A stretch of DNA of 64,000 bases from the NCBI GenBank assembly GCA_012841375.1, contig DUUV01000028.1, positions 563-64,562 of the forward strand, in the 5' to 3' direction. The position numbers were made by a program, and so were the translations under genes. The notes beneath the pieces are model-generated. The model was given only the letters and a program-made list of their open reading frames with translations. It had not been told where the DNA came from and did no database searches. The DNA comes from Candidatus Fermentithermobacillaceae bacterium. Lineage in GTDB: Bacteria; Bacillota; Sulfobacillia; Fermentithermobacillales; Fermentithermobacillaceae. This document shows, piece after piece, positions 1 through 64,000 of the stretch (positions within the stretch are counted from its first letter, which is position 1; each line of letters starts with the position of its first letter).

Positions 1-745
1 AAGGGTTTCCTACCGTCTTTCTGCTCATCACGGTCCTGTAGCCACCCGGCATGCCGAAAAGATCGCGCTCAGTATCCCGGCCGCCTTGGGCTGCCATGTC
101 GCGGAGCACAGTCTTCACTGCGTCGAACATGCACCTAAACTCAGCGTCAGATAGCGTTCCCATTACGCGCTTGGGATGTATCTTGGCAGTCCACAGGATA
201 TCCTGGAGCACTCCGTTTCCCAGACCCACAATCCTCTGCTCGGTGGCCAGAAACGCTTTGGCGGACAAGGCGTTCGTTCCCCCCGGCTCTGCCAGTCTGC
301 AAAAGTACGGGAAGTCGAATTCGTCCTCGAGGGGTGATGGGTTGGTGTTTGTCGAGCATGCAATGGGGATCCCTTCAGATTCATGACCCACTTCATAGCA
401 GAACATGCAGCCCCACATCTGGACCGTGCAACTTATGGCGGACCCGTCTTCGAACTGGATGAGAAGCTGGTGTTTTGCGGGGCGTTTCTCGCCCGGCGCA
501 TGGTACCTCATTGGAGTGGAGATCTGGAGGCGCATTTCTTCCGCCTCTATCCGCACGTTGCCGCTCCACACGTGGGCTCCGGTCACATTCTTGCCGACCA
601 GCTTTGCCGGATAGTCTGCGGGATCGCCGGAAAACCAGGCAAAGCCGTGAGGACTATGATTGGCGACTACATTGGAAATGCGCTTGCCTGTCAGCGTCTT
701 CTTGACCTGTTCCGCCAGGGCATAGCTCTCGGGAAGCTCGATCAT
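1..745 (-). CDS. Fpg/Nei-family DNA glycosylase (endonuclease VIII-like), C-terminus runs off the window start
   Basis: Absent from the ORF track because it has no stop in the window. Manual translation from ATG 745 (RBS GGGGGTG) gives MIELPESYALAEQVKKTLTGKRI...KAFLATEQRIVGLGNGVLQDILWTAKIHP...GGRDTERDLFGMPGGYRTVMSRKTVGNP, with the N-terminal ELPE motif and the H2TH motif GLGNG..QDIL. Confidence 0.85.
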   Translation of the reverse strand, partial: MIELPESYALAEQVKKTLTGKRISNVVANHSPHGFAWFSGDPADYPAKLVGKNVTGAHVWSGNVRIEAEEMRLQISTPMRYHAPGEKRPAKHQLLIQFEDGSAISCTVQMWGCMFCYEVGHESEGIPIACSTNTNPSPLEDEFDFPYFCRLAEPGGTNALSAKAFLATEQRIVGLGNGVLQDILWTAKIHPKRVMGTLSDAEFRCMFDAVKTVLRDMAAQGGRDTERDLFGMPGGYRTVMSRKTVGNP

Positions 746-1011
746 GGTTTCACCCCCGTCATACGGAGTCCAAGAGGCCGGAGGAGCACTTCCTCCTCGC
801 CTGGACAAACACCTTTTTCGCTATGCTCCCAGGTCTCAAGTTGGCTCCGGCTTTGTCCAGGCTGAACCAGGCGATGTCGTCGACAGTCCGAAAGGAAGAA
901 CCACCCGGTAGAGAGAAGACCTGTAACACCTCGCCGGAAGGGTGGAGGTTGTCACCATACCCGCTCCAGAAGACTGTGCAAGCAGGTCATCCACCGTTAG
1001 GAGGCAGCCGG

Positions 1012-1326
1012 ATGAGGTTTCCCGGTGAAGACGGAGGTATCTGGTACCACGGATCAGACAAGGTGTTCAATGTACTGCGCGAGGGCAGCACGATTACGCA
1101 GTGGAGGGAACTGGCTGAAGCGTTTTCGCACCAGCCAATCATCCTGTCCTATGATGACGATGGCAAGATTGACCATAATGGGACGAAGAAGGGCTATCTC
1201 TACATCATCGACGAGCCGGTTCAGATAGGCGTGGATGTGTACCAACATCCGCGCACCACAATGAACCCGGGTTTGGAGTTCCTCACAAGGCGTCCGCTGG
1301 CTGTCAGGTTGATTAGGGAGCTATAG
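1012..1326 (+). CDS. Small (104 aa) protein, putative ADP-ribosyltransferase fold (Arr-like)
   Basis: AGGAGG RBS before ATG 1012, inside track ORF 823..1326. Motifs WYHGS, GYLYIIDEP and EFLTRRPLAVRL parallel FYHGT, GYIYIVEP and SYRTCEPLRIV of rifampin ADP-ribosyltransferases. Confidence 0.55.
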   Translation: MRFPGEDGGIWYHGSDKVFNVLREGSTITQWRELAEAFSHQPIILSYDDDGKIDHNGTKKGYLYIIDEPVQIGVDVYQHPRTTMNPGLEFLTRRPLAVRLIREL

Positions 1327-1507
1327 CCCGAATAAAGGCAGGCGTGGATATTGCTCGCCGGTTTTGCTCGTCGATTCGGCTCTAGTGGGATGTTGCGGTG
1401 GTACGAAAAGCAGGGCCTGCCGAAGGACAGCACAGTCTCTGCCCAAGGAGTGAAGCAGGGCCTACACAAGGATTGCTCAGGAACTACCACGGACAGGAGG
1501 AGACACC

Positions 1508-1951
1508 ATGAGTGCAGAGATAGAACCGATAGTCGTTGAGCGCATCTATGAGGCTCCCATCTCTGTGGTCTGGGAGGCCATCACAGATAGTGAGAAGATG
1601 CGCCGGTGGTACTTCACGGAGATGACCGACTTCAGACCTGAAGTCGGCTTCGAAACAGAGTTTACTGTCCACCACGAAGGTCAAGACTACGTGCACCAAT
1701 GGAAGGTCACCGAGGTTGTTCCGGAATGAAAGATCGCCTACCGGTGGCGATATGGGGGGTACGCGGGAGACTCGTCAGTGACCTGGGAACTGTCAGAGGC
1801 ACCGGGCGGCACGAGACTGAGGCTCATCGCCGCCGGGATAGAGACTTTTCCACAGGACAACCCGGCCTTCAGTCGCGAGAGCTGCCGGGCGGGGTGGGAG
1901 TACTTCCTGCATGAACGGCTGGCGGCTTTTCTCCAGGGAGGCACGCCATAG
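1508..1951 (+). pseudogene. SRPBCC/AHSA1-family (START-fold) protein interrupted by an in-frame TGA at 1727-1729
   Basis: MSAEIEPIVVERIYEAPISVVWEAITD...EVVPE*KIAYRWRYGGYAGDSSVTWEL...GWEYFLHERLAAFLQGGTP*. The same frame continues to TAG at 1949-1951 with a typical SRPBCC C-terminal half. Confidence 0.8.
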
Positions 1952-2137
1952 GAGGCAGACCAAGGGGAGGCTCGATTTCCTGACATCCGGGTGGAGAAGA
2001 TCGACAGAGCACTAAAGGATGAGGTCCAAGACCTCCTCAATCGTCCAAGCACCTCACTGACGGACGTCGACTTGAGCACTGTAGCGGACGGTGTCCACGA
2101 AGGTTCTTTACACGCCCCTGGGTCCTTCACGCGGTGT

Positions 2138-3028
2138 CTACCCGCTCCTGCCCGGCTCCGCCTTCCTGGCGAAAAACACCATCTCGCCTGCATGTTCGTC
2201 CAACGGGATGTCCTCGGTCACCGAGCCTTGCTCGTGGAACACTCGCAGGCCGGCGCTATCCAGCATCAGTCTGACTTCCCGGGGGAAGTAGAAAGCCAGC
2301 GTGTCGGTGGTCTCTGCCCGTCGAAGGAGAGTGTCGCCGTACCGTTCTTCGAGGACTATGTGGTCGGTCTCCAGTTGGTTCACGAAGTCATAGTGGGGCG
2401 TGAACCTATCGATGATTGTCGTGCCTGTCACCGGATGAGTGAACTCGAAGGTCCTGGTGACGCCGTTGGACTCTATCATGAGACGGACGTCTGGGATGCT
2501 GCAGTCGAGGATAAACACCCCGTTGTCCTGTAGATGGCGCTTTGCAGTCTTGAGAAGGGAGAGCGCCTCACCCCGGTCAGTCAGGCAGCTAAGGAGGTTG
2601 CACGGGGCGATCACCAGGTCAAACGTCTCTCCGAGGTCAAGGTCGACGACATTGCCCTTGATAACCCTAGTCCTTTCCTGCGTAGAAGGGGATTCGCGGT
2701 TCAGCTTCTCTTTGCATAGGGCTATCATGTCATCTGAGTTGTCCACGCCGGTCACGTGGAATCCGGCGGCGGCCAGCGGGATAAGAATGCGGCCCGTACC
2801 CGACCCGAGTTCCAGGATGCTCGAACCCGCTTTGGCTATCCCTGGCGTTCCGGAGGAGACGGTGCCCGAAGGAAGGCCATCGGACGGAAGACCGTCGCCT
2901 GGCAGTTGCTTGAGCGGCCCGCAGTACCTGGACGCATATCTCACATACGCCCCCACGTCTCCCAGCCCGGCGTGGAGTATGTCGTAGAACTCGGCAAAAA
3001 AGCCACCAAACTCGCCTTGCTTGACCAT
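2138..3028 (-). CDS. Class I SAM-dependent methyltransferase
   Basis: SAM motif ILELGSGTGRI, VTGVDNS and FDLVIAP. Start placed at ATG 3028 after a CAGGAGG RBS rather than the track start 3244. Confidence 0.88.
   Translation of the reverse strand: MVKQGEFGGFFAEFYDILHAGLGDVGAYVRYASRYCGPLKQLPGDGLPSDGLPSGTVSSGTPGIAKAGSSILELGSGTGRILIPLAAAGFHVTGVDNSDDMIALCKEKLNRESPSTQERTRVIKGNVVDLDLGETFDLVIAPCNLLSCLTDRGEALSLLKTAKRHLQDNGVFILDCSIPDVRLMIESNGVTRTFEFTHPVTGTTIIDRFTPHYDFVNQLETDHIVLEERYGDTLLRRAETTDTLAFYFPREVRLMLDSAGLRVFHEQGSVTEDIPLDEHAGEMVFFARKAEPGRSG
2871..2900 (-). repeat. 15-bp tandem duplication (DGLPS x2) within a low-complexity insertion in the methyltransferase
   Basis: Plus strand ggaaggccatcggac / ggaagaccgtcgcct. 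Confidence 0.6.
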
Positions 3029-3329
3029 AAGAACCTCCTGCGGCCCGGCCACACGCACCCGGACAGACATAAACCTCTGCTCATGACCGGTGCCCTTGTC
3101 GCCCGGCTGCGCGCTCCTGAACAAACACGAACCTTTGGTTCTGAACTGACGCTCATGTCGCCCGAGCCCGGCACACGCCCCCACAAACACAGACGCGCGA
3201 TTGTGGTTCCCTGGGCCGATATCTGCCTCCGGTTCAGTAGGCACTGTCAGTCTTGTATTCTTCGTGGAGGGACGACTTTCCTTTGCGCCTCACAGTGGAT
3301 TCTACATGAACGTGGCAGACTTGGCGGAA

Positions 3330-3359
3330 TTGACGTATCTTTTCCACCGATCATAGAAT
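3330..3359 (+). promoter_or_regulatory. Putative sigma-A promoter of the ABC exporter pair
   Basis: TTGACG-18 bp-TAGAAT upstream of GTG 3415. Confidence 0.5.
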
Positions 3360-3414
3360 GGCATCAGCCATTTGATCCCAGTCCATTACCACAAAGCCTG
3401 CGGGGGTTCGAACT

Positions 3415-5301
3415 GTGAAAACCCGAGCAGCCATTTCCGGCGATCTCCGACGGGTCACGGGGCTGATAGAAAGCCCCTTCAAGACATACCTGCAACTGAG
3501 CCTCCTCTTAGTGACTGAATCGCTGGAGCCGGCGTTAGGCGCTTTCGCCTTGAAAGGTCTTCTGGATGCCTTCGTGGCGTTGAATGCTTCTCTTGTTTGG
3601 CGGGCGGCACTTGTCTTCTTTGGAGTAACGGTCTTTGGCGCGCTCATTGGAGGCACGGGCGTTTCGATGCGGGTCCGTCTCGTGGAGGAACTCGCCCGCA
3701 GGCAACGGGAGGCCTTGATGCGCTCCGGGGTCGAGATGCCCCTCCTTCAGTTCGAGAAACTCCCCCGCGGCGACTTGGCATCCAGATTGACATCTGACAT
3801 CACTGTCTCGTCACGAGTCATTACTGAATGCTATCTCCTGGCCAGGGTCGCATTGCGCGCATTCGCTGCGGCGGCGTACATGCTCACCCTGAATTGGCAA
3901 GTCGCCCTGGCTTGCGCCCTCACGGGCCCGGTTACACTGGTCGTCAGCGGAACCATTTCCAGACCTATCAACAAGCGGTCTATGGAGCTCCAGACGGCTA
4001 TCGGCCAAGTCTCGTCCGAAGCCCTCAATACGCTGGAGGGTGTCCAGGCTATCAAGTCCTTCCTGGCAGAGGACTCGGCTGAAAAACGCTTTCTCACAAG
4101 AGCGTCTGCTGTCAGGCTGGCGGCCGTGAGGATGTCCTCGGTGTTCGCGTTGAACGCCGCTTGGATGGGCACAGGTTCCCTCTTGCCATTTGCCGTCACG
4201 TTTGGGTACGGCGGTTACATGGCTGTCCAAGGCAGGCTTACCATCGGAGGGATACTGGCGCTGGTCAGCCTCTGCAACAACCTGGGCTGGCCGTTGGCGG
4301 GCATGGGACGGTCTCTGGCCAACGTTCGAAGGAGTCTCGGGGCTTTCCGCCGTGTCACTGAGATCCTGGACCTTCCGCGGGATGTGGACCCGGTCCCCGC
4401 TGACGGGCATCCTGAGCAGCATGTCATCGAGAGCGAATGGGACCTTCCGCCGGATGCGAACCTGGCCCCGGTTGAAGGGGCAGCGATCACAGAGCGCGCA
4501 GATTCACTGAGTAGAGCCGGAACCACCGACCCGTCCGCCGACGCCATACCAGAACCAGAAGACGCAGGCCTTTCGATAACCGTTCGCGGCCTTTCCTTTG
4601 AGTATATCCAAGGCACCCCTGTTCTGAAGGACATCTCCATTGAGATACCGGCCGGGTCTCTGGTTGTTCTGGCGGGGAAGAGCGGCTGCGGCAAGAGCAC
4701 TCTCATCAAGGTCCTCGCCGGGCTCTACCGCCCGTATCCCGGCACGGTGTTCATCGGAGACCGGGACCTTCACTATGAGGCGAGCTGGGCTCGCACTGTG
4801 ACTCTCTACCTGCCCCAAGAGCCCTTCCTCTTTTCAGGTTCCCTGCGGGAAAATCTTCAGTTGGCCAATGCAGAAGCCACCGAAGCCGAACTGCGACAAG
4901 CATTGTCCATCGCCGACGCCCTGGAGTTTGTTGAGCGGGATGAGGGTGGCCTGGACCGCAAAGTATCCGAGAGGGGGAGCTCATTCTCAGGTGGGGAGAG
5001 GCAGCGTCTATCCATTGCCCGGACGCTTCTCAAGAGAGGCGCGGTGCTGTTGGTCGATGAGCCGACGTCCTCGGTGGACAGAGAGTCCGAGGAGCGGATC
5101 TGGTCCAGTCTCCTCCTGGCAATGAAGGGAAAGACCTGTGTAGTCGCAACTCACCGGTTGGAGATAGCCGCGAGAGCCGACCTTGTTTTTGTGATGGACG
5201 GTGGCCGCATTGTCGAGTATGGAACCCATGCGGATCTTCATATGCCCGGGACCGTCTACAGCAGTCTCGTCGGCGAAACGGGAGGGGTGATGGCCGGATG
5301 A
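3415..5301 (+). CDS. ABC exporter subunit (TMD+NBD, MsbA/multidrug type)
   Basis: Hydrophobic N-terminal domain, Walker A GKSGCGKST, signature FSGGERQR, Walker B LLVDEPT, H-loop ATHR. Confidence 0.92.
   Translation: MKTRAAISGDLRRVTGLIESPFKTYLQLSLLLVTESLEPALGAFALKGLLDAFVALNASLVWRAALVFFGVTVFGALIGGTGVSMRVRLVEELARRQREALMRSGVEMPLLQFEKLPRGDLASRLTSDITVSSRVITECYLLARVALRAFAAAAYMLTLNWQVALACALTGPVTLVVSGTISRPINKRSMELQTAIGQVSSEALNTLEGVQAIKSFLAEDSAEKRFLTRASAVRLAAVRMSSVFALNAAWMGTGSLLPFAVTFGYGGYMAVQGRLTIGGILALVSLCNNLGWPLAGMGRSLANVRRSLGAFRRVTEILDLPRDVDPVPADGHPEQHVIESEWDLPPDANLAPVEGAAITERADSLSRAGTTDPSADAIPEPEDAGLSITVRGLSFEYIQGTPVLKDISIEIPAGSLVVLAGKSGCGKSTLIKVLAGLYRPYPGTVFIGDRDLHYEASWARTVTLYLPQEPFLFSGSLRENLQLANAEATEAELRQALSIADALEFVERDEGGLDRKVSERGSSFSGGERQRLSIARTLLKRGAVLLVDEPTSSVDRESEERIWSSLLLAMKGKTCVVATHRLEIAARADLVFVMDGGRIVEYGTHADLHMPGTVYSSLVGETGGVMAG
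4368..4482 (+). repeat. Degenerate direct repeat with 72-bp period in the TMD-NBD linker
   Basis: ggaccttccgcgggatgtggacccggtcccc at 4368 versus ggaccttccgccggatgcgaacctggcccc at 4440 (DLPRDVDPVP / DLPPDANLAP). Confidence 0.7.
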
Positions 5302-7229
5302 GTCCGAAGCCGAGCGCAAGAAACGACAAAGATGGTGGAGACGACAAAGACGGCAGGAAAGGTAAAATCGAGACAAGCGACAGAGCCCGTGAAGAAGGGG
5401 CTCGGACCGAGCGTTCCCGCGAAAAGCGGCCGGACTCTTGGAGGGATGTCCGGGATATGCTGTCGTTCCTCGGCGCCTACTGGCCCCTCTATATCGTCTG
5501 CATATTCCTTAACATATGCGCCAACCTGGCTTACGGCCCGGGCATAGCCTACTCACTGGCGGTTCTCACTGATTCCATCACCGCCAAAGAGATCTCCCTG
5601 GTGTGGAGAGCGGCTCGACTCCTCGGGCTCATGGCCGCAGCCATGGGTGCCTTGGCGGGCATATCTCACTTCCTGTCTAATTGGACGCTGGAGGCCGTCG
5701 CCCTAAACATCCGGAGGAAGGTAATGTCCAGGGCGCTAAGGGCGAACCTGTCATACTGGCACATCCAGAAGACCGGGGATACCGTATCATTGCTCGTAAA
5801 TGATACAGAGACTGCCAAGCAGGGCCTGAGCCTGCTTCACGGTCTTGTGGGAGATATCGGACTCATTGTGTCGTGCGTGGTGACCCTCATCGCCTGGGGG
5901 CCCGGCACCGCCTTGGCCCTCTTCGTCCTGGCGGCCCTCTGCATGTTTGTGGGAGCCCGTTTCGCCGAGCCGGTCGGGAAGGTGAGCGATGAGTACCAGG
6001 CTGAGACCGCGAATACCACTTCGGCCGCCACGGAGCTCTTGAGCGGGATAGCAGTGGTGAAGTCGCTGAAGGCGGAACCCATCGCCCTTGGGAGGGCTCT
6101 CAGGACTGTCGACCGGCTGTACGGGGTCGCCCGGAAGAGAGGCCGGCTGCTGGGACTTCAATACGGAGCCACCGCCATCACCCAAGGTCTTTCCTCCGTG
6201 GGCGTGCTCATCGTGGCCGCATTCTTGTCTCTACGAGGCCGGATGACCGTGGGGCAGGCCGTAGGCGTCATGCAGCTCGCGTCTCTCCCACTCAACGTGT
6301 TCGGTTCACTCGGCGAGAGCTGGGCGACGATCCAGCAGAACCTGGCGGCCAGCAGGCGGCTCAAGGTTTCCATGGAGATACCGGTTGAGCGGGACGCCGG
6401 AGACGCCCTCGCGGAGGGATCTCCTGACGCCCGTGGCGCCCTTCAACCCGACGCACGCGCTGCGCTTCATCCTGACCCCCGCATGGCGCCTCGACCTGAA
6501 GTTCAGACCGGGCTTCAGCAATCCCATGCCCACACCGCGCTTCACCCGGAGGATACAGACTTCGTGCTTGAGTTCGACTCGGTGACGTTTGGCTATGACC
6601 GGGAGAGGGCCGTCTTGGACGGAGCGTGCTTTCGGATCAGAGAGCGGCAGAAGGCAGCGCTGGTGGGCCCGAGCGGCGGCGGCAAGACATCGGTCTTGAG
6701 GCTCATCCAGGGCTTCTACGAACCGTGGGAAGGTACCATCAAGCTCCGGGGGAAGGATGTTTCGAGCATACCGCTCAAGGAGCTCAGGAGCCAGGTGGGC
6801 ATTGTCCCACAAGAGCCTTTCATCTTCCCGGGGACGGTCCGCGAGAACATCGCCATGGGAAATGAGCAGGCTTCTCTGGACGAGATCATCCGCGCGGCCA
6901 AACTCGCCAATGCCCATGAGTTCATCGCCGGACTGCCCGAAGGGTATGACACGGTGCTGGACGAACGGGGAGGCAACCTCTCCGGAGGACAGAAGCAACG
7001 GATCTGCCTTGCCAGGGCGTTTCTCAAAGACGCCGGTCTGTTGCTCTTAGATGAGCCGACGTCGTCGGTTGACGCCGAGTCCGAGGCCCTTATCCGTCAA
7101 TCGGTGGATGAGTACGCGTCCCGCAAGACGGTGCTGGCTGTGTCCCACACCGAGGGGGTTGTTGAAGGAGCCGGTGTAGTCTTGTCGGTCGCAGACGGCA
7201 AGGTGACCGAGACGCGACGACGAGACTGA
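5298..7229 (+). CDS. ABC exporter subunit (TMD+NBD), probable heterodimer partner of 3415..5301
   Basis: ATGA overlap with the upstream gene, Walker A GPSGGGKT, signature LSGGQKQR, Walker B LLLDEPT. Confidence 0.92.
   Translation: MSPKPSARNDKDGGDDKDGRKGKIETSDRAREEGARTERSREKRPDSWRDVRDMLSFLGAYWPLYIVCIFLNICANLAYGPGIAYSLAVLTDSITAKEISLVWRAARLLGLMAAAMGALAGISHFLSNWTLEAVALNIRRKVMSRALRANLSYWHIQKTGDTVSLLVNDTETAKQGLSLLHGLVGDIGLIVSCVVTLIAWGPGTALALFVLAALCMFVGARFAEPVGKVSDEYQAETANTTSAATELLSGIAVVKSLKAEPIALGRALRTVDRLYGVARKRGRLLGLQYGATAITQGLSSVGVLIVAAFLSLRGRMTVGQAVGVMQLASLPLNVFGSLGESWATIQQNLAASRRLKVSMEIPVERDAGDALAEGSPDARGALQPDARAALHPDPRMAPRPEVQTGLQQSHAHTALHPEDTDFVLEFDSVTFGYDRERAVLDGACFRIRERQKAALVGPSGGGKTSVLRLIQGFYEPWEGTIKLRGKDVSSIPLKELRSQVGIVPQEPFIFPGTVRENIAMGNEQASLDEIIRAAKLANAHEFIAGLPEGYDTVLDERGGNLSGGQKQRICLARAFLKDAGLLLLDEPTSSVDAESEALIRQSVDEYASRKTVLAVSHTEGVVEGAGVVLSVADGKVTETRRRD
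6423..6551 (+). repeat. 24-bp degenerate tandem repeat (8-aa units) in the TMD-NBD linker
   Basis: PDARGALQ / PDARAALH / PDPRMAPR / PEVQTGLQ / QSHAHTALH / PED, with units starting at 6423, 6447, 6471, 6495 and 6519. Confidence 0.75.
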
Positions 7230-7344
7230 GACGGTTTTGGGCCCTAGGAAGAGAAGTAAGGCAAGTGTAGATGCATCCGGTAGAACTCACGCAGCGCTCA
7301 GGCATTTCTGCATGTTGCGCTCTAGCCCGCCGACGGGCGCCTAT

Positions 7345-9678
7345 CTACACGATCGCCCACAGCCCGGAGATGATTCCGGTGATGAAGAGCGTCGCGACCC
7401 AGTCTCTCCACGTGATCGCGAACGAGACCCGGTAAGTCCTGTCGCGGTAGAGCCCGAACGCCCGGCCCTCCATGGAGATCGTGAGGTTGTCCACCTTCTC
7501 CAGAGCCGATATCACCAGGGGCATGACTGTGTACTTGACGTAACGGGGGAGACTCTTTAGGCCGGCGGAGCCCACGTCAATTCCCTTGCTAAGCTGGGCG
7601 TTCCTCACCTGAACCATCTCGTATCCGAAGATCGGGATAAACCTTAAGGCCACAACCAGCATAAAGCCGTACCGGTAGGGGAGTCCTGCCTGCATTAGGG
7701 AGTAGGCCAGGTGGTTCGGGTCGGTGGTGACGACAAAAAGGAAACTGGTGAAGATGACGTTCAGGAACCGAAGGGCCAGGCCAATGCCTCTCACCAATCC
7801 CTGAGACCACACGACCACACTGACCCGGCCCAGAGAAAACAAAGGGATAGGCGTGCCTTGCTTGAAGAAGAACATCTGGGCCAGCAATACGGTGGCGGAA
7901 AACACCGTCAGGACCCTCAGCCTTCTGCGGAAGCGGTCGAACCCGGCACCGCTGAGAGCCGCCCCCAGCACCAGGGAGGCGGACAGCACGGCTTGGCGGG
8001 ATATCCCGGATGCGGAGAAAGCGAGCACGGTGATGAGGACGAGCAAGAAAGCCTTGCACAGCGGGTTCAACGAGTGGAGGAACGAATGGCCCGGCTGAAA
8101 GCCTAACACTCTGGGCGATATACCCGGACGAACACCGGCAGCGTTGTCAGCCGTGCGCCGGGAAGACTTGCTCCCAAGGCGTCCGTCCTCATCGAACTCG
8201 CTCTCGGAGTGGGCAGCGAACGGGGTGAACTCGTGCCTTCCCATCTCCCGGAGCGCTTCAAACGCCCGATCGGTGTCCGCATCGACCGCTACGCATCCGT
8301 CCTGGAGGAAAATGACTCTTGAACACATCGCTTGGACCAGCTCCGGATCATGGCAGACCATAAGGGTCGCCCCGCCTTGCCGGACGTGGGCCGCCAGTTC
8401 CTCCGCAATTGCACTCACCATATCAGGGTCCTGTCCCGTGAACGGTTCGTCCAGGAGCAGGAGCTTCCGGTCGTACACCAGGAGCGACGTCATGTTGAGG
8501 CGCTTCTTTTGCCCCATGCTGAGAGAGAAGGGACTTCTGTCCTCAAGCCCGGCCAGCCCGAACCTCTCCGTTATCTCCTGAAGTCTGCCGGAAGGGCTCT
8601 TTCCCAACCCTTCGGCCGTAAGCATGATCTCGCGGCTGACTGTGCTTTCAGACACCTGGTGATTAGGGTTCTGAAATGAGAGGCCCACAAACCCTGCCCG
8701 TTCCCGGACCGGCGTCCTCACAGCCTCTGCTCCGCCCAACGCGATAGAGCCGCCCGTCGGCTCAATGAGGCCCATGATCGTAGAAAGCAGGGTTGACTTG
8801 CCGCTCCCGTTATCGCCCATGAGAGCCACGATCTCGCCCGGCCGGATCTCGAGTGAGACATCCTGGAGCACTTGCCGCTGTCCGTACCCAGCGCACAGGT
8901 CCCTAATGGATAGAAGCGGCGGTCCCTGGCTTCCGGTCTCGTCTTTCGTCCGGACAATCCTCCCGGCAATCCGCCTGGCCGCCTGAACGAGGGGCCTGCC
9001 TTGCTCCTCGAAGACGTTCCCGTTCTCTACTCGTATCAGTCTGTCTGACAAGCGGGCGAGATGTCTCAGCCGGTGTTCCACGACCATTATCGCTGTGCCC
9101 GTCTTTTTCAGGGCGGATAGCGTGTCCAACACCGCCCGGGTACCTGACGGGTCGAGATTGGCCGTGGGTTCGTCCAAGACGATGACCTTGGGACGGAGGA
9201 CCAAAATGGAGGCTATGGCCACACGCTGCTTCTCACCGCCGGACAGGGAATAGACGTCTCTCTGGGCAAGGTGCTCCGCTCGGCAGGTCTTGAGCGCTTC
9301 CATGACCCTGCCCTCAATCTCCCGGGCAGGGACCTTCAGGTTTTCCAGGCCGAAGGCCACCTCGTCCATCACTGTCAGGGTGCAGAGCTGGGCTTCGGGA
9401 TCCTGGCGCACCATCCCGATGGTGCCCAAGAGTTGAACAGGGGAATGTGAGCGGGTATCCAGACCGCCGATCAAGACTTCGCCCGTCATCTCGCCGGCGA
9501 TGGAGTGGGGGATAAACCCTGCCATGGCCAAGCAAAGGGTGGACTTGCCGCCTCCGCTTGGCCCGGTTACGGTCGTGAACGACCCTTCGGACAGGGAGAG
9601 CGACACCCCCGACAGAGCGTGCCGTGTGCCGCCCCTGTAACGGAAGGACAAGTCCCTTATGTCTACCGCAACGTTCAC
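7345..9678 (-). CDS. Single-chain ECF module: two ATPase domains fused to an EcfT transmembrane domain
   Basis: NBD1 GPSGGGKST / LSGGEKQR / VLDEPT. NBD2 GDNGSGKST / LSMGQKKR / LLDEPF. C-terminal EcfT motifs LHSLNP..K, ALRFIP, NAQLSKG and SMEGRAF. Confidence 0.9.
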   Translation of the reverse strand: MNVAVDIRDLSFRYRGGTRHALSGVSLSLSEGSFTTVTGPSGGGKSTLCLAMAGFIPHSIAGEMTGEVLIGGLDTRSHSPVQLLGTIGMVRQDPEAQLCTLTVMDEVAFGLENLKVPAREIEGRVMEALKTCRAEHLAQRDVYSLSGGEKQRVAIASILVLRPKVIVLDEPTANLDPSGTRAVLDTLSALKKTGTAIMVVEHRLRHLARLSDRLIRVENGNVFEEQGRPLVQAARRIAGRIVRTKDETGSQGPPLLSIRDLCAGYGQRQVLQDVSLEIRPGEIVALMGDNGSGKSTLLSTIMGLIEPTGGSIALGGAEAVRTPVRERAGFVGLSFQNPNHQVSESTVSREIMLTAEGLGKSPSGRLQEITERFGLAGLEDRSPFSLSMGQKKRLNMTSLLVYDRKLLLLDEPFTGQDPDMVSAIAEELAAHVRQGGATLMVCHDPELVQAMCSRVIFLQDGCVAVDADTDRAFEALREMGRHEFTPFAAHSESEFDEDGRLGSKSSRRTADNAAGVRPGISPRVLGFQPGHSFLHSLNPLCKAFLLVLITVLAFSASGISRQAVLSASLVLGAALSGAGFDRFRRRLRVLTVFSATVLLAQMFFFKQGTPIPLFSLGRVSVVVWSQGLVRGIGLALRFLNVIFTSFLFVVTTDPNHLAYSLMQAGLPYRYGFMLVVALRFIPIFGYEMVQVRNAQLSKGIDVGSAGLKSLPRYVKYTVMPLVISALEKVDNLTISMEGRAFGLYRDRTYRVSFAITWRDWVATLFITGIISGLWAIV

Positions 9679-10709
9679 TTCACTACCAACTTGCTGACCT
9701 TCTGCACCCAGTATCCACCTTCGTAGTTTCCGGCAACCAGCCGCAAGGTATCTCCTTCTTCGATGATGATCATCCGGTCATCTGCCATCACGTCGGCAAG
9801 ATCAAAGTCAACCTGATAGCCATCGGATGCCACCACCGTCACGGTCTTTGACCCGGGCTTCGGGCCGGCCTCGCTCAAGATATCAGTGACAAGCACCCCC
9901 GTGTACTCCCTGGGGGCGACATAAGTGACCTGTCCTTTGAGCTCGGCAACTACGGTGACCTTTTCCAGCCTGGAGATGTCCACGGCGAGAGGTTTCTCCA
10001 CGTTGCCCTCCACGCCCAGCGCCGCGCCTTTCCAAGGGGCCTCATAGACATTAGTGAAGTAGTATCCTGCACCCACGGCCAACGCTACAGCCAAGGCCAG
10101 GGTGACATAACGGACTGACTTGGGCGAGGATGGGACCGAGACCGGGGCTTCCTGCATCATGCTGGGACGCACTTGGTGGACCGTTGTGAGCACCGAGTAA
10201 CCGAAGCCGCCGGCAAACAAAGCTCCCGACACCAGCGACAGAAAGGTGATGAACGCCAGGTAGCCCCATGGAGCCCCCGAGAAATACACCAACTGGAACA
10301 CAATGACGTTGGCGGCGGAGGCGATGGCGCCCCCTGTGATATAGGAGAGGACGCTGCGCCTTCTAGTACCCGCAAGCAAGAGGTCGACCACCAAACCCTG
10401 TACCAGTGACACTATGACGATGACAGACCCGTGGGTGCTGCCTGTAAGGAGTTCCACGGTGCCTTTGACCAACCCGCAAAGCGAACCTGCGCCGAAGGAC
10501 CGCACCAGTCCCGCCGCCAGCACTATCCAGAAGACATGGAGCCCGGATACGAACTGGCCCGCCCCGAACGGTACGCCGAGCAAGTTGTTCAGGAGAGTGC
10601 CAAGATAGCCCACATAGGTGCTCATGACCCCTCCCAGCCCGCTCAGGACTGCTATGATCAGGAGGTCTCTGGTGGAAAACCTGTACGGTTTCGCGGGTGC
10701 TGCTCTCAC
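9675..10709 (-). CDS. ECF S-component (YkoE-like) fused through an extra TM helix to an Oxidored_molyb-like (SUOX-fold) domain
   Basis: FSTRDLLIIAVL...GLHVFWIVLAAGLVR..GAG...VELLTG...SLVQGLVVDL fits the S-component pattern. The tail carries YTGV, ASDGY, LRLV and WVQKVSKLVV. GTGA overlaps on both sides. Confidence 0.78.
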   Translation of the reverse strand: MRAAPAKPYRFSTRDLLIIAVLSGLGGVMSTYVGYLGTLLNNLLGVPFGAGQFVSGLHVFWIVLAAGLVRSFGAGSLCGLVKGTVELLTGSTHGSVIVIVSLVQGLVVDLLLAGTRRRSVLSYITGGAIASAANVIVFQLVYFSGAPWGYLAFITFLSLVSGALFAGGFGYSVLTTVHQVRPSMMQEAPVSVPSSPKSVRYVTLALAVALAVGAGYYFTNVYEAPWKGAALGVEGNVEKPLAVDISRLEKVTVVAELKGQVTYVAPREYTGVLVTDILSEAGPKPGSKTVTVVASDGYQVDFDLADVMADDRMIIIEEGDTLRLVAGNYEGGYWVQKVSKLVVK

Positions 10710-12358
10710 CTCGGTCTCACCTCCAGTCTGACCACGTTCTTAACCCATCTGGCGCCGGCCGATTCATATATGCCCCAGCCTTGACCTTCGACTGACGTAC
10801 CGGCGCAATCATCATTGCTGTAGACTCCGTCCGGCGGAAAGAAAGCGATCCTGTAGCCTTCCTGCCAATCGGGCGGCGTCTTTCCATCCGCGCTGAGGGC
10901 CACTATCATGTCACCCTGGATCTCAAGCCATGAGTCGTCGGGGAACACGTTCCGGTACGAGAATTCCTGAGCGTACCCGTCGGACGCGTAAACCACCAGG
11001 GTATCGGACTCTTCCATCCCGCCTACAAGGTCCAGGAGCACTCTCACCGGCACTCCACGATACAGCCTCTCGGCGCTCAGGTTCTCATAGCGGTTTTGAT
11101 ACTTGACCTTTGCTTCCCGCGTTTCGAGTCCCGAAAGCTCTTCCAGTGAGAGGAGCATCTCTCCGCCTTTGCCGCTGAGCACCAGATCATCGCTTGCGTA
11201 ACCGGCAGGCTTCTCGACAGGGGTGACCGTTATCCCGGCGGGTGTGGCCTCTACCACGGCAAAGTGATGGAAGCCGCCATCCTGGGGAGAGGCGTAGAGA
11301 CCAGCGCCGCCTCCACCGCTGGTAACGAACGTCACGCCTTCGACTGCGTTCTGGCTGAACATGTGGACGTGGCCGTTGAAGACGGCTTTGACCACGTTCT
11401 CAGGGTCGGTCAACACATCCAAAAGGGAAGCGGCCTCAACCTGGTCCAAGAAGCAGTGGTCTTCGCCCCGGGGGTCAAAGGGCGGCACGTGCATGAACAC
11501 GAGCTTGGGTGACCCCGACGCCCCCAGCGTCTCACGAAGCCAGGAAAGCCCCTCGGGACCGAGTCCCAGGGAGGAGGTATCCAGGAAAACCACTCTCCAT
11601 CCCGCGTAGTCAAAGTAGCGGTTGGGCTGACCAAATCTCGCCTGAAAGAGATCACTGTCAGAATCCCTGACATCGTGGTTTCCCGGAACCGCGAAGCACG
11701 GGACGCCAAGAGCCGAGAGCGCCTCATCGAACGCCTCGAACTCCCGCGAAGCGCCCGATGGGGTCATATCGCCCAGGTGCACAAGGAATTCCGCTTCGGA
11801 TTCGTTGATCAGTGGGACCATACTGCTAAAAACATTGTTTCGTCCCTGGGTGTCGCCTATGACCGCGAAGCGCAGCGGCTCTGTCTCTTGAGGCGTGGTT
11901 TCAAGGATGATCCTCCCGGAGCCCCTTTTCACCAAAACTTCCATGGAGGTGGGGGAGAGCCTCTTGGTTTCGATCACGGGCTCCGCGCCGGGTCGGTTCG
12001 AGCCTGCCTCAGGGCCATGAACCTCTATCGAGACAGCATCCGCCCTGATGTTCAATACCGATATGGTGAACGTCCGCCTGTCCGACGGGTCTCTCTCCAG
12101 ATCGACGCGAAGCGTCGTGGACAGCGCCTTCACAACGGCACTATCACGGGTCACACTTTGGGCCAAGCCTCCTGTCACGGACAGTTTGGGATCGGGGAGA
12201 TCCTTGCAGCCCGAGAGGCCGGCGGCCAAGACAAGGATAGCCAGGACCGTCCAAGCCGCCACCAGGGGCTGCGCCCCGTAGAACCGCCTGAAAGGACTCA
12301 AGCGAGTCCGGCGAGGTCTCACGGCTCGCGCCCGCGATGCTTTGGGAAAGATGGTCAT
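10706..12358 (-). CDS. Lipoprotein: calcineurin-like metallophosphoesterase fused to a C-terminal Oxidored_molyb-like domain
   Basis: Lipobox LSGC. Phosphoesterase motifs GDTQG, HLGD, GNHD, FMH and GHVH. C-terminal YRGVPV, ASDGY, YRIAF and WVKNVVRLEV. Confidence 0.82.
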   Translation of the reverse strand: MTIFPKASRARAVRPRRTRLSPFRRFYGAQPLVAAWTVLAILVLAAGLSGCKDLPDPKLSVTGGLAQSVTRDSAVVKALSTTLRVDLERDPSDRRTFTISVLNIRADAVSIEVHGPEAGSNRPGAEPVIETKRLSPTSMEVLVKRGSGRIILETTPQETEPLRFAVIGDTQGRNNVFSSMVPLINESEAEFLVHLGDMTPSGASREFEAFDEALSALGVPCFAVPGNHDVRDSDSDLFQARFGQPNRYFDYAGWRVVFLDTSSLGLGPEGLSWLRETLGASGSPKLVFMHVPPFDPRGEDHCFLDQVEAASLLDVLTDPENVVKAVFNGHVHMFSQNAVEGVTFVTSGGGGAGLYASPQDGGFHHFAVVEATPAGITVTPVEKPAGYASDDLVLSGKGGEMLLSLEELSGLETREAKVKYQNRYENLSAERLYRGVPVRVLLDLVGGMEESDTLVVYASDGYAQEFSYRNVFPDDSWLEIQGDMIVALSADGKTPPDWQEGYRIAFFPPDGVYSNDDCAGTSVEGQGWGIYESAGARWVKNVVRLEVRPR

Positions 12359-12448
12359 CCGGGATCACCTTCTCGCGACAGGACGGCCGCCGCATGGGAG
12401 TCTCCTTGACTCAAGGCCCTGGAGCGGCCGCCTGTGCGGTTATTGTCC

Positions 12449-13465
12449 TTATTCCGGCAGGTTCACCAGTCTGATCTCGGCAATCTGCTTAACCCCGTGC
12501 TTCTTGCTGGGCAAGCCGGAACCGACCAATCTGAGGGGGCCTTCATCCTCGCCCAGAGGTTTCCCGTCGACTTTGTAGGCAACGATGATGTCCGCGTTGT
12601 AGGCAACCTCCTGGGAAGTGAATTCGACAGTCATGCCGTCTGCCGCGACCACCTCAATGGTGTAGCCCTTGTCTGCCAGACCTTTGTTGAAGAGGTAATG
12701 CCCTCCTTCGGCATCGCCACCGTCGAACATGGATATGACGAGCCAGAGGGGCACCCCCTCATAGACGATAGCGTCGCCTTCTTTGGTCGTCGTCTCAAAT
12801 GTCGCGGCAGGATGGGGAGTATCGGGGCATTCGGCCATGCTTTCGAAGCTCGAGCGGTCCAGCCCAACCGACTCCACTCCGGTCAGGGCGATCTCCCAAT
12901 CCGACAGCCCCTCAACCACAGTCAACTCGGCGACGGACTTTACCCAGAAGTGTCCGTCAGAGACGGCTCCATCGGGCGAAGAGAACCCGAGCCTGGGAAG
13001 CTCGGACGAGAATAGATCGCCGTCGCTGGATGTGATCAACATGGTGTCGAGGTCTGTCACCTTGAGGGCCTGGCCGTCTTCACCGTAGACCATGAGAAGT
13101 CCCTTGACCTGCTCATATGTGAGGGTCATCGTGTAGCCGTCGGATGCGGTGACGGCCAGAGCGTCGTCCTCGGTGAAGCCGCCTGCCTTCTCAAGGACTT
13201 CGTCGATGCTTACGCCCGAGAACGTGTCGGGACCGACAATGGTGCCCGTGGTCTTTATGAAACCACCTTTGCCGTCTTTAACCTCAAGAGAAGAAAGGTC
13301 GATTTCGTGGGAAGTACCGTCCCTGGCGACAACCCGAACAGAGTAGGACGGCGATGCCGGGGGATCGGGCGGCGTGGGATTGGCCTCACCGCAGGCCGCC
13401 AGAAGAACCATGGACAACACGAGGGCTAAGCCCAAGAAAACCGGTGTTCTTCGCTTCAAGCTCAC
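12449..13465 (-). CDS. Lipoprotein with two tandem Oxidored_molyb-like (SUOX-fold) domains
   Basis: GGAGG RBS before GTG 13465 and lipobox LAAC. Domain 1: FSGV, ASDGY, PRLG, WVKSVAEL. Domain 2: YEGVPL, AADG, GPLRLV, GVKQIAEI. Confidence 0.8.
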   Translation of the reverse strand: MSLKRRTPVFLGLALVLSMVLLAACGEANPTPPDPPASPSYSVRVVARDGTSHEIDLSSLEVKDGKGGFIKTTGTIVGPDTFSGVSIDEVLEKAGGFTEDDALAVTASDGYTMTLTYEQVKGLLMVYGEDGQALKVTDLDTMLITSSDGDLFSSELPRLGFSSPDGAVSDGHFWVKSVAELTVVEGLSDWEIALTGVESVGLDRSSFESMAECPDTPHPAATFETTTKEGDAIVYEGVPLWLVISMFDGGDAEGGHYLFNKGLADKGYTIEVVAADGMTVEFTSQEVAYNADIIVAYKVDGKPLGEDEGPLRLVGSGLPSKKHGVKQIAEIRLVNLPE

Positions 13466-13534
13466 ATACACCTCCGTGTGAAAGTAACCGATCTTTGATA
13501 GGAGCATGGGGCCATTGTGTAGTAGCCGGTAGGG

Positions 13535-13564
13535 TCATCCATACGGAGGCACACCAATACGCAT
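13535..13564 (-). other. Possible 9-codon leader ORF (MRIGVPPYG*) behind the riboswitch Shine-Dalgarno
   Basis: GGAAAGGAG-tggttcaa-ATG CGT ATT GGT GTG CCT CCG TAT GGA TGA on the minus strand. Confidence 0.35.
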
Positions 13565-13571
13565 TTGAACC

Positions 13572-13667
13572 ACTCCTTTCCAAATACGGGAGGCCCAGGC
13601 GTTTCCGCCAAGACCCTATCGGCCGCCCCGCCGTGGCCCTACTGCTTTAGGCAAGACGGCTCGGAGT
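13572..13667 (-). ncRNA. Moco/Tuco riboswitch (Moco RNA motif), P3-less variant
   Basis: ACUCCGA-GCCGUCUUGC-CUAA..-GCGGGGCGGC-CGAU-AGGGU..GGCG GAAA CGCC..GCCUCCCGUAUUUGGAAAGGAGU. P1 ACUCC/GGAGU, a fully paired 10-bp P2, a GNRA-capped P4, and the hallmark CCUCCCGUAUUUGGAAAGG 3' tract. Confidence 0.88.
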
Positions 13668-13803
13668 CGCGCCTCATTGTTTCGACACCGGGAGCGCGAA
13701 ATCCTTCGGAGGAAAGCGGGTTCATGCTGTGCAGCGTACCGGTGATTACCGTCATGTAGCAGGGCTGTATTAGCCGTTCGCCCCGCCGGCCTCCGCCCAA
13801 ACT

Positions 13804-14307
13804 CTAGGGAGCGCCGTCGTCTCCGTGTAACCCAGGGAACGCTCCCGCGCGGTACCTGCCATCCTCTCTCAAGATGCTGAGAAGAGCTTTCTCGGCGTCG
13901 CTCAGTGTCAGGCAGTCTTCGGGAAGGGGGAGGAGCTCGGGGATCTCCAACACCTCTTCGCCGTCCCGGGTCGCCTTGCGCGCGAGGCCCAAGTCAACCA
14001 GCAGTTTGACTATTCCCCGGAGGCTCTTCCGGTACGGTTTCCCGTACTCTTCGGCGAACCGCCGTTCCACGTCCTCTTTGGCGCAAGCCTGTCTCGGGTC
14101 GGGTGTGTAGTTCTTGGCCTCGGCGTGCCACCTTTCGAGCCATTTCCACATTTCCTCCCCCTTGCAGCCCGACCAGCCCAGAATGGCAATGGATGTGAAG
14201 GTCACCCCGGCTTCGGCCGGAAGGTGCCGGTGCCACCCGAGCCCAAGAAATTGGCGCACTTGGGGCAAAGACGTCCACATGGTAGCGTTTTTCTCCTCTT
14301 CGTACAT
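13804..14307 (-). CDS. Hypothetical protein (weak resemblance to DUF6042 or winged-helix proteins)
   Basis: GAGGTG RBS before ATG 14307. Contains GWHRHLP, LVDLGL and IPELLPLPEDCL. Confidence 0.55.
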   Translation of the reverse strand: MYEEEKNATMWTSLPQVRQFLGLGWHRHLPAEAGVTFTSIAILGWSGCKGEEMWKWLERWHAEAKNYTPDPRQACAKEDVERRFAEEYGKPYRKSLRGIVKLLVDLGLARKATRDGEEVLEIPELLPLPEDCLTLSDAEKALLSILREDGRYRAGAFPGLHGDDGAP

Positions 14308-14505
14308 CCTGATCACCTCAGAGGACCCGTTCGCCGCACCCAATGGGAATTCCTGCCAATTAAGACAGAAAGTTGTCGGGGAAGCTGTCTTTTCGCGGTG
14401 CCGTGGACTTACGCAGGACTGAGCCCGGTCCGGTCAGAATCCATCCTTGGATGCGGGAGGCCATCTTCCTCTGAGTGCGCATAACGTCTAGTAGGCATCT
14501 CTTAA

Positions 14506-15528
14506 ATGCTTGGAGGGGAGACGCCCGACGTGAATCCTGACCTGAAATTCGATGTACAGGCTGATACAGAGCCCGACATGAAGCCTGATGAGAAGGCCGA
14601 TGCGCAGCCCGACGAGAAGCCGGATGTGGTCACCGGAAATGGAGAGCCGCTCGGTGCAGGAGGCTTCAGGGAGACCGCCCTCAGGGTCCTAAGGCTCATG
14701 TTTGGGGAGTCGAGGGGATCGAGATGGGCCGGCTTCTGCGTCTTGGTCTCAATACCTGTCATCCTTTACCCATATCGTGTTGGACCCAGGCTCGCGTCGA
14801 TCGCCGGGTGTGTGGCTCTGGGATGCACTGCGTTCCTTCAACTAAAGAGGCGACTGGTCTACATAGCTCTGGTCATCCTGACGCTTTTTGTCTCTATTGG
14901 TCTGAACGGCGCGCAAGTGCTACTCCGTGAGGCCACTGAGACTCCCGAAGTCGCCATACCGGTGATATCCGTTTCGGTTGTCCCGGGTGGCGATTTCTTT
15001 CATACAAGAATCACACCGGAACGTTGTATGCAGGCGGCCGTATGCTTCTATAAGGACGGTGTCGCAGTAGTTGCCGCCCACTCCTGCGAATTGTCCCCGG
15101 GAGTCTTGGATAACCACACCCTTCTCAATGACGTTCATGTCGAGGGTAGGGTCAACGTGATTGAGGACAACTCTTGGGGATTCGCGGTTAGTCCGCTCTA
15201 TCCCCCGGTTGACCGTGAAGAGATGCCTCTTGGAAATGCCCACGAAGTCGCTGTAGGTGAACCCGCTCAATGCCTGCCGCCCGACTCGGAGCCTTTTGAT
15301 GTGGAGATTGCCGGTTGGGCGATGCGGGAAGACAGGCAGTATATCGTCCTCGTCAGCCCGCGGAGGATAACCGAAGGCATGAGCGGCACGCCTGTGCTCC
15401 AGGGTGGCCGGATAATCGGTTTCCTTGCCGCCAAGTGGGCGTTTCCCAGCCGTGCCCCCTATATCGCGTATGCGTCTCCGGCGGCGGCTGTCTATGACGC
15501 GTTCCGAGATCACCTGGGGGGCCGGTAG
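14506..15528 (+). CDS. Membrane-anchored trypsin-fold serine peptidase related to the SpoIVB/S55 catalytic domain
   Basis: Hydrophobic segments around residues 75-135, VAAHS (candidate catalytic His) and GMSGTPVLQGGRIIG (compare SpoIVB GMSGSP..Q.G..IG). The true start may be GTG 14530 after GGAGGGG. Confidence 0.55.
   Translation: MLGGETPDVNPDLKFDVQADTEPDMKPDEKADAQPDEKPDVVTGNGEPLGAGGFRETALRVLRLMFGESRGSRWAGFCVLVSIPVILYPYRVGPRLASIAGCVALGCTAFLQLKRRLVYIALVILTLFVSIGLNGAQVLLREATETPEVAIPVISVSVVPGGDFFHTRITPERCMQAAVCFYKDGVAVVAAHSCELSPGVLDNHTLLNDVHVEGRVNVIEDNSWGFAVSPLYPPVDREEMPLGNAHEVAVGEPAQCLPPDSEPFDVEIAGWAMREDRQYIVLVSPRRITEGMSGTPVLQGGRIIGFLAAKWAFPSRAPYIAYASPAAAVYDAFRDHLGGR
14527..14634 (+). repeat. 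Nine 12-bp degenerate tandem units encoding D-x-x-x repeats
   Basis: DVNP DLKF DVQA DTEP DMKP DEKA DAQP DEKP DVVT. Confidence 0.75.
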
Positions 15529-15679
15529 GGTCGTCCTTCAGGTAAGATCTGCCGTCTTCCGCAGCCTTCGCTTCCTTGCCGAATGCCCTCGGCGATGCGA
15601 AGGACAAGCGATTTTCGCTGTTTTACCTGGAATTTCCCCAAGATCGGCACTGGCATACTATCTTTCGGAGGTGCCGCCG

Positions 15680-16573
15680 CTGAACTTTCTTTCGGTAGCC
15701 TCATCGAAGACGCCTGACTCAATACGCCACATGCTCGGGCGCGAGATCGAGGCATGGGCCAAGAAAGGCGTCAAGGTGTCGGTCCGGGAGTCGCTCAAAG
15801 GCGAACTCCTGGTTTTCCACTGTGAGATCCAGGGGTCCACAGACTCCGTCCGGCAGGAGGTACTTCGAGAAATCAAGGATTCGGTAGCAAACGAGTTGTC
15901 GCACATCATCATTGACGAGTACGAAGCGCTCCTCGTCAATCGCTTGGTCGACGAAAACTACGCCTATCTGTCCTCCAGAGACCGTGGCGTTATAAAACGC
16001 AAGGTTGCTGCGGCGCTCGACGGAAAATCACGACAAGGTTCCGGCTTTCGGGACGGAGCGGAGCGAAGCCGCAGAAAGAGCAGGGTATGGGCCAGGTTGG
16101 CCGAGTATCTGGAGAAGGAAAATGAGATCGTGCTGGAGGGGTTCATCACCTTCAGGCTCAAGGAGTACTTGGAGGGGCTTTTCGACACAGTGGAGGAGGT
16201 GGCCGAGGATCACCTTACTGAGCGGGAGTACCGTGAGTTCCTGCGACTCTTGAGGCATTTTATGGGGAGTCAGAGAAACAAGACCGTCGAGGTCAATGTG
16301 GTCCGGGGCCAAGACGGCTACACTCTCTACGACGACAAGATGGAGCCGGTTGAGGGGGAAGTCGGCAGGTTTCTGGCCAGGCCGCCGCAGGGCATGGACC
16401 TTGGCGTCGACGACATCATAGTAAGCGCGGTGGTGACCCTTGCTCCCGAACGGGTCATATGGCATGGGTCGAAGAATGATTCCCCCTGCTACGACTTGAT
16501 ACATGATCTGTTTGAGGATAATGTGGTGTCTTGCCCCGGTTGCCCGCTGGAGAAAACTCCCGCTCCCACTTGA
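15680..16573 (+). CDS. ytxC: Putative sporulation protein YtxC
   Basis: LEGFITFRLKEY, EREYREFLRLLRHF, DIIVSAVVTLAPERV and a C-terminal CPGC, in the conserved position upstream of thrS. GGAGGT RBS precedes an in-frame CTG at 15680. Confidence 0.8.
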   Translation: MNFLSVASSKTPDSIRHMLGREIEAWAKKGVKVSVRESLKGELLVFHCEIQGSTDSVRQEVLREIKDSVANELSHIIIDEYEALLVNRLVDENYAYLSSRDRGVIKRKVAAALDGKSRQGSGFRDGAERSRRKSRVWARLAEYLEKENEIVLEGFITFRLKEYLEGLFDTVEEVAEDHLTEREYREFLRLLRHFMGSQRNKTVEVNVVRGQDGYTLYDDKMEPVEGEVGRFLARPPQGMDLGVDDIIVSAVVTLAPERVIWHGSKNDSPCYDLIHDLFEDNVVSCPGCPLEKTPAPT

Positions 16574-16619
16574 TCCCGGACTCGGCGGGGGGGTATAATC
16601 CTCAAAACTCATAGTTCAG

Positions 16620-16927
16620 GCTGTGAAGAGGAACGTACCGCGGGTCCGCTGGCAAGAGAGGGATGGCCGAAGGCTGAGAGCCGCCCCGGCGAACGCGGGA
16701 AACACCACCTCGGAGCCTCCGGAGGATCCCGGTTCACTGATGTTGGAGGCCTCAAGGCCGTGAAATCATCGAGGGAGCCCGGGTAACTCCGGCGAAAACC
16801 AAGGCGCGATAAAGCCTGGAAAGAGCCGCCCGCTCACAGGTCTTTGCCGGGTAGCGGACAGAAGAGCGGCTGAACAAGGGTGGAACCGCGGAACCCCGCC
16901 CCTTTACGGGACGGGGTTTTTGATTTG
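16620..16927 (+). promoter_or_regulatory. T-box riboswitch (Thr)
   Basis: AGAGA and GCTGAG stem I boxes, specifier ACC at 16704-16706, T-box GGTGGAACCGCG at 16879, then a terminator hairpin with T-tract. Confidence 0.92.
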
Positions 16928-16984
16928 GGTTCACGGCACACGTAGGTCAGAGTTCGGACGGAAGAGATAGAGGAGGAGATATTA

Positions 16985-18931
16985 GTGGCGGAAGAAAGGC
17001 ACGAGGTGAAGTGGGAAGATAAGTCCTGCTCCTTGGAAGGCGGCAGCACCTTCCTGGACGTCAAGAAGGCCTTCGGCTGGAAGAACGACGTCCTGATGGT
17101 GGGAGAAGGTGACGACGCCAGAGAGCTCAGGGCCAGAGTGACCGGCAGTTGCACGGTCGTGCCGCTCACATTTGACGACGAGCGGGCCAGATGGGCGCTC
17201 CGCCACACCGCGGCGCACATCCTCGCTCAGGCCGTCAAGCGGCTGCGTCCAGACGCGAAACTGGCCATCGGGCCCGCCATAGAAGACGGGTTCTACTACG
17301 ACTTTGACGTGAAGACCCCCTTCACGCCCGAGGACCTGGAGAAGATCGAGGCGGAGATGAAGAAGATAGTCTCTGAGAACTCGCCTGTCGTAAGAGAGGA
17401 GGTCGACAGGGAGAAGGCCAGGGAGCTTTTCCGGGAGCAGGGCGAGCTCTACAAGGTGGAACTCGTAGAAGAACTGCCCGAAGGCGAACCCATCTCCCTC
17501 TACCGCCAAGGCGAGTTCGTGGACCTCTGCGCCGGGCCTCACGTGGCCTCAACGGGCATGGTGAAAGCGTTCAAGCTCCTCAGTGTTGCCGGCGCTTATT
17601 GGCGTGGGGACGAGAGACTGCCCATGCTCCAGAGGATTTACGGAACGGCCTTTATGAAGGCGGAGGACCTTCAGGCCCACCTGGACCGGCTTGAGGAGAT
17701 CAAGAAGCGCGACCACAGGAGGCTGGCCAAAGACCTGGACCTTTTCAGCATCCAGGAGGAGGGAGGCCCAGGGCTTGTATACTGGCACGCCAAGGGAGCG
17801 CTGATCCGCGAGCTCATCGAGGACTTCTGGAGGGAGGAACACAGAAAACGCGGGTACGACATCGTGTACTCTCCGCACATAGCCAAACTGGATCTTTGGA
17901 AAACGTCGGGACACTGGAACTGGTACAAGGAGAGCATGTACTCGCCCATGGCGGTTGAGGAAGTGGAGTACCTGCTCAAGCCCATGAACTGTCCGTTCCA
18001 CATCTTGATGTTTAAGAATGCGACCCGAAGTTACCGCGATCTGCCCATTAGAATGGGCGAACTGGGCACGGTCTACCGTTTTGAGCGCTCGGGAGTACTG
18101 CACGGCGCCCTTCGGGTCCGCGGGTTCACGCAGGACGACGCCCACCTGTTTTGCACGCCCGAACAGCTGGAAGAAGAGATCATCGGCGTGCTCGAGCTTA
18201 CCCAGTACATGCTCAAAGTGTTTGGGTACAGCGAGTACTACTGTATGCTCTCCGTCCGCGATCCGGAAGACAAGGGCAAGTACGCCGGAGATGACGACAT
18301 CTGGGAGATGGGGGAAGCTGCCCTGGCGTCGGCGCTCAAGCGGAAGAATCTCGAGTACAAGATCGACCCGGGTGAGGCCAAGTTCTATGGTCCTGCGATC
18401 GACATCAAGATCAAGGACGCCCTGGGCAGGCTCTGGCAAGGACCTACCATCCAGGCTGACTTCAACCTTCCAGAGCGGTTCGATATCAGCTATATCGGCG
18501 AGGACGGGGCAAAGCACCGCCCGGTCATGATCCACAGGACGGTGCTGGGCAGCATGGAGAGGTTCGTGGCGGGTCTCGTGGAGCACTATGCGGGAGCGTT
18601 CCCGCTCTGGCTGTCTCCTACCCAGGTCCAGGTGATCCCCGTCTCAGAGAAGCAGGCTGACTATGCCACGAAGGTCTCGGAGCGGCTTAAGGAAAAGGGG
18701 TTCAGAGTAGTCTCAGACTTGGGGTCTGAGAAGATGGGGTACAAGATAAGGCAGGCCCAGATGCAAAAGGTACCTTACATGCTTGTGGTGGGCGGCAGAG
18801 AAGCCGAGAACGGCACGGTCTCGGTGCGCCACCGTGCCCTGGGAGACCTAGGTTCGTTTGCCTTGGACGAGTTCATGGACAAAGCGGCCCACGAGGCGAG
18901 CACCAAGGCCCTTGAGCCGGCCATGAAGTGA
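16985..18931 (+). CDS. thrS: Threonine--tRNA ligase
   Basis: RHTAAH, DLCAGPH, MLQRIYGTAF, KRDHR, KPMNCP, RVRGFTQDDAH and a C-terminal anticodon-binding domain. Confidence 0.98.
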   Translation: MAEERHEVKWEDKSCSLEGGSTFLDVKKAFGWKNDVLMVGEGDDARELRARVTGSCTVVPLTFDDERARWALRHTAAHILAQAVKRLRPDAKLAIGPAIEDGFYYDFDVKTPFTPEDLEKIEAEMKKIVSENSPVVREEVDREKARELFREQGELYKVELVEELPEGEPISLYRQGEFVDLCAGPHVASTGMVKAFKLLSVAGAYWRGDERLPMLQRIYGTAFMKAEDLQAHLDRLEEIKKRDHRRLAKDLDLFSIQEEGGPGLVYWHAKGALIRELIEDFWREEHRKRGYDIVYSPHIAKLDLWKTSGHWNWYKESMYSPMAVEEVEYLLKPMNCPFHILMFKNATRSYRDLPIRMGELGTVYRFERSGVLHGALRVRGFTQDDAHLFCTPEQLEEEIIGVLELTQYMLKVFGYSEYYCMLSVRDPEDKGKYAGDDDIWEMGEAALASALKRKNLEYKIDPGEAKFYGPAIDIKIKDALGRLWQGPTIQADFNLPERFDISYIGEDGAKHRPVMIHRTVLGSMERFVAGLVEHYAGAFPLWLSPTQVQVIPVSEKQADYATKVSERLKEKGFRVVSDLGSEKMGYKIRQAQMQKVPYMLVVGGREAENGTVSVRHRALGDLGSFALDEFMDKAAHEASTKALEPAMK

Positions 18932-18979
18932 CGGCAGGCGCAAGGTAGAGCGGGGTCGTCTCCAAGCCCCGATTACGTT

Positions 18980-19008
18980 TTGACATTGAGCTCTATCCCA
19001 TATAGTAT
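18980..19008 (+). promoter_or_regulatory. sigma-A promoter of infC-rpmI-rplT
   Basis: TTGACA-17 bp-TAGTAT. Confidence 0.7.
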
Positions 19009-19038
19009 GTATGAGTGCGCAGACGAACTGCGCCTACA

Positions 19039-19165
19039 ACGAAGTAGAAGCCATCCGCTTCTCACCTTACGGCTCGCGGAGCCGGCAAGGTTCACAGATA
19101 GAGGTTCGTCGCTTCTTTGGCGACAGGTGACTTCTGTGGGCGGGTGGTTCACCCGCCCATCTTGA
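19039..19165 (+). ncRNA. L20 leader (infC leader RNA)
   Basis: GAAGTAGAAGCCATCCGCTTCTCACC...GGTGACTTC followed by a GGGCGGGT/ACCCGCCC hairpin, directly upstream of infC. Confidence 0.8.
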
Positions 19166-19195
19166 TTAGAAAGGGCAGAAGGGAGGCTGAAAAGT

Positions 19196-19756
19196 ATTAG
19201 TCAGGACCAAAGGGTCAACGAACAGATCCGAGTCAGAGAGGTAAGGCTGGTTTCGCAGGACGGCGAGCAGTTGGGCATCGTGCCCACTCACGAAGCGCTG
19301 AGGATCGCTCGCGACAGAGGCCTCGATCTAGTCGAGGTTGCCGCGCAGGCCAGGCCGCCGGTTTGCCGCATTATGGACTACTCCAGGTGGAAGTACGAGC
19401 AGGCCAAGCGCGCCAAGGAGGCCAGGCGAAAGCAGAAGACCCAGGACGTAAAAGAAGTCAAGATGAGGCCGACCATTGACCAGCACGATTTCGATGTGCG
19501 CGCGCGGTCGGCGGAGAAGTTTCTACGTGAAGGCGACAAGGTAAAGGCGACCATCATGTTCCGGGGCAGGGAAATGGCTCATCTCAAGAACGGCCAGAGG
19601 GTTCTCGAGAGGCTTCTGGAGCGGGTAAAAGACATCTGTGTGGTGGAGAGAGCGCCGAAAATCGAAGGACGCAACATGACCATGATGCTTTCACCCAGGC
19701 CCCAGACGGCTACCTCGACTCCTAAGCCGCCGGCCGAGACTCGGGAACAAGCATGA
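19196..19756 (+). CDS. infC: Translation initiation factor IF-3 (ATT start)
   Basis: GGGAGG RBS then ATT AGT CAG GAC, in frame with track ORF 19271. Motifs VNEQIR, DLVEVA, PPVCRIMDY, KEVKMRP and MFRGRE. Confidence 0.96.
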   Translation: MSQDQRVNEQIRVREVRLVSQDGEQLGIVPTHEALRIARDRGLDLVEVAAQARPPVCRIMDYSRWKYEQAKRAKEARRKQKTQDVKEVKMRPTIDQHDFDVRARSAEKFLREGDKVKATIMFRGREMAHLKNGQRVLERLLERVKDICVVERAPKIEGRNMTMMLSPRPQTATSTPKPPAETREQA

Positions 19757-19780
19757 GGCGTCAGAGGGAGATGTTCCATA

Positions 19781-19984
19781 GTGGCTAAGAACAAGATGAA
19801 GACCCACAGCGGGGCTAAGAAGCGCTTTTTCGTGACCGGAACCGGCAAGATACGGCACTACCATTCGGGCCACAGCCACAGGCTAGAGGGCAAGGACGCC
19901 GCAAGGAGGCGGCGCCTGAAGAAGGATTCAGGCATCACAAAGGTGCACGAAAAGAGAATCCGGACCCTTATTCCCTATAAGTAA
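19781..19984 (+). CDS. rpmI: 50S ribosomal protein L35
   Basis: KMKTHSGAKKRF, located between infC and rplT. Confidence 0.97.
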   Translation: MAKNKMKTHSGAKKRFFVTGTGKIRHYHSGHSHRLEGKDAARRRRLKKDSGITKVHEKRIRTLIPYK

Positions 19985-20027
19985 GGGACGAAGATTCATC
20001 AAGCGCTTGAGAAAGAGGGTAACGTAG

Positions 20028-20387
20028 ATGCCTCGCGTCAAGACAGGCACAATCAACAAGCAGAGACACAAGAAGATCCTGAAGCTTGCCAAAGGGTATT
20101 GGGGCAAGCGCTCCAAATCGTTCCGGATGGCCAATGAGACGGTCATGAAGGCTCTCCACTACGCCCGGAGGCACAGGCGGGAGAAGAAGAGAGAGTTTAG
20201 GAGCCTATGGATCGCCCGCATCAACGCCGCGGCAAGGCTGAGCGGCATGAACTACAGCACGCTGGTGAGCGGACTCAAGAACGCCGGAGTGCAGATCAAC
20301 AGGCAGATGCTGGCCGACCTAGCCGTCACCGATGAGAAGGCTTTCCGCGACCTGGTTCAAGTAGCCAAAGAAAAGGTTGCCAAGTAG
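20028..20387 (+). CDS. rplT: 50S ribosomal protein L20
   Basis: MPRVK...LAKGYWG...[11 protein letters not shown]. Confidence 0.98.
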
Positions 20388-20399
20388 GTTTCGCGCCTT

Positions 20400-21212
20400 A
20401 TGTCACGTGAAGTGCCCTGGAGGTTCATAAAGAGCCTCGCGGGAAAGAAGGAGCGAGAGAAGACCCGCATGACGGTAGCCGAAGGACCGCCTTCGGTGAC
20501 GGCTGCGCTGGAATCAGGTGTTCAGATCGAACACCTGGTTATGTCGCAGTCCTTTGTCCGTTCCCCGAAGGGGGAGTCGGTGACTCGTCTCCTTGAAAAG
20601 GGTCCGGCACCTAGGGAAGTGTTCACGGTGCCGGATGACTTGTTTGAGCGGATGTCAGAGACCAAGACACCCAGCGGGGTACTGTGTGTCTTGGGCGTCC
20701 CCTTTCGGTTTCCAAGAGGTTTGCCCGGGAGCCCGTGGAAAGAAACGCTTCAGGTCGTGGGTGTAGACATCCAAGATCCGGGAAACGTAGGTACGCTGGT
20801 GAGAGCAGCCTCGGCAGTTGGGGCCTCTTTAGCGGTTTTTCTCGGCGCCAGCGCAGACCCTTTTTCCCCCAAGTGTATCCGGTCTTCGGCAGGGACCGTG
20901 TTCCGGGTGGCTGTCCAGTGCTTGGAGCAAGATGTGGCCCCGTCAGACTATCTTTCTCAGACTGCGTCGGCAGGGACCGCGGTTTTCAAGGCGGTCACTT
21001 GTGGGGGCATCCGGCCTTGGGATGCCGATTTCACCGGGCCTACGTGCATAGTAGTGGGCAACGAAGCGAAGGGACTCGGCCAAGATGTCCTCTCCGCGCC
21101 CGGCCAGAGCATCTCGATTCCGATGCCCGGCGGGACCGAGTCGCTGAACGTGGCCGTCGCTTCCGGAATGGTCCTCTATGAGGCGCTCCGGCAGAGAATG
21201 GGACATTCCTAG
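20400..21212 (+). CDS. TrmH/SpoU-family RNA methyltransferase
   Basis: IQDPGNVGTLVR, VVGNEAKG, SIPMPGGTESLNVA. Confidence 0.93.
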   Translation: MSREVPWRFIKSLAGKKEREKTRMTVAEGPPSVTAALESGVQIEHLVMSQSFVRSPKGESVTRLLEKGPAPREVFTVPDDLFERMSETKTPSGVLCVLGVPFRFPRGLPGSPWKETLQVVGVDIQDPGNVGTLVRAASAVGASLAVFLGASADPFSPKCIRSSAGTVFRVAVQCLEQDVAPSDYLSQTASAGTAVFKAVTCGGIRPWDADFTGPTCIVVGNEAKGLGQDVLSAPGQSISIPMPGGTESLNVAVASGMVLYEALRQRMGHS

Positions 21213-21215
21213 ATT

Positions 21216-21243
21216 TTGTCGCCAAGAAAGCGCGTGCTATAAT
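21216..21243 (+). promoter_or_regulatory. sigma-A promoter (extended -10)
   Basis: TTGTCG-16 bp-TATAAT with TG at -15/-14. Confidence 0.6.
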
Positions 21244-21274
21244 ACCTGAAAGGAAACCGGAAGCGGGGGTAGCC

Positions 21275-21394
21275 ATGCGACTTTCACAAGCGTTCTGGTC
21301 TTGTTTTGAGAGAACCGGATCTGTGGTTGCGTACCTGCTTTACTGCTATTATCTTAAGGTTGAGGAGACGGGAGTAAACCAAGAGGTCCAGTAA
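21275..21394 (+). CDS. YqzL-like small protein (39 aa), below the ORF-track cutoff
   Basis: GGGGGT RBS. MRLSQAFWSCFERTGSVVAYLLYCYYLKVEETGVNQEVQ* fits the FW..F..TG...AYLLY pattern. Followed by hairpin CCCCGGT/ACCGGGG. Confidence 0.7.
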   Translation: MRLSQAFWSCFERTGSVVAYLLYCYYLKVEETGVNQEVQ

Positions 21395-21449
21395 CTACCC
21401 CGGTGACTACCGGGGAGAACTCACCCGTTTCATACAGTCAGCCATACAA

Positions 21450-21682
21450 GGCAATGATGGAGAACGTGGGCGGAAGGTAGCGCACAGAGAGGGGAACGGC
21501 TCGCTGAGAGTTCCTCCGCGAAACCGCCGGAATTCGCTCCGGAGCCTCCGGACTGATTTTGAGGTAGGTCCGGCGTAACTCCTGCGATAGGGGAGCTCAG
21601 AGGGGGCCGGCAAGACCGGTCAAGCCTGGTGGTACCGCGGGAGCGAGAGCTTTCGTCCATTGGACGAAGGCTTTTTTGTTTG
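21450..21682 (+). promoter_or_regulatory. T-box riboswitch (Phe)
   Basis: AGAGA and GCTGAG boxes, specifier TTC at 21533-21535, T-box GGTGGTACCGCG at 21628, terminator AGCTTTCGTCC/GGACGAAGGCT plus T-tract. Confidence 0.92.
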
Positions 21683-21797
21683 CTCGACGGAAGTCCGATG
21701 AGGGCCGTTTCAGGGCCCTTTGGACTATCTGGGAGATATCAGCATAGCCCATGCGAAAGGGGGAAGAAGGGGAAAGGCCGTCATCCCCAGCGAGACG

Positions 21798-22832
21798 ATG
21801 AGAGATCAAATAGACGACCTACAGAGGCGGGTGTCGAAGGAGATCGAGGAAGCCGGAACCCTCGCCGAACTGGATGAAGTGCGCATCAAGTACCTGGGTA
21901 AGAAGGGAGAGTTGACGAATCTCCTCAAAGCCGTGGGCTCTCTTCCCAAGGAGGAGAGACCTGAGTTCGGGGCCAAGGTAAACTCACTGCGCGAAGCCAT
22001 AGAGACCGGCCTGAGAGAGAAGAGCGGGTACTTGGATAGAAAGGCCCTTGACGAGAAGGTCAGGCGGGAAGTCGCGGATGTTACGCTTCCGGGCAACTTG
22101 CCCGAGATAGGCAGCTTGCATCCCATCACCAAAGCCCTCCGCGAGATAGTACAGATCTTCTACGGTATGGGTTTCACCGTCTACGAGAGCCGGGAAGCCG
22201 AAACCGACGAGATGAACTTCGTGAAGCTGAACCTAGCGCCTGGACACCCTGCGAGAGACGCGCAAGATACCCTCTATCTAACAGATACAACGCTTCTCAG
22301 GACTCACACATCTCCGGGGCAGATTCGAGGGATGCTCGAGATGGAAGGGAGGCTGCCGGTCAGGTTCATAGTGCCCGGCAGGGTCTACCGCCGCGACCCC
22401 TTCGACGCCTCTCACAGTCCCGTATTCCACCAGGTGGAAGGCCTGGTCATCGACCGTCACATCACCTTTGAGGATCTGAAAGGGTGCTTCCTGGAATTCG
22501 CCAGAGGTTTCTTCGGCCCGGATACCCAGATAAGGCTCAGGCCAAGCTACTTCCCCTTTACCGAACCTTCGGCCGAAATCGACGTGTCGTGCACCATCTG
22601 CAGGGGACGGGGATGTCAGGTTTGCAGCCGTACCGGGTGGCTGGAGCTCTCGGGTGCGGGAATGGTCCACCCGAGGGTGATACGCAACGGGGGATATGAC
22701 CCCGAGGAAGTCACAGGTTTCGCTTTTGGCTTTGGACTTGACAGGGCAGCGATGCTCAAGTGGGGCATAGATGACCTGCGGGTATTGTTTGAAAACGACC
22801 TCAGGTTCTTGACCCAGTTCGAAGGGCTGTAA
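21798..22832 (+). CDS. pheS: Phenylalanine--tRNA ligase alpha subunit (start uncertain; frame open from 21720)
   Basis: HPARDAQDT, LLRTHTSP, HSPVFHQVEG, RPSYFPFTEPS, GFAFGFGLDR. Confidence 0.97.
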   Translation: MRDQIDDLQRRVSKEIEEAGTLAELDEVRIKYLGKKGELTNLLKAVGSLPKEERPEFGAKVNSLREAIETGLREKSGYLDRKALDEKVRREVADVTLPGNLPEIGSLHPITKALREIVQIFYGMGFTVYESREAETDEMNFVKLNLAPGHPARDAQDTLYLTDTTLLRTHTSPGQIRGMLEMEGRLPVRFIVPGRVYRRDPFDASHSPVFHQVEGLVIDRHITFEDLKGCFLEFARGFFGPDTQIRLRPSYFPFTEPSAEIDVSCTICRGRGCQVCSRTGWLELSGAGMVHPRVIRNGGYDPEEVTGFAFGFGLDRAAMLKWGIDDLRVLFENDLRFLTQFEGL

Positions 22833-22846
22833 GGGGGGCGTGAACG

Positions 22847-25297
22847 ATGAAAGTGCCGTGGAAATGGCTGAATGAATACGTGGAGTTGGATTGGACTCCC
22901 GAGGAGGCTTGCGAGAGACTCACGCTCGCCGGGGTCAAGGTGGAGGAACTGACTTACGAAAAGGTTGACCTGTCGGGAGTGGTATCGGCGCTGGTAGAGG
23001 ATGTCTCTCCTCACCCTTCCAGGCCCGACTTGAGAGTGGGGCTCTTAAGCACAGGGACCGGACGCTTTACGGTGGTGAGCGGCGCTCCGGGCCTTCTGAA
23101 AGGAAATATGGTTCTCTTGGCCGTACCCGGTTCACGTCTACCGGGCGGAATGGCTGTCGAGACAAAGAGCGTGGCCGGAGTAGAGTCCCAAGGGATGGTC
23201 GTTTGCTCCAACGAAATTCTCGCCGGGGCGGAACACAGGCCCGGTGAGGACATCATCCTGTTGCCCGCAGGCATCCCCCTGGGGCTGGCTGCTCAGGAGA
23301 TCATCGATCTGGATGACTGGGTCATGGACCTGGACCTGACGGTCAACTACTCCCACTGCCTATCTATACTGGGAGTGGCGCTTGAGGCCTCAGTCCTGTC
23401 AGGAAAGCCCCTTAAGCTGCCCTCGCTCCTTGAGAAGTGGGACTGGGCAGGGCCCTGGGGAAGCCGGCGCCCAGAGGACGACCCGGAGATGCCGGGTGAG
23501 TGGAAGATCGAGCTGGCCGACCCTGACCTGTGCCCGCGCTACGTAGGCAAGCTGGTCAGAGGAGTCCGTCAGACGTACTCGCCGCCGGAAATTGAAAGAC
23601 GGCTCATGCTTGCCGGCATGCGCCCCATCAGCGCCATCGTCGACGCCACAAATTACGTGATGCTTGAGACCGGTCAGCCTCTCCATGCTTTCGACGCCGA
23701 CAAGCTGGAGGGGAGAGTCATCTGGGCCCGGAGGGCGAAGCGGGGAGAGGCCATAGAGACGCTTGACGGCGAGGAGAGGCCGCTGGACGAGGGTATGCTC
23801 GTGATAGCCGATGCCCATGGACCTGTCGCCGTGGCAGGCGTTATGGGAGGCGCGCGTACCGAAGTATCGGGCGAGACTCGTAATATCCTCCTGGAATCAG
23901 CCTTCTTCGCGCCAATCCCTACCCGGCGCGCATCGCGGAAGCTCAGGCTGCGCACGGAGGCCGCGCTGAGATTTGAGAAGACGCTGGACCCCACCGCTCA
24001 GCCTGTGGCCATTGAGAGGGCAGCCGGGCTCATATCCGAATACACGGGAGGAGTCCCCGAGCCGGCGAGAAGTGACGCCAACGTCATGGAGCCGGTGAAT
24101 AAGTCCATCTTGTTCTCTACGAGGGTCATTAAGAGAGCTTTGGGAGCCCCCATTTCCGCCGGTAGGTGCAGGGAGATATTCGAGAGCCTCCGGTTCGCGC
24201 CGGGTCCTGTGACCAAAGTCGGCGAATGGGAGACGATGGAGGTAACCGTCCCTCCCAGAAGAGTAGACATCGAAGAAGAGATCGACCTTTGCGAGGAGAT
24301 AGCGAGGCACCACGGCTACCACAACTTCGAGCCCAGGCTCCTTTCGCCGGCCACTCCGGGCGGGCCGCCGAGCAGAGAGTACGTCTGGTCCGACAAGCTG
24401 AAAGACTTCCTCGTGTCAATGGGTGGTCGCGAAGTGGTCACTACGTCGCTTCTCTCCCAGGAAGACCTCAATGCGATGGGTTGGGACGCGGGCGATGCCC
24501 GCGGCACCCCGGTACCGCTTCAAGACCCGTTGTCATCCAACGAGTCCGTCCTCAGGACGAGTCTCCTGCCCGGGCTCCTAAGGGTGGTCTTCAGGAATCA
24601 GAGCGTAAGGATGCCCGGAGGCTTCTTCTGGGAGACCGGACGGGTATTCTACCCGTCGGCCGAGGAATTACCTCTTGAGGCCCTGCAGTTGGGGCTGGCC
24701 ATGTACGGCAACTTGAGAGAGGCGAGCTGGGTAGAGGGATCTCTCGAAGCCACCTTCTACAGGCTTAAGGGGGTCGTGGAGGCCTTACTCAGGCTCATGG
24801 GACTGGAGGCGTCGTTCCTGCCGGGGGCGTCCATGCCTTTCCACCCGGGAATATCGGCACGAGTGGTCGCCGGCCATTCGACCGTCGGAGAGATCGGCGA
24901 GGTCCATCCACTGGTCATGAGAAACCTGAACCTGACCGGGAGGTGCGCCACAGGGTGGCTCTCCATCGAGGCCATCTTGGCGATGGCCAAAGAGAAGCGG
25001 TTCACTCCGGTATCCAGGTTCATGCAAGTCGAGCGGGACATAGCCGTCGCGGTGGACGCCGGTGTGCTTGCCGGCGACGTGATCAAGGTAGTCGAGGAGA
25101 CGGCGAGGGATCTGGCTTCGGTCAGGGTGTTTGACGTCTACGACAAGCCGCCCGTCCCAGAAGGCAAAAAGAGTCTCGCCCTCCGGTTGACGTACCGACC
25201 TTCCGATCGCACGCTGACAGAGGAAGACTTGTCGACCGACCGCGACAGGATAATCGATGCTCTCCGGGCCCGAGTGGGCGGAGAAATCCGCCTTTAG
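22847..25297 (+). CDS. pheT: Phenylalanine--tRNA ligase beta subunit
   Basis: MKVPWKWL, VDATNYVMLETGQPLHAFD, VPPRRVDI..EIDLCEEIAR and a C-terminal FDX-ACB domain. Confidence 0.97.
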   Translation: MKVPWKWLNEYVELDWTPEEACERLTLAGVKVEELTYEKVDLSGVVSALVEDVSPHPSRPDLRVGLLSTGTGRFTVVSGAPGLLKGNMVLLAVPGSRLPGGMAVETKSVAGVESQGMVVCSNEILAGAEHRPGEDIILLPAGIPLGLAAQEIIDLDDWVMDLDLTVNYSHCLSILGVALEASVLSGKPLKLPSLLEKWDWAGPWGSRRPEDDPEMPGEWKIELADPDLCPRYVGKLVRGVRQTYSPPEIERRLMLAGMRPISAIVDATNYVMLETGQPLHAFDADKLEGRVIWARRAKRGEAIETLDGEERPLDEGMLVIADAHGPVAVAGVMGGARTEVSGETRNILLESAFFAPIPTRRASRKLRLRTEAALRFEKTLDPTAQPVAIERAAGLISEYTGGVPEPARSDANVMEPVNKSILFSTRVIKRALGAPISAGRCREIFESLRFAPGPVTKVGEWETMEVTVPPRRVDIEEEIDLCEEIARHHGYHNFEPRLLSPATPGGPPSREYVWSDKLKDFLVSMGGREVVTTSLLSQEDLNAMGWDAGDARGTPVPLQDPLSSNESVLRTSLLPGLLRVVFRNQSVRMPGGFFWETGRVFYPSAEELPLEALQLGLAMYGNLREASWVEGSLEATFYRLKGVVEALLRLMGLEASFLPGASMPFHPGISARVVAGHSTVGEIGEVHPLVMRNLNLTGRCATGWLSIEAILAMAKEKRFTPVSRFMQVERDIAVAVDAGVLAGDVIKVVEETARDLASVRVFDVYDKPPVPEGKKSLALRLTYRPSDRTLTEEDLSTDRDRIIDALRARVGGEIRL

Positions 25298-25339
25298 GAC
25301 ATGAATAAGCGCGAATGACGTTCTCAGGATGATATTGCC

Positions 25340-25371
25340 GCCTCCTCGCCTTGAAGGCGAGGAGGCTTTTT
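25340..25371 (+). terminator. Intrinsic terminator after pheT
   Basis: GCCTCCTCGCC-TTGAA-GGCGAGGAGGC-TTTTT. Confidence 0.9.
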
Positions 25372-25423
25372 GAGCGCGCTCCCACGAACGGGCGGCCGAC
25401 GGCATCCTCAATCGTGCAAGGGA

Positions 25424-25452
25424 TCATAATCCGGTTCCCCATCACATATCTT
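25424..25452 (+). promoter_or_regulatory. sigma-E-like sporulation promoter
   Basis: TCATAAT-14 bp-CATATCTT, resembling the B. subtilis spoIID sigma-E promoter layout (TCATATT-14-CATAGACT). Confidence 0.55.
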
Positions 25453-25486
25453 TCCAGAGAAACTGAGCTCGAGAAGGGGATGGCGG

Positions 25487-26434
25487 GTGAGAGTCCCTAG
25501 ACGCTTTAGAGGCGTGGCCGCCCTCTTGGCCGTCATAGTGATATCGCTTCTTGGAAGAGCTGCAGCGGCTCCCGAAAACCCTGCTTTCGTGCGTAATGAC
25601 GAGCCCGCCGAACCCCTTGTCCCTTCCCGTATCCCCGTAAGGCGAAACGACGTCTACGACCTGAAGGTCCGTCTTGCCGAATTGGGCTTCTACTCGGGAC
25701 CCATCGATGACGTCTACGACGAGACTGCCGTGAGCGCAGTCAAGGCCTTTCAGAAGAGCTACTGGTTGACGCCTGACGGCGTGGTAGAGAAGACCACGTG
25801 GCGGGCACTTGGCCACGGAGTTACCCGCCCCTTCACCGAGGCGGTCGGAGAGCCTCCCGAAGGCCGTATAGAGATCGTCGTTGATACCTCCACGCTCACT
25901 CTGACCGTCCTTGTAGACGGAAACCCCTGGCGCGAATATCCCATCGCAGGAGGTAAATGGACGGATCTGACTCCCGTTGGCGAGTGGAAGATCGTCGACA
26001 AAGGATACAAGGTGGGAGGCCCGTTCGGCTCCCGCTGGATGGCTCTGAACGTCCCGTGGGGCAACTACGGCATTCACGGCACTGACAGGCCGTGGTCCAT
26101 CGGGTCTTACGCCAGCGCAGGATGTGTCCGCATGTTCAACGAGGATATCGAGGAGCTTTACGACTTGGTGGACGTCGGGACGAGCGTCAAGATCAAAGGG
26201 TACTTGCCTCCGCTTGACTGGAATCGCGCCTTTGTCTACGGGACGGAGGGCCCCGAGATCGTGGTCCTCCAGGAAGGGCTCCGGCAGTTCGGTTTCGACG
26301 CAGGTCCGTGCGACGGCATCCTTGGCGAGCGGACAGATGCGATGCTCGATGAAATGGCGTCCCTCTTCGGTTTTGGCAGAGGAAGGACCGCGGTCCGTGA
26401 CCTAATCACAGTAATGGGGATAAGGGGAAGATGA
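25487..26434 (+). CDS. L,D-transpeptidase (YkuD domain) with flanking peptidoglycan-binding domains
   Basis: Signal peptide, PG-binding motif AVKAFQKSYWLTPDGVV, catalytic YGIHGT...ASAGCVRM. Confidence 0.92.
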   Translation: MRVPRRFRGVAALLAVIVISLLGRAAAAPENPAFVRNDEPAEPLVPSRIPVRRNDVYDLKVRLAELGFYSGPIDDVYDETAVSAVKAFQKSYWLTPDGVVEKTTWRALGHGVTRPFTEAVGEPPEGRIEIVVDTSTLTLTVLVDGNPWREYPIAGGKWTDLTPVGEWKIVDKGYKVGGPFGSRWMALNVPWGNYGIHGTDRPWSIGSYASAGCVRMFNEDIEELYDLVDVGTSVKIKGYLPPLDWNRAFVYGTEGPEIVVLQEGLRQFGFDAGPCDGILGERTDAMLDEMASLFGFGRGRTAVRDLITVMGIRGR

Positions 26435-26488
26435 TATGGCGAAGGGGTTTGTCTTCCTGTCAGGAACCGGCCTGAGAGCGGTGCTTGG

Positions 26489-27691
26489 ATGAGGTACGTA
26501 AGGATGCCCTTCCGGCTAAGAAGGTTGATCGCCGCTTTTTGCCTGGTTGCCCTTACCGCAACGCTCTCTTGCCTAACGCGCGCGGAAGGCCCCGAGAAGT
26601 ACGACCTTCAAGGCGTCAGGCTGGTCGTGTGGGACTCGCTTCAAGCCAAATTTCCGGGACACAGCGATTATTCGGAAGAGGTGTCCCGGGTGATAAGCGC
26701 TTTTTGCCTGGAGACCGGTGTGACCGTAGACCTCCATTACGCCGAAAGGCGTGAAGTCCTGGAACTCTTGTCGGACCCGGGTCCTCGTCAGGAACCTCAC
26801 CTTGTTTTTTCCGGTGAGTGGCCCGTCATATCCGGTAACTTGCAGGACATCCGGGGCGACGTAGACCCGGAACTCTTCATCGATGCGGCTCAGGCTTATT
26901 GGATGAGGGACGACCGGCTCTTCGGCATACCCGCTTTCATCCAGTGGACCGGCACTGCCGTCAAAGGAGCGGGGGCATTGGATGAAACAGGGGCCGGAGA
27001 CGACCCCGACACCGAACTCCCGCCACCAGAGCCTGCGAGGACAGGGTATTGGGTCGATTCGCCGGCTTTCCTCCGGTGCGCCCTGGACGCGCCCGGAGCG
27101 TCATGGGACGCGGAGCGTGTTATCGAGTACTTAGAGTGGGCCAAAGACTCGTTCGGCCTCTATACGGCCGACCCACTCCTATCGTGGCAAACGGGCGAAG
27201 TAGATGCCCTTTACCCGGTAAACCCCTACCTCTACAAATGGCTCAAGGTATCACAGTCAGGTGATGTCTCGGTCAAGATTGTTCCTCCCGAAACGCCGTT
27301 CGGGGACAGCCGGTTCCACTATACGGTGCCTGCCTATGTCGTCCTCTGTGAGGAAGCGCGCGAGAAGGCCGCCGCCGCGCAACTGGGACGGCGCCTTGCG
27401 GCAAGCCTGGGTAGGTGGGCGGCCAGGACACTCGGATGTATTCCGGCGCTTATAGATGACATGCCCATCTTCAACTTGGAGAGCGACTTCACCTACGCCG
27501 AACGCCGGAGACTATGGGACTCGGTGAGCCAGGGAAAGTCCGTCGCCCCGGACATCTCGGAATACCTCGAGACGTCATCGCTCGCGGGAGCGCTGGTCGA
27601 CCCGCTGGAGATGTTCCTTTCCGGGAAATCGACGGCCGGCGATCTGAAAGAGCTCATCCGCGGGGCTTTCTCAAGGCATACTAGACCGTAG
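26489..27691 (+). CDS. Secreted hypothetical protein, possibly a distant extracellular solute-binding protein
   Basis: N-terminal signal peptide and an LFGIPAF segment reminiscent of family-1 substrate-binding proteins. Confidence 0.5.
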   Translation: MRYVRMPFRLRRLIAAFCLVALTATLSCLTRAEGPEKYDLQGVRLVVWDSLQAKFPGHSDYSEEVSRVISAFCLETGVTVDLHYAERREVLELLSDPGPRQEPHLVFSGEWPVISGNLQDIRGDVDPELFIDAAQAYWMRDDRLFGIPAFIQWTGTAVKGAGALDETGAGDDPDTELPPPEPARTGYWVDSPAFLRCALDAPGASWDAERVIEYLEWAKDSFGLYTADPLLSWQTGEVDALYPVNPYLYKWLKVSQSGDVSVKIVPPETPFGDSRFHYTVPAYVVLCEEAREKAAAAQLGRRLAASLGRWAARTLGCIPALIDDMPIFNLESDFTYAERRRLWDSVSQGKSVAPDISEYLETSSLAGALVDPLEMFLSGKSTAGDLKELIRGAFSRHTRP

Positions 27692-27726
27692 GGCGTTTAG
27701 CCCCAGTAGACCTCGGAGGCGATTCT

Positions 27727-28350
27727 TTGCAGGCTTTCTTGGAACTACTTGGCATCTCGGTCTTTCGCACGGTGCTTCTCTTCTTGCTGACACTCGTGGC
27801 AGTCAGAGTGAGCGGCAAACGATCGGTCGCGCAGTTGGCGCCTTTCGATCTGACCATCATAATCATGATGGGTTCCATCGCCGCACTTCCGCTTGAAGAC
27901 CCGGAAATCAGCATCTGGGCAGGCATCATACCCATCGTGGTTCTATCTGTCCTTGAGTATGTCCTGAGCGCCCTGACGGTCAGGTGGAGGGGGCTGGAGA
28001 AGGTCACCCAAGGGATGTCCACTCCGGTCGTCTTGAACGGCCAGGTCCTGTACGACAATCTGAAAAAGGAGAGGGTCTCGGAAGCGGACCTTCACATAAT
28101 CCTCAGGCAGGCCGGAGCCGAACGGCTCGAGGATATCGCCCTGGCGGTCCTCGAGCCCACAGGACAGTGCTCGGTCATTAAGAAAAAGGAATCCCAACCG
28201 GTTACTCTGAAGGACATGGATCTCATGACGCTCACCAGGATGGACGCCATCAGGGAGCAGGTAGCCGGGCGCGGCAAGGAACGTCTCGCGGATGTCATCC
28301 AGGCGGTATCCCGAAGGAGTTCGTCCGGCAGGAAGCGAAACATGGTCTAG
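27727..28350 (+). CDS. DUF421 (YetF-like) membrane protein
   Basis: VRVSGKRSVAQLAPFDL..IMMGSIAA, LKKERVS, AVLEPTG. Confidence 0.9.
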   Translation: MQAFLELLGISVFRTVLLFLLTLVAVRVSGKRSVAQLAPFDLTIIIMMGSIAALPLEDPEISIWAGIIPIVVLSVLEYVLSALTVRWRGLEKVTQGMSTPVVLNGQVLYDNLKKERVSEADLHIILRQAGAERLEDIALAVLEPTGQCSVIKKKESQPVTLKDMDLMTLTRMDAIREQVAGRGKERLADVIQAVSRRSSSGRKRNMV

Positions 28351-28397
28351 ATACGCGATTGTCTCGCGGTTCTCAGCCGTGACGAGGAGGGACTGCC

Positions 28398-28967
28398 GTG
28401 CTTCAGGAAGTGAGGGCCAGGGCCCTGGATTTTGCTTCGTACCTTGAGAAAGCCGATATGAACGTGCCGACCATGCGTGAGAACTTCAATGATACGGAGA
28501 TAGGTGAGGATGATCGCGAGTATTTCGCCCGCCTTGCCGGGAGGCTCCCCGGGGGCTCGGTTTCGGTCCTGGCGCTCTCCGAGTCCTGGTGTGGCGACTG
28601 CGTAGAGAACCTGCCCGTATTCGCCAAGGTAGCCTCGGAGTACCCGTTTCTATGCCTCTTGATCGTCCCAAGGGACACGAACCTTGACATCATGGACCGG
28701 TACCTCACGGACGGCAAGAGGACAATACCTGTCTTTGTGTTCTTTGACGAGTCCGGAGAGGAGTTCGGGAGGTTCATCGAGCGTCCTCCGGGCGCGCACC
28801 GGTTCTTGGACGAAGCCAGACGCAGGCTGGCGGGTCTGGACCCTGATGCGCAGAAAAGAGGTATGTACAAAGCCAGGGCCGACCTGAGGAAGCTCTACAA
28901 AGAAGGTCTCCGCGACGAAACAATCGGGGCCATACGGCAAATACTGGAGAGCAGGTATGGATCCTAA
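28398..28967 (+). CDS. Thioredoxin-fold protein
   Basis: SESWCGDC active site, YLTDGKRTIPVFVF. Confidence 0.88.
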   Translation: MLQEVRARALDFASYLEKADMNVPTMRENFNDTEIGEDDREYFARLAGRLPGGSVSVLALSESWCGDCVENLPVFAKVASEYPFLCLLIVPRDTNLDIMDRYLTDGKRTIPVFVFFDESGEEFGRFIERPPGAHRFLDEARRRLAGLDPDAQKRGMYKARADLRKLYKEGLRDETIGAIRQILESRYGS

Positions 28968-31335
28968 GACTCTGGAGCTCCTGGAGTTTAGGAAGGTCCA
29001 GGAGATGCTGGCCAGGGAAGCGGACACGGATTTCGGGCGACAAAGGGCGCTGGAGGCGCTGCCCACCTCTACTGCCGTAGCCAGAGAAGCTCAGAGACTG
29101 GGTAGGGAACTCATGGAGGTCCTGTCCAGAACCGCGTCTCCCGGGCTCTCGGGCGCCACCGAGGTGAGGCCCAAGGTGAGCGCCGCCTCTCAGGGCGTTG
29201 TCCTTCAGGGGCCCGACCTAAAGCGCATCCTGGACACGGTCACAGTCATGGAGAGCCTCTCCCGCTGGCTTGACCGCGTGTCTTCCGGTCACCCCGAACT
29301 CACCCGTGTTCGGAACCTGATACCATCCCTTCCTCACCTGCGGTCCCGGCTATATGAAACGGTTGGCGTGGACGGCGAGATCAAAGACTCGGCCAGCCCC
29401 ACGCTACAGAGCATCCGCCGGTCCCTAATGGATTTTCGGGACAGGTTGAGGAAAAGGGCCGAAGAACTGGCTCGCCGCAAGGACATAGCCCAGTATCTTC
29501 AGGAATCAATCGTCTCAATCCGGGACGGGAGGTACGTGCTGCCGGTCCGCCAGGAACATGCCTCCAAGATAGGAGGGTTGGTCCACGACCAGTCCGCTTC
29601 GGGCCAGACGCTCTTTGTGGAGCCGCCCGAACTCTTGGAGATGGCCAACCAGATGAGGCGGCTCGAACTCAGGGAGCGGGACGAGATCGACAGGATACTG
29701 GTTGAGGTCTCGGCCATGGTCGGAGATGCCAAGGGGCTCCTTGACTCGGGGTGCCGGGCTCTCTCGGATTTCGACTTCGCTCTCGCCAAGGCAAGGCTTG
29801 GCTTCCGGTGGAAAGGGTCTTTTCCCACCTTGTCGAGTGAGCGCGTGCTCAAGTTGAGCGAAGCGTGGCACCCGATGCTGAAAGGGAACCCGGTGCCCAT
29901 GGACATCTCCCTGTCGGAAGATGAAACCAGGACCGTCGTCATCACCGGCCCCAATATGGGCGGGAAGACCGTCGCCCTCAAGACGTGCGGCCTCTTGACG
30001 GCTATGGCACTGTCGGGTTTCCCGTGCCCATGCAGGGAAAAGACCGTGGTTGGAGAGATCACTGACGTCCTCTCGGATATTGGAGATGAGCAATCCATCG
30101 AAGAAGATTTGAGCACGTTCTCTGCCCATATCTCCAACGTCGTCAGGATACTTGAGGAGGCAGGGCCGGGGAAGCTCATCCTTATGGACGAGCTGGGAGC
30201 CGGGACCGACCCTCAAGAAGGGGCTGCCCTGGCACTGGCCGTGGTGAAGCGCCTGAACGATTCGGGCGCCCTTTCGGTTGTCACAAGCCACTTCAGCGAG
30301 CTGAAGGTAGCCGCCCAGGAAACCCCGGGGATGCGGAACGCCTCTGTCGAATGGGACGCCGTGAACATGCTTCCCACTTACCGCCTGGTCGTAGGCAGGC
30401 CGGGCCGCTCCAACGCTTTCCTCGTAGCCAGGAGGCTGGGATTGCCTGAAGATGTCCTCGAGGACGCGAGAGCCAATATGCACGAGAACCTACTCCACCT
30501 CGACGACATCATCGAAGACATGGAGAAGTCGGCTCAAAGAAGCAGGGAGGAGGCCCATGCCGCGGCCTTGGACAGGCAGAAGGCTGCCCGGCTCCTCTCT
30601 GAATGGGAAGAGAAATCGAGGGCGCTGGAAGCGTCGAGAAAAGAGATCTTGAGCCAGGCAAGACAGGAAGCGGCCTCGATTGTGACCCGGGCCAGGGTCG
30701 AACTGGAGAAGGCGATCAAGGAATTTCGAGACTGGGGTAAGCGGGGGAAGTCTGACTACGCCGCAGCCGTAAGGGAGGCCCGGGATCGCCTGAGGTCCGC
30801 GCGGGACGAGTTCGGTCCGGAGGACAAGGCGGTCGCCGAAGGTTCTCCGGTCTTGCCTGAGCAAGCCGTTCCCGGCATCGAGGTTACGGTCTCAGGGTTT
30901 CGCGAGACAGGCGTCCTGGTTGAGCCGCCCGATGACGAAGGATCGGTTGTCGTGAGGGTAGGGTCTCTGACCATGCGGACTCCGCTCCAAGACCTGCGCC
31001 ATGCGCAAGGTGGAGAGAAAGAGCGCCGGGATCAAAGCCCGGCCGCCAAAGAGAAACGGCCGGACGTGTCTTGGCAAAAGGCCCAGGAAGTCTCGTTTGA
31101 GATCGACCTAAGGGGCATGACCGTGGAAGAAGCCTTGACCGCTCTGGACAAACACTTGGACGACGCGCTCCTGGCAGGACTCACGCAGGTCAGGATAATC
31201 CACGGAAAAGGGACCGGCGCCCTTCGAAAGGCGGTCTCCGAGTACCTCCGGTCAGATTCCAGGGTCGCCGGGTCGCGCCTGGGCGAAGCCGGAGAAGGGG
31301 GAGCCGGAGTCACGGTGGCCAAGGTCAGAACCTAG
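28957..31335 (+). CDS. mutS2: Endonuclease MutS2
   Basis: ITGPNMGGKT, SDIGDEQSIE, DELGAGTDP and a C-terminal Smr domain (IDLRG...IIHGKGTG). Confidence 0.97.
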   Translation: MDPKTLELLEFRKVQEMLAREADTDFGRQRALEALPTSTAVAREAQRLGRELMEVLSRTASPGLSGATEVRPKVSAASQGVVLQGPDLKRILDTVTVMESLSRWLDRVSSGHPELTRVRNLIPSLPHLRSRLYETVGVDGEIKDSASPTLQSIRRSLMDFRDRLRKRAEELARRKDIAQYLQESIVSIRDGRYVLPVRQEHASKIGGLVHDQSASGQTLFVEPPELLEMANQMRRLELRERDEIDRILVEVSAMVGDAKGLLDSGCRALSDFDFALAKARLGFRWKGSFPTLSSERVLKLSEAWHPMLKGNPVPMDISLSEDETRTVVITGPNMGGKTVALKTCGLLTAMALSGFPCPCREKTVVGEITDVLSDIGDEQSIEEDLSTFSAHISNVVRILEEAGPGKLILMDELGAGTDPQEGAALALAVVKRLNDSGALSVVTSHFSELKVAAQETPGMRNASVEWDAVNMLPTYRLVVGRPGRSNAFLVARRLGLPEDVLEDARANMHENLLHLDDIIEDMEKSAQRSREEAHAAALDRQKAARLLSEWEEKSRALEASRKEILSQARQEAASIVTRARVELEKAIKEFRDWGKRGKSDYAAAVREARDRLRSARDEFGPEDKAVAEGSPVLPEQAVPGIEVTVSGFRETGVLVEPPDDEGSVVVRVGSLTMRTPLQDLRHAQGGEKERRDQSPAAKEKRPDVSWQKAQEVSFEIDLRGMTVEEALTALDKHLDDALLAGLTQVRIIHGKGTGALRKAVSEYLRSDSRVAGSRLGEAGEGGAGVTVAKVRT

Positions 31336-33355
31336 GCGCGTGCCCGTGGGGGCATATCCCGACAGGGATCTGGTTCTTGATGAAGTACTCCGTGTAGATG
31401 TCTTCTGCAGGGCAATAAGGCCCCGGCATCAGCGTCGTCTGCTTGCATATCTTCAGGGAGATTATGCTCTGAGGAGGAGTGAAGCCCGCCGTCTCGTCCT
31501 TGCATATCTCTCGCATCATCTTACCCCATATCATGGCAGGATAGCTTCCGCCCGTGATCTTCCACTGCTCCATGGTCTTTGCCTGGTCGAAGCCCATCCA
31601 GACGATGCCCACCGTATTCGGAGTGTAACCTGCGAACCAAGCGTCCTTCCAATCGCTGGTCGTCCCGGTCTTGCCGGCGGCAGGTTTGCCGATGTTGGCG
31701 GCCCCGCCGGTTCCGTGCCGGATCACGTCCTCTAGCATGCTCGTCATGAGAAACGCGCTCTCTTCCGAAATGGCCAGGGTCCGCTTGGTGTTATGCTCCT
31801 CCAAGGGGTTGCCGTCCTTGTCTTCAACCCTGAGGATTGTGATGGGCTCAACCCGAATCCCCCTGTTCGCCAGTGTCCCGTAGGCGACGGCCATATCCAG
31901 GGGAGAGACCCCGTATGTCAGTCCTCCCAGGGCGAGGGACCTGGTGTAGTCGTTCCGTCCATCGGGCGTCCTCTCCTTGACCAGTGAGGTTATGCCCATC
32001 TTCTCGGCGGTCTCAAGCGACTTGGGGATGCCTACCATGTCTTGGACTTTGCAGGCGATCACGTTGAGGGATTCCTGCACCGCATACCTGATGGTGACCG
32101 GCACGCCTGAGAAGGTCCCGCTGTAGTTCCGGGGAGAGAACTCTTCTCCCGTGACCGGGTCGGTCCAAGTCACAGGGGTGTCTTCCACAAAAGTCGTCGG
32201 CGTGATCCCCGCTTCCAGGGCGGGGACGTATACTGCCAGCGGTTTGAAGGCCGAACCGGGTTGTCTCTTGGTGTCGACGGCCCTGTTCCAGGCAAGCATC
32301 TCCTCATGCTTGCGGCCGCCCGACATGGCCAGGATATGACCGGTGTCGGCATCCAGGACCACGGCCGCGGCCTGCATGCTCTCGGCGTCCCGGTACGGGA
32401 AATCGGCGTCCAGAGTGTCGGCAATGGCTTTATCCATGGCCCGCTGGGCGGCGGGGTCGTAGGTCGTGTAGACCCTGAGGCCACCGCCGTAGACGGTCTC
32501 CGAAGGGTACCTTGCGAGCAGCTGTTTCAGCACATAGTCGAAGAAATACGCGCCCTCAGTATCGGCGACGGTTCCCCTTTCCAGAGTCTCAAGGGGTACT
32601 TGCTTGTACTCGGCCGCCTCCTCGGGAGAGATAAAGCCGTAAAAGGCCATCTGGTCAAGGACTTGGTTCCGTTTGGTGAGGGCCCCTTGAGGGTTGTCCG
32701 CAGGATCGTAGAGATAAGGCCCGTTGATCATGCCGGCGAGAAACGCCGCCTCGTCGACGGTGATGTCTCTCACCGACTTACCGAAAAACGCCTTGGCCGC
32801 GGCTTCTGGGCCGTATGCCCCTCTACCGTAGGGGACGATGTTTACATACATCTCCAGGATTTCGTCCTTGGTGAACTGTCGTTCCAGTTTGAGGGCGAGC
32901 ATGGCGTCTTGGATCTTACGGGTCAAGGTTTGCTCGTCAGTGAGGAAAGCCTTCTTGGCCAGCTGTTGGGTAATGGTGCTGCCGCCCTGAAAGTCTTGTT
33001 TGGTGACGTTCAGGAACAAGGCCCGGGCGATGGCCCTGATGTCCACTCCGATATGTGAGTAGAACCTGTGGTCCTCGGCAGCCAGCACCGCGTTTTTGAA
33101 GTGCTCCGGCAGCTCCTTGATATCGACCACCACTCTGTTTTCGGTCGAGTGTAGCTCCGACCACAGGTCCCCGTTTCTGTCGTACACGAAGGACGTCTCA
33201 GACGGTTTGGGTTCAAGGTTGGCGAGAGTAGGCAGGGCCTCATAGGCCTTGGAAACCATATACATGGCGAAACCGCCTGCGGCCAGGCCCGCAAAAAGGA
33301 TAGTGAAGAGAAAGATGTCCAGCCACGGTATTCGTCTTTGCCTCTTCTTAGCCAC
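31325..33355 (-). CDS. Class A penicillin-binding protein (PBP1A family)
   Basis: Transglycosylase EDHRFY, GGSTITQQL and RKIQD. Transpeptidase SAFK, SLN and KTG. Confidence 0.96.
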   Translation of the reverse strand: MAKKRQRRIPWLDIFLFTILFAGLAAGGFAMYMVSKAYEALPTLANLEPKPSETSFVYDRNGDLWSELHSTENRVVVDIKELPEHFKNAVLAAEDHRFYSHIGVDIRAIARALFLNVTKQDFQGGSTITQQLAKKAFLTDEQTLTRKIQDAMLALKLERQFTKDEILEMYVNIVPYGRGAYGPEAAAKAFFGKSVRDITVDEAAFLAGMINGPYLYDPADNPQGALTKRNQVLDQMAFYGFISPEEAAEYKQVPLETLERGTVADTEGAYFFDYVLKQLLARYPSETVYGGGLRVYTTYDPAAQRAMDKAIADTLDADFPYRDAESMQAAAVVLDADTGHILAMSGGRKHEEMLAWNRAVDTKRQPGSAFKPLAVYVPALEAGITPTTFVEDTPVTWTDPVTGEEFSPRNYSGTFSGVPVTIRYAVQESLNVIACKVQDMVGIPKSLETAEKMGITSLVKERTPDGRNDYTRSLALGGLTYGVSPLDMAVAYGTLANRGIRVEPITILRVEDKDGNPLEEHNTKRTLAISEESAFLMTSMLEDVIRHGTGGAANIGKPAAGKTGTTSDWKDAWFAGYTPNTVGIVWMGFDQAKTMEQWKITGGSYPAMIWGKMMREICKDETAGFTPPQSIISLKICKQTTLMPGPYCPAEDIYTEYFIKNQIPVGICPHGHAPRF

Positions 33356-33513
33356 TTGTTCACATCCCCCGCAGGGTTATTGTACTCTAAGACAGGCCTC
33401 AGGAGCCCAAGCAGTCCAGTATCACAGACGAAAAAGCCGGATAGTCAGGTTCCCCCATTATAACATCGAAGACATGATATAATCCCTGGAAACGAACCCG
33501 GGAGGAAGCCCCC

Positions 33514-34743
33514 TTGGAGAACCTTGAAGCGAAGAGGCAAGTCGAGATCCTGGGAGACAGGGCGGAAACCCTGGTCACGCCCGAGGACCTCTACGAGAAA
33601 ATAAAGGTCTCCCTGGAGACCAAGCGACCCATGAAAGTGAAACTGGGCGTTGACCCCAGCGCACCGGATCTGCACCTGGGCCACGTGGTCGTCATGAAGA
33701 AACTCAGGGAGTTTCAAGAGCTCGGCCACGAGATCTATTTCGTCATCGGCGACTTCACAGGCATGATAGGGGATCCCAGCGGCCGTTCGACCACGAGGCG
33801 CCAGCTCTCCAGAGAAGAGGTGCAGGCCAACGCAGAGACCTACCGGGACCAAGCCACCCTCATTCTGGACCCTCAGAAGACCCACACGGTGTTCAACAGC
33901 TCTTGGCTTACGCCTATGAACTTCGTCGACGTCATAAAGCTGGGGTCCAGGTTCACCGTGGCACGGATGCTGGAACGGGATGACTTCAGGAAACGCTACG
34001 AGGGAGGGCTTCCCATCGGCGTCCATGAGTTCATGTACCCTCTGGCCCAGGCCTACGACTCGGTGGCCATAGGCGCCGACGTAGAGTTGGGTGGGACCGA
34101 TCAGACTTTCAACCTTCTGGTAGGTCGGGCGATCCAGCCCGAGTACGGGCAGAAACCTCAGGTGTGTCTCACTCTGCCGATCTTGGCGGGGCTGGACGGC
34201 GTCCAGAAGATGTCCAAGAGCCTGGGCAATTACGTGGCGGTGAAGGACGAGCCCAACGAGATGTTCGGCAAGATCATGTCGATCCCCGACGCACAGATGA
34301 GCACCTACTACAGGCTGGTCCTCACGAAAAGCCGGGCGTGGGTGGAAGCCCTTGAGGCGGACCTCAAGTCTGGCAAGGCCCATCCCATGGACGCGAAGAT
34401 GGCCTTGGCGGGTGAGATCGTCAAAGAATTCCACGATGCGGCCGCCGCCGAAGCCGCCAAGTCGGAATTCCTGAGGGTGTTCAGGGAAAGGGAGATCCCG
34501 ACCGAAATCCAAGAGATATTTGTAGATGAAGGAAAAGAGGGCGACCAGATCGGCCTCGCCCGGCTCGTTTGCCTTACCGGCCTCGCGTCTTCCTCTTCTG
34601 AGGCAAGGAGGCTCCTTAAGGGCGGCGCCGTACGGGTAGACGGGATCAAGCAGAGCCTCGAGTCGGCGACGGTCACTCTCTCAGACGGCATGCTCCTCCA
34701 GGTGGGCAAGCGCCGGTTCTGCAAAGTCAGGGTAGGGCGTTAG
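33514..34743 (+). CDS. tyrS: Tyrosine--tRNA ligase
   Basis: GVDPSAPDLHLGH, KMSKS and a C-terminal S4 domain. Confidence 0.97.
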   Translation: MENLEAKRQVEILGDRAETLVTPEDLYEKIKVSLETKRPMKVKLGVDPSAPDLHLGHVVVMKKLREFQELGHEIYFVIGDFTGMIGDPSGRSTTRRQLSREEVQANAETYRDQATLILDPQKTHTVFNSSWLTPMNFVDVIKLGSRFTVARMLERDDFRKRYEGGLPIGVHEFMYPLAQAYDSVAIGADVELGGTDQTFNLLVGRAIQPEYGQKPQVCLTLPILAGLDGVQKMSKSLGNYVAVKDEPNEMFGKIMSIPDAQMSTYYRLVLTKSRAWVEALEADLKSGKAHPMDAKMALAGEIVKEFHDAAAAEAAKSEFLRVFREREIPTEIQEIFVDEGKEGDQIGLARLVCLTGLASSSSEARRLLKGGAVRVDGIKQSLESATVTLSDGMLLQVGKRRFCKVRVGR

Positions 34744-34758
34744 CCAAGCCTCCGGGAA

Positions 34759-34787
34759 TCAAGTTCAAGTCTCCAACCGCATATAAT
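34759..34787 (+). promoter_or_regulatory. sigma-E-like promoter upstream of yunB
   Basis: TCAAGTT-14 bp-CATATAAT. Confidence 0.55.
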
Positions 34788-35499
34788 GAGGAGCTTCTTG
34801 AGAGAGGGAGGGCTCCTCATTTTTCGCAGGAGGAAGTTGCGTTCCGGCGCCTCCAGGCTACCGGGAGGCGTCAGGATTGGGGCGGGAACTAAGGCCGCCT
34901 TGTACTGCCTTGCGGCCTTAGCTCTTGTCGTGTGGTTGTTCCTTTGGGCCGAACGCTCGATCATCCCTACCCTTGTGGCCATAGCCGAATCGGAGACCAC
35001 CCGGGCGGCAAACGAAGTGATCGTGAGCACCATAAACGAGCATCTGGCAACCCTCCTAAACGGCAAGGTGCTCCTTGAGTTTGAGACCGGACCGACCGGA
35101 GATCTGCTCTACGTAAGAACCAACACCACCGCCCTGAATCAGGTCCAGGCCGACGCCCTCGAAGTACTGCAGGAGGCCATCGGCGCTCTGGAGCCTTTCA
35201 CTATCCGGGTGCCCATGGGCCAGGCATTCGGCTCCAAACTGTTCGCTCCCGTAGGTCCCAAGATCCCCGTGAAAGTCATCCCCTACGGTACAGTGAGGGC
35301 TCAGGTGTACGACTCGTACGACGTTACGGGCATCAACCAGACCAGGTACAATATACTGTTGAGAGCCACCTGTTCCGTGCGCGTCATCATTCCTCTCATC
35401 TCGGCCAGGACCGAGGTCGTAACCGACATCCCGCTCACCACAGTGCTTATCCCGGGCAAGGTGCCTGACACGTACTTGTCCTTTCCCCCCGTGAAGTGA
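34786..35499 (+). CDS. yunB: Sporulation protein YunB (true start probably downstream of the track start)
   Basis: N-terminal TM helix, IRVPMGQAFG, GPKIPVKVIPYG, GINQTRY, IPGKVPDTY. Confidence 0.9.
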   Translation: MRSFLREGGLLIFRRRKLRSGASRLPGGVRIGAGTKAALYCLAALALVVWLFLWAERSIIPTLVAIAESETTRAANEVIVSTINEHLATLLNGKVLLEFETGPTGDLLYVRTNTTALNQVQADALEVLQEAIGALEPFTIRVPMGQAFGSKLFAPVGPKIPVKVIPYGTVRAQVYDSYDVTGINQTRYNILLRATCSVRVIIPLISARTEVVTDIPLTTVLIPGKVPDTYLSFPPVK

Positions 35500-35598
35500 G
35501 AATGTCGCGTGCCGTGCGGGAACCCTAGTTCTTGGGCCCCGGATAACCCGCGGGCGGCCGGCTCGCATGTCCTGGTATAATGAGTCATAGCGCGGGAG

Positions 35599-36351
35599 GT
35601 GACGGCCTTGGCGATCCAAGACTACGCTTCGGCTTCGGAGCACTTGATAAGGTGGATGCGCGACCGGGCCCGGGAAGCGGGGGCCCGCGGAGGAGTGTTC
35701 GGCCTTTCGGGAGGTCTCGATTCGGCGCTGGTCCTGGCTCTGGCAAAGAAGGCTTACGGGCGTGAATGCCTGGCCCTCATCATGCCTTGCCATTCACTCC
35801 AAGAAGATGTCGATGACGCCCTCGATCTGGCACGCCTGTTTGATTGTCCTTACCGGGTGGTTGACCTCGGACCCGCATACGATGCTTTGCTCGCCTCGTT
35901 CCGGGACGCCGGAGTCCCACGAGTGTCCGAGTCCTCACTGGCCGAGGCCAACTTGAAACCCCGGCTCCGCATGGCGACATGGTACTATTACGCCAGCCTC
36001 ATGAACTACCTGGTGGTGGGCTGCAGCAACAGGGATGAACTCTACGTAGGGTATACGACCAAGCACGGAGACTCGGGCGTTGACATAATGCCCCTCGCCA
36101 ACCTCACTAAGGCCGAGGTAAAACGGATGGCTGCTTTCCTGGGGGTTCCCGAAAGGATCGTCGAGAGAGTGCCTTCGGCCGGCCTGTGGAAGGGCCAAAC
36201 CGACGAAGAGGAAATGGGCATTACATACCGGGACCTGGACAGTTATCTCTTGGGACAGCCCGTGAGCGACGAAGCCCGGGAAAAAATCGAGCGGAGACAC
36301 AGGAACTCAGAGCACAAGAGGAGAATGCCTCCAGTCCCGGACAAGTTTTAG
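35599..36351 (+). CDS. nadE: NH3-dependent NAD+ synthetase
   Basis: GLSGGLDSA, NLKPRLRM, YTTKHGDSG, PSAGLWKGQTDE. Confidence 0.96.
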   Translation: MTALAIQDYASASEHLIRWMRDRAREAGARGGVFGLSGGLDSALVLALAKKAYGRECLALIMPCHSLQEDVDDALDLARLFDCPYRVVDLGPAYDALLASFRDAGVPRVSESSLAEANLKPRLRMATWYYYASLMNYLVVGCSNRDELYVGYTTKHGDSGVDIMPLANLTKAEVKRMAAFLGVPERIVERVPSAGLWKGQTDEEEMGITYRDLDSYLLGQPVSDEAREKIERRHRNSEHKRRMPPVPDKF

Positions 36352-36362
36352 GAGGATTTCTT

Positions 36363-37103
36363 ATGGCAGGACACTCGAAGTGGGCGACGATCAAGAGGCA
36401 CAAGGCCAAGATGGACGCCGCAAGGTCCAACATCATCTCGAAAGCCATCCGCGAAGTCATGCTGGCGGCACGCCAGGGTGGCGGGAACCCCGACGGCAAC
36501 TTCCGGCTCAAGATGGCCATCGAGAAGGCAAAGGCGTCCAACGTCGCGATGGACAGCATAAATCGCGCGATCAAGCGGGGGACCGGAGAGAGCGGAGAAG
36601 GCGTTCAAGTTGAGGAGCTCACCTACGAAGGGTACGGGCCCGGAGGAACTGCCGTGCTGGTTGAAGCCGCTACCGACAACCGCAACCGGACCGCGGGCGA
36701 GATCAGGTTCATCTTCTCCAAACACGGAGGGAAGCTTTCGGAGATCGGTTCCGTGGCGTGGATGTTCGAGCAAAAGGGAGTCATCGTGATCGAGAAGGGC
36801 GAACTGTCGGAAGACGATGTGCTCACAATGGGCATAGAGTCAGGCGCCGAAGATGTGCGGGCCGAGGAAGATTCTTACGTCATCTACACCGCCCCGGGCG
36901 ATCTGGACGCCGTGAGGAGACAGGTTGAGGCTGACCCCAGAGTGGTCATCGTATCCGCGGAGTTGGACCAGAGCCCCACGACCACGGTCTCCGTCGAGGG
37001 GGAGGACGCCGACAAGGTGATCCGGCTCCTCGAAGCGCTGGACGACCACGACGACGTCACCAAAGTGTACTCCAACTTCGATACGCCTGAAGCCGAGGCA
37101 TAA
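36363..37103 (+). CDS. YebC/PmpR-family protein
   Basis: AGGAGG RBS, MAGHSKWATIK, YEGYGPGG, TDNRNRT. Confidence 0.96.
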   Translation: MAGHSKWATIKRHKAKMDAARSNIISKAIREVMLAARQGGGNPDGNFRLKMAIEKAKASNVAMDSINRAIKRGTGESGEGVQVEELTYEGYGPGGTAVLVEAATDNRNRTAGEIRFIFSKHGGKLSEIGSVAWMFEQKGVIVIEKGELSEDDVLTMGIESGAEDVRAEEDSYVIYTAPGDLDAVRRQVEADPRVVIVSAELDQSPTTTVSVEGEDADKVIRLLEALDDHDDVTKVYSNFDTPEAEA

Positions 37104-37148
37104 ATACGTCTCTTCCAGGGAAAAATAAGGTCCCTGGAGTGAGACGTA

Positions 37149-37736
37149 TTGGCAAAACCACCCCCAAGCGCGTACAAGCGATGGGTCTTGGTTCTCATCT
37201 CGATATCCGCCGTTGCCTGCACGGTCATTGCCGGCAGCATGCTCATGAAGGGCGGCGGGCTGAGCCTTCCTTTCTTCACAAGCCAAGCCGACGCGTCAAG
37301 ACCCGATGTGCGGGTTGAATATCGCACCGAGTACTTGAGGTGCGGCGATGCACTTGTGGAGTATCGCGAGCATCCGGCCGCCGAACTGGACTCAGTGATG
37401 GCAGGCTTGTCGCAGGCGTGGAGCGTTGCCGAAGGTTCAGGGCCCGGAGTTCGTCTTCTGCGGCAGATCGACGATTACTGCGATACTCACTTAAGGTGCA
37501 GGCTGATCGCCATCTACCGCGGATACGTCTGCGTATTCAGGGGGAAAGATCCCGACCCCCGGTTCCTGGTAAGAGAGCTGCCGGATATTCGAGAGACAGA
37601 CCTCGCCGAAAGGGATAGGGCTTTTCTGAGGAAAGGCTACGTCATCGAAGCAGATCCACAGATGCCACAGACCGAGGTCCCGGCGGCCCTGGACCGGGAA
37701 GTCGTCGTCTATCTGGAAGGGATAAAGGAACACTAG
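37149..37736 (+). CDS. BofC C-terminal-domain-like protein
   Basis: Signal/TM segment and C-terminal IAIYRGYVCVFRG...L...DRAFLRKG. Lies upstream of the ruv genes, as bofC does in Bacillus. Confidence 0.55.
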   Translation: MAKPPPSAYKRWVLVLISISAVACTVIAGSMLMKGGGLSLPFFTSQADASRPDVRVEYRTEYLRCGDALVEYREHPAAELDSVMAGLSQAWSVAEGSGPGVRLLRQIDDYCDTHLRCRLIAIYRGYVCVFRGKDPDPRFLVRELPDIRETDLAERDRAFLRKGYVIEADPQMPQTEVPAALDREVVVYLEGIKEH

Positions 37737-37762
37737 GTAGAAGACTTGCGCGGGTGAGACCC

Positions 37763-38263
37763 ATGCGCATACTCGGACTTGATCCAGGAACCGAGAGGAC
37801 AGGGTGGGGGGTTGTGGACTCAAAGGGCCACGAATTCCTTGCCGTGGACTACGGCTGCATAGTGACCAAGAAACAAGACAGCCTCCCGGAGAGGCTGCTC
37901 GTTATTTGGACCGAACTCACCAGGATAATCGCGAAGCACTCTCCGGACGTAGTGGCAGTCGAGGAACTGTTTTTCGCCAAGAACGCCAAATCGGCCATTC
38001 ACGTGGGTCACGGCAGAGGCGTATGCCTCTTGGCGGCGGCCGCCAACGGGCTCCCCGTGGAAGAAGTGACTCCACTGCAGGTAAAGTCGTCGATTGTGGG
38101 ATACGGAGTCGCTACCAAGGAGCAGGTAGGGACAATGATCCAGAGGATCCTGGGCCTTTCGAAAGTCCCGCGGCCCGACGACACTTGCGACGCGCTGGCA
38201 GTCGCCGTGACGGCGTGCACCAAACGCTCCTTCAATGCCCGACTGGCCAAGGAGAGGAAATAG
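37763..38263 (+). CDS. ruvC: Holliday junction resolvase RuvC
   Basis: MRILGLDPG, AVEELFF, PDDTCDALAVA. Confidence 0.97.
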   Translation: MRILGLDPGTERTGWGVVDSKGHEFLAVDYGCIVTKKQDSLPERLLVIWTELTRIIAKHSPDVVAVEELFFAKNAKSAIHVGHGRGVCLLAAAANGLPVEEVTPLQVKSSIVGYGVATKEQVGTMIQRILGLSKVPRPDDTCDALAVAVTACTKRSFNARLAKERK

Positions 38264-38300
38264 ACCGAAAAAGCTTCAGAGAATTGACCGGAGGCAGGAC

Positions 38301-38894
38301 ATGATAGCCGAACTGAGGGGAGTCTTGGTGGACAAAGGCAAAGACACATTAGTCGTGGATACCGGCGGAGTTGGCTACGAAGTGCTGGTGACGCAGGGAC
38401 TCCTTAATGCCCACTCTCTCCAAGACAGCATTCATCTTTATACCCGGTTGGTCGTGCGAGAAGACGGAATGACTCTCTACGGGTTCAGTACCCGTGAGGA
38501 AAGGGCGTGCTTTGATCTACTCCAAAGCGTGAGAGGGGTCGGCTCGAAGGTGGCCCTGGCAGTCGTTTCCGCCATGGAGCCCGAGGAGTTCTACCGGGCG
38601 GTCATCGCCCAGGATGAAGAGGGGCTCACAGGCGTCCCGGGAGTAGGGAAGAAGACCGCCGCCAGAATCATACTGGAGCTCAGAGACAGGATCGGCCTTG
38701 GGGCGTCCAAAGGGCCGGCTCCGAGGTCCCGGCCCCCTCGAGATGTCAGCGAAGAAGCCCTTGAGGCCCTCCTCGCATTGGGATATACCTGGCAGGAAGC
38801 CAGGGATGCCGTGGCGAACATAAGTTTGGAGATGACCGGAGGCAACCTCGAAAGCGTCTTGAGGGAGGCCCTAAGAAGACTTGCCCGACTCTAG
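38301..38894 (+). CDS. ruvA: Holliday junction helicase subunit RuvA
   Basis: [27 protein letters not shown]. Confidence 0.97.
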
Positions 38895-39912
38895 AAACTT
38901 GATATCCAAAGAGAAGCAGTTGGAGGACGAACACGTCGAAGTATCTCTTAGGCCAAACTACCTGCACGAATACATAGGCCAGGAAGTGGTCAAGGAGAAC
39001 CTGAACGTGTTCATTGAGGCCGCCCGGCAGCGCGGAGACGCCCTGGACCACATCCTTCTCTCCGGCCCGCCCGGACTTGGGAAGACTACCTTGGCCCACA
39101 TAATCGCCAACGAACTGGGGACAAGCATAAGGGTGACCTCCGGCCCCGCCATCGAAAGGGCGGGCGACCTGGTTGCCATCCTCACCAACCTGGAAGACAG
39201 GGACGTGTTGTTCATAGACGAGATCCACCGGCTGAGCCACGTGGCCGAGGAAGCCCTGTATCCTGCCATGGAAGATTTCAGCTACGATTGGGTGGCGGGC
39301 AGGGGGCCCCAAGCCAGGACCTACCGGCTGAAGCTTCCCAAGTTCACCCTGATCGCCGCGACGACCCGGAGCGGACTCTTGACTTCGCCTCTTCGAGACA
39401 GGTTCGGCATCAATTTCAGGCTGGAGTACTACACCGATGAGGACCTGTATCAGGTGGTGGAGAGGTCCGCCAAAATACTGGACATACCGCTCCACAAGGA
39501 CGGCGGCATGGAGATCGCCCGGAGGTCCAGGGGGACGCCGAGAATTGCCAACCGGCTGCTTCGCAGGGTGCGCGATTTCGCTCAGGTCCGAAAGGACGGG
39601 GAGATATCAAGAGAGGTGGCCGCCGAGGCCCTGGCCATGCTGGACATCGACGAGATGGGTCTGGACAGGCTCGACAGGCAGATCCTCCTTACCGTGATAG
39701 AAAACTACGGCGGGGGGCCGGTAGGCCTGTCCACGCTGGCCGCTTCACTCTCGGAGGACCCGGGCACGTTGGAAGATGTGTATGAGCCCTATCTCCTGCA
39801 GATCGGGTTTCTGGAGCGGACGCCCAGAGGTCGCAGCGTCACCGCCAAAGCCATGGAATACATGGGGAAGTCAGGCGCGCGAAGCCAAGGGAGGCTGTTC
39901 GAGAGACCGTGA
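38881..39912 (+). CDS. ruvB: Holliday junction helicase subunit RuvB
   Basis: LRP...[31 protein letters not shown]. Confidence 0.97.
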
Positions 39913-40436
39913 GAGTCCTGATGCACTCGTGCTGCGCCCCGTGTTCCACCTTCTCACTGGCCCTCATGAGATCCATGGGGTATTCGGTGAGCGCCCTGTT
40001 CGTGAACCCAAACATATATCCCGAGCATGAAGGCGAGAAGCGGTGGCTCACGCTCTGGGAATTCGCCTCTCTAGAGGGGATGCCCGTCTGCCGGGTGGAG
40101 GTTGGACATGAGAAGTGGCTGGAGACTGTGTCGGCCGACCTGGCCAAGCCCGGGCGCTGCGTCTTGTGCTACAGGACGAGACTTGACGAGACGGCAAGGA
40201 GGGCTAGAGACGAGGGGTTTCAGTACTTCACAACCTCACTCCTTCTCAGCATCTACCAGGATCACGATGCCATAGTCCGAGAAGCGCGGGAAGCGTCCCG
40301 GAGGCACTCGGTGGAGTTTCTGTACTTTGATTTCCGGAAAGGGTATAGAAGGAGCAGGGAAATGGCTCGCGGAAAGCACCTGTACATGCAGAAGTACTGC
40401 GGTTGTGAGTTCAGCCTGAGGGGTGAGAACCGGTGA
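39909..40436 (+). CDS. queH: Epoxyqueuosine reductase QueH
   Basis: [32 protein letters not shown]; located in the que cluster. Confidence 0.9.
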
Positions 40437-40654
40437 ACGGCCAGTTCGATCTCGGTCGCTCAATCATTTTGTTGGGGCTCCTGTTGGTCGGCCTGGGTTT
40501 CGTGATCTCGGTCCTGGGCAGGCTGGGATTCGGTCGCCTCCCCGGCGACATCACCGTACAGAAGCCCGGGTTCACTTTCTACTTTCCGTTGGCCAGTTGC
40601 GTGCTCTTGAGTCTTCTCCTCACGCTCGCGTTCTGGCTTCTGAGGAGGAGATGA
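40433..40654 (+). CDS. DUF2905 small membrane protein
   Basis: GRLPGDI...FYFPLASC..LSLLL. Confidence 0.88.
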   Translation: MNGQFDLGRSIILLGLLLVGLGFVISVLGRLGFGRLPGDITVQKPGFTFYFPLASCVLLSLLLTLAFWLLRRR

Positions 40655-40655
40655 G

Positions 40656-42119
40656 ATGATTCCCGGAGGGAAGAAAAAGGCGGCGGCCGGCCTGTGGCGC
40701 GCCGTGTTGGTGGTAACCTTCGTCCTCTACTTGGCGCTTCACGTCGGGTCTCCAGAGGCAACCCCGGCGCTCCTGGCAGGCGGCTCTTCGCCGTCCGGGC
40801 CTACATCCCCAGAGGTGCTCGTCGGCCTTTTTCGTACTCAGTCGGTCAGTTTCGGCTGCGGCGGGAACTGGTCTCTCACGTGTTCCAATGGAGAAAGAGT
40901 TTCCCTGAAGGCCGGGAGTTCCCTTACTCTTGATGCGTCGGGGTCGCGCATAACGTGGACGGTATCGGGAGGAAGCCCCGTCAAGTCAACGGAAAGCGGG
41001 AACCTCTTGGTGTCGCCTGCCTCGCCCGATGGTCCTTTCATCTCGGTGACCGCAGCGCAAGGCGCAGGCACCTCCTATCGCTTCATGACGTTCCGCGGCA
41101 GCATGGTGGTGATGGTCGATGAGGGGGGCCTACTCGTCGCCAACGCGATCGATATGGAGGAATACGTTCAGTCGGTCGTCGGCGGCGAGGTCATCGACTC
41201 GTGGCCGGTTGAGACCTTCAGGGCTCAGGCGGTGGCGGTGCGAAGCTACGCCGCGCACAAGACCGGTCTCCGGAGGGACTGGCCGGACCGGGACTACGTG
41301 AGCGTGTTCGCTTCGCTCCGACCCGAAGACGTCCTCATTTGGTCCCATGACCAAGTATACAGAGGGATAGGGGAGGAAACGGCCGCCACGCGTTCTGCCA
41401 CGCTGTCAACGAGAGGCCAGGTCCTCACACACGGAGGGTTGCCCGCCGCGACCTATTACCATTCAGATGCGGGCGGGATGACAGAAGACCCGTGCTACGT
41501 CTGGGGAAGGGGCGTACCCTACCTGGTGGCCGTCGAAGAGCCGCCCCACGAGTCTCCCCATTCTTCTTGGACGGTGACGCTCAAGCCCGAAGACTTGACG
41601 GCGGCGGCAGACCGTTTGGGACTCAGTCTGCCCGGGCCAGTGGACGCCCTTCGGGGGCTGGAACGGGGTGTTTCGGGCAGGTGGTTCACGGTCTCCCTGG
41701 GGTCCGGTTCTGACTTCGCGCCTGTCCGGGGCAACGACTTGCGGGCGGTGCTCCCACAGATCAAGAGCACTCTATTTTCCGCCTATACGGTCGGAGGCGG
41801 GCGGCCCACCGAAGGCTCGCTTTCCTCAGGCATGTGTTTCAGCGTCGCAGGGTCGGCGGGCGTCGTGCATGGAGTCCACCTGGGGTCGTCCTACATAGCC
41901 GGAAAGTCGGGGGAACCCCTTCCTCCGCCGGACGACGTAACCGTCTTGTCGGAGACGAGGGCCGGAAGTCCTCCTTACGTGGTCCTGCAGGGCTCAGGGT
42001 GGGGCCACGGCGTCGGCCTTTCTCAATGGGGCGCCCGGGGACTGGCCCTGGAAGGCAGAGACGCCCGTGAAATCCTCAATCTGTACTACCCTTCGACAAC
42101 GCTGGAACAATGGTGGTAG
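40656..42119 (+). CDS. SpoIID/LytB-domain protein
   Basis: EEYVQSVVGGEV, AQAVAVRSYA, DQVYRG, GWGHGVGLSQWGA. Confidence 0.92.
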   Translation: MIPGGKKKAAAGLWRAVLVVTFVLYLALHVGSPEATPALLAGGSSPSGPTSPEVLVGLFRTQSVSFGCGGNWSLTCSNGERVSLKAGSSLTLDASGSRITWTVSGGSPVKSTESGNLLVSPASPDGPFISVTAAQGAGTSYRFMTFRGSMVVMVDEGGLLVANAIDMEEYVQSVVGGEVIDSWPVETFRAQAVAVRSYAAHKTGLRRDWPDRDYVSVFASLRPEDVLIWSHDQVYRGIGEETAATRSATLSTRGQVLTHGGLPAATYYHSDAGGMTEDPCYVWGRGVPYLVAVEEPPHESPHSSWTVTLKPEDLTAAADRLGLSLPGPVDALRGLERGVSGRWFTVSLGSGSDFAPVRGNDLRAVLPQIKSTLFSAYTVGGGRPTEGSLSSGMCFSVAGSAGVVHGVHLGSSYIAGKSGEPLPPPDDVTVLSETRAGSPPYVVLQGSGWGHGVGLSQWGARGLALEGRDAREILNLYYPSTTLEQWW

Positions 42120-43172
42120 GTGGAACCGTTGAGAGTGGACGAGTTCGATTACTGTCTGCCGCAAGAGCTCATCGCCCAAGTGCCTCTTGACCGCCGCGAC
42201 GAATCGCGGCTCTTTGTGTTGGACCGCACTACCGGGAGGACGGCGCACAGGCGTTTTCACGACATCAAGGAGTATCTCCGTCCCGGGGACGTACTGGTGG
42301 TGAACGACACCAAAGTGATCCCCGCGCGCATGCACGGGAGGCGGGAGACGGGTGGGAAGATAGAGGTCTTGCTCCTCAAAAACCTGGGCGGAGACGACTG
42401 GGAGTGCCTCGTCAAACCCGGTCACAAGACCAGGATTGGAGACGCCATCACGATCTCCGACCCGGAGGCCGATGGGCAAGAGGTCGTCCTCAGGGGCACG
42501 GTGAAAGGCCGCACGGAATACGGGGGAAGGGTCGTTCACTGGGGCTACGACGGCACGTGGGAAGGTGCGCTCTCCCGGGCGGGGAAGGTCCCGCTTCCCC
42601 CGTACATCAAGACACCATTGACCGACCCGTCCAGGTACCAGACGGTCTACGCCAAGATGCCCGGATCGGCGGCCGCCCCCACGGCGGGGCTCCACTTCAC
42701 TCCGGAACTCCTTGGGGACCTGAGGGAGATGGGGGTCCTGGTAGAGGCCGTCACCCTGAACGTGGGCCTCGGGACTTTCAGGCCGGTGAGCGAAGAGACG
42801 GTCGAAGCCCACGTGATGCATGAGGAGTATTTCCAGATAAGCCGGAGCACGGCAGAAGCACTCAATGCGGCCAGGAGGAAGGGGGGCAGGCTCTTCGCGG
42901 TGGGGACCACGGTGGTCCGTTCGCTTGAGAGCGCCTCAACTGAAGCCGGAGAGGTGCTGCCGTTTTCGGGTGAGACGAGCATTTTCATCTACCCGCCCTA
43001 CCGCTTCAAAGTGATAGACAGCATGATAACCAACTTCCACCTGCCTAAGTCGACGTTGATCATGTTGGTGTCGGCGTTCGCGGGTAGAGACACGGTCATC
43101 CGGGCATACGAAGAAGCCGTATCCTTGAGGTACCGGTTCTTCTCGTTCGGAGACGCCATGTTGATCCTTTAG
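42120..43172 (+). CDS. queA: S-adenosylmethionine:tRNA ribosyltransferase-isomerase
   Basis: FDYCLPQELIAQ, LPPYI, RYQTVYA, AAPTAGLHF, TNFHLPKST, YRFFSFGDAM. Confidence 0.98.
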   Translation: MEPLRVDEFDYCLPQELIAQVPLDRRDESRLFVLDRTTGRTAHRRFHDIKEYLRPGDVLVVNDTKVIPARMHGRRETGGKIEVLLLKNLGGDDWECLVKPGHKTRIGDAITISDPEADGQEVVLRGTVKGRTEYGGRVVHWGYDGTWEGALSRAGKVPLPPYIKTPLTDPSRYQTVYAKMPGSAAAPTAGLHFTPELLGDLREMGVLVEAVTLNVGLGTFRPVSEETVEAHVMHEEYFQISRSTAEALNAARRKGGRLFAVGTTVVRSLESASTEAGEVLPFSGETSIFIYPPYRFKVIDSMITNFHLPKSTLIMLVSAFAGRDTVIRAYEEAVSLRYRFFSFGDAMLIL

Positions 43173-43177
43173 GATTC

Positions 43178-44320
43178 TTGAGGGGAGAGACGGATTTGGC
43201 CCAGAAACCGGACCTTGTTTTCAGTTGCGAGTACCAAAAAGGAAAGACCAGGCTAGGCCGCATTCGTACGGCCCATGGTGAATTCGAGACGCCCGTGTTC
43301 ATGCCCGTGGGGACCCAGGCGACCGTGAAATCGGTCCTCCCGGAGGACGTCTGGAACACGGGGTCCAAGATCATCCTCTCTAACGCCTATCACCTGCATC
43401 TGAGGCCAGGTACGGCTGCCGTCAAGGCGGCAGGCGGGCTCCACCGCTTCATGAACTGGAAAGGCTCCACCCTCACCGACAGCGGCGGTTTCCAGGTGAT
43501 GAGCCTGGGGTCAATGGTGAAGGTCACCGACGAAGGGGTGTCTTTTAGGTCCCACATTGACGGAAGCTCCGTGTTTTTCTCGCCTGAAGTGTCGGTGGGA
43601 GCCCAGGTAGACATCGGGGCCGACATCATCATGTGCTTCGACCAGTGTGTGCCGTATCCCGTCTCCAGAGAGGTCGCCCGCCAAGCGGTGGCGCGTACCA
43701 CGCTCTGGGCCGAGAGGGCCAAGTCGGTCGCCGTGCCCCCGTCTCAGGCCCTCTTTGGGATCGTGCAGGGCTCTGTCTGGAGCGATCTCCGAAAGGAGTC
43801 AGCCCTGGCCCTCTCGCGCCTGGATTTTCCGGGCTATGCCATAGGGGGACTGGCCGTCGGCGAACCCAAGAAGGAATTTTACGAAATCGTCCGGTTCACC
43901 GTAGACTGCTTGCCGGAAGACAGGCCGAGATACCTTATGGGAGTGGGACACCCTGTTGACCTCGTTGAGGGTGCTCTCAACGGAGTAGACATGTTCGACT
44001 GCGTCCTTCCCACGCGAAACGCCCGCCACGGCAGGGCCTTCACGTTCCAGGGAGGCCTGAACCTCCGCAACCGGAAGTACGCCTCGGACTTTGGACCACT
44101 TGAGGAAGGTTGCGACTGCGTGACTTGCCGGGAGTTCAAGAGGGCCTACTTGAGGCACCTTCTTGTGGCGGGAGAGACACTGGGTTCGACTCTTCTCACC
44201 ATACACAACCTCCGGTTTTTCCAAAGACTCATGGAGCGACTCAGAGAGTCAATCCGTCAAGGGACCGCGGAATCCCTCCGCCAGAAGCTAATGGACGCCT
44301 ATCCATTCGGCCAAACCTAG
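43178..44320 (+). CDS. tgt: tRNA-guanine transglycosylase
   Basis: TPVFMPVGT, TDSGGFQV, GIVQG, RYLMGVG, DMFDCV and zinc-binding CDCVTC. Confidence 0.98.
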   Translation: MRGETDLAQKPDLVFSCEYQKGKTRLGRIRTAHGEFETPVFMPVGTQATVKSVLPEDVWNTGSKIILSNAYHLHLRPGTAAVKAAGGLHRFMNWKGSTLTDSGGFQVMSLGSMVKVTDEGVSFRSHIDGSSVFFSPEVSVGAQVDIGADIIMCFDQCVPYPVSREVARQAVARTTLWAERAKSVAVPPSQALFGIVQGSVWSDLRKESALALSRLDFPGYAIGGLAVGEPKKEFYEIVRFTVDCLPEDRPRYLMGVGHPVDLVEGALNGVDMFDCVLPTRNARHGRAFTFQGGLNLRNRKYASDFGPLEEGCDCVTCREFKRAYLRHLLVAGETLGSTLLTIHNLRFFQRLMERLRESIRQGTAESLRQKLMDAYPFGQT

Positions 44321-44470
44321 GTGCCGTCCCGGCCATCTTTGAGGTCGGGCCGCCGTCCTTCATGATATTTGCCGTGCTCGGAAAAGGTAATCCATGAGAC
44401 TTGGTCGAACATGGAAAACCGAAGGCGTACAGTTTGTGTAAGTCAAAACGGGGACAAGGAGGTTGGAAAC

Positions 44471-44746
44471 GTGCCGCAGGGACAATTGCCTTCCTGGACC
44501 AGCTACATCTGGATCGTACTGCTCTTCGCGTTCATGTATTTCTTCACCATCAGGCCGCAACAGAAGGAACAGCGCGAGAGGGCCCAGATGATAAGGGAGC
44601 TCAAGCCGGGAGATAAGGTGGTCACAGCCGGAGGACTCATAGGAGTGATCACCAAGGTTGAGGACATGTCGGTCAAGGTGAGGGTAGCCGAGAGGGTCGA
44701 GGTAGACGTATTGAAGACCGGCATCGCGAGGCCCATAAGAGACTAG
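44471..44746 (+). CDS. yajC: Preprotein translocase subunit YajC
   Basis: GGAGG RBS before GTG 44471; YFFTIRPQQK, LKPGDKVVTAGG. Confidence 0.95.
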   Translation: MPQGQLPSWTSYIWIVLLFAFMYFFTIRPQQKEQRERAQMIRELKPGDKVVTAGGLIGVITKVEDMSVKVRVAERVEVDVLKTGIARPIRD

Positions 44747-44793
44747 AGACGCCAGAACAGATTGGCTTCATTTTGGCACTAAGAATAGATCCA

Positions 44794-44822
44794 ATCCGGA
44801 CGTTCACGTCCGGATTTTTCTT
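44794..44822 (+). terminator. Intrinsic terminator after yajC
   Basis: ATCCGGACG-TTCA-CGTCCGGAT-TTTTCTT. Confidence 0.8.
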
Positions 44823-44898
44823 GTATAATGGGCATGGAAGAAGGAGCGCTGTCGGGGAGAATCGGAGATTCCGGTGGCCGACCGGAGGAGTTCCAAAG

Positions 44899-44917
44899 TG
44901 GATCGAGAATAGATCCA
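44899..44917 (+). promoter_or_regulatory. Candidate operator palindrome TGGATC-N7-GATCCA
   Basis: Lies between a TATAAT (44824-44829) and the GntR gene; the 12-mer AGAATAGATCCA also occurs at 44782. Confidence 0.35.
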
Positions 44918-44957
44918 TTTGTGCCAATTGGTCGGGCCAGTGTAGGGAGGGGCCGCT

Positions 44958-45965
44958 TTGGACGAAAGGTCTTCCTTCGACCTCCGCAGGAAGGGCGGGT
45001 TGCCCATTTACCTGCAGGTGAAACGAAGGATAGAGTCGCTTATCTCCAGTGGTCAGTGGAGCGAGGGACAAAGGCTTCCGACGGAAAGGGCCCTTGCGGC
45101 CGAACTGGGAGTCAGCCGCAACACGGTGAGCCTCGCCTACAGGCAGTTGGAGGCAGAGGGCCTCATCACGTCAAGGCAGGGACGGGGAACCTTTGTCGCC
45201 GAGGCCGACGACATTCTACGGATGGAGAACAAGAGAGAGCGCCTGAACAGGGTCATCGACGCCGCGCTGGATGACGCCTTGGCCCTGGGGGTGAACCTTG
45301 ACGAGTTTCTCGCCGTCATGTCGCGCAGAGTGGAGGAGCGGCGGAAAATGCTCTCGGATGTCAAGATCGCTTTTGTAGAGTGCAACCGGGAGCAACTGGA
45401 CTACTTCAGCAAGGAGCTGGAACTGGGTACCGGCGTAAAGGTCCTTCCGGTCCTTATCGACGACCTCTTGGGCGGGGTGGAAGAGGCCAGAGATACAGTG
45501 GCCCGCTCCGATATGGTCGTCACCACTTTCTTCCACCTCGACGAAGTGCGCGGGTCCTTCCCTGAGAGATCCGAAGACGTCCTTGGGATCGCCCTGGACC
45601 CCGATATGGAGACCATTGTCCGCATAGCCCGGCTTCCTCCGGGCTCCAGCGTGTTGTTGGTCTGCATCTCGGATAGGTTCGCGGAGAGGATCAAGAAGTC
45701 CATGGAACTCGCGGGGATCACCGAGCTCAACGTTGAGACTGTTACCGACAGAGACCCGGCCGTGGTTGAGGACAAGCTCAAGGGCAAACGGGCGGTTATC
45801 GTGTCGCCCGGACGTCAGAAAGAGGTCGCGGCCATGGCCAGGAGGGGGACTCAGATCATCGAGTTCGTCTACCGGCCAGATGCGGGGTCCGTGAACCTTC
45901 TGGGATCTTCCGTTCTTGAGCATCGCAAGAAGAACAGGCAGAAGGGGGTCCGTAGTGGTGAGTGA
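44958..45965 (+). CDS. GntR-family transcriptional regulator with a long C-terminal effector domain
   Basis: PIYLQV, LPTERALAAELGVSRNTV, RQGRGTFV. Confidence 0.93.
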   Translation: MDERSSFDLRRKGGLPIYLQVKRRIESLISSGQWSEGQRLPTERALAAELGVSRNTVSLAYRQLEAEGLITSRQGRGTFVAEADDILRMENKRERLNRVIDAALDDALALGVNLDEFLAVMSRRVEERRKMLSDVKIAFVECNREQLDYFSKELELGTGVKVLPVLIDDLLGGVEEARDTVARSDMVVTTFFHLDEVRGSFPERSEDVLGIALDPDMETIVRIARLPPGSSVLLVCISDRFAERIKKSMELAGITELNVETVTDRDPAVVEDKLKGKRAVIVSPGRQKEVAAMARRGTQIIEFVYRPDAGSVNLLGSSVLEHRKKNRQKGVRSGE

Positions 45966-46164
45966 TTCACCGTATGAGATCGCGGTCAACGAAAAATGGT
46001 GCAAGAAGTGCGGTCTCTGCATAGCGTTTTGCCCCAAAGACGTTTTGGAGAGCGATGGAGGCGGACCAATCGTGAAAGCGCCTTCACAGTGCATCGGGTG
46101 TCTACTGTGTGAGATGCATTGTCCGGACTTTGCCATCACCGTGAAGAGGAGGGCCGAAAAATGA
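45958..46164 (+). CDS. 2x[4Fe-4S] ferredoxin (delta subunit of 2-oxoacid oxidoreductase)
   Basis: CKKCGLCIAFCP and CIGCLLCEMHCPDFAI. Confidence 0.92.
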   Translation: MSDSPYEIAVNEKWCKKCGLCIAFCPKDVLESDGGGPIVKAPSQCIGCLLCEMHCPDFAITVKRRAEK

Positions 46165-47324
46165 ACGGATCAAAGCCCAAACTTCTTCAGGGCAATGAGG
46201 CTTGCGTGGAGGGCGCCATAGCCGCCGGGCTCAAGTTTTTCGCCGGGTATCCCATCACGCCGTCTACTGAAATAGCCGAACTATGCGCCGCGCGCCTCCC
46301 TCAGGTAGGAGGCAAATTTTTGCAGATGGAAGATGAGATCGCCAGCATGGCTGCTATTTGTGGGGCCTCGCTGGCCGGCAGGAAATCCATGACGGCCACC
46401 TCAGGCCCCGGGTTCTCCCTGAAGCAGGAGAACATAGGGTTTGCGGTGGAGGCCGAGATCCCCTGCGTCGTGGTGGACGTGCAGCGAGTGGGTCCGTCCA
46501 CGGGCATGCCTACGTCGGCGGCCCAGGGCGACGTCATGCAGGCCAGGTGGGGCACCCACGGTGACCATGAGATAGTGGTGCTCTCGCCGTCGTCGGTCCT
46601 GGAAGCCTACACCTTGACTGTCACTGCGTTCAATATAGCCGAAGAACTGAGGACGCCGGTCATCCTGCTGATGGATGAAATGGTCGGCCATCTCCGCGAG
46701 AAGGTCGTGTTGCCCGAGAAGTCGGAGCTGGTGGTGAGAGACCGCGCAAAGCCGGATCTTCCGCCGGGTCAGTATAAGCCTTACGCCGACTACGGCGATC
46801 CGGCAAAGATCGCTCCCCTGGCGGCTTTCGGTGAGGGCTACAAGTACCACGTCACAGGCCTCACCCACGGTGAGGACGGTTTCCCGACAAATAACCCCCA
46901 GGCGGGCGCAACGCAAATCAAGAGGATAAACGACAAGATCACATACAGGAAGAAAGACCTGCCTCAAGCAGAAGAGCTCTTCACCGATGACGCCGAAGTG
47001 TTCGTGTTCTCGTTCGGAGGGACCGCCAGGTCGGCCAAAAAGGCCGTCCGGGACGCCCGCGCCGCCGGTCTGAAGGCGGGGCTTATCCGCCCGGTCACCA
47101 TCTGGCCGTTCCTAGAGGAGCCGCTTCTTAAGGCCAAGGCCAAGAAACCCAAGGCCGTGATTGTCCCCGAGATGAACTTGGGCCAGATAGTGAGGCCGGT
47201 CAAGCGTGTCATAGGCGACACGTGCCCGGTGGTCGGCCTGAACAAGTTGGGCGGGCAGTACATCGAGCCCGACGAGATCCTGGAAGCCGTTAAGGAGGCG
47301 ATTCTTCGTGGCTCTGCCTCTTGA
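46161..47324 (+). CDS. korA: 2-oxoacid:ferredoxin oxidoreductase alpha subunit (2-oxoglutarate type likely)
   Basis: FAGYPITPSTEI, QMEDEIAS, TATSGPGFSL, QRVGPSTGMPT. Confidence 0.88.
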   Translation: MNGSKPKLLQGNEACVEGAIAAGLKFFAGYPITPSTEIAELCAARLPQVGGKFLQMEDEIASMAAICGASLAGRKSMTATSGPGFSLKQENIGFAVEAEIPCVVVDVQRVGPSTGMPTSAAQGDVMQARWGTHGDHEIVVLSPSSVLEAYTLTVTAFNIAEELRTPVILLMDEMVGHLREKVVLPEKSELVVRDRAKPDLPPGQYKPYADYGDPAKIAPLAAFGEGYKYHVTGLTHGEDGFPTNNPQAGATQIKRINDKITYRKKDLPQAEELFTDDAEVFVFSFGGTARSAKKAVRDARAAGLKAGLIRPVTIWPFLEEPLLKAKAKKPKAVIVPEMNLGQIVRPVKRVIGDTCPVVGLNKLGGQYIEPDEILEAVKEAILRGSAS

Positions 47325-48135
47325 GAAGTATCTTCGTGTGGGCAAACTGCCACATATCTGGTGTCCCGGCTGCGGGCACGGTATCGTAACTCAAGCCATC
47401 ATACGGGCCATCGACGAAACCGGGCTTGATACGGAGGAGACCGTGATCGTTTCGGGTATCGGTTGTTCATCCCGGGCTCCCGGATACATGAACTTCGACA
47501 CCCTTCACACGACCCACGGCCGGGCCATCCCGTTTGCCACAGGCATAAAGATGGCTAATCCCGAACTCAATGTTATCGTCATAACCGGCGACGGCGACGC
47601 CGCCGCTATCGGCGGCAATCACCTCATTCACGCTGCCAGGCGGAACATCGGCCTTACCGTGGTCTGCTTCAACAACAACATCTACGGGATGACTTCGGGC
47701 CAGTACTCGCCGCTCACTCCCAGGGGCAGCTACGCCTCAACGGCCCCCTACGGCATGTTCGAGCGGCCGTTTGACCTTTGCGAGCTTGTCAAGGGAGCGG
47801 GCGGGTCATTCATCGCCAGGAGCACCGCCTACCATACCCGTCATCTCACCAACATGATCAAAGAAGCTCTGAAGTACGAAGGTTTCAGCTTTGTAGACGC
47901 GCTGTCTCAGTGCCCGACATACTACGGTCGCCGCAACAGGCTTCGCACCCCTCTGGATATGCTCAACTGGTTGAGGGATAGGGCAGTTCCGGCATCTTCA
48001 TGGGACAAGATGACCCCTGAGGAGAAAGACGGCAAGTTCCCTATAGGGATCCTGGTGAACCAGCCCTCCACGGAGCTCACCAAGGTCTATGGTGAAGTCA
48101 TGGTCAAGGCAGCGGCGGAAGGAGGAAGGGGCTAA
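47308..48135 (+). CDS. korB: 2-oxoacid:ferredoxin oxidoreductase beta subunit
   Basis: WCPGCG, SGIGCS, HTTHGRA and TPP motif GDGD...NNNIYGMT. Confidence 0.9.
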   Translation: MALPLEKYLRVGKLPHIWCPGCGHGIVTQAIIRAIDETGLDTEETVIVSGIGCSSRAPGYMNFDTLHTTHGRAIPFATGIKMANPELNVIVITGDGDAAAIGGNHLIHAARRNIGLTVVCFNNNIYGMTSGQYSPLTPRGSYASTAPYGMFERPFDLCELVKGAGGSFIARSTAYHTRHLTNMIKEALKYEGFSFVDALSQCPTYYGRRNRLRTPLDMLNWLRDRAVPASSWDKMTPEEKDGKFPIGILVNQPSTELTKVYGEVMVKAAAEGGRG

Positions 48136-48671
48136 TGCGCAGAGAATTCAGGTTGGCCGGTGCGGGCGGTCAAGGGCTGATTACTGCGGCCATTATCCTG
48201 GCCGCCGCGGCCGCCGAGCACACCGAGTACAACGCCGTGCAGTCCCAGTCATACGGACCTGAGTCGCGGGGCGGCTCTTCCAAGGCCGACGTCATCATCG
48301 CGGACGAGGAGATCGACTATCCCGAGGTGAAGAACCCCGACGTCCTGCTCGTCATGACTCAGGAAGCGTTCGACAAGTTCGCTCCCGGTGTCCGTCCGGG
48401 AGGGACGATCATCGTCGACGACACGTACGTGAAAGACGTGCCGCCCGTCGATGCCAACATCATGAGATACTCAATCAGTGCGAAAGCCAAGGAGTTGGGC
48501 CGCGAGATCGTGGCCAACATCGTGGCATTGGGTCTTCTGGTAGGCGTGACCGGTATCGTGCCCGAAGACGCGACCCTGCAGTCGGTCTTGGCGAGGGTCC
48601 CTAAAGGCACCGAAGAACTCAACGAGAAGGCTTTCTTGGCAGGCGTTCAGGCTGCCAAAGAGATAGTTTGA
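48135..48671 (+). CDS. korC: 2-oxoacid:ferredoxin oxidoreductase gamma subunit
   Basis: LAGAGGQG, QSYGPESRGG, NIVALG. Confidence 0.88.
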   Translation: MRREFRLAGAGGQGLITAAIILAAAAAEHTEYNAVQSQSYGPESRGGSSKADVIIADEEIDYPEVKNPDVLLVMTQEAFDKFAPGVRPGGTIIVDDTYVKDVPPVDANIMRYSISAKAKELGREIVANIVALGLLVGVTGIVPEDATLQSVLARVPKGTEELNEKAFLAGVQAAKEIV

Positions 48672-48713
48672 GGAGATCCTTTGCGCGCGGCGCCCTGGGG
48701 AGGATTGGCGTGG

Positions 48714-49967
48714 ATGCCGGTTGAAGGCACACACCCGCTTGCGATTGCCAGGCATCTGGTGAAGAAGGCATGCGACACGCTTGGTTTGGAGAGCGTCGCG
48801 TACGAGCGGTTGAAAGAGCCCGAGAAGACGCTGGAAGTCGCCATTCCGGTGAGAATGGATGATGGGTCGGTGAAGGTTTTCACCGGATGGCGCTCCCAGC
48901 ATTCGACGGCTCTCGGCCCCGCCAAAGGGGGCATCAGATTCCATCCGGCCACAGACGCCGACGAGATCAAGGCTTTGGCGATGTGGATGACGTTCAAGTC
49001 CTCGGTAATGGGCCTTCCTTTCGGTGGCGCGAAAGGCGGGATCCGCTGCAACCCCAAAGAGATGTCCCAGCGTGAACTGGAAAACCTGACCCGCGGTTAC
49101 GTGCGTGCCGTGGCGGACCTCCTGGGACCTCTCACGGATATCCCGGCGCCCGAGATGTACACGAACGCCCGCGTGATGGCTTGGATAATGGACGAGTACT
49201 CGTCACTCAAGGGCGAGGTCGTGCAGGCCGTGGTGACAGGCAAGCCTGTGGAACTCGGCGGCGTTTCGGGTAGAGATACGGCTACGGCCCGAGGGACTAC
49301 GCTTTGCGTCCGTGAGGCCGCCAGAGTCTTGGGCATCGACCTCACCGGGGCTTCCTACGCAGTGAGCGGCTTCGGCAACGCCGGCTTCAACGCGGCCTAT
49401 TACATGGGTGAGTTTGGGTCCAAGATGGTCGCATGCAACGATACGGGCGGTGGAGCCTACAGCCCGGAAGGGCTGGACCCGGTGGCTGTCCTGACGTGGA
49501 AGAAGGAACGCGGGACGGTAAGGGGATTTCCCGGGTCGAGTGACGTTCCGCCGGACGAGTTCTTCTCGCTTCCCGTGGACGTGATCATACCTGCCGCTCT
49601 CGAAGGCTCAATCACCGAAGAGATCGCCCTCGGTATGGAAGCAAAGCTGGTGGTGGAGGCCGCCAATGGCCCAACGGTTCCGGGCGCCGACTCTGTGCTG
49701 GAGGAGAAGGGCGTCATGGTGGTGCCCGATATCCTGGCATCGGCAGGCGGGGTTACCGCATCGTATTTTGAATGGGTGCAGAACCTCCAGGGTTCGTCAT
49801 GGACACCCGAGGAACTCAACAGGAAACTGGAGAAGATCATGGTAGAATCTTTCTCGTCCGTGTATCGAATGCACCGCGACATGAATGTGTCCATGAGAGA
49901 AGCCGCGTTCTTGGTCGGCGTGAAGAGAGTTGCCGATGCAATGAGACTCCGCGGCTGGCTTTCGTAA
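48714..49967 (+). CDS. gdhA: Glu/Leu/Phe/Val dehydrogenase, probable glutamate dehydrogenase
   Basis: [43 protein letters not shown]. Confidence 0.9.
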
Positions 49968-49990
49968 GTCGCTTAGGAGTCGCTTAGGAG
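49967..49990 (+). repeat. 11-bp tandem duplication (AGTCGCTTAGG x2) that duplicates the RBS region
   Basis: taagtcgcttaggagtcgcttaggagggattc, between gdh and the mutase gene. Confidence 0.8.
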
Positions 49991-50001
49991 GGGATTCACA
50001 A

Positions 50002-51669
50002 GTGAAAGCCGAGGAACTGAAGGCTCTTAAGGAGAAGTGGGAGCAGGGCACAGTTGCCAGGGTTATCCAGAGGTACCCGGAACGCAAGCCCGAGTTCGCT
50101 ACCCAGTCGGGGATCTCGATAGACCGCGCGCTGACGCCCCTTGAGTTAGAGGGATGGGACTACTCTCAGAAGCTCGGGTTTCCGGGCCAATATCCGTTTA
50201 CCCGCGGGGTTCAGCCTACCATGTACCGCGGGCGTTTCTGGACAATGCGTCAGTACGCAGGTTTCGGCACGGCCGAAGAGACGAACCGGAGGTTCAGGTT
50301 CCTGCTCGACCAGGGGCAGACCGGTCTTTCGGTAGCGTTTGACCTTCCCACCCAGGTAGGTTACGATTCCGATCATCCCCTTGCCGAAGGCGAGGTAGGG
50401 AGGGTTGGAGTCGCCATCGACTCCCTTATGGACATGGAGACCGTGTTCAGCGGTATCCCGCTGGATAAAGTCTCGACATCCATGACCATCAACGCCCCTG
50501 CCGCCGTTCTTCTGGCCATGTACCAGGTCGTGGGCGAGAAGCAAGGCGTGAGCCCCGAAAAACTCCAGGGAACCGTCCAAAACGATGTCCTCAAGGAGTA
50601 CGTGGCGAGAGGCACATACATATTTCCGCCGGGGCCTTCCATGCGCCTCGTGACCGATGTGTTCGAGTACTGCGCCAAGACGATTCCTGACTGGAACACA
50701 ATCTCCATAAGCGGCTATCACATCAGGGAAGCCGGCGCTACGGCGGTCCAGGAAGTTGCCTTCACGTTGGCCGACGGAATCGCCTACGTTGAGGCCGCGG
50801 TCAAGAAAGGCCTGGACGTAGACCAATTTGCGGGAAGGCTGTCGTTCTTCTTCAACAGCCACATGGATTTCTTCGAGGAAATCGCCAAGTTCAGGGCCGC
50901 CCGGCGTCTGTGGGCCCGTATCATGAAGGAAAGGTTCCACGCGAAGAACCCCAAATCCATGATGCTGCGCTTCCACACCCAGACGGCCGGCTCGTCTCTC
51001 ACGGCTCAGCAGCCCGACAACAACGTTATCCGTACGACTTTGGAAGCCTTGGCCGCAGTCCTGGGCGGTACCCAGTCTCTGCACACCAACTCCCGGGACG
51101 AAGCCCTGGCACTGCCCACCGAGGATTCGGTGAGGATAGCCCTCAGGACGCAGCAGATCATCGCGTATGAGTCGGGCGTCGCCGACACGGTAGACCCGCT
51201 GGCAGGCAGCTACTATGTGGAGAAACTTACAGACGAGATTGAGGCCAAAGCCGAAGAGTACATCAAGAAGATCGACGATATGGGCGGCGCCACCGAAGCC
51301 ATAGAGCGTGGGTTCCTCCAGCGGGAGATCCAGGACAGCGCCTACAAGTATCAGAAAGCGGTAGAGGCCAAAGAGCGGCTGGTTGTGGGAGTCAACTCTT
51401 TCGAAGTACAGGAAGAACCCCCCAAGGGCCTCCTCAGGGTGAACCCGGAGATTGCCGAAGCCCAGAAGAAGCGTCTGGCCTCTTTGAGAGCCGGTCGAGA
51501 TTCGAAGGCCGTGTCCTCGGCCCTCAAGGAGATCGAGAAAACCGCCAAGGGCGAAGGTAACCTGGTAGTTCCGATAGTTGAGGCGGTCCGGAACTACGCC
51601 ACCATCGGAGAGATATGCGACGTCCTTAGAAACGTGTTCGGCACTTACAGGCCCGGAGCTTTCATCTAG
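50002..51669 (+). CDS. Methylmalonyl-CoA mutase, large (substrate-binding) subunit without a B12-binding domain
   Basis: [10 protein letters not shown] (Tyr at the specificity position, as in MCM), [33 protein letters not shown]. Confidence 0.93.
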
Positions 51670-51682
51670 GGAGGGCTTTCAG

Positions 51683-52099
51683 ATGATTACCAAGGTGAAC
51701 CATATAGGCATAGCCGTAAAGGACCTTGACGCGGCAGTGAAGACTCTGAAGGATGTCTTTGGACTGGAAGCCGCGGGGACTCAAGAAGTGGAATCGCAGA
51801 AGGTGAAAGTGGCGTTCGTCCCACTGGGCGATACGAGGATCGAGCTTCTCCAACCTACATCAGAAGACTCGGCAGTGGCCAAGTTCCTCGTCTCAAGGGG
51901 AGAAGGCATGCACCACATCGCCCTTGAGACCGACGACGTCGCCGGCGACCTCAAGAAGGCCGAAGAGGGAGGAGCCAGGCTCATAGACAAGGAGCCCAGG
52001 CCCGGCGCCCACGGAACCATGGTAGGCTTTGTCCATCCAAAGAGCACTTTTGGCGTCCTCCTGGAGCTTGTAGAGGAGACAGGGAAGCACTCGTCGTGA
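51683..52099 (+). CDS. mce: Methylmalonyl-CoA epimerase
   Basis: NHIGIAV, IELLQP, GEGMHHIA, FVHPKSTFGVLLELVE. Confidence 0.93.
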   Translation: MITKVNHIGIAVKDLDAAVKTLKDVFGLEAAGTQEVESQKVKVAFVPLGDTRIELLQPTSEDSAVAKFLVSRGEGMHHIALETDDVAGDLKKAEEGGARLIDKEPRPGAHGTMVGFVHPKSTFGVLLELVEETGKHSS

Positions 52100-52941
52100 T
52101 CATCGACTGCCACGCACATGTAGTTCCTCCGGAGATCTCGAGGGATCCCGCTCGTTTTGCGGAGCGGGATCCCCATTTCGCAATGCTCACAAAGACAAAG
52201 AACGCCGCTTTCCTGACGGGAGCCCATCTTCTCAGAGACATGGATGCCGGCGGGGTTCAACAGGCGGTTGTCTCCGGGTTCGCGTTCAAGGATACAGGCA
52301 TCTCGCGCCTCCAGAACGACCATTCCCTCGACTTGAGCCGGTCGCACCCGGACAAGATCGCGGCACTGGCGGTGGTAGACCCTGAGGCACCGGGAGCCGT
52401 GGCCGAAGTGGAGAGGTGTCTCTCCCTGGGGGCGTGTGGAGTGGGCGAGGTCTTCCCGGCAGGCCACGGATTCGACCTCCTGGGAAAGGGCATGAAGAGG
52501 ATCGCCGGCTTGTGCCGCGAGGCGGGCGCCGTGGTCCTTATCCATGTAAACGAGCTGGTAGGCCACGCCTATCCCGGCAAGGGAGACGTGGGTCCCCTGG
52601 ACGCGTACCGGTTCGCGGTAGAGAACCCCGGGCTTACCACTATCTTCGCTCATTTGGGAGGCGGCCTGCCTTTGTATGCCGCCATGCCCGAGGTCAAGAG
52701 CCTTGAGCACGTTTACTACGACAACGCTGCCCAGCCGTTCTTGTACAAGCCAGATGTATATATGGCCTTCAAGGCGCTTGGGGTTTTGGACAAGATCATG
52801 CTGGGGAGCGATTATCCCCTGGTTTCCTGCAAAAGATACATACGAGACATTGCCGTATCAGGCCTCTCCCCGAAGGAGCAGGAGATGATTTTGGGGGAAA
52901 ACGCCAAGGGAGTCTTTGGAAAGTATTTCGCCTCCGGATAG
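52096..52941 (+). CDS. Amidohydrolase-family protein (Amidohydro_2)
   Basis: IIDCHAH, GVGE, LIH, FAHLGGG, MLGSDYP. Confidence 0.88.
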   Translation: MIIDCHAHVVPPEISRDPARFAERDPHFAMLTKTKNAAFLTGAHLLRDMDAGGVQQAVVSGFAFKDTGISRLQNDHSLDLSRSHPDKIAALAVVDPEAPGAVAEVERCLSLGACGVGEVFPAGHGFDLLGKGMKRIAGLCREAGAVVLIHVNELVGHAYPGKGDVGPLDAYRFAVENPGLTTIFAHLGGGLPLYAAMPEVKSLEHVYYDNAAQPFLYKPDVYMAFKALGVLDKIMLGSDYPLVSCKRYIRDIAVSGLSPKEQEMILGENAKGVFGKYFASG

Positions 52942-53021
52942 GGAGGAAACACAATCGTCGTTCAGAATACAGTAGAGTGAAGGCAGGGTGGGTCGGAAAA
53001 TCATCCTAGGGGGGCGAGTCC

Positions 53022-53225
53022 GTGAGACCACCCAGAACGGTTGAGTACATCTGCCTTGCGTGCGGGGCTCAAGGGTCTACCCGGCGGGAGGCAGATAGAC
53101 GGGAAGAGCACGACACAGGCGGCTTTTCTCTCAGGTGTCCAAAGTGCGGAGGTTCCGTGCTGTACCTGGAGAGGAAAGCCGCCGAAGATTCTTACGATGC
53201 CGTCGCCACGATAGGAAAAGACTAG
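53022..53225 (+). CDS. Small zinc-ribbon protein
   Basis: GGGGG RBS; CLAC...CPKCGG. Confidence 0.6.
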   Translation: MRPPRTVEYICLACGAQGSTRREADRREEHDTGGFSLRCPKCGGSVLYLERKAAEDSYDAVATIGKD

Positions 53226-53248
53226 CCAAGAGACATAGACTCCCGGAG

Positions 53249-53282
53249 AGGCCGCCATCCCGAAACGGGACGCGGCCTTTTT
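53249..53282 (+). terminator. Intrinsic terminator
   Basis: AGGCCGC..TCCCG-AAA-CGGGA.GCGGCCT followed by a T-tract. Confidence 0.8.
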
Positions 53283-53336
53283 CATTGGCGCGGGAAAGTC
53301 AGTTCACTCAATTATCGTTGGAAAATCAGCTAATCA

Positions 53337-53400
53337 TTGAAGGAATTGCACTCGATGTGTAGAATAGGGGTGTCTAGTGGGGGAGAGTGGTGATTGGTGG
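53337..53400 (+). promoter_or_regulatory. dcw promoter and MraZ-binding direct repeats
   Basis: TTGAAG-17 bp-TAGAAT with extended TG; GTGG at a 10-bp period (53377, 53387, 53397). Confidence 0.75.
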
Positions 53401-53837
53401 CACAGGCCACAGGGTTTGTGGGGGAATACCTTCATACCGTGGACCTGAAGGGGAGAGTAGCCCTGCCCTCAAAGTTCAGGGAGGCTCTCGGTCCCCGTTT
53501 CTACATTGCTCGAGGCCTGGACAACTGCCTTTTTGTCTACCCTAGCGAAGAGTGGGCACTTGTCTTGGAGAAAATCAAGAACATGCCGCTGAACCACAGG
53601 GAAGCCCGTGACTACCAGCGCTACTTCCTCTCGGGAGCGACCGACGTGGAACCTGACCGCCAGGGAAGGATCGTCCTACCCATGTCGCTCAGGGAGTATG
53701 CGGGCATCACCAAGGATGTCTGGATACTTGGAGTCGGGACAAGGGCCGAGATTTGGGATAAAGAGGTGTGGGATCGCAAGAAGATAGATATCGGAAAGAC
53801 CTTCTCGACAATAGCGGAGAGTGTTACAGGCGTATGA
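53394..53837 (+). CDS. mraZ: Transcriptional regulator MraZ
   Basis: FVGEYLHTVDLKGRVALP, DRQGRIVLP, EIWD. Confidence 0.97.
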   Translation: MVAQATGFVGEYLHTVDLKGRVALPSKFREALGPRFYIARGLDNCLFVYPSEEWALVLEKIKNMPLNHREARDYQRYFLSGATDVEPDRQGRIVLPMSLREYAGITKDVWILGVGTRAEIWDKEVWDRKKIDIGKTFSTIAESVTGV

Positions 53838-54748
53838 CCGAGTGTTTTCACCGGCCTGTCATGGTCTTTGAGACGATGTCGTATCTCTTGCCCGACAGTC
53901 CCTCGATTCATCTGGATTGCACGCTTGGTGACGGAGGACATGCTCTAGAAGTCTTGAGGCGTTCAAGAGAGACCTTCGTGTTGGGATTTGATGTAGACAG
54001 CGAAGCGCTCAGCGTAGCGGGAGAGAGGCTCGCAAACGAGTTCGGAGGACGGTTTCTGGCCGTCAAGGCAGATTACCGCCGTCTACCCGAGGCCCTAGCG
54101 GAGATCGGAGTGCCCAGGGTGGACACCATCTTGTACGATTTAGGGGTTTCGTCCAGGCAGTTGGATACTCCCGAGAGGGGGTTCAGCTACTGGGGAGAGG
54201 GGCCCCTGGACATGAGGATGGACCCGGAGGCAGGTATTACGGCCAGGGACATACTCATGACCTACAGCGGAGAAGAATTGGCGAGGATCTTGCGTGAGTA
54301 CGGTGAGGAGAGGTTCGCCTCGCGAATCGCCGGAGAGATACTCAAAGCCAGAGAGGATCGCGACATCGATTCGGCCGGCGCGCTCGTTGACATCGTGAAG
54401 AAGGCAGTTCCCGTGAGGGCCAGGACGGGGGGAGGTCATCCGGCAAGGAGGACGTTCCAGGCCCTCCGCATCGCGGTGAACGACGAGATCGGACGTTTGG
54501 GCAGGGCTCTTCTGGATGGCTTCTACCACCTGAGCGCCGGCGGAGTAATGGCGGTTCTCTCGTATCACTCACTGGAGGACCGTGTGGTCAAAGAGACATT
54601 CAAGAACCTCGCCGGGCGAGGAGAGGCTCAGAGGGTCACGCGGAAACCGGTTACGCCGAAAGCGGAAGAAATAGAGAAGAACCCCAGAGCGCGGAGCGCC
54701 AAACTGCGGGTAGTGAAGAGAGAGATGTCTCATGATAGGTTCATCTGA
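53834..54748 (+). CDS. rsmH: 16S rRNA m4C1402 methyltransferase
   Basis: DCTLGDGGH, DLGVSS.QLD..ERGFS, HPARRTFQALRI, SYHSLEDR, NPRARSAKLR. Confidence 0.97.
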   Translation: MTECFHRPVMVFETMSYLLPDSPSIHLDCTLGDGGHALEVLRRSRETFVLGFDVDSEALSVAGERLANEFGGRFLAVKADYRRLPEALAEIGVPRVDTILYDLGVSSRQLDTPERGFSYWGEGPLDMRMDPEAGITARDILMTYSGEELARILREYGEERFASRIAGEILKAREDRDIDSAGALVDIVKKAVPVRARTGGGHPARRTFQALRIAVNDEIGRLGRALLDGFYHLSAGGVMAVLSYHSLEDRVVKETFKNLAGRGEAQRVTRKPVTPKAEEIEKNPRARSAKLRVVKREMSHDRFI

Positions 54749-55220
54749 ACTCAGGCTGACAGGCGCCGGAGCGCTTGGCTCAAATAGGGTAAGAAACCGC
54801 AGGGTAAGGAGACAAGCCGTACGCTCCGTGCCGCTCGAAGTCTTCGGCATGGCGTATTTCCTTATCATCGTGATGGCCGGCAGCCTGCTGGTCTTGCAGC
54901 CTGCACGAGTGGCGCAAATCAACGAAACAGTTGCTCTAAAGGAACGGGAGCTTCAGTCGCTCAAACTGAGGAACGAAGATCTGAAGAAGGCCGTCGCTTA
55001 CGTAGAATCCCTGGAGTTTATCGAGAGCGAGGCCAGGGGGACTCTCGGCATGGTTGATCCGGGAGACGTGAAGGCCCTGGAGGTGCCCGCGGAACGGGAG
55101 AGCTCCTTCGTACTCGCCAGCGTAGAGCCTAAATCGGAGCGAAGTGGTATACTTTCGCTGATCGGCCGCATAGCTCAGATCTTTGGAGTGAAAGAAGCTA
55201 CGGCGAAGGGGCAGAGGTAA
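54732..55220 (+). CDS. FtsL/DivIC-like cell division protein
   Basis: TM helix plus coiled coil (IESEARGTLGMV), positioned between rsmH and the PBP gene. Confidence 0.75.
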   Translation: MIGSSELRLTGAGALGSNRVRNRRVRRQAVRSVPLEVFGMAYFLIIVMAGSLLVLQPARVAQINETVALKERELQSLKLRNEDLKKAVAYVESLEFIESEARGTLGMVDPGDVKALEVPAERESSFVLASVEPKSERSGILSLIGRIAQIFGVKEATAKGQR

Positions 55221-55253
55221 GGATCTCTTCGCCGGTCACGGAAGGAACCGCTT

Positions 55254-57341
55254 ATGGGAGCAGTGCTTGCCCGAAAACGCGTGGCTCGTGTGCTTGCAGG
55301 AGCCGTAGTCGCGTTTGTATTGCTTTTGGCCCGTCTGGTCTATGTCCAGTTCATCTGGTCAGACACCCTGGGTGAAGAAGCCCTGGACATGCGGATGCAG
55401 GACATCCCCATCCAACCCAGGCGCGGCGTCATCTACGACCGGAACGGGCACGAGCTTGCTTTCAGCATTGATGTAGAATCTGTCTACGCCATCCCGGCTC
55501 AGGTTAGGGATCCCGAAGCCACCGCCAGGACGCTCTCGGAGATCCTGGGCATGAGCTATGACTCACTGGTGGGAAGGCTCACCAGAGTTTCTTCATTTGA
55601 GTGGCTGAAGAGAAAGATCCCCGACGACGTGGCGAGGCGCATCAGGGAGGAGAGGCTCCCCGGCATCGGTTTCACCCAAGAGTCCATGAGGGTCTGGCCT
55701 AAAGGGAGCTTGCTCGCCCAGACTCTCGGCATTGTCGGTATAGACAACGACGGCCTCGAGGGGCTGGAGTACCATTATGACCGGCAGCTCAGGGGGATAG
55801 AGGGACGGTTTACGGTGGAGGTTGATGCCATTGGCGACGCGCTCCCCCAGTCCCAGAAAGGCTATATACCGCCTGTGCAGGGCAGGAACCTTGTCCTGAC
55901 CATTGACGAGGTGATCCAGTTCATCGCCGAAAGAGAGCTGGACGCGGCCGTTGAAAGAAGCCAGGCGGTCGGGGGTTTCGCCATCGCCATGGACCCGCAG
56001 AACGGCGAGATACTGGCCATGGCCATGCGCCCGACCTATGACCCCAACGAGTACGATCGCTATCCCGACGCCAACCGGCGCATAACGGCCATAACCGATT
56101 CGTTTCCGCCTGGGTCTACCTTCAAACCGATCACTGCCGCTGCCGCGCTGGAGACGGGCAAAGTCAGCGTACACGACACTTTCTTTTGCGGCGGGACGAA
56201 GAGAGTCGGAGAGGAAGTCTTGCACTGCCACGTGCACGAAGGGCACGGGAGCCAGACCTTTAACGAGGTCATTCAGAATTCATGCAACGTAGGGTTCATC
56301 GAGATCGGCCTGAGGACCGGGATACCCGATTTCTACAAGTACCTTGACTTGTTCGGCGTGACCAGCGTGACCGGGATCGACTTGCCGGGTGAGTCTTCGG
56401 GAATCATCGTGCCTGAAGAGCTCTGCAAGCCGATAGACCTCGCAGTCATGTCTTACGGGCAGACGCTGCAGCTTACGCCGGTGCAGCTCATTGCGTCCAT
56501 ATCGGCTATCGCCAACGGCGGGTATACGGTAGTGCCCCACTTGGTGAAGGCCGTAACGGATGTCGACGGCGAGATCGTCGAACAGAAGGCGTCGGGAAAG
56601 ATACATCAGGTAATCTCCGACAAGACCTCGACCGAGCTCCGTGTGGCGCTCGAAGAAGTTGTCTCCAAAGGGACCGGAAAACAGGCCTACATCCCCGGCT
56701 ACCGGCTGGCTGGAAAGACGGGAACATCAAACAAAGTAGTCGACGGCGTGTTGGCCGAGGGCAAGTACCTGGCTTGGTTCATAGGTTTCGCCCCTGCCAA
56801 CGATCCCAAAGTGGCGCTCCTCATCATGATCGACGAGCCCAAAGGGGCTTACTACGGAGGGCAGATAGCGGCACCGGTCTTTCAGGGGATCATGAAGGAC
56901 GTCCTCCGTTACTTGGAGGTACCCCCTCAAGAAGAGGTCCCGGGCACCGAACCCTCCGAGCTTGTGGAGGTACCGGACCTGGTAGGTACCGAGGTAACCT
57001 CGGCCCAGGTTGAACTCAGAAAGGCCGAACTCACAGGGTCCAAAGAAGGCCCGGGAACCCGGGTCACCCGTCAGTTCCCGGTGGCGGGAGCCAAGGTGCC
57101 GAAAGGGACCACCATTATCTTGTACACCGAGGAAGAGGTTGTCCCGGGAGAGGGAGAGGTCGCCGTCCCGTCTCTCATGGGTATGGGACTCACTCAGACA
57201 CGCCGCAGGCTCACGGAAGCGGGACTCATTCTCTCGGCCCAAGGCAGCGGATTCGCTGTGTCTCAGGACCCGCCTGCGGGAACCATAGTCCCGTTGGGGA
57301 GCACAGTGAGAGTGATTTTCCGCATGGACGTAGGGCAGTGA
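55254..57341 (+). CDS. spoVD: Class B penicillin-binding protein (SpoVD/FtsI) with two PASTA domains
   Basis: RGVIYDRNG, PGSTFKP, NSCN, GKTGT and C-terminal PASTA repeats. Confidence 0.88.
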   Translation: MGAVLARKRVARVLAGAVVAFVLLLARLVYVQFIWSDTLGEEALDMRMQDIPIQPRRGVIYDRNGHELAFSIDVESVYAIPAQVRDPEATARTLSEILGMSYDSLVGRLTRVSSFEWLKRKIPDDVARRIREERLPGIGFTQESMRVWPKGSLLAQTLGIVGIDNDGLEGLEYHYDRQLRGIEGRFTVEVDAIGDALPQSQKGYIPPVQGRNLVLTIDEVIQFIAERELDAAVERSQAVGGFAIAMDPQNGEILAMAMRPTYDPNEYDRYPDANRRITAITDSFPPGSTFKPITAAAALETGKVSVHDTFFCGGTKRVGEEVLHCHVHEGHGSQTFNEVIQNSCNVGFIEIGLRTGIPDFYKYLDLFGVTSVTGIDLPGESSGIIVPEELCKPIDLAVMSYGQTLQLTPVQLIASISAIANGGYTVVPHLVKAVTDVDGEIVEQKASGKIHQVISDKTSTELRVALEEVVSKGTGKQAYIPGYRLAGKTGTSNKVVDGVLAEGKYLAWFIGFAPANDPKVALLIMIDEPKGAYYGGQIAAPVFQGIMKDVLRYLEVPPQEEVPGTEPSELVEVPDLVGTEVTSAQVELRKAELTGSKEGPGTRVTRQFPVAGAKVPKGTTIILYTEEEVVPGEGEVAVPSLMGMGLTQTRRRLTEAGLILSAQGSGFAVSQDPPAGTIVPLGSTVRVIFRMDVGQ

Positions 57342-58894
57342 GCCGCCAGATGACGAGGAGGACGGGGATGATTATGCGCCTTAGCACCATGCTCAAGGAC
57401 ACGCCCGGTAAAAATGTCCTGGCGGACGCGGAAGTAACCGGCATCGCGTACGACAGCCGCGCCGTGTCGCCGGGGTACGCGTTTTTCGCGATACCGGGTT
57501 TCAAAGATGACGGGCGCCGGTACATACCCGACGCTTTAAGGCGGGGCGCTTCAGCCGTTGTCACAAGCTTGGATGGAACCCCAGACCTGCCCACCGGAGT
57601 ACCTAAAGGAAAAGGTTTTGCCGTCGTAAGCGATCCCCGGAGGGCACTGTCATCGGCAGCCTCGGTTTTCTACGGGCACCCGAGCCGTGACCTCACCGTG
57701 GTCGGGGTCACAGGGACCAAGGGAAAGACGACCGTCTGTCATCTGGTGAAGAGCGTGCTTGACTCGTGCGGGCTCAGGACCGGACTCATCGGAACCGTCC
57801 ACAACATCGTCGGCGATGAGGTGAGACCTGTCACACGGACAACCCCTGAGTCTTCCGACCTTCAGTCTCTCATGAGTGAGATGGTCGCCAAGAACCTGGA
57901 TGCCGTCACCATGGAGGTTTCTTCCCACGCCATGGAGCTGTTCCGGGTCGAGGACATACTGTTCGACGCGGCGGTGTTCACCAATATGGGCTGGGACCAC
58001 CTTGACTTCCACGGCACCATGGAAGCGTACGCCGGCGCCAAAGCCAGGCTGTTCAGCCTCCTGGAAAGGTCCCGGGGCCTTAAGAAGAGTGAACGGCTCC
58101 AGACTGCCGCCATAAACGCGGATGACCCATACGCAGGTCTCTTCCGCTCGAAAGCGGTCGGTAGGGTGGTCACGTACGGGCTGGGAGAAGACTCCGAGGT
58201 ACGGGCAAAGGATGTCCGCATGGACGCTCGAGGGACTACCTTCACCCTCGTAGCCGGCGATATCGAACGAAGGGTCAGAACCGTCCTATTGGGCCGGTTC
58301 AATGTGTACAACTCGCTTGCGGCAGCCGCGGTGGCCTACGGGCTCGGCTTTGACCGGGCAACTATCGCCGAAGGCCTTGAGAGAGCAGAGCCGGTTAGAG
58401 GACGGGTGGAACTGGTCCCCGGTTCTAAGGAGTTCTCAGTCTGGGTGGACTACGCTCATACACCCGAGAGTCTCCGCGACATCCTCGCCCTTGCCAGGGA
58501 AATGAGCACGGGCAGAGTGATCCTGGTGTTTGGCTGCGGCGGTGAAAGGGATGCCGGCAGGCGTCCCGTCATGGGCAAACTCGCAGGCGATATGGCCGAC
58601 TTTGTGATAATCACGAACGATAACCCCAGGAACGAAGATGAAGACCAGATCCTGGACCATATTGAATCCGGCATAAGAGAGAGTCGTGGGAGAGGCTCTT
58701 ATCTCCGAATAAGCGACCGGCGCAGGGCAATATACGAAGCGGTAGAGAGGGCCATGCCCGGAGATGTGGTCGTTGTGGCCGGAAAGGGCCACGAGACCTA
58801 CCAGGTTGTCGGAGACGAAGTATTTCACTTTGACGACGCGGAAGAAGCCCGCAGGGCCATCTTGGCCGTGTCCGGAAAGGATGGAGAGCGGTGA
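57338..58894 (+). CDS. murE: UDP-N-acetylmuramoyl-dipeptide:amino acid ligase
   Basis: GVTGTKGKTT, TTPES, MEVSSH, DYAHTP, DNPR (meso-DAP-type motif). Confidence 0.96.
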   Translation: MSRQMTRRTGMIMRLSTMLKDTPGKNVLADAEVTGIAYDSRAVSPGYAFFAIPGFKDDGRRYIPDALRRGASAVVTSLDGTPDLPTGVPKGKGFAVVSDPRRALSSAASVFYGHPSRDLTVVGVTGTKGKTTVCHLVKSVLDSCGLRTGLIGTVHNIVGDEVRPVTRTTPESSDLQSLMSEMVAKNLDAVTMEVSSHAMELFRVEDILFDAAVFTNMGWDHLDFHGTMEAYAGAKARLFSLLERSRGLKKSERLQTAAINADDPYAGLFRSKAVGRVVTYGLGEDSEVRAKDVRMDARGTTFTLVAGDIERRVRTVLLGRFNVYNSLAAAAVAYGLGFDRATIAEGLERAEPVRGRVELVPGSKEFSVWVDYAHTPESLRDILALAREMSTGRVILVFGCGGERDAGRRPVMGKLAGDMADFVIITNDNPRNEDEDQILDHIESGIRESRGRGSYLRISDRRRAIYEAVERAMPGDVVVVAGKGHETYQVVGDEVFHFDDAEEARRAILAVSGKDGER

Positions 58895-60279
58895 GACCTT
58901 ACTCACTCAAAGAGATAGCGGCCGTTTCAGGAGCCCGCGTCGTTTTCGGTGATGAGGACAGGCTGTTCACCAGAGTAGCGATTGACTCCCGCAAGACGCT
59001 TCCGGGCGATTTGTTCGTGGCCATCGTAGGCGAGCGGTCCGACGGTCATGATTTCGTACCCGAGGTGCGTGAGAAGGGCGCGGGAGGCGCTGTCTGCGAA
59101 CATCCCGTCCAAGGCGTTGGCCCACAATCGGACGGCTTTGGAGTGCTGATGGCCGCGTCTACGATAGAGGTCTTGAGAGACCTGTCCACCCATTACCGGA
59201 GGGAGCTGCCGGTCGAGGTCATCGGTGTGACCGGCAGCCTGGGCAAGACCGGCACCAAAGACCTGGTGGTCTCGGTGTTGGCAACCGAGTTTCCCACGTA
59301 CGGAAACCCCGGCAACTTGAACTCCCACATAGGGCTCCCGTTGGCGGTGCTCGGTATGGACGCGCCCTACCGGTACGCGGTCTTGGAGATGGCCATGCGG
59401 AAGAGGGGCGAGATCGCGGACCTGTGTGCCGTTTCGCTGCCGGCCGTAGGAGTCCTCACCGACATATCTGTTTCCCACATCGGTGTCCTAGGAAGCCTTG
59501 AAGAGATCGCCTTGGCCAAAGCCGAGATCCTGGAAGCCCTGCCCCGAGACGGCTTGGCGGTTATGTGCGGCGACAACGAACACATCCGCAGGATGGGCCA
59601 TAGGGCAAAATGCCGGAGACTCTGCTACGGCTTTGGGGAGGAAAACGACGTAAGAGCCGTAGACGTCGAACCTTTGGGGTGGGAAGGGGCAAACTTCACG
59701 GTTTCCTATAAGGGCGACCGCTTTCCTCTCAGGTTGAGGATCCCCGGAGTCCATCAGGTGCAAAATTCCCTGGCGGCCGTGGCCATCGGTCTCGAGTTCG
59801 GCGTACCGCCTGCCCGGATCCGCGAAGGGTTGGAGAACGCCGTGATGAGTCCCATGAGGCTCGAAGTCCGCCGGCATAAGGGGATCACGATCATCAACGA
59901 CGCGTACAACGCCAGTCCTAAATCGATGCGGGCGGCGTTGGACCTCCTCGCCGACATTCAGAGCGAAAGGAAGATCGCGGTCCTCGGCGACATGCTGGAG
60001 ATGGGGGCTCACGGGCCTCCGGCACACAGGGAAGTTGGGAAATACGCGGCCGAAAAGGCCGATCTCCTCGTTGCCGTAGGCGAACTGGGCATAGAAATAG
60101 TGAGGGGCTGGAATGAAACCGGGACAAGCAAGCGTGCGTCATGGTTTCCAGGGAAAGAAGGCGCCCGGGACCACCTGGGAAATCTACTGAGACCCGGCGA
60201 CGCATGTCTGGTAAAGGCATCCAGGGGGATGGGATTCGAGAGCATCGTGTCGTTCATCGACCAACTGGAGGAGTTGTGA
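58891..60279 (+). CDS. murF: UDP-N-acetylmuramoyl-tripeptide--D-Ala-D-Ala ligase
   Basis: IDSR, GVTGSLGKT, NDAYNASP.SM, LGDMLEMG, KASRG. Confidence 0.96.
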   Translation: MRPYSLKEIAAVSGARVVFGDEDRLFTRVAIDSRKTLPGDLFVAIVGERSDGHDFVPEVREKGAGGAVCEHPVQGVGPQSDGFGVLMAASTIEVLRDLSTHYRRELPVEVIGVTGSLGKTGTKDLVVSVLATEFPTYGNPGNLNSHIGLPLAVLGMDAPYRYAVLEMAMRKRGEIADLCAVSLPAVGVLTDISVSHIGVLGSLEEIALAKAEILEALPRDGLAVMCGDNEHIRRMGHRAKCRRLCYGFGEENDVRAVDVEPLGWEGANFTVSYKGDRFPLRLRIPGVHQVQNSLAAVAIGLEFGVPPARIREGLENAVMSPMRLEVRRHKGITIINDAYNASPKSMRAALDLLADIQSERKIAVLGDMLEMGAHGPPAHREVGKYAAEKADLLVAVGELGIEIVRGWNETGTSKRASWFPGKEGARDHLGNLLRPGDACLVKASRGMGFESIVSFIDQLEEL

Positions 60280-60281
60280 GT

Positions 60282-61283
60282 ATGGAGATCCTGAAAGATG
60301 CCGTGTCGCTGGCAACAGGTTTCTTAGCAGCCGCCCTTCTCGGCAAGGTCCTCATCCCCTGGCTTCACAAAGTGAGGTTTGGACAGCACATCCGAGATGA
60401 TGCGCCTGTGACGCACCGCAAGAAGGCCGGTACCCCGACCATGGGCGGTCTCATTTTCATCCTGGGGACTTTTGTCTCGTCACTGGTGAACCATATCTGG
60501 AGGAAAGGGTCTCCTTCTCTTCAGGAAGTCCTTATCTTGGGCCTATTCGCTCTCATGGGCATCGTCGGGTTCCTGGATGACTACAGGAAGGTGAGGAGAG
60601 GGCGCAATCTCGGGCTAAAGGCCAGGGAAAAACTTGCGCTCCAGATCCTCATAGCGGGAGCTTTCATGTGGTTCGTGGCAGGCACAGGCCGGGGGACTTC
60701 CGTCGTGATACCGTTCTCGGGCAAAGCCCCTGACCTCGGTTTTCTCTACGGCGTGTTCGGTGTATTTATCATAGTGGGCATCGCCAACGGCGTGAACCTC
60801 ACCGACGGGTTGGACGGCCTGGCCGGGAGTATAGTGGCGGAAGGTTTGGCCGCCTACTACCCGGTCGCTCTGGCCGCCGCGGCGGTCTTGGGCATCCCTT
60901 CGCTGGGCGCGCTGGTGGCAGGTTCCACCGGCGCCATTCTCGGTTTTCTTGTATACAACCGTCATCCCGCCAGGGTCATCATGGGCGACATAGGCTCGCT
61001 TTCTCTCGGCGCCCTCTTGTCGGGCATCGCCGTAATCACGAGGACAGAGCTCCTGCTATTGTTCTTCGCGTTCGTGCCGGTTGTGGAGAATATCACAGTG
61101 ATCATACAGGTCATCTCTTTTCAGCTTTTCGGGAAGAGAGTTTTCAAGATGACGCCCATCCACCACCACTTTGAACTCCTCGGTTGGGATGAGGTCAGGA
61201 TCACCAGGATGTTCAGGTTGACGGCAGCCGTAGCGGTAGCAGTGGGGCTCATAGCAGCAGGCTCGGTAGGGCTTTGGGAGTGA
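60282..61283 (+). CDS. mraY: Phospho-N-acetylmuramoyl-pentapeptide transferase
   Basis: KKAGTPTMGG, GFLDDY, NGVNLTDGLDG, MGDIGS, PIHHHFE. Confidence 0.96.
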   Translation: MEILKDAVSLATGFLAAALLGKVLIPWLHKVRFGQHIRDDAPVTHRKKAGTPTMGGLIFILGTFVSSLVNHIWRKGSPSLQEVLILGLFALMGIVGFLDDYRKVRRGRNLGLKAREKLALQILIAGAFMWFVAGTGRGTSVVIPFSGKAPDLGFLYGVFGVFIIVGIANGVNLTDGLDGLAGSIVAEGLAAYYPVALAAAAVLGIPSLGALVAGSTGAILGFLVYNRHPARVIMGDIGSLSLGALLSGIAVITRTELLLLFFAFVPVVENITVIIQVISFQLFGKRVFKMTPIHHHFELLGWDEVRITRMFRLTAAVAVAVGLIAAGSVGLWE

Positions 61284-61300
61284 CTTTCAGGAGGTAGGGT

Positions 61301-62422
61301 GTGAGGAAGGCAAGGTCGGTCGGAACAGCCAAGAGGGGTAACCCCGATTACGTACTCTTTTTCGCGGTCATGACGCTCATGGCCATCGGTATCGTCATTG
61401 TGTTCTCGGCCAGCATGGTGAGGTCTCTGAAGTTCTATGGACACCCCTACTACTACCTGATCACTCAGCTGGTCTGGGCGTGCATAGGCATTTCGTCCAT
61501 GCTGTTCCTCATGCATTTCGACGTCTGGCGTTACCGGTCTTGGGTCCCCCTCTTGACCGGCGCAGGCATCTTCCTCCTCATAATCGTCCTCATCCCCGGC
61601 GTGGGTCAGGTCCGGAACGACGCCAGGAGGTGGCTGGGCTACGGCCAGCTCTTATTTCAGCCGGCAGAGATCGCCAAAGTGACAACTCTGCTCTTCCTGG
61701 CCGACAGCATGGCGAGGAGGAGAGACAAACTCCAGAATTTCGTAACGGGGCTGGTGCCATATCTGGCATTTTTGGGTCTTACCTGCGGCTTGGTCCTTAT
61801 GGAACCTGACTTGGGCACGGCTGTTGCCATCGCCGGAGGGGCCGCGGTGATCATCTTCGTCTCAGGGGCCAACTGGCTGCACCTCACCCTGGTCGCCGGA
61901 ACGGCCCTGCCCGCCCTCGCCTGGGCCGTCTTTGCAGAGGAATACCGGAGGCGCCGCTTCCTGGCGTTCCTCGACCCGTGGGCTGACCCCGATGGGGCAG
62001 GTTGGCAGATCATCCAGGCTCTTTACGCCCTGGGGACCGGAGGCCCTTTTGGCACAGGCATCGGTTACTCAAGGCAGAAGTGGTTCTACCTGCCTGAACC
62101 TGATACAGATTTTGTTTTCGCCGTGCTCGGCGAGGAGATGGGTTTCTTCGGGACCTTCCTGGTGCTCATCCTCTTCGCGACCGTTGCGTGGCGCGGGTTC
62201 CGGGCGGCGATGGCCGCCCCCGATCGCTACTCCTGCTTTCTTGCGGCAGGGATGACGGCCTTAGTGGTGTTTCAGGCCGTCATCAACATCGGAGTCGTCA
62301 CAGGTTCCCTGCCGATTACGGGGATACCGCTTCCTTTCATAAGCCGCGGCGGCTCGTCTCTCGTGATGAACTTCGTCGCCATGGGCATTGTGCTCAACAT
62401 TTCAAGATACGCGACCAGATGA
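61301..62422 (+). CDS. ftsW: SEDS-family protein FtsW/SpoVE
   Basis: ARRWL, QPAEIAK, EPDLG, LPEPDTDF, EEMG, PFISRGGSS. Confidence 0.93.
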   Translation: MRKARSVGTAKRGNPDYVLFFAVMTLMAIGIVIVFSASMVRSLKFYGHPYYYLITQLVWACIGISSMLFLMHFDVWRYRSWVPLLTGAGIFLLIIVLIPGVGQVRNDARRWLGYGQLLFQPAEIAKVTTLLFLADSMARRRDKLQNFVTGLVPYLAFLGLTCGLVLMEPDLGTAVAIAGGAAVIIFVSGANWLHLTLVAGTALPALAWAVFAEEYRRRRFLAFLDPWADPDGAGWQIIQALYALGTGGPFGTGIGYSRQKWFYLPEPDTDFVFAVLGEEMGFFGTFLVLILFATVAWRGFRAAMAAPDRYSCFLAAGMTALVVFQAVINIGVVTGSLPITGIPLPFISRGGSSLVMNFVAMGIVLNISRYATR

Positions 62423-62435
62423 GGGGGCTCTCAGA

Positions 62436-63560
62436 TTGCGACTTGTAGTGACCGGAGGAGGGACAGGCGGGCACATATACCCCGCGGTGGCCGTCGCCAA
62501 AGAGATGAGTCGTTTGCTCCCTCGAACGTCGGTACTGTACGTGGGGACCGGGACGGGCATGGAGAGCAAGATCGTACCCAGGGAGGGGCTTGCGTTCAAG
62601 TCCGTCCGTTCCTCGGGTGTAATGGGGAAGTCGGCCGTGGTGGCGCTCAAGGGACTCGCCAACGCATTCATGGGAGTCTTCGACGCAGTCACTCTTCTCC
62701 GGGATTTTCGTCCGGACGTTGTCTTGGGTACGGGCGGCTACGCGTCGGGCCCCGTCATCGCCGCGGCGCACCTCCTGAGAATCCCCCGGGCCATTCAAGA
62801 GCAGAACGCCGTGCCCGGCAAGACCAACCTGTGGCTATCGAGGATATCCGCGGTGACCTTCGCGGCCTGGGACTACTCAGTCAAGTTTTTCCCGGTTCCG
62901 TCTCGCGTCCTGGTGACCGGAAATCCCGTAAGGAGCGAGGTCCTCGAGGAAACGGGCAAAGACGAGAGCCGCCGGTTCTTCGGGATGGTTGAAAAAGGGC
63001 CTGCCGTGCTCCTTCTTGGGGGCTCCAGGGGCGCCAAAACCCTGGTGGAAGCGGGGATCGCGATCTCAAAGAGAATGCCTGAGGGGACGTCGATGCTGTT
63101 CGTGACCGGAGCCGAGTACTACCCGGAAGCCTGCCGGGCTCTGGGGGCGCGGCCCGGAGACGGGATAGAGGGCGCCTCTATTGGGAATATTATCCTAAAG
63201 CCTTATGTCTACGATATGGCCAAAGCTTACAGCGCCTGCGACCTGGTCATCGGACGGGCAGGGGGGATGACTCTGGCCGAGATCACGGCCCGGGGCATAC
63301 CCTCAGTGATAGTGCCTTCACCGAATGTGGCCGGAAACCATCAGGAGTACAACGCAAGGGCCCTCGAGGAAGAAGGCGCGGCGCTGGTCGTGAGAGAGGG
63401 ACCTCAAGCGGGTAGTAGAGTTGCAGAGGCCGCCCTGGGACTCTTGGGCGACCCGGAGAAGCTTGCGCGTCTGTCTCAGGCTTCCGAGCGGATAGGCAGG
63501 AAAGAAGCAACCAAGGAGATATGTCATCGTCTCATGGAACTTGCGCGAACAGGCAGGTAG
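62436..63560 (+). CDS. murG: Lipid II GlcNAc transferase MurG
   Basis: GGGTGGHIYP, EQNAVPG, GNPVR, GGSRGA, HQEYNA; TTG start at 62436. Confidence 0.96.
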   Translation: MRLVVTGGGTGGHIYPAVAVAKEMSRLLPRTSVLYVGTGTGMESKIVPREGLAFKSVRSSGVMGKSAVVALKGLANAFMGVFDAVTLLRDFRPDVVLGTGGYASGPVIAAAHLLRIPRAIQEQNAVPGKTNLWLSRISAVTFAAWDYSVKFFPVPSRVLVTGNPVRSEVLEETGKDESRRFFGMVEKGPAVLLLGGSRGAKTLVEAGIAISKRMPEGTSMLFVTGAEYYPEACRALGARPGDGIEGASIGNIILKPYVYDMAKAYSACDLVIGRAGGMTLAEITARGIPSVIVPSPNVAGNHQEYNARALEEEGAALVVREGPQAGSRVAEAALGLLGDPEKLARLSQASERIGRKEATKEICHRLMELARTGR

Positions 63561-63676
63561 GTGAACCTGAGTCGGAAGGGGCATGAGGAGATGATACCGG
63601 ACAAGCCCTATGACCGGGCAGACTCAAGCATCATAGAATATATGCCCACGGGTACACGGAGTCAGGAAGGTGCGTC

Positions 63677-64000
63677 ATGACCAAGATACACTTTGTAGCA
63701 ATCGGAGGCCAGAGCATGTCCGGCATCGCGCGGATCCTCCTTTCCAGGGGATATTCGATCACCGGATCAGACCTCAAGGCTTCCGGCTTGACCGAACAAT
63801 TGGAGAAGATGGGCGCGGAAATCCATATCGGACACCGGGCCGAGAATCTGGGTTCTCCCGACATGGTGGTAGTGTCGTCCGCGATTCACGAGGACAATCC
63901 GGAGCTCATGGCGGCCCGGAATAGGGGAATACCCGTGGTCCACCGGATGGACATGCTGCTGGAGGCCGTGAAAGGCAAGAAACTGGTGGCGGTGGCGGGG
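63677..64000 (+). CDS. murC: UDP-N-acetylmuramate--L-alanine ligase (truncated by the window end)
   Basis: Not in the ORF track. MTKIHFVAIGGQSMSGIARIL...GSD...VVSSAIHEDNPEL..AR.RGIPV...AVAG. Confidence 0.92.
   Translation, partial: MTKIHFVAIGGQSMSGIARILLSRGYSITGSDLKASGLTEQLEKMGAEIHIGHRAENLGSPDMVVVSSAIHEDNPELMAARNRGIPVVHRMDMLLEAVKGKKLVAVAG

Follow-up and report, generated by a model that had tools for sequence, protein, structure and literature searches.

The window analysed here is the whole stretch of 64,000 nucleotides, and the locus of interest lies on its minus strand. A Moco/Tuco riboswitch aptamer (RF01055, P3-less variant; 13557..13678, minus strand) is followed by a leader (13466..13556) and by four ORFs of the same orientation, g1 to g4. 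The gap between g1 and g2 measures 90 nt; g2 shares 4 nt with g3, and g3 shares 4 nt with g4. The first ORF, g1 (12449..13507), encodes a putative surface lipoprotein (lipobox LLAAC) with two cysteine-less domains of the SUOX/PruR fold; the Oxidored_molyb model PF00174 matched in two stretches (39.1 bits), and domain 1 aligned with the profile of the C-terminal domain of the S component at 92% probability (hhalign). Its true start is likely the GTG at 13465, 5 nt past a GGAGG. The second putative surface lipoprotein, g2 (10706..12358; lipobox GLSGC), combines a beta-rich N-terminal region, a binuclear metallophosphoesterase (PF00149, 58.6 bits) and a C-terminal SUOX-like domain, to which PF00174 matched only weakly and the S-component profile aligned at 95% probability (hhalign, E 1.9e-8). 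In g3 (9675..10709), the six transmembrane helices of a YkoE-type ECF S component (ABC_cobalt, PF09819, 65 bits) are followed by a seventh helix (residues 197-220) and an extracytoplasmic, cysteine-less SUOX/PruR-fold domain (residues ~230-344; PF00174, 28.4 bits). The PF00174 scores of g1 and g3 were above the cut-off of the model. Finally, g4 (7345..9678) encodes an EcfA-EcfA'-EcfT fusion with two ABC_tran matches (PF00005, 191.8 bits) and one CbiQ/EcfT match (PF02361, 98.7 bits). The ECF ATPase models TIGR04521 and TIGR04520 matched it as well, and g4 is predicted to be the dedicated energising module of an importer.

An earlier note on this DNA had described a Moco-type riboswitch heading four co-oriented genes, the last three with overlapping starts and stops, that encode a lipoprotein with two SUOX-like domains, a lipoprotein metallophosphoesterase with a third copy, an S component with a fourth and an ATPase-ATPase-EcfT fusion. 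This anatomy was recovered throughout. All four SUOX-like copies are real, because they are supported by PF00174 matches (g1, g3) or by hhalign (g2, domain 1 of g1). The span assigned to the locus, 7345-13667, encloses the operon, but the aptamer extends 11 nt past its end.

The aptamer matched RF01055 over the full model (cmscan of the window; positions 1-135, 79.5 bits, E 1.3e-17), where the gathering score is 36 bits. Lack of an Rfam hit had been named beforehand as an outcome that would refute the riboswitch-based reading; with so strong a match, this refutation fails. RF01055 was the sole Rfam match within the window, which contained no TPP or THF riboswitch, and the operon leader is the single RF01055 match in the host genome (2.37 Mb). 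The columns of the P3 hairpin were deleted in the cmscan alignment, which makes the aptamer P3-less, or 'Tuco-type', and P3 was missing from 11 of 11 aptamers when it was aligned with 10 from homologous loci. Regulski et al. (2008) correlated the P3-less form with tungsten-cofactor metabolism (PMC2408646). Within the leader, a 9-codon mini-ORF (13564-13535) starts inside the 3' end of the aptamer. The segment GCCUCCGU (~13549-13542) can pair with the Shine-Dalgarno region of g1, ACGGAGGU (~13478-13470), and is paired with it as a possible anti-Shine-Dalgarno element in the minimum-free-energy fold. No intrinsic terminator was found in the leader. Since the z-score of the leader fold was not significant, translational control is an inference only; it rests on a possible Shine-Dalgarno-sequestering helix, and the response to a ligand is itself inferred.

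The SUOX/PruR-fold domain of g3 was modelled with AF2 (pLDDT 79 for the whole protein, 90.7 for the domain alone). A PDB sequence search with g3 matched SoxC (2XTS), and Foldseek searches with the models returned 5EDL, SoxC, SorA, YedY and PruR. The top 21 matches of the domain model were exclusively SUOX-fold cofactor binders and PruR pterin binders, with TMq values of 0.73-0.79 for SoxC, SorA, YedY and nitrate reductase. For PruR (7KOS, 7KOM, 7RKB) they were 0.63-0.68, with TMt values of 0.56-0.59 over the whole PruR chain, and similarity to PruR at the sequence level was marginal (7KOM, E 0.86). No cysteine was conserved among 26 aligned domains, so the Mo-ligating cysteine of SUOX enzymes is absent, and the segment aligned to the Cys-hairpin region of SorA comprises ~18 residues as against 37 in SorA. 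Conserved positions were tyrosine, tryptophan and arginine residues, including a DGY motif and a C-terminal tryptophan; a conserved PW motif at the shortened hairpin was not found in the domain alignment. The domains have a cofactor- or pterin-binding fold without a Mo-ligating cysteine, and in this respect the HMM and Foldseek checks proposed in the earlier note spoke for its idea. Pterin binding itself is inferred. PruR-type domains bind monapterin or neopterin and not Moco, which probably does not fit into the truncated PruR site (PMC11194511). As the operon domains are even shorter, it is not assured that they can bind the cofactor as a whole.

The esterase g2 matched the NCBIfam phosphodiesterase models SpdA and CpdA, and its closest solved structure by sequence was GpdQ (2DXL). 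The five motifs for metal binding and catalysis (GD.QG, GD...SG, GNHD, H.P and GH.H) were each conserved at a level of 90% or more among 40 g2 homologues. We take g2 to be a GpdQ/CpdA/PAP-like binuclear phosphodiesterase on the strength of these sequence matches; its substrate is inferred.

The S component g3 matched YkoE (5EDL) in the PDB sequence search (E 1.8e-14) and in fold (Foldseek E 1.9e-6, TMt 0.76). With a six-helix S fold and two ABC ATPase domains plus EcfT/CbiQ encoded alongside, the criteria of group I (dedicated) ECF transporters were met. We conclude that the operon encodes a putative transporter of this group, from which ATP-driven import of a micronutrient is inferred. A domain search of g1 to g4 detected neither an oxyanion receptor of the PBP fold nor a BPD_transp_1 permease. 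The JGI annotation of the S component is thiamin/HMP permease. YkoEDC, a thiamine/HMP transporter, was considered as the functional family and rejected on account of the missing TPP (THI-box) riboswitch and the missing thiamine-metabolism neighbours; the neighbouring genes have no relation to thiamine.

The host genome is a MAG of 157 contigs and 97.8% complete. It carries three tungsten-type AOR genes (AFOR_N) and an FdhA-type bis-MGD formate dehydrogenase gene that is followed by a MobA-FdhD fusion gene. An HMM search of this genome found no MoaC, MoaA C-domain, MoaE or MoeA_N, and tblastn with Firmicute queries found no MoeA, MoaA, MoaC, MOSC-MoaB (MoaB/MogA) or MoaE. Detection of MoaE was weak even in prototrophs, and MoaD was left out of the absence search. 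Neither TupA, TupB and MOT1 nor any binding protein of the ModA, TupA or WtpA type was found in the host. Two SBP_bac_11 matches, the only ones in the genome, were discarded as Mo/W binding proteins; they are PotD and PstS. As far as gene content tells, the host would keep only the steps that act on the metal-loaded cofactor (MobA-FdhD).

At least 80 loci from Bacillota, Thermoplasmata and Bipolaricaulota carry the operon, and its architecture is conserved across these and other groups. Two ATPase modules and a T component, fused or split, lie downstream of the S gene in loci long enough to show them. Homologues of g1 are the first gene past the riboswitch in many loci, and the same P3-less RF01055 aptamer was present upstream on the same strand in ~25 homologous bacterial loci, a link to the Moco riboswitch that the earlier note had required of related operons. 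In variants with a split S component, a non-homologous NPP-type enzyme (Type I phosphodiesterase/nucleotide pyrophosphatase, PF01663) replaces the metallophosphoesterase and MobB is co-operonic; a third variant contains a ThiF/MoeB-like gene. Some hosts that make the cofactor have the operon fused behind TupA/TupBC/MOT1 tungstate/molybdate transporter genes under the same riboswitch, and in loci L030 and L034 it stands directly behind TupA-type binding-protein genes. The hosts of the operon were all anaerobes.

MoaA, MoaC and MoeA were jointly absent from 10 of 20 operon-bearing genomes (the host and nine others), two of which are complete archaeal chromosomes; AOR and/or Molybdopterin-family enzymes were kept in all ten. 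The other half have their own cofactor synthesis. AOR was detected in 19 of the 20 genomes. We also surveyed a phylum sample of 401 genomes, 25 with and 376 without the fused S component, and AOR occurred in 24/25 versus 219/376 (Fisher p 6.5e-5). Forty genomes of this sample (~10%) had AOR and lacked MoaC, and at least 23 of these 40 carried a Moco-riboswitch-led operon with SUOX-like lipoproteins first (the S component was fused in 7 and split and YkoE-like in 9, and the operon was of another variant in 7). The fused S component alone was not significantly enriched among them (7/40 versus 17/203; OR 2.3, p 0.086). A relative from the same genus (G337) has AOR, but no MoaC, fused S component or riboswitch. 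The predicted association with Mo/W enzymes was seen in both samples, and loss of moaA, moaC and moeA alongside retained Mo/W enzymes in ten of the 20 operon-bearing genomes; both count in favour of the earlier note. Cofactor synthesis in the other ten, the non-significant enrichment of the fused S component alone and the gene content of G337 count against it.

Taken together, we consider it probable that the operon is a riboswitch-repressed salvage importer for preformed W/Mo-pyranopterin cofactor (Tuco/Moco). The computational checks proposed in the earlier note were all favourable to its idea of cofactor import or salvage; the identity of the cargo is still inferred, and biochemical or genetic data do not exist. 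The lipid-anchored surface proteins g1 and g2, together with g3, would display four non-catalytic, cysteine-less cofactor-fold domains that capture cofactor shed by other cells in anoxic habitats. The g2 phosphodiesterase may trim nucleotide-conjugated or esterified forms, for example an MGD/MCD-type dinucleotide to the basic cofactor and NMP. From the domain attached to the YkoE-type S component, the cargo could then pass to the membrane subunit, a hand-off that is inferred, and the fused EcfA-A'-T protein would power import with ATP. Inside the cell, the cofactor would serve the three AOR-family enzymes and, converted to the bis-MGD form by the MobA-FdhD fusion, the formate dehydrogenase. 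Plentiful cytoplasmic cofactor would bind the P3-less riboswitch and repress the operon, with initiation of translation as the probable step; this direction of control is an inference. The chemical lability of free Moco limits the extracellular pool, although the hosts are all anaerobes. The fuller version of this proposal, a dedicated importer of the finished, metal-loaded cofactor in which the cysteine-less surface arrays are receptors and the phosphodiesterase turns dinucleotides into a transportable core, could equally well prove right or wrong, and the metal-loaded state is again inferred. The same fold holds the cofactor in enzymes of the sulfite oxidase family and free pterins in PruR.

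It is conceivable, if unlikely, that a metal-free precursor (cyclic pyranopterin monophosphate, cPMP, or molybdopterin) is imported and the metal is added inside the cell. The resemblance of g2 to cyclic-nucleotide phosphodiesterases (SpdA/CpdA models) and the ThiF/MoeB-like gene of the third variant would suit such a cargo, and cPMP is the most stable intermediate of the pathway. In prototrophs, the operon under the riboswitch also includes the metal transporters TupA/TupBC/MOT1; their position ahead of it would fit metal supply as well as cofactor import. However, metal insertion is impossible in the host and the nine other genomes because MoeA is absent, and cPMP could not be converted there because no MoaE was found either, with the reservation that MoaE is weakly detected. 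The host has no recognisable tungstate/molybdate binding protein and keeps only the MobA-FdhD steps. The same ten genomes weigh on the simpler alternative of the earlier note, an unusual tungstate or molybdate uptake system. Here the SUOX-like domains and the binuclear metallophosphoesterase would bind the oxyanion, which is analogous to phosphate, for import by the ECF module. Without MoaA, MoaC and MoeA, molybdopterin synthesis and metal insertion are missing and an imported oxyanion would be useless, so that this alternative fits poorly and is very unlikely. It draws support from the two loci with TupA-type genes directly ahead of the operon, and the binuclear sites of phosphoesterases are classically known to bind tungstate and molybdate. 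In addition, modABC and tupABC are often under Moco riboswitches (PMC2408646). Yet the domains have a pterin/cofactor-binding fold and not the periplasmic-binding-protein or Mop fold, the esterase keeps all its catalytic motifs and can be substituted by an unrelated nucleotide pyrophosphatase, and MobB is co-operonic in variants.

Very unlikely, too, is a different cargo (a non-Moco pterin, thiamine/HMP or an unrelated vitamin), or surface domains that are redox enzymes served by the transporter. The JGI label and YkoE as the closest solved relative of the S component point to thiamine, and the monapterin/neopterin preference of PruR-type domains (PMC11194511) to another pterin. Against this, the leader is RF01055 with no TPP or THF riboswitch in the window, the system tracks AOR-bearing genomes and cofactor auxotrophy, and the presence of MobB and MobA-FdhD links the context with maturation of Moco. 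Catalysis by extracytoplasmic redox domains is unlikely because no Mo-ligating cysteine is conserved.

Our literature search found no description of such a cofactor transporter and nothing on prokaryotic Moco uptake. This makes the operon a strong candidate for a route, not described so far, by which microbes take up W/Mo cofactor. If this is true, free-living anaerobic bacteria and archaea can drop the whole of Moco biosynthesis together with the Mo/W oxyanion transporters, and the W/Mo cofactor is a shared 'vitamin' of anoxic communities.

Among known transporters, YkoEDC (S component YkoE, 5EDL) is similar in its PF09819 family and fold, its duplicated ATPase, its co-encoded CbiQ-type T component and its control by a cofactor riboswitch. 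In the operon, however, this riboswitch is Moco/Tuco (RF01055) and not TPP, the S component shares only ~25% identity with YkoE and is extended by a seventh helix and an external SUOX-fold domain, the operon also encodes binding lipoproteins of the surface and a phosphodiesterase, and A, A' and T form one fused protein. The operon differs from TupABC, ModABC and WtpABC in that their receptor and permease types are absent; TupA-type genes occur only as extras in the operons of some relatives. The regulons described by Regulski et al. (2008) comprise genes for biosynthesis, for ABC transporters of molybdate or tungstate and for enzymes that use the cofactor, and they include no ECF importer that carries pterin-fold domains (PMC2408646). 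As with the E. coli moaABCDE leader, an aptamer of the same family, here of the P3-less subtype, heads a supply function for the cofactor, and its conserved 3' strand GGAAAGGAG is sited to serve as or influence a ribosome-binding site.

SUOX-family molybdoenzymes have the Moco-binding fold in common with the operon domains, which have not kept the Mo-ligating cysteine on the long beta-hairpin. PruR (PDB 7KOS, 7KOM, 7RKB; PMC11194511) is similar in being a small, secreted, non-catalytic and cysteine-less SUOX fold with a shortened Cys hairpin and conserved aromatics; the DGY motif and the C-terminal tryptophan recall its Y104 and W160, although residue equivalence is presumed. PruR itself is a single-domain signalling protein of Proteobacteria that has the DcpA/DTB regulator as its operon partner and binds monapterin-type pterins. 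The operon contains no DcpA-like gene. Its domains form part of a transporter subunit, an esterase and lipoproteins, are controlled by a Moco/Tuco riboswitch and belong to anaerobic Bacillota and archaea. In vitamin salvage by extracellular trimming, a nucleotidase in the periplasm cuts NAD to NMN/NR, which PnuC then takes up, and FAD/FMN is cut to riboflavin. Likewise, the surface phosphoesterase would strip nucleotide or phosphate groups, the dedicated transporter would import the core, and MobA-FdhD, joined in variants perhaps by MobB and a small kinase, would rebuild it in the cytoplasm. The substrate class is different, the operon esterase carries a cargo-binding domain of its own, and for Moco the idea is untested. 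Dietary uptake of Moco is documented in Caenorhabditis elegans (PMC7849362, PMC9793310). This is an animal and its transporter is unidentified, but it demonstrates that life on external, protein-bound Moco without synthesis is possible (PMC7849362, PMC9793310).

The leader of the operon contains an aptamer of the Moco RNA motif (RF01055; 13557–13678, minus strand), which cmscan matched over the full model with 79.5 bits against a gathering score of 36 (E 1.3e-17). This was the sole match above the gathering score in the 64-kb window and the only RF01055 match across the 2.37-Mb host genome (157 contigs). The positions of the P3 hairpin were deleted in the cmscan alignment. Moco riboswitches lacking P3 correlate with tungsten-cofactor metabolism (Regulski et al. 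2008, PMC2408646), and a survey of riboswitch regulons had no entries for this motif other than Mo/W metal transporters and biosynthesis (Sun et al. 2013).

We looked for an intrinsic terminator in the leader 3' of the aptamer and found none. The conserved 3' strand of the aptamer, GGAAAGGAG, looks like a ribosome-binding site, and a start codon follows it directly in several relatives, as seen in the aptamer alignment. In the window, a nine-codon mini-ORF (MRIGVPPYG; 13535–13564, minus strand) begins 8 nt after GGAAAGGAG, 5' of the real start of the first gene; it may be a relic of the direct arrangement of the relatives, with the ribosome-binding site in P1, or a product of chance. Downstream of the aptamer, the segment GCCUCCGU pairs with the Shine-Dalgarno sequence of the first gene in the minimum-free-energy fold, the z-score of which (1.03) was not significant. 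Sequestration by this modelled helix is thus only a candidate expression platform. It is likely that the cofactor represses translation of the operon, but this control has not been shown.

Four genes on the minus strand follow. The first, g1 (ORF 12449–13507), matches Oxidored_molyb (PF00174) in two stretches with 39.1 bits. Judged by its sequence, its true start is most likely the GTG at 13465, 5 nt past a GGAGG, and the protein read from there carries a typical lipoprotein signal, MSLKRRTPVFLGLALVLSMVLLAAC. After a gap of 90 nt, g2 (10706–12358) encodes a metallophosphoesterase (Metallophos, 58.6 bits) with the lipobox GLSGC, a resemblance to the SpdA and CpdA phosphodiesterases (NCBIfam) and a weak C-terminal PF00174 match. 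It overlaps by 4 nt with g3 (9675–10709), which combines an S component of the YkoE family (ABC_cobalt, PF09819; 65 bits) with PF00174 (28.4 bits), and g3 overlaps by another 4 nt with g4 (7345–9678), in which two ABC_tran domains are joined to CbiQ/EcfT. Profile comparisons related the C-terminus of g2 (95%, E 1.9e-8) and domain 1 of g1 (92%) to the C-terminal domain of g3; together with the Pfam matches, they establish that all four SUOX-like copies are real. The earlier note had described a Moco-type riboswitch ahead of four co-oriented genes, the last three overlapping, for a lipoprotein with two SUOX-fold-like domains, a metallophosphoesterase lipoprotein with a third copy, an ECF S component with a fourth and an ATPase–ATPase–EcfT fusion; every part of this description was recovered. 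A DUF6042 gene 5' of the riboswitch (13804–14343, minus strand), the ordinary pair of a YtxC-like gene and threonyl-tRNA synthetase (15425–18931, plus strand) and two convergent ABC exporter genes (ABC_membrane and ABC_tran) downstream of g4 (3415–7229, plus strand) apparently do not belong to the operon.

In the AlphaFold model of g3 (pLDDT 79), the six helices of the S component are followed by a seventh (residues 197–220) and by a beta-rich C-terminal domain, which the additional helix would place on the outer face of the membrane. With Foldseek, the N-terminal part matched YkoE (5EDL) and the C-terminal part SoxC, SorA, YedY and the pterin-binding PruR proteins. A model of the domain alone, for which 26 sequences from several phyla were used, reached a pLDDT of 90.7, and its 21 best PDB matches were exclusively SUOX-fold cofactor-binding domains (TMq 0.73–0.79, W-substituted YedY among them) and PruR (TMq 0.63–0.68, TMt 0.56–0.59). 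The HMM and structure searches proposed in the earlier note therefore agree on this fold. Invariant positions in the 26-sequence alignment are AELxG, YTG, DGY, R, Y, G and WV; a conserved cysteine was sought there and not found, and the segment matching the Cys-bearing hairpin of SorA has ~18 residues compared with 37. We therefore rejected the reading of the domains as catalytic extracellular SUOX enzymes. The precedent is PruR, whose truncated, Cys-less SUOX fold is secreted and places free pterins between one Tyr and one Trp (PMC11194511; PMC13259868). The sequence match of the domain to PruR is marginal, and equivalence of DGY and W with N102-x-Y104 and W160 of PruR is not established.

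Among 40 homologues of g2, conservation of the five metallophosphoesterase motifs is 90% or higher, and the closest solved relative of g2 is the phosphodiesterase GpdQ. The locus of one relative has an esterase of the purple-acid-phosphatase type, and in the split-S variants described below an unrelated NPP-family enzyme (PF01663) takes its place. Such non-homologous replacement by the same chemistry indicates that extracellular cleavage of a phosphodiester or pyrophosphate belongs to the function. The most economical role is conversion of the dinucleotide forms (MGD/MCD) into the basic cofactor, the substrate being inferred; a retained MobA-FdhD, or MobB in variants, could then rebuild the dinucleotide forms inside the cell.

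The protein collection contained more than 320 relatives of the fused S component, nearly all with both PF09819 and PF00174; their best names were 'ECF transporter S component' or 'thiamin/HMP permease'. With each species represented by one genome, a scan gave 175 relatives. The best 80 of these loci came from Bacillota (Syntrophomonadaceae, Dethiobacteria, Pelotomaculum, Anoxynatronum, Thermovorax), Bipolaricaulota, Thermoplasmata, other archaea and a few others; cultured carriers are Thermovorax subterraneus and Anoxynatronum spp. When the parts of the window's proteins were mapped on these loci, the gene order was nearly constant: SUOX-like surface proteins, metallophosphoesterase-SUOX, S-SUOX, A–A' and T. 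Some of the multi-domain surface proteins in first position have SLH or CHB_HEX anchoring domains. Rfam placed RF01055 on the same strand 5' of the operon in several relatives, and a covariance model made from 11 aptamers, every one without P3, detected it in ~25 bacterial loci. This co-occurrence of S component, SUOX-like domains and riboswitch is what the survey suggested in the earlier note was meant to look for. The archaeal and Bipolaricaulota loci gave no aptamer match, and at many bacterial loci the upstream stretch was too short for a judgement.

Two variants retain the riboswitch. In nine genomes (loci L124, L126, L128, L129, L132, L134, L135, L136 and L138; L124 in genome G120), RF01055 is followed by a SUOX-like lipoprotein, a YkoE-like S component without fused domain (185–217 aa), the PF01663 enzyme (~500 aa), a 170-aa Oxidored_molyb protein, A, A', T, a MobB-FeS protein and a small APH/RIO-like kinase. 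The kinase is a hint at possible re-phosphorylation, following uptake, of a dephosphorylated form. Three genomes (loci L130, L131 and L133; G059, G144 and G353) have, behind the riboswitch, a lipoprotein of the g1 kind with two SUOX domains, then a SUOX-like protein of 171 aa, a double CN-hydrolase, a binding protein of the NMT1 type together with an ABC permease and an ATPase, and a protein resembling ThiF/MoeB; going by its gene content, this NitT-type variant is one that pairs pterin-fold receptors with another transporter class. Four further genomes combine the riboswitch, a SUOX-like lipoprotein and NPP.

Single loci showed further additions. In a 54%-identical relative (L082–L084; 2651–3602 and 3729–7957), a MotA/ExbB-like gene and DUF2149 lie just 5' of the riboswitch, adjoining large surface proteins; there the first gene of the operon encodes an SLH-anchored protein of 874 aa with SUOX-like domains, and the last one a DUF134 protein. 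In two cofactor-prototrophic relatives (L030:5834–7860 and L034:2101–5936), the riboswitch-led transcription unit opens with TupA-type binding proteins, to which L034 adds TupB, TupC and a MOT1-family molybdate transporter 5' of the esterase and ECF genes; one operon thus merges metal supply and putative cofactor salvage. Just 3' of the T gene of the Anoxynatronum buryatiense operon (L010:13254–17056), a second P3-less Moco riboswitch precedes genes for a small ECF S component of the PF12822 type (178 aa), a protein resembling NifX/Nitro_FeMo-Co and a Mo enzyme of the xanthine dehydrogenase family. This S component may be a second one for Mo-related cargo, using a shared module; a 35%-identical homologue without riboswitch occurs in the window's own genome (contig C147:5001–5498).

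Twenty operon-bearing genomes were searched with family models, and the controls behaved as expected. Ten genomes lacked all of MoaC, the MoaA C-terminal domain and MoeA_N; the other ten had all three. The pathway-less genomes are the window's, those of loci L004, L042 and L078, two Bipolaricaulota, a Hermodarchaeota MAG and three Thermoplasmata/Methanobacteriota, two of these three being complete chromosomes. MoaE was not found in the ten either, with a weak model that matched only five of the ten prototrophs. AFOR_N was present in 19 of the 20 genomes, and each of the ten without pathway kept at least one Mo/W enzyme (AOR or Molybdopterin family), so that the combination of missing moaA/moaC and retained enzymes on which the earlier note had proposed a check is seen in half of the set.

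The window's genome (97.8% complete, 1.4% contaminated) has three AORs and one DMSOR-family enzyme, a formate dehydrogenase of the FdhA type (Cys type, no in-frame TGA), encoded outside the window and followed directly by a MobA-FdhD fusion of 459 aa (contig C20:216–4356). The fusion is the only Moco-maturation gene found, and its presence indicates that steps past metal insertion are retained. With tblastn, neither MoeA, MoaA, MoaC and MOSC-MoaB of Thermovorax nor three Firmicute MoaE proteins matched this genome; MoaD was not among the families sought. Searches for TupA, TupB and MOT1 were likewise negative, the two SBP_bac_11 matches being PotD and PstS, and six other pathway-less genomes had no SBP_bac_11 match at all. 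The riboswitch-led operon is the only cofactor-related supply system found in this genome. Use of the cofactor without pathway and without oxyanion transport favours uptake of the finished, metal-loaded cofactor in this organism and disfavours uptake of an oxyanion or a precursor.

In a background sample of 401 genomes of the phylum, 25 had the fused S component (counted at E ≤ 1e-40), and 24 of these were among the 243 genomes with AOR (Fisher p 6.5e-5). It was present in 18 of 276 genomes with MoaC, in 17 of 203 with both AOR and MoaC and in 7 of 40 with AOR alone; enrichment in the last group was not significant (OR 2.3, p 0.086). RF01055 was detected in 31 of the 39 AOR-positive, MoaC-negative genomes searched, and in those without the fused S component the next gene usually encodes a lipoprotein with SUOX domains, similar to g1, or else a short S component resembling YkoE. 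As most of these 'negatives' hold split-S or other variants, the test on the fused form alone undercounted. With the variants added, for which there is no background rate, an operon broadly of this type behind the riboswitch is present in at least 23 of these 40 apparent auxotrophs. Apparent auxotrophy for the pyranopterin cofactor seems common in the phylum (40 of 401 genomes, 10%). One genome of the same genus (G337) has AOR, and MoaC, the fused S component and RF01055 were all not found in it; this exception is unexplained.

Automatic annotation makes the system a thiamine/HMP transporter. We rejected this, since a TPP riboswitch is lacking, RF01055 occupies the leader and the system goes with genomes that have AOR. 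Uptake of tungstate or molybdate oxyanions is a minor alternative; it can point to the fusion of the operon with TupA-type genes in L030 and L034, but MoaA, MoaC and MoeA are missing from ten hosts, and we set it aside because these genomes are unable to make or metallate molybdopterin. Linkage to RF01055, the missing moa/moe genes, the association with AOR and the pterin-binding fold support the import or salvage reading of the earlier note. We conclude that the operon is probably a salvage importer of the Mo/W-pyranopterin cofactor, the cargo being inferred; that this cargo is specifically the metal-loaded cofactor we regard as an evenly balanced question.

If this holds, the pyranopterin cofactor joins the vitamins traded among microbes. 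It would account for tungsten AORs and formate dehydrogenases without moa/moe in uncultured anaerobes (Thermoplasmata, Bipolaricaulota, relatives of Syntrophomonadaceae and others), alter the scoring of Mo/W enzymes in metabolic reconstructions from MAGs and point to cofactor supplements for cultivation. The external domains would be natural high-affinity binders of a cofactor with medical relevance (Moco deficiency).

To our knowledge, Moco/Tuco is generally regarded as made by each user for itself and as too unstable for exchange. No bacterial or archaeal importer was found described in the full-text literature searched, where the sole reported uptake of the cofactor is dietary, in nematodes, by an unknown transporter (PMC7849362, PMC9793310). 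The operon is a riboswitch-controlled ECF importer of the vitamin type; that literature has no description of its cargo class or its accessory parts. Its external domains share the fold of the SUOX family but do not meet the definition of the enzymes, as the Mo-ligating Cys is missing. They are Cys-less like PruR, whereas both the partner and the motif of PruR are missing. The functional definition of YkoEDC is not met, for lack of a TPP riboswitch and of a thiamine context at the operon. The system shares the dedicated working mode of group I ECF vitamin importers, with an S component that is only a distant relative of YkoE.

Follow-up and report, generated by a model that had tools for sequence, protein, structure and literature searches.

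Gene organization at the locus

The window, i.e., the whole stretch of 64,000 nucleotides that was analysed, carries three consecutive minus-strand genes at positions 9675–13465 which together encode four homologous, shortened SUOX-fold domains. This span, already given in an initial annotation made from the sequence alone, is exact and runs from the GTG start codon of the lipoprotein gene at 13465 to the stop of the S-component gene at 9675. The domains are distributed over a two-domain lipoprotein, a second lipoprotein fused to a metallophosphoesterase, and an ECF S component of the YkoE type with a seventh transmembrane helix.

The two-domain lipoprotein (12449–13465, minus strand, as are all features described here) has 338 amino acids counted from the GTG and a lipobox LAAC. 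Its domain D1 (12914–13345) has the hairpin tip KTTGT and the motifs ASDGY and DGHFWVK, and D2 (12452–12907) has a FETTTKEG hairpin, AADGM and HGVKQ, with C227 and an invariant H232 upstream of the hairpin. The next gene (10706–12358) encodes a lipoprotein with the lipobox LSGC, a metallophosphoesterase catalytic domain (11243–11890; PF00149, E 1.4e-15) and a SUOX-like domain (10712–11188) with the hairpin YQNRYEN, the motifs ASDGY and GARWVK and an insert containing C518. The five phosphoesterase motifs GD, GD, GNHD, H and GHxH are all invariant in 39 homologues. In the third gene the six-helix YkoE core and the additional transmembrane segment, residues 201–219 by hydropathy (together 10044–10685; PF09819, E 9.5e-18; YkoE, PDB 5edl, E 6.9e-8), precede a SUOX-like domain (9678–10034) with an AELKGQ hairpin, ASDGY and GGYWVQK, hereafter called the S-domain. 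This gene overlaps by 4 nt the last gene of the operon, a fused EcfA-EcfA'-EcfT energizing module (7345–9678) consisting of two ABC_tran domains and CbiQ (ECF_ATPase models, E 1e-92 to 1e-95). A complete group I ECF set, namely PF09819 S component, two ABC_tran domains and CbiQ, is thus encoded together in overlapping genes. It departs from the group I norm in that the S component bears an external domain and two lipoproteins carry the same domain. No redox partner of the haem or Fe-S type is found among the proteins encoded in the operon.

Fold of the four domains

At the sequence level two of the three proteins pass the Pfam cut-off for PF00174 (Oxidored_molyb), which is 24 bits. The lipoprotein matches in two stretches (E 7.6e-10, 39.1 bits), the best being D2 (234–349), and the S component matches with E 1.5e-6 (28.4 bits); the phosphoesterase fusion reaches just E 0.03 (14.3 bits). 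Profile–profile comparison with hhalign connected the S-domain to D1 (97.9%, E 6e-13), to D2 (97.2%, E 2.8e-11) and to the SUOX-like domain of the phosphoesterase (95.8%, E 8e-9). Searched against proteins of known structure, the S-domain profile found SoxC (2xts, E 6.8e-8) and SorA (E 9e-5), the D2 profile plant sulfite oxidase (1ogp, E 0.0024), and D1 had the pterin-binding protein PruR as its best match (7kom, E 0.023).

AlphaFold2 models were obtained for the lipoprotein (pLDDT 89.2) and for the C-terminal domain of the phosphoesterase (pLDDT 94.0, pTM 0.90). For both models a Foldseek search of the PDB ranked the PruR structures 7kou, 7kom and 7rkb first (E 1e-7 to 1e-5, TM-score up to 0.75 on the target), followed by YedY (1xdq/1xdy), SorA (2ca3/2blf) and SoxC (2xts). 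The phosphoesterase domain matched 7kom with E 1.6e-7 and its top 28 matches all have the SUOX fold; the Foldseek probability was 1.00 to YedY, SorA, SoxC, SorT and nitrate reductase. The initial annotation had proposed four SUOX-fold-like domains and a structural comparison with MsrP and sulfite oxidase. The fold assignment held by Pfam, profile–profile comparison and predicted structure, and the comparison placed SUOX-fold proteins at the top with PruR in first place.

The domains are nevertheless smaller than a complete Moco domain, which comprises about 170 Pfam positions and an N-terminal segment. With 115–160 residues they have a shortened hairpin and lack the N-terminal segment; the S-domain covers model positions 14–159 with 112 residues and D2 only positions 56–162.

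Cysteines and pterin-holding residues

In SUOX enzymes the molybdenum is ligated by a cysteine of the hairpin, in YedY/MsrP within the pattern CVExW given in the initial annotation. We mapped this position with the help of PruR, in which the Trp of a PW motif stands in for the Mo-ligating cysteine (PMC11194511). The former cysteine position falls on a T of KTTGT in D1, where the PW of PruR 7kom aligns on G-T, and on N426 of YQNRYEN in the phosphoesterase domain, where the PW of 7rkb aligns on G-N426. By pattern it is K/E in D2 (IETTTPW of 7rkb against FETTTKE), and by a chain of hhalign alignments it lies inside AELKGQVT in the S-domain. Both the sequences and this mapping show that the Mo-ligating cysteine is absent from the hairpin of all four domains. 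The PW motif is missing as well, the position being occupied by G-T, G-N, K-E or K-G-Q.

Cysteines are entirely absent from the S-domain and D1; D2 contains only C227 and the phosphoesterase domain only C518. Among homologues C227, beside the invariant His232, is retained in 29 of 40 and C518 in 37 of 41. These conserved cysteines stand at non-canonical places and have no assigned role. In addition, 96 of 120 S-component homologues have a cysteine just past the seventh transmembrane helix, where the window has Leu231.

It had been claimed that the Mo-ligating cysteine is missing, that ELKGQ, YQNRY, FIKTT and FETTT stand in its place, and that the only cysteines lie elsewhere. The first claim held, since the hairpin is free of cysteine in every copy, and the four motifs are correct to within a few residues. 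The third has to be corrected in so far as C227 and C518 are conserved and therefore not incidental.

In PruR the pterin is held by stacking and hydrogen bonding to the residues of an N-x-Y motif and to a C-terminal Trp (PMC11194511). The D-G-Y of D1 aligns on the N-D-Y of PruR; that the Trp corresponds to PruR W160 is an inference from position alone. Three of the four domain types conserve D-G-Y and the C-terminal Trp completely or almost completely: D296, G297, Y298 and W334 of the S-domain are invariant in 120 homologues, and in D1 the D, Y and H are invariant with the W retained in 37 of 40. D2 of the window has neither stacking residue. At the tip of the hairpin, i.e., at the Mo-Cys site, each domain type has invariant residues of its own. 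We therefore argue for a constrained ligand site, without having binding data.

Placement of the domains

Both lipoboxes are preceded by hydrophobic signal segments. ECF S components have both termini in the cytoplasm, and a seventh transmembrane helix would therefore place the fused domain outside. The proposal that all four domains are extracytoplasmic was borne out by the lipoboxes and by this helix together with the known S-component topology.

Riboswitch in the operon leader

Upstream of the operon and on the same strand there is a Moco/Tuco riboswitch aptamer (13557–13678), the sole RF01055 match in the genome (79.5 bits against an Rfam threshold of 36 bits, E 1.3e-17), whose end lies 92 nt ahead of the start codon. 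It lacks the P3 positions of the model and so has the P3-less form. Nine further RF01055 matches at related loci are P3-less too; all ten aligned sequences run from P2 straight to the AGGGT junction. Regulski 2008 (PMC2408646) linked P3-less Moco RNAs to Tuco and left unexplained two such RNAs upstream of "putative sulphite oxidase" genes of S. wolfei. We propose that the aptamer of the window belongs to the Tuco class, the ligand specificity being inferred from the architecture.

A possible expression platform (13471–13549) can be read from the sequence by inference only: CCUCCGU (13549–13543) is complementary to the Shine–Dalgarno sequence ACGGAGG (13477–13471) located 5 nt ahead of the GTG start. 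The minimum free energy fold of the leader did not resolve this pairing.

Tungstoenzymes without a cofactor pathway

The genome of the window is a MAG of 157 contigs which is 97.8% complete. It contains three intact AOR tungstoenzyme genes, and no match was found in it for MoaC, the MoaA C-terminal domain, MoaE or MoeA_N. Its sole MoCF_biosynth match is CinA and was rejected as a Moco gene. Searching the genome by tblastn with TupA, TupB, MOT1 and the MoeA/MoaC clusters of two relatives gave no match either. Two SBP_bac_11 matches were rejected as tungstate or molybdate binders, being PotD-like and PstS. Tungstate/molybdate transporters of the TupA/ModA or MOT1 type were thus not found in this genome. 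Moco genes are usually clustered, so that a single missing contig could possibly hide them; the MAG of the closest relative shows the same absences of Moco genes. It is therefore likely, within the limits of a MAG, that the host is not able to make Moco.

Occurrence in related genomes

The gene set was found again in 26 other genomes, all of which have AOR genes. MoaC is retained in 17 and MoeA in 19 of these carriers, and the system is therefore not tied to auxotrophy. Both genes are missing in seven (MAGs of unknown completeness), namely the closest relative, two further Bacillota MAGs and all four Asgard MAGs. Further SUOX-like proteins lie beside the fused S component in 26 of 27 related loci, in 17 together with the phosphoesterase. 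RF01055 was detected in 8 of the 21 bacterial loci, a count that covers only the fetched flanks, and it is directly upstream in two of them (L015 and L035). At two loci, L017 and L020, the ECF genes are co-operonic with tupABC-like and MOT1-type genes.

Comparison with known systems

PruR is a periplasmic pterin-binding protein of Agrobacterium, Vibrio and Klebsiella (PDB 7kou, 7kos, 7kom, 7kp2 and 7rkb; PMC11194511). It resembles the domains of the window in being a small exported SUOX fold with a shortened hairpin and without the Mo-ligating cysteine, it is non-catalytic, and it holds its ligand between the Tyr of N-x-Y and the C-terminal Trp. PruR, however, consists of one domain, has a conserved PW motif and shares a two-gene operon with the cyclase/phosphodiesterase DcpA; the pterins that it binds are of the monapterin type and serve as a signal, and it is reported to be unable to hold Moco. 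The domains of the window, in contrast, are arranged in tandem or fused to a phosphoesterase or an ECF S component, their hairpins read KTTGT, AELKGQ and N..GN, and they would serve a transporter under a Moco riboswitch. Their sequence kinship to PruR is weak (E 0.023 at best), and by sequence they are nearer to SoxC and SorA. Neither a DcpA partner nor one of the TorS/BaeS type known from PruR systems was found in the window or the related loci.

The SUOX enzymes YedY/MsrP (1xdq), SorA (2blf), SorT (4pw3), SoxC (2xts) and sulfite oxidase (1sox, 1ogp) have the same fold and family (PF00174) and share the motifs W/Y-x-G-V, D-G-x, R-L-V-x-G and W-V-K with the window. Their Moco domain is complete and includes the Mo-ligating cysteine of the hairpin, they receive their cofactor in the cytoplasm, and they work with redox partners, whereas the domains described here lack the cysteine and about a third of the domain and belong to a host without the cofactor pathway.

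On the transporter side the closest system is YkoEDC, a dedicated (group I) ECF importer of thiamine precursors under a TPP riboswitch. It likewise has a PF09819 S component (YkoE, 5edl) adjoined by a duplicated ATPase and a T component, and its riboswitch also senses a cofactor related to the cargo. Only the system of the window has the seventh helix and external binding domain on the S component, the lipoprotein binding modules, a surface phosphoesterase, A-A'-T in a single chain and a Moco/Tuco riboswitch. To our knowledge, no external binding proteins are known for YkoE and other ECF S components. BtuG of Bacteroides, a surface vitamin-capture lipoprotein, and the Moco carrier protein of Chlamydomonas are comparable as accessory binders passing a scarce, fragile cofactor to a transporter or apo-enzyme, but their folds are unrelated, there is no sequence kinship, and they work with the TonB-dependent BtuB or with no transporter.

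A proposed capture and hand-off function

We lean towards the interpretation that the four domains, without being catalytic, capture and hand on the cargo of an importer for ready-made tungsten or molybdenum pterin cofactor, although no binding or transport data are available for such an importer. The non-catalytic reading rests on the truncation, the missing Mo-ligating cysteine and N-terminal part of the Moco domain, PruR as the nearest solved structures, the presumed pterin-holding residues kept in three of four domains, the export or fusion to a transporter, and a host without Moco synthesis. The initial annotation had suggested that an enzyme fold was put to new use as a non-catalytic module which binds or carries a cofactor. 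Every test run supported this, but ligand binding has not been shown. The context that names the cargo, i.e., the Tuco-type Moco riboswitch, the ECF importer and the AOR genes without a cofactor pathway, goes beyond that suggestion. Computation established the fold, the lack of a cysteine in the hairpin, the export signals, the structure of the operon, the riboswitch, the genome content and the conserved synteny, whereas the identity of the ligand, the hand-off, the phosphoesterase substrate and the direction of riboswitch control are inferred.

In the mechanism we propose, the domains would be SUOX-fold-derived binders of the pyranopterin (molybdenum/tungsten) cofactor on the outer face of the membrane, serving a dedicated ECF importer. 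Cofactor shed by other cells would be caught by the two-domain lipoprotein and the phosphoesterase lipoprotein, and the metallophosphoesterase may trim it, for example by cleaving the nucleotide off a dinucleotide form or by removing a phosphate. The S-domain would then take over the ligand and hand it to the membrane pocket of the YkoE-type S component, with uptake powered by EcfA-A'-T, and the imported cofactor would bind the P3-less riboswitch and switch the operon off. Since this genome has neither the pterin pathway nor the metal-insertion enzyme, the cargo required here would be the metal-loaded cofactor, probably tungsten-pterin for the three AOR enzymes.

Several points speak against this proposal. 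The missing stacking residues of D2, the carriers that retain MoaC or MoeA and the fragmented MAG all weigh against it. The domains do not reach the length of a full Moco domain, and PruR, the nearest structure, is reported to bind small pterins and to be unable to accommodate Moco (PMC11194511). Furthermore, there is no known route from an imported mono-pterin to the bis-pterin centre of AOR without proteins of the MoeA/MobA type. The cofactor is also very oxygen-labile, so that uptake is plausible solely in anoxic habitats.

Alternative explanations

The strongest rival, which we nevertheless consider unlikely, is that the same importer carries a metal-free or partial pterin, i.e., molybdopterin, its dephospho form, cPMP or a degradation product. 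In its favor, truncated sites of the PruR type hold small pterins (PMC11194511; Foldseek), MoeA of 19 of the 26 other carriers could metalate an imported pterin, and the phosphoesterase suggests processing of a phosphorylated form. Riboswitch-controlled importers also often move precursors of the sensed cofactor, as YkoEDC does with thiamine precursors. However, MoaE and/or MoeA are missing in the genome of the window and in seven others, where cPMP or metal-free pterin could therefore not be finished, and no tungstate/molybdate transporter was found in the genome of the window.

It is very unlikely that the ECF system imports tungstate or molybdate with the SUOX-like domains binding the oxyanion. 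Moco riboswitches commonly govern molybdate/tungstate transporters (PMC2408646), and the mixed operons of L017 and L020 would fit. Against this, S components of the YkoE type take an organic heteroaromatic ligand, the conserved residues correspond by alignment and position to the ones holding the pterin ring in PruR, L017 already has oxyanion transporters so that a third would be redundant, and free tungstate would be of no use to the genome of the window, which lacks both MoeA and the pterin pathway.

We give even less credit to genuine extracytoplasmic Mo/W oxidoreductases with an alternative ligand such as the Cys/His of D2 or Cys518. The PF00174 matches over the cut-off and the conserved non-canonical Cys and His residues support them; the small size, shortened hairpin and missing N-terminal segment, two of four domains without any cysteine, a cofactor not made by the host, the joining of one copy to a transporter subunit and the absence of a haem or Fe-S partner in the operon oppose them.

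Finally, PruR-like sensors of excreted pterins which regulate another protein and do not aid transport have the best structural matches on their side, but they are hardly credible given that there is no DcpA-type cyclase/phosphodiesterase or histidine kinase in the operon or the 27 related loci, that the PW motif is missing, that domains are joined to the S component and the phosphoesterase, and that a Moco riboswitch governs the operon.

Implications

In the textbook view, stated in PMC9026282, most organisms must make the Mo/W cofactor themselves since it is not obtainable as a nutrient, and in the full-text literature searched no prokaryotic importer of Moco or Tuco was described. On a bolder reading of the importer proposal, which could as easily fail as hold, the operon would be the first recognizable prokaryotic uptake system for finished W/Mo pterin cofactor, with cysteine-less SUOX-fold proteins as extracellular catchers and as the first external binding domains of ECF transporters; the organism of the window, its closest relative, two further Bacillota and four Asgard archaea (all MAGs) would be natural auxotrophs running AOR on the cofactor of their neighbors.

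If the proposal is true, a dedicated riboswitch-regulated importer with capture domains would overturn the view of exclusively in-house synthesis for anaerobic bacteria and archaea, and it would account both for genomes with tungstoenzymes but without the cofactor pathway and for the "sulphite oxidase" exception of the 2008 Moco-riboswitch paper. An ECF transporter would be able to use external binding modules, and a protein family reversibly binding the free cofactor would be helpful for handling this extremely labile molecule. Moco/Tuco would then join the cofactors that are cross-fed in anoxic communities.

Four SUOX-fold domains in one operon

The interval 9675–13465 contains three co-directional genes on the minus strand, after which a fourth gene follows on the same strand, the last two junctions being 4-nt overlaps. 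The first gene (12449–13465, from a GTG start) encodes a 338-aa lipoprotein. The second (10706–12358) encodes a 550-aa lipoprotein consisting of a calcineurin-type metallophosphoesterase domain, with all five catalytic motifs invariant in the homologue alignment, and an extra C-terminal domain. An extra C-terminal domain is also carried by the YkoE-type ECF S component encoded by the third gene (9675–10709; PF09819, E 9.5e-18; PDB 5edl, E 6.9e-8), and the fourth gene (7345–9678) encodes EcfA, EcfA′ and EcfT in a single chain.

The initial annotation had recognized four SUOX-fold-like domains in this interval; two lie in the first lipoprotein (D1 and D2) and one each in the phosphoesterase fusion and the S component. 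This observation held: the domains are homologous and real, as judged by Pfam, profile–profile comparison and structure prediction. Scores exceeding the curated threshold of the Pfam family Oxidored_molyb were obtained for the lipoprotein, in two stretches (E 7.6e-10), and for the S component (E 1.5e-6); the match to the phosphoesterase fusion was weak (E 0.03). With one profile per domain type, built from homologues drawn from a collection of 5.8 billion proteins, the S-component domain matched D1, D2 and the phosphoesterase domain at 97.9%, 97.2% and 95.8%, respectively; its profile also retrieved, from sequence alone, SoxC (2xts, E 6.8e-8) and SorA (E 9e-5). The AlphaFold2 models were confident (lipoprotein, pLDDT 89.2; phosphoesterase domain, pLDDT 94.0 and pTM 0.90). 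Among the significant Foldseek matches in the PDB the periplasmic pterin-binding protein PruR came first (7kou, 7kos, 7kom, 7kp2, 7rkb), followed by YedY, SorA, SoxC, SorT and nitrate reductase, all with probability 1.00.

Cysteines and the putative ligand site

In SUOX enzymes the Mo-ligating cysteine lies within a beta-hairpin leading into the W/Y-x-G-V motif, and its counterpart in PruR is the tryptophan of a PW motif (PMC11194511). HMM alignment places this PW on the G-T of 'KTTGT' in D1 and on G-N426 of 'YQNRYEN' in the phosphoesterase domain. For D2 it falls on K-E by pattern only ('IETTTPW' of Klebsiella pneumoniae PruR versus 'FETTTKE'), and for the S-component domain inside 'AELKGQVT' by an hhalign chain. 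The earlier claim that no copy has a cysteine at the Mo-ligand position stands, because not one of the four domains has a cysteine anywhere in this hairpin; the same is true of 120 homologues in the S-component family. The claim has to be amended in one respect, because the cysteines outside the hairpin are conserved in D2 and in the phosphoesterase domain. The S-component domain and D1 contain no cysteine at all. C227 of D2 is kept in 29 of 40 homologues and adjoins the invariant His232 in the coil preceding hairpin strand A, and C518 of the phosphoesterase domain is kept in 37 of 41 within an insert of the pattern N-x-D-C-x-x-T-S. Most S-component homologues (96/120) have a cysteine in a W-x-G-P-x-C motif just outside the seventh transmembrane helix; at this site the protein studied here has Leu231 (10017–10019), as does its nearest relative.

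C227 was considered as a displaced Mo ligand, since the distance between it and Y-E-G-V is similar to the one found in sulfite oxidase. We conclude that it is not the canonical ligand, because it is located in a coil before strand A in the AlphaFold2 secondary structure and because the K. pneumoniae PruR motif sets the canonical position 15–16 residues downstream. This rests on sequence and secondary structure only and not on coordinates.

In PruR the pterin is held between Tyr104 and Trp160 and hydrogen-bonded by Asn102 (PMC11194511). The D-G-Y motif of our domains aligns on the N-D-Y of Vibrio vulnificus PruR. Throughout the S-component family (120/120) neither D-G-Y nor the tryptophan of the C-terminal W-V-K strand varies; both are invariant or nearly so in D1 (Trp in 37/40) and nearly invariant in the phosphoesterase domain. 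In D2 both residues are replaced, by Met and Gly, the first position being Tyr or Phe in 33 of 40 homologues. By position only, the C-terminal tryptophan could be the equivalent of PruR W160. At the hairpin tip each domain type has its own invariant residues.

Extracytoplasmic location

In both lipoproteins a hydrophobic signal segment ends in a lipobox (LAAC and LSGC). The S component consists of a six-helix YkoE core, one more hydrophobic helix (residues 201–219) and then the domain. ECF S components have both their N- and C-terminus in the cytoplasm, and the seventh helix is therefore inferred to place the domain outside the cell. In relatives the same domains are found on proteins that carry the cell-surface modules SLH, Big_2 and Cu_amine_oxidN1. 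The Thermovorax subterraneus locus (L035:1146–9949) has such S-layer-homology, Big_2 and Cu_amine_oxidN1 proteins, with a MotA/ExbB and DUF2149 pair between them and a riboswitch (5201–5320) immediately upstream of the phosphoesterase gene.

Riboswitch and genome content

A Moco RNA motif is present at 13557–13678 (Rfam, 79.5 bits, E 1.3e-17) with the P3 positions deleted, and it is the only copy in the genome. P3-less Moco RNAs have been tied to tungsten-cofactor metabolism (Regulski et al. 2008; PMC2408646). For one exception that study had no explanation: in Syntrophomonas wolfei two P3-less RNAs precede 'putative sulphite oxidase' genes. The gene family described here may account for this exception, which remains a possibility as the S. 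wolfei genes themselves were not checked. MFE folding of the leader neither reproduced the aptamer nor gave a usable expression platform, and we therefore regard an anti-SD pairing as a sequence observation only. A terminator scan of the leader yielded no convincing candidate. RF01055 was also detected in 8 of the 21 bacterial loci, within the flanks that were fetched; all ten aligned copies are P3-less, and P2 covaries.

For the genome (2.37 Mb in 157 contigs) completeness is rated at 97.8% and contamination at 1.4%. In six-frame HMM searches MoaC, the MoaA C-terminal domain, MoaE and MoeA were all without a match, and a single MoCF_biosynth match, possibly MogA/MoaB, proved to be CinA. Queries taken from the Moco clusters of two relatives, and a relative's TupA, TupB and MOT1, gave no tblastn hits. 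Two SBP_bac_11 matches were rejected as ModA/WtpA, one being a PotD-like protein and the other the PstS of a pst-phoU operon; a complete phosphate-uptake operon (pstS-pstC-pstA-pstB-pstB-phoU) lies at C128:34360–39413 of the same genome. The PF00174 matches obtained are confined to the operon described here. Three intact genes of the tungstoenzyme family AOR are present. Thus, as far as can be judged from a MAG, the organism encodes tungsten-pterin enzymes while pterin synthesis and metal insertion are undetected. Tungstate or molybdate uptake is likewise undetected, as no TupA/TupB, MOT1 or ModA/WtpA-type binding protein was found; this applies only to the types tested.

Distribution of the system

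When one genome per species was scanned, 26 further genomes proved to carry the fused S component. The bacterial carriers are Bacillota MAGs, Anoxynatronum, Syntrophomonadales, Dethiobacteria and Desulfitobacteriaceae, with Thermovorax and Desulfuribacillus added by exact look-up, and the archaeal ones are Methanocella, Hermodarchaeota and Promethearchaeota. A Nitrososphaeria locus (L033) was excluded, no domain being fused to its S component. The family is small: among 1.84 billion cluster representatives, only 371 gave a hit to the fused S component with an E-value of 1e-3 or lower, a few dozen of them full-length as counted from the best-stretch column. Our own domain HMMs detected additional SUOX-like proteins, with one to five domains each, beside the S component in 26 of 27 loci, and in 17 the phosphoesterase as well.

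All 26 other carrier genomes contain AOR genes (1 to 10 each), without a control set of AOR-bearing genomes lacking the operon. MoaC is missing from 9 of the 26, and MoaC and MoeA are both missing in 7, including the closest relative and all four Asgard MAGs. A strict coupling of the system to cofactor auxotrophy can be rejected because MoaC is kept in the other 17 carriers.

Several loci deserve mention. In two Bacillota MAGs (L017:1101–10451 and L020:985–10400) the phosphoesterase fusion and the ECF genes share one riboswitch-led operon with a TupA-like binding protein, a permease, an ATPase and an MFS_MOT1 molybdate-type transporter; beyond this operon is another riboswitch, which precedes a dockerin-containing protein. 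In Desulfuribacillus alkaliarsenatis (L034:388–8298) four SUOX-like proteins and the ECF operon directly follow a FecCD/ABC ATPase/Peripla_BP_2 importer, and after them comes a cluster of FdhE, a cysteine desulfurase, an Fe-S protein and cytochrome b. Archaea with this type of fused S component are Hermodarchaeota and Promethearchaeota MAGs (L021–L024, L028) and Methanocella sp. MCL-LM (L030). In the Asgard MAGs the S component is preceded by a protein that has two SUOX-like domains of the phosphoesterase type, and the phosphoesterase itself is absent; the four MAGs have 4–10 AOR genes and no MoaC or MoeA matches. In one locus (L027:6998–8069) core and domain are two overlapping ORFs, which reflects either a frameshift or faulty assembly of that MAG. 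In Anoxynatronum buryatiense and A. sibiricum (L010 and L011, both 12254–13037) the fused-S-component operon is closely followed by another P3-less Moco riboswitch and, immediately after it, a separate 178-aa PF12822-type S component, conceivably a second cofactor-related S component sharing the energizing module. Two small genes downstream of the Anoxynatronum operon matched no Pfam family.

Possible function

On balance we favor, without binding or transport data, the view that all four domains bind the pyranopterin cofactor reversibly and without catalysis, acting outside the cell for the ECF importer; the initial interpretation as a non-catalytic cofactor-binding or carrier module is supported. 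The missing cysteine fits a carrier that must release its ligand, and the phosphoesterase, being fused to a binding domain, may trim dinucleotide or phosphorylated forms, which is pure inference.

The main rival is the same machine with a metal-free or partial pterin as cargo. It would fit the small pocket of PruR and the many carriers that keep MoeA, but not the genomes without MoeA, and we consider it unlikely. Still less probable are oxyanion import, true oxidoreductase activity and PruR-like signalling, each of which is contradicted by several observations.

PruR (2024; PMC11194511) is a precedent for non-catalytic proteins of the SUOX fold that bind pterins. In the literature searched we found no described importer for Moco, Tuco or molybdopterin, the sole mention being a speculative sentence on T11SS. 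What differs from PruR, and is undescribed in that literature, is that tandem and fused SUOX-fold copies here appear to serve an ECF importer controlled by a Moco/Tuco riboswitch. If the domains are indeed reversible cofactor binders, this importer would supply the organism, whose auxotrophy is deduced from MAGs, with finished tungsten (or molybdenum) cofactor.

Follow-up and report, generated by a model that had tools for sequence, protein, structure and literature searches.

An ECF S-component fused to a tethered SUOX-fold domain, a candidate importer of a molybdopterin-type cofactor in anaerobic bacteria and archaea

The locus holds a four-gene operon on the reverse strand, which encodes, in order, a SUOX-like lipoprotein, a phosphoesterase, an S-component fusion and an EcfA-EcfA'-EcfT (A-A'-T) protein, and which is headed by a riboswitch. 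The gene under study, the open reading frame at 9675..10709 on the minus strand, encodes a 344-aa protein built of four parts, namely a YkoE-type core of six helices, a linker, one further helix and a minimal SUOX-fold domain of 120 aa. Positions are those of the window, that is, the whole stretch of 64,000 nucleotides that was analysed. The features are as follows.

13557..13678, minus strand: Moco/Tuco riboswitch aptamer of the P3-less type, operon leader (RF01055)
12449..13507, minus strand: lipoprotein bearing a pair of Cys-less SUOX-like domains of subtypes d1 and d2 (PF00174, 39 bits; lipobox LLAAC)
10706..12358, minus strand: surface metallophosphoesterase (lipobox LSGC; PF00149) with a C-terminal SUOX-like domain, MPE subtype
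9675..10709, minus strand: fused S-component gene, third of the four operon genes
10170..10709, minus strand: YkoE-type core of the S-component, residues 1-180, with six TM helices (PF09819, 5EDL match, AF2 helices)
10122..10169, minus strand: linker on the cytoplasmic side (residues 181-196), disordered, with many Pro, Ser and basic residues
10047..10121, minus strand: seventh TM helix, residues 197-221 (AF2 helix, positive-inside statistics)
9678..10046, minus strand: minimal SUOX-fold domain, residues 222-344, no Cys (PF00174, profile, AF2)
7345..9678, minus strand: EcfA-EcfA'-EcfT triple fusion, 777 aa, energising module (two ABC_tran domains plus CbiQ)

The S gene overlaps both of its neighbours: its GTG start and the TGA stop of the gene upstream share the letters GTGA, while its TGA stop runs into the start codon (GTG) of 7345..9678. 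The lipoprotein probably starts at the GTG at 13465, which is preceded by a ribosome-binding site (GGAGG) at 5 nt and gives a protein that reads MSLKRRTPVF...LLAAC. In the phosphoesterase, PF00149 covers residues 162-333 (58.6 bits), and the C-terminal domain aligns with the domain of the S-component. The A-A'-T fusion matches ECF_ATPase models at E 1e-92 to 1e-95 and contains CbiQ (PF02361, 98.7 bits). This operon arrangement is conserved from Bacillota to Thermoplasmata; the A-A'-T gene comes after the S gene in almost every locus, and the phosphoesterase gene adjoins the S gene in most.

Two Pfam families were detected in the fusion: PF09819 (YkoE-type S component) at residues 14-131 with 65 bits against a cut-off of 25.2, and PF00174 (Oxidored_molyb) at residues 231-342 with 28.4 bits against a cut-off of 24. 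A full-length AlphaFold2 (AF2) model with a pLDDT of 82 placed the six core helices at residues 13-44, 56-69, 74-88, 96-114, 120-142 and 148-180, followed by a low-confidence linker (pLDDT <50 at residues 183-191), a helix at 197-221 and a beta-rich domain at 230-343. A sequence-only reading of this DNA had identified the protein as an ECF S-component, which is borne out by the match of the family profile to YkoE (5EDL) at E 6.2e-15. The linker and helix strings that it quoted, EAPVSVPSSPKSVR and YVTLALAVALAVGAGYYF, are both present exactly in the reading frame, and its YkoE-like core stands, but at ~180 aa rather than the ~175 aa that it gave. In a Foldseek comparison, the core aligned with YkoE 5EDL at a TM-score (normalised to the target) of 0.73 and 27% identity, and RibU and 4HZU_S were matched too.

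The core meets the tests for an S-component: PF09819 lies above the cut-off, the fold is the six-helix S-component fold, and a dedicated EcfA/A'/T module is encoded in the operon. We take the fusion to be the subunit that confers substrate specificity on a dedicated ECF importer of the group I, YkoEDC-like kind, with high-affinity binding and ATP-dependent uptake inferred from this membership. One criterion of the family, the absence of any extracytoplasmic binding protein or domain, is not met, as the protein carries a fused outside domain and the operon encodes two surface proteins with the same domain. It is in this outside domain and these surface partners that the fusion departs from the ECF S-component family. 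The closest transporter is YkoEDC (ThiUVW), a group I ECF system of B. subtilis. PF09819 and the six-helix fold are shared with the S core of the window, and both systems have a dedicated ATPase/T module with fused A-A' and a riboswitch-controlled operon. However, YkoE stops after helix 6, lacks both TM7 and an extracytoplasmic domain and has no partner proteins at the surface, and only in the window's system is the T component also fused to A-A'.

The extra TM helix and the fused SUOX-like domain of ~120 aa, both claimed from the sequence alone, are conserved between phyla and even between domains of life. All of the best 120 homologous clusters were 334-391 aa long and 50-88% identical, with at least 97% query coverage; the figure is that of the best 120 and hence stands for at least 120 full-length fusions. 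Among anaerobic Bacillota, Bipolaricaulota and Archaea, 206 species genomes were found to carry the fused gene. The fusion thus recurs far beyond chance and is no assembly error, which disposes of a fusion by sequencing error, one of the outcomes that would have refuted the original suggestion. Natural split versions were sought in a core-only search, and the close homologues of 200-211 aa that were inspected proved to be broken copies, one (L093) with an in-frame stop within the linker and another (L094) with a frameshift on a contig at 1.2x coverage.

The mean number of Lys plus Arg residues is 3.3, 1.8, 2.1 and 4.4 in the predicted cytoplasmic segments and 0.0, 0.0 and 0.1 in the outside loops, and these positive-inside counts place the SUOX-like domain outside the cell. 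The outside location, predicted earlier, is also supported by the occurrence of the same domain on the two lipobox proteins of the operon. The seventh helix, which bears a conserved GA(V)YYF motif, is the anchor that takes the chain outward. The linker before it ranges from 12 to 51 aa across 56 homologues, with a mean of 4.4 Lys plus Arg. We infer, as a plausible arrangement, that the six-helix core could topple while TM7 stays upright by means of this disordered, length-variable TM6-TM7 linker.

Profile searches with the extracytoplasmic domain recovered SoxC at 5e-8 and SorA at 2.5e-7. A domain-only AF2 model (pLDDT 89) matched the SUOX enzymes SoxC, SorA and YedY in Foldseek with TM-scores, normalised to the query, of 0.79-0.83, and matched PruR with 0.63-0.73 (entries 7KOS, 7KOU, 7KOM and 7RKB, E 1e-4 to 5e-4). 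A-E-L-x-G, D-G-Y, R323 and W334 are invariant. The window's domain has no Cys, and no conserved Cys column was found in the homologue alignment; hhalign set the Mo-ligand Cys of MsrP opposite L257 of the invariant AEL motif, in a weak alignment (probability 21%). Among the tests for the SUOX family, the Moco-binding domain model and the fold are met, the Mo-ligating Cys is not, and the full-length test fails with a domain of only ~120 aa and no other Pfam domain. SoxC (2XTS), SorA (2BLF) and YedY/MsrP (1XDQ) show significant homology and are the best fold matches, whereas the window's domain lacks the catalytic Cys, a dimerisation domain and a redox partner and has a shortened hairpin. The truncation and the lost Cys and partners mean that the domain cannot be a SUOX-type oxidoreductase, and an active enzyme of this kind was ruled out. 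The genome encodes no PF00174 protein outside the four-gene operon.

Like PruR-type proteins, the domain has a truncated SUOX fold that is small, exported and devoid of the catalytic Cys. PruR is a periplasmic, non-enzymatic pterin-binding protein with a truncated SUOX fold that lacks the Mo-ligand Cys; it binds small non-Moco pterins in a shortened cleft, where the ring is stacked between a Tyr and a Trp and an Asn donates a hydrogen bond, and contacts the pterin through an N-x-Y motif (PMC11194511). The window's domain shares this fold with PruR, and an N/D-x-Y motif at the pterin site may be common to both, as its D-G-Y lies opposite N-D-Y of PruR 7KOM, but only in a weak alignment (phmmer, E 0.9). 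At the position of the SUOX Cys, PruR has Pro-Trp, whereas the window's domain has the invariant Ala-Glu-Leu, as judged from the low-confidence MsrP alignment; an invariant Trp334 is present, and its equivalence to PruR W160 is not established. PruR is soluble, acts with the c-di-GMP enzyme DcpA, binds monapterin-type pterins and occurs in Proteobacteria, whereas the window's domain is tethered to the membrane, forms part of a transporter protein and is under Moco-riboswitch control. Its hairpin is even shorter than that of PruR, and room for the whole cofactor is unproven.

The operon leader matches RF01055 with 79.5 bits (gathering score 36) on the same strand, directly upstream of the operon, and is the sole RF01055 match in the 2.37-Mb genome; the Rfam alignment shows that the P3 hairpin is deleted. 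We infer that the operon is under ligand-dependent repression by this riboswitch. Among the 41 bacterial loci with enough flank, a riboswitch was observed upstream on the same strand in 22, and none was found within the flank in 19; it stands directly before the S gene in three loci.

It could be argued that the outside domain serves as a sensor at the surface, or in a redox or chaperone function, rather than as a transport receptor, and that the ECF core carries thiamine/HMP. The name 'thiamin/hydroxymethylpyrimidine transport permease', which JGI gives to homologues, and the 27% identity of the core to YkoE point this way, and PruR is itself a signalling protein (PMC11194511). However, YkoE binds thiamine/HMP and has a TPP riboswitch, whereas a search of the window for riboswitches returned only the Moco element and no TPP riboswitch, and the L1-loop motif FGAGQFxxGLH, invariant in the homologues, differs from YkoE. 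Moreover, no DcpA-type GGDEF/EAL protein or sensor kinase is encoded nearby, where the neighbours are ECF components, the phosphoesterase and unrelated genes, and in the loci compared the domain is always co-encoded with the transporter. We therefore regard a thiamine/HMP carrier with a sensory or redox appendage as very improbable.

P3-less Moco RNAs are correlated with tungsten-cofactor metabolism and often precede tungstate or molybdate transporters (PMC2408646). The system might thus be an ECF importer of tungstate or molybdate, in which the SUOX-like domains bind the oxyanion and the riboswitch controls metal supply, as for the tup, wtp and mod operons. Carriers of the system are indeed strongly linked with tungsten AOR enzymes: AOR was found in 49 of 50 carrier genomes, and in a phylum sample of 201 genomes (12 carriers and 189 non-carriers) it was present in 11 of the carriers against 108 of the non-carriers (p = 0.015), the sole AOR-less carrier having a broken S gene. 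The window's genome has neither ModA nor a TupA-type binding protein, and no other metal route is visible in it. ModB-like tblastn matches were considered as a hidden molybdate transporter and turned out to belong to PotABCD and PstSCAB.

The inventory of biosynthesis genes bears on this possibility. The window's genome, which is 97.8% complete, encodes FdhA, three AORs and a MobA-FdhD fusion. HMM searches detected neither MoaC nor MoeA in it, and tblastn with E. coli proteins detected no MoaB, MoaD, MoaE, Mog or ModA; MoaA-like matches were weak, partial and apparently generic radical-SAM. MoaE was not found by HMM search either, a result given little weight because the model is insensitive in these lineages (weak matches in only 12 of 50 genomes). 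Both MoaC and MoeA are missing in 21 of the 50 carriers, namely the window's genome and 20 others, with two closed archaeal chromosomes among them. AOR is kept in 20 of these 21, and MobA was found in all 11 in which a bis-MGD enzyme was strongly matched. Most carrier genomes are MAGs, and some absences may reflect incompleteness.

We know of no route by which, without MoeA, imported tungstate or metal-free MPT could enter the cofactor. Free metal would thus be unusable in the 21 carriers from which MoaC and MoeA, the metal insertase, are both missing. In addition, the S core comes from a family that binds an organic heterocycle (YkoE), the fold of the domain is that of a pterin site from which the metal-ligating Cys has been lost, and it is hard to see what a surface phosphoesterase would do in the uptake of an oxyanion. 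Import of the free metal therefore seems quite unlikely, although possible.

The cargo could instead be a precursor or breakdown product, such as cPMP, metal-free or dephospho-molybdopterin, or another Moco-sparing pterin. Over half of the carriers retain MoaC and MoeA and would be able to complete a precursor, the surface phosphoesterase suggests processing ahead of import, and PruR-type domains bind small pterins (PMC11194511). However, carriers without MoaC, MoeA and detectable MoaE would be unable to convert cPMP or metal-free MPT, the operon encodes no kinase that could re-phosphorylate a dephospho form, and control by a riboswitch for the finished cofactor is most in keeping with salvage of the end product. 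We consider a precursor unlikely, without dismissing it.

In our judgement, held with moderate confidence, the system is most likely an ECF importer for a molybdopterin-type cofactor, in which the tethered domain acts as the receptor of the last step. The P3-less riboswitch and the link with AOR, noted above for oxyanion import, speak for this reading too, as do the Cys-less pterin-site fold and the carriers without MoaC and MoeA. What is carried is unproven and is most likely Tuco/Moco, that is, metal-loaded molybdopterin, or a very close derivative, but its identity is inferred in the absence of ligand, binding or transport data. Several points count against import of the cofactor: among them, Moco is chemically labile outside proteins, and it is not established how W-bis-MPT would be put together in the absence of MoeA. 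Additionally, MoaC is present in 11 of the 12 carriers of the phylum sample, and in that sample the system is not enriched in AOR-positive, MoaC-negative genomes, as only 1 of 15 has it and 14 do not. Therefore, the system is neither restricted to auxotrophs nor their only route.

We hypothesize that, when the cofactor is scarce inside the cell, the P3-less riboswitch would permit expression of the four genes. The cofactor would be captured at the surface by the two Cys-less SUOX-fold domains of the lipoprotein and the third on the phosphoesterase, and the latter enzyme, whose substrate is inferred, may trim it, for example from a dinucleotide to a mononucleotide form. The fourth copy of the domain, tethered through the seventh helix, would then take the pterin to the pocket of the six-helix core. 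The capture and hand-off proposed in the sequence-only reading fit the evidence, but binding and the order of hand-off remain inferences, with no binding or transport data behind them. ATP-driven toppling of the core against the fused EcfA-A'-T module would complete uptake, itself inferred, while the long disordered cytoplasmic TM6-TM7 linker may let TM7 and the domain remain in place. Inside, the imported cofactor would be used by MobA-FdhD and the apo-enzymes (FdhA and the three AORs).

Tethered capture domains are known from other importers. In the ABC importers OpuA and GlnPQ, the membrane subunit bears an extracytoplasmic domain of this kind as a fusion (van der Heide and Poolman 2002, cited in PMC7755397). 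These are SBP-dependent type I importers, whereas the domain of the window's fusion is SUOX-like and does not have a periplasmic-binding-protein fold. Among group I metal ECF transporters, CbiMNQO and NikMNQO have a seven-helix S unit or membrane-anchored, outward-facing accessories (CbiN, NikN, NikK and NikL), which are sometimes fused. However, the extra helix of CbiM is N-terminal, and CbiN is a small loop protein and not a ligand-binding domain with a known cofactor-binding fold. In the literature searched, mainly open-access papers and preprints, we found no ECF or other bacterial or archaeal Moco importer, nor such a fused S-component. To our knowledge, no bacterial or archaeal Moco/Tuco transporter has been described, and prokaryotes are generally assumed to make Moco themselves.

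The public annotation of the fused family, either as 'thiamin/HMP permease' or as 'molybdopterin-dependent oxidoreductase', is misleading. By definition, ECF (type III) transporters need no SBPs (PMC7755397). The line that textbooks draw between them and SBP-dependent ABC importers is called into question by an S-component that carries a tethered receptor domain, and the fusion is a naturally occurring case in which to study how toppling accommodates one more anchor. Cofactor cross-feeding in anoxic communities becomes a concrete and testable idea, given that cofactor enzymes and MobA are kept without MoaC and MoeA in a genome that is 97.8% complete and in two archaeal chromosomes that are closed. 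We see an even chance that the fusion lies at the heart of what would be the first known system by which prokaryotes take up a finished W/Mo pterin cofactor. If this is true, anaerobic bacteria and archaea that lack the whole molybdopterin pathway could run AOR and formate dehydrogenase on scavenged cofactor, and ECF transporters could recruit both tethered and free extracytoplasmic receptor domains.

The ORF at 9675..10709 on the minus strand encodes a 344-aa protein. Pfam assigns residues 14-131 to the YkoE-type ECF S components (PF09819, 65 bits, cut-off 25.2) and residues 231-342 to Oxidored_molyb (PF00174, 28.4 bits, cut-off 24). An AlphaFold2 model with 56 homologues as input (pLDDT 82) comprises the following segments:

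Residues 13-180: six core helices
Residues 183-191: stretch with pLDDT <50
Residues 197-221: seventh helix (TM7)
Residues 230-343: beta-rich domain

In Foldseek, YkoE (5EDL; 27% identity, TM-score normalised to target 0.73) was the match for the core, and SoxC, SorA, YedY, nitrate reductase and PruR pterin-binding proteins were matches for the tail; the family profile recovered 5EDL (E 6.2e-15) and SoxC (2.7e-6). The sequence-only reading had proposed a YkoE-like S-component core with an extra transmembrane helix and a fused SUOX-like domain; Pfam, AlphaFold2, Foldseek and the profile search all bear this out, and both the linker and the hydrophobic strings that it quoted are present in the product.

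Of 322 homologous protein clusters, the top 120 range from 334 to 391 aa, with 50-88% identity and at least 97% query coverage, and most of these 120 contain both Pfam domains. We found the fused gene in 206 GTDB species genomes, from Syntrophomonadaceae, Dethiobacteria, Pelotomaculum, Anoxynatronum and Thermovorax to Bipolaricaulota, Thermoplasmata and other Methanobacteriota, and one Promethearchaeota (Asgard) genome. The full-length occurrence in these clusters and genomes excludes a fusion created by sequencing error. A core-only search returned a few close relatives of 200-211 aa, and the two that we looked at were broken versions of the fusion. One, from a metagenomic relative (L093:6001-7068), has an in-frame stop exactly within the TM6-TM7 linker, either through error or because the gene has split naturally to give an S core and a domain with its own anchor; the other is frameshifted, on a contig with 1.2x coverage.

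The S gene is part of a four-gene operon, flanked by unrelated genes and directly preceded by a riboswitch (all minus strand):

13557..13678: Moco riboswitch RF01055 (Rfam), directly upstream of the first gene
12449..13507: gene 1, lipoprotein with two SUOX-like domains
10706..12358: gene 2, surface metallophosphoesterase with one SUOX-like domain
9675..10709: gene 3, S fusion
7345..9678: gene 4, EcfA-EcfA'-EcfT triple fusion

The S gene overlaps its neighbours at both ends, the usual sign of translational coupling: its GTG start shares bases with the TGA stop of gene 2, and its TGA stop with the GTG start of gene 4. The riboswitch (79.5 bits) is the sole RNA family that Rfam detects in the 64-kb window and the only RF01055 copy in the 2.37-Mb genome. 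The P3 hairpin is missing from its alignment, and Regulski et al. (PMC2408646) found that variants without P3 track tungsten-cofactor metabolism. In most of the 80 loci examined, archaeal ones included, the S gene has this same set of neighbours. Among the 41 bacterial loci with a flank of 4.3 kb or more, a covariance model derived from eight aptamers revealed a same-strand upstream riboswitch in 22, immediately before the S gene in three loci, and this model found none at the archaeal loci.

Several relatives carry a second Moco-type riboswitch just downstream of the ECF operon, at these locus positions:

L009/L012: 11254
L029: 10270
L033: 9513
L038: 9480
L039: 9814
L040: 10260

In L029, L039 and L040 more proteins with SUOX-like domains are encoded behind it, so surface receptors and transporter can form separate units, each with its own riboswitch. 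Within the window, the lipoprotein ORF has a listed start at ATG 13507; an alternative GTG at 13465 is preceded by GGAGG and yields a canonical lipoprotein signal (MSLKRRTPVF...LLAAC), and the true start is probably this predicted one, 14 codons downstream. A gene for a DUF6042 protein (13804-14343, minus strand) lies immediately upstream of the riboswitch, outside the regulated unit. Two adjacent half-size ABC exporters (ABC_membrane + ABC_tran; 3415-7229, plus strand), probably a heterodimer, converge with the operon end, and no link between them and the operon is evident.

The fused domain had been predicted to lie outside the cell, and the charge distribution of 56 sequences agrees. Mean K+R was 3.3 at the N-terminus, 1.8 in loop 2-3, 2.1 in loop 4-5 and 4.4 in the TM6-TM7 linker, and 0.0, 0.0 and 0.1 in the alternate loops; this pattern places the N-terminus and the C-terminus of the six-helix core inside, with TM7 taking the domain out. 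Both other same-domain proteins of the operon carry lipoboxes (LLAAC and LSGC), indicating that the SUOX-like domain is extracytoplasmic there too. ECF transporters are established to work by toppling of the S core against EcfT (PMC7755397). The TM6-TM7 linker is disordered and differs in length between homologues (12 to 51 aa), with all other loops of near-constant length (AlphaFold2 model, 56 sequences). We infer, without experimental data, that this slack would allow the core to topple while TM7 and the domain remain upright, which would answer how the fusion accommodates toppling.

Modeled alone, the domain (pLDDT 89, pTM 0.82) aligned with SUOX Moco domains at a TM-score normalised to query of 0.79-0.83 and with PruR structures at 0.63-0.73. 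Foldseek gave 21 hits with E <=0.001, every one a SUOX-family or PruR structure. Sequence homology was also significant (SoxC E 5e-8, SorA E 2.5e-7). Cysteine is missing from the window's domain, and the family shows no conserved Cys column. The Cys that ligates Mo in E. coli MsrP falls opposite the Leu of an invariant Ala-Glu-Leu-x-Gly motif (hhalign, low confidence), which sits in a shortened hairpin. Judged from sequence, the domain cannot be a SUOX enzyme, because it lacks Cys, has Leu at the Mo-ligand place (in that low-confidence alignment) and has a shortened hairpin. PruR proteins are likewise truncated, Cys-less SUOX folds, in which Tyr and Trp flank the bound pterin and an Asn hydrogen-bonds to it (N102-x-Y104, W160; PMC11194511). 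The most conserved motif of the fused domain, D296-G-Y298, lies opposite N-D-Y of Vibrio PruR 7KOM (weak, E 0.9), and Trp334 is invariant within a C-terminal GGYWV motif. The four domain copies of the operon (S, phosphoesterase, lipoprotein d1 and d2) form four subtypes, each conserved from Bacillota to Archaea, that share only D-G and a few other positions. The PruR and MsrP alignments are weak, and room for a whole cofactor is unproven, as the PruR cleft fits small pterins.

AOR-family tungsten-pterin enzymes (PF02730) occur in 49 of 50 carrier genomes. In an even phylum sample of 201 genomes, 12 carried the fusion, and AOR was present in 11 of these compared with 108 of 189 non-carriers (one-sided Fisher p = 0.015). 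In the sole AOR-less carrier, the S gene is split by TAG or a frameshift (G129:C1:599551-600628), which fits transporter decay after loss of cofactor-dependent enzymes.

The window's genome (97.8% complete) encodes three AORs and a bona fide FdhA (TIGR01591, 912 bits) adjoining a MobA-FdhD fusion. HMM searches of this genome did not find MoaC, MoeA or MoaE, and tblastn with E. coli proteins found no MoaB, MoaC, MoaD, MoaE, MoeA, Mog or ModA; MoaA gave two weak partial hits only (26-29% identity over 139-173 aa), which look like generic radical-SAM matches. ModB-like hits were identified as Pot and Pst transporters, and the sole PF12849 (TupA/PstS-type) protein is PstS. On contig C20 (216-4356, L090), the FdhA is Cys-type without in-frame TGA, and next to it lies the gene for one 459-aa protein, MobA (N-terminal) fused to FdhD (C-terminal), an unusual fusion of two late cofactor-maturation steps, given that this genome lacks the early ones. 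MoaC and MoeA are both absent in 21 of 50 carriers, including two closed archaeal chromosomes (CP070736, CP070748), and 20 of these 21 have AOR. All 11 MoaC/MoeA-less carriers that match PF00384 (bis-MGD enzymes) strongly have a MobA-like gene, which is mostly absent in those without such an enzyme. Judged by gene content, these carriers use the cofactor and keep its last maturation steps, and can neither make molybdopterin nor insert metal, which argues for import of the metal-loaded pterin rather than tungstate or an early precursor. In the Syntrophomonas, Pelotomaculum and Dethiobacteria carriers, formate-dehydrogenase-like genes of PF00384 mostly have a single in-frame TGA, probably read as selenocysteine; the window's FdhA and the archaeal PF00384 genes have none.

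The carrier set consists mostly of MAGs. MoaC is present in 11 of the 12 phylum-sample carriers, and 14 of 15 AOR-positive, MoaC-negative genomes of that sample lack this ECF system (G057, G089, G115, G126, G150, G155, G157, G161, G174, G195, G198, G226, G231 and G243). Therefore, the system is not auxotroph-specific and other routes must exist; those 14 genomes have either another cofactor uptake route or a replacement for MoaC.

The nearest known system is the thiamine/HMP transporter YkoEDC, which shares the S-component family and group I organisation but has no TM7, outside domain or surface partners and is associated with a TPP riboswitch. PruR is nearest in kind to the fused domain, which differs in being transporter-linked and in motif details. 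Tethered binding domains are known from the type I ABC importers OpuA and GlnPQ, whereas ECF transporters are defined as not needing them (PMC7755397), and full-text literature searches found no description of an ECF transporter for Moco or of a comparable fused S-component. In the absence of binding or transport data, a molybdopterin-type cofactor is, with moderate confidence, the most likely cargo, with the fused domain as its tethered receptor. The S-fusion system itself is a real, conserved and new variant of group I ECF importer.
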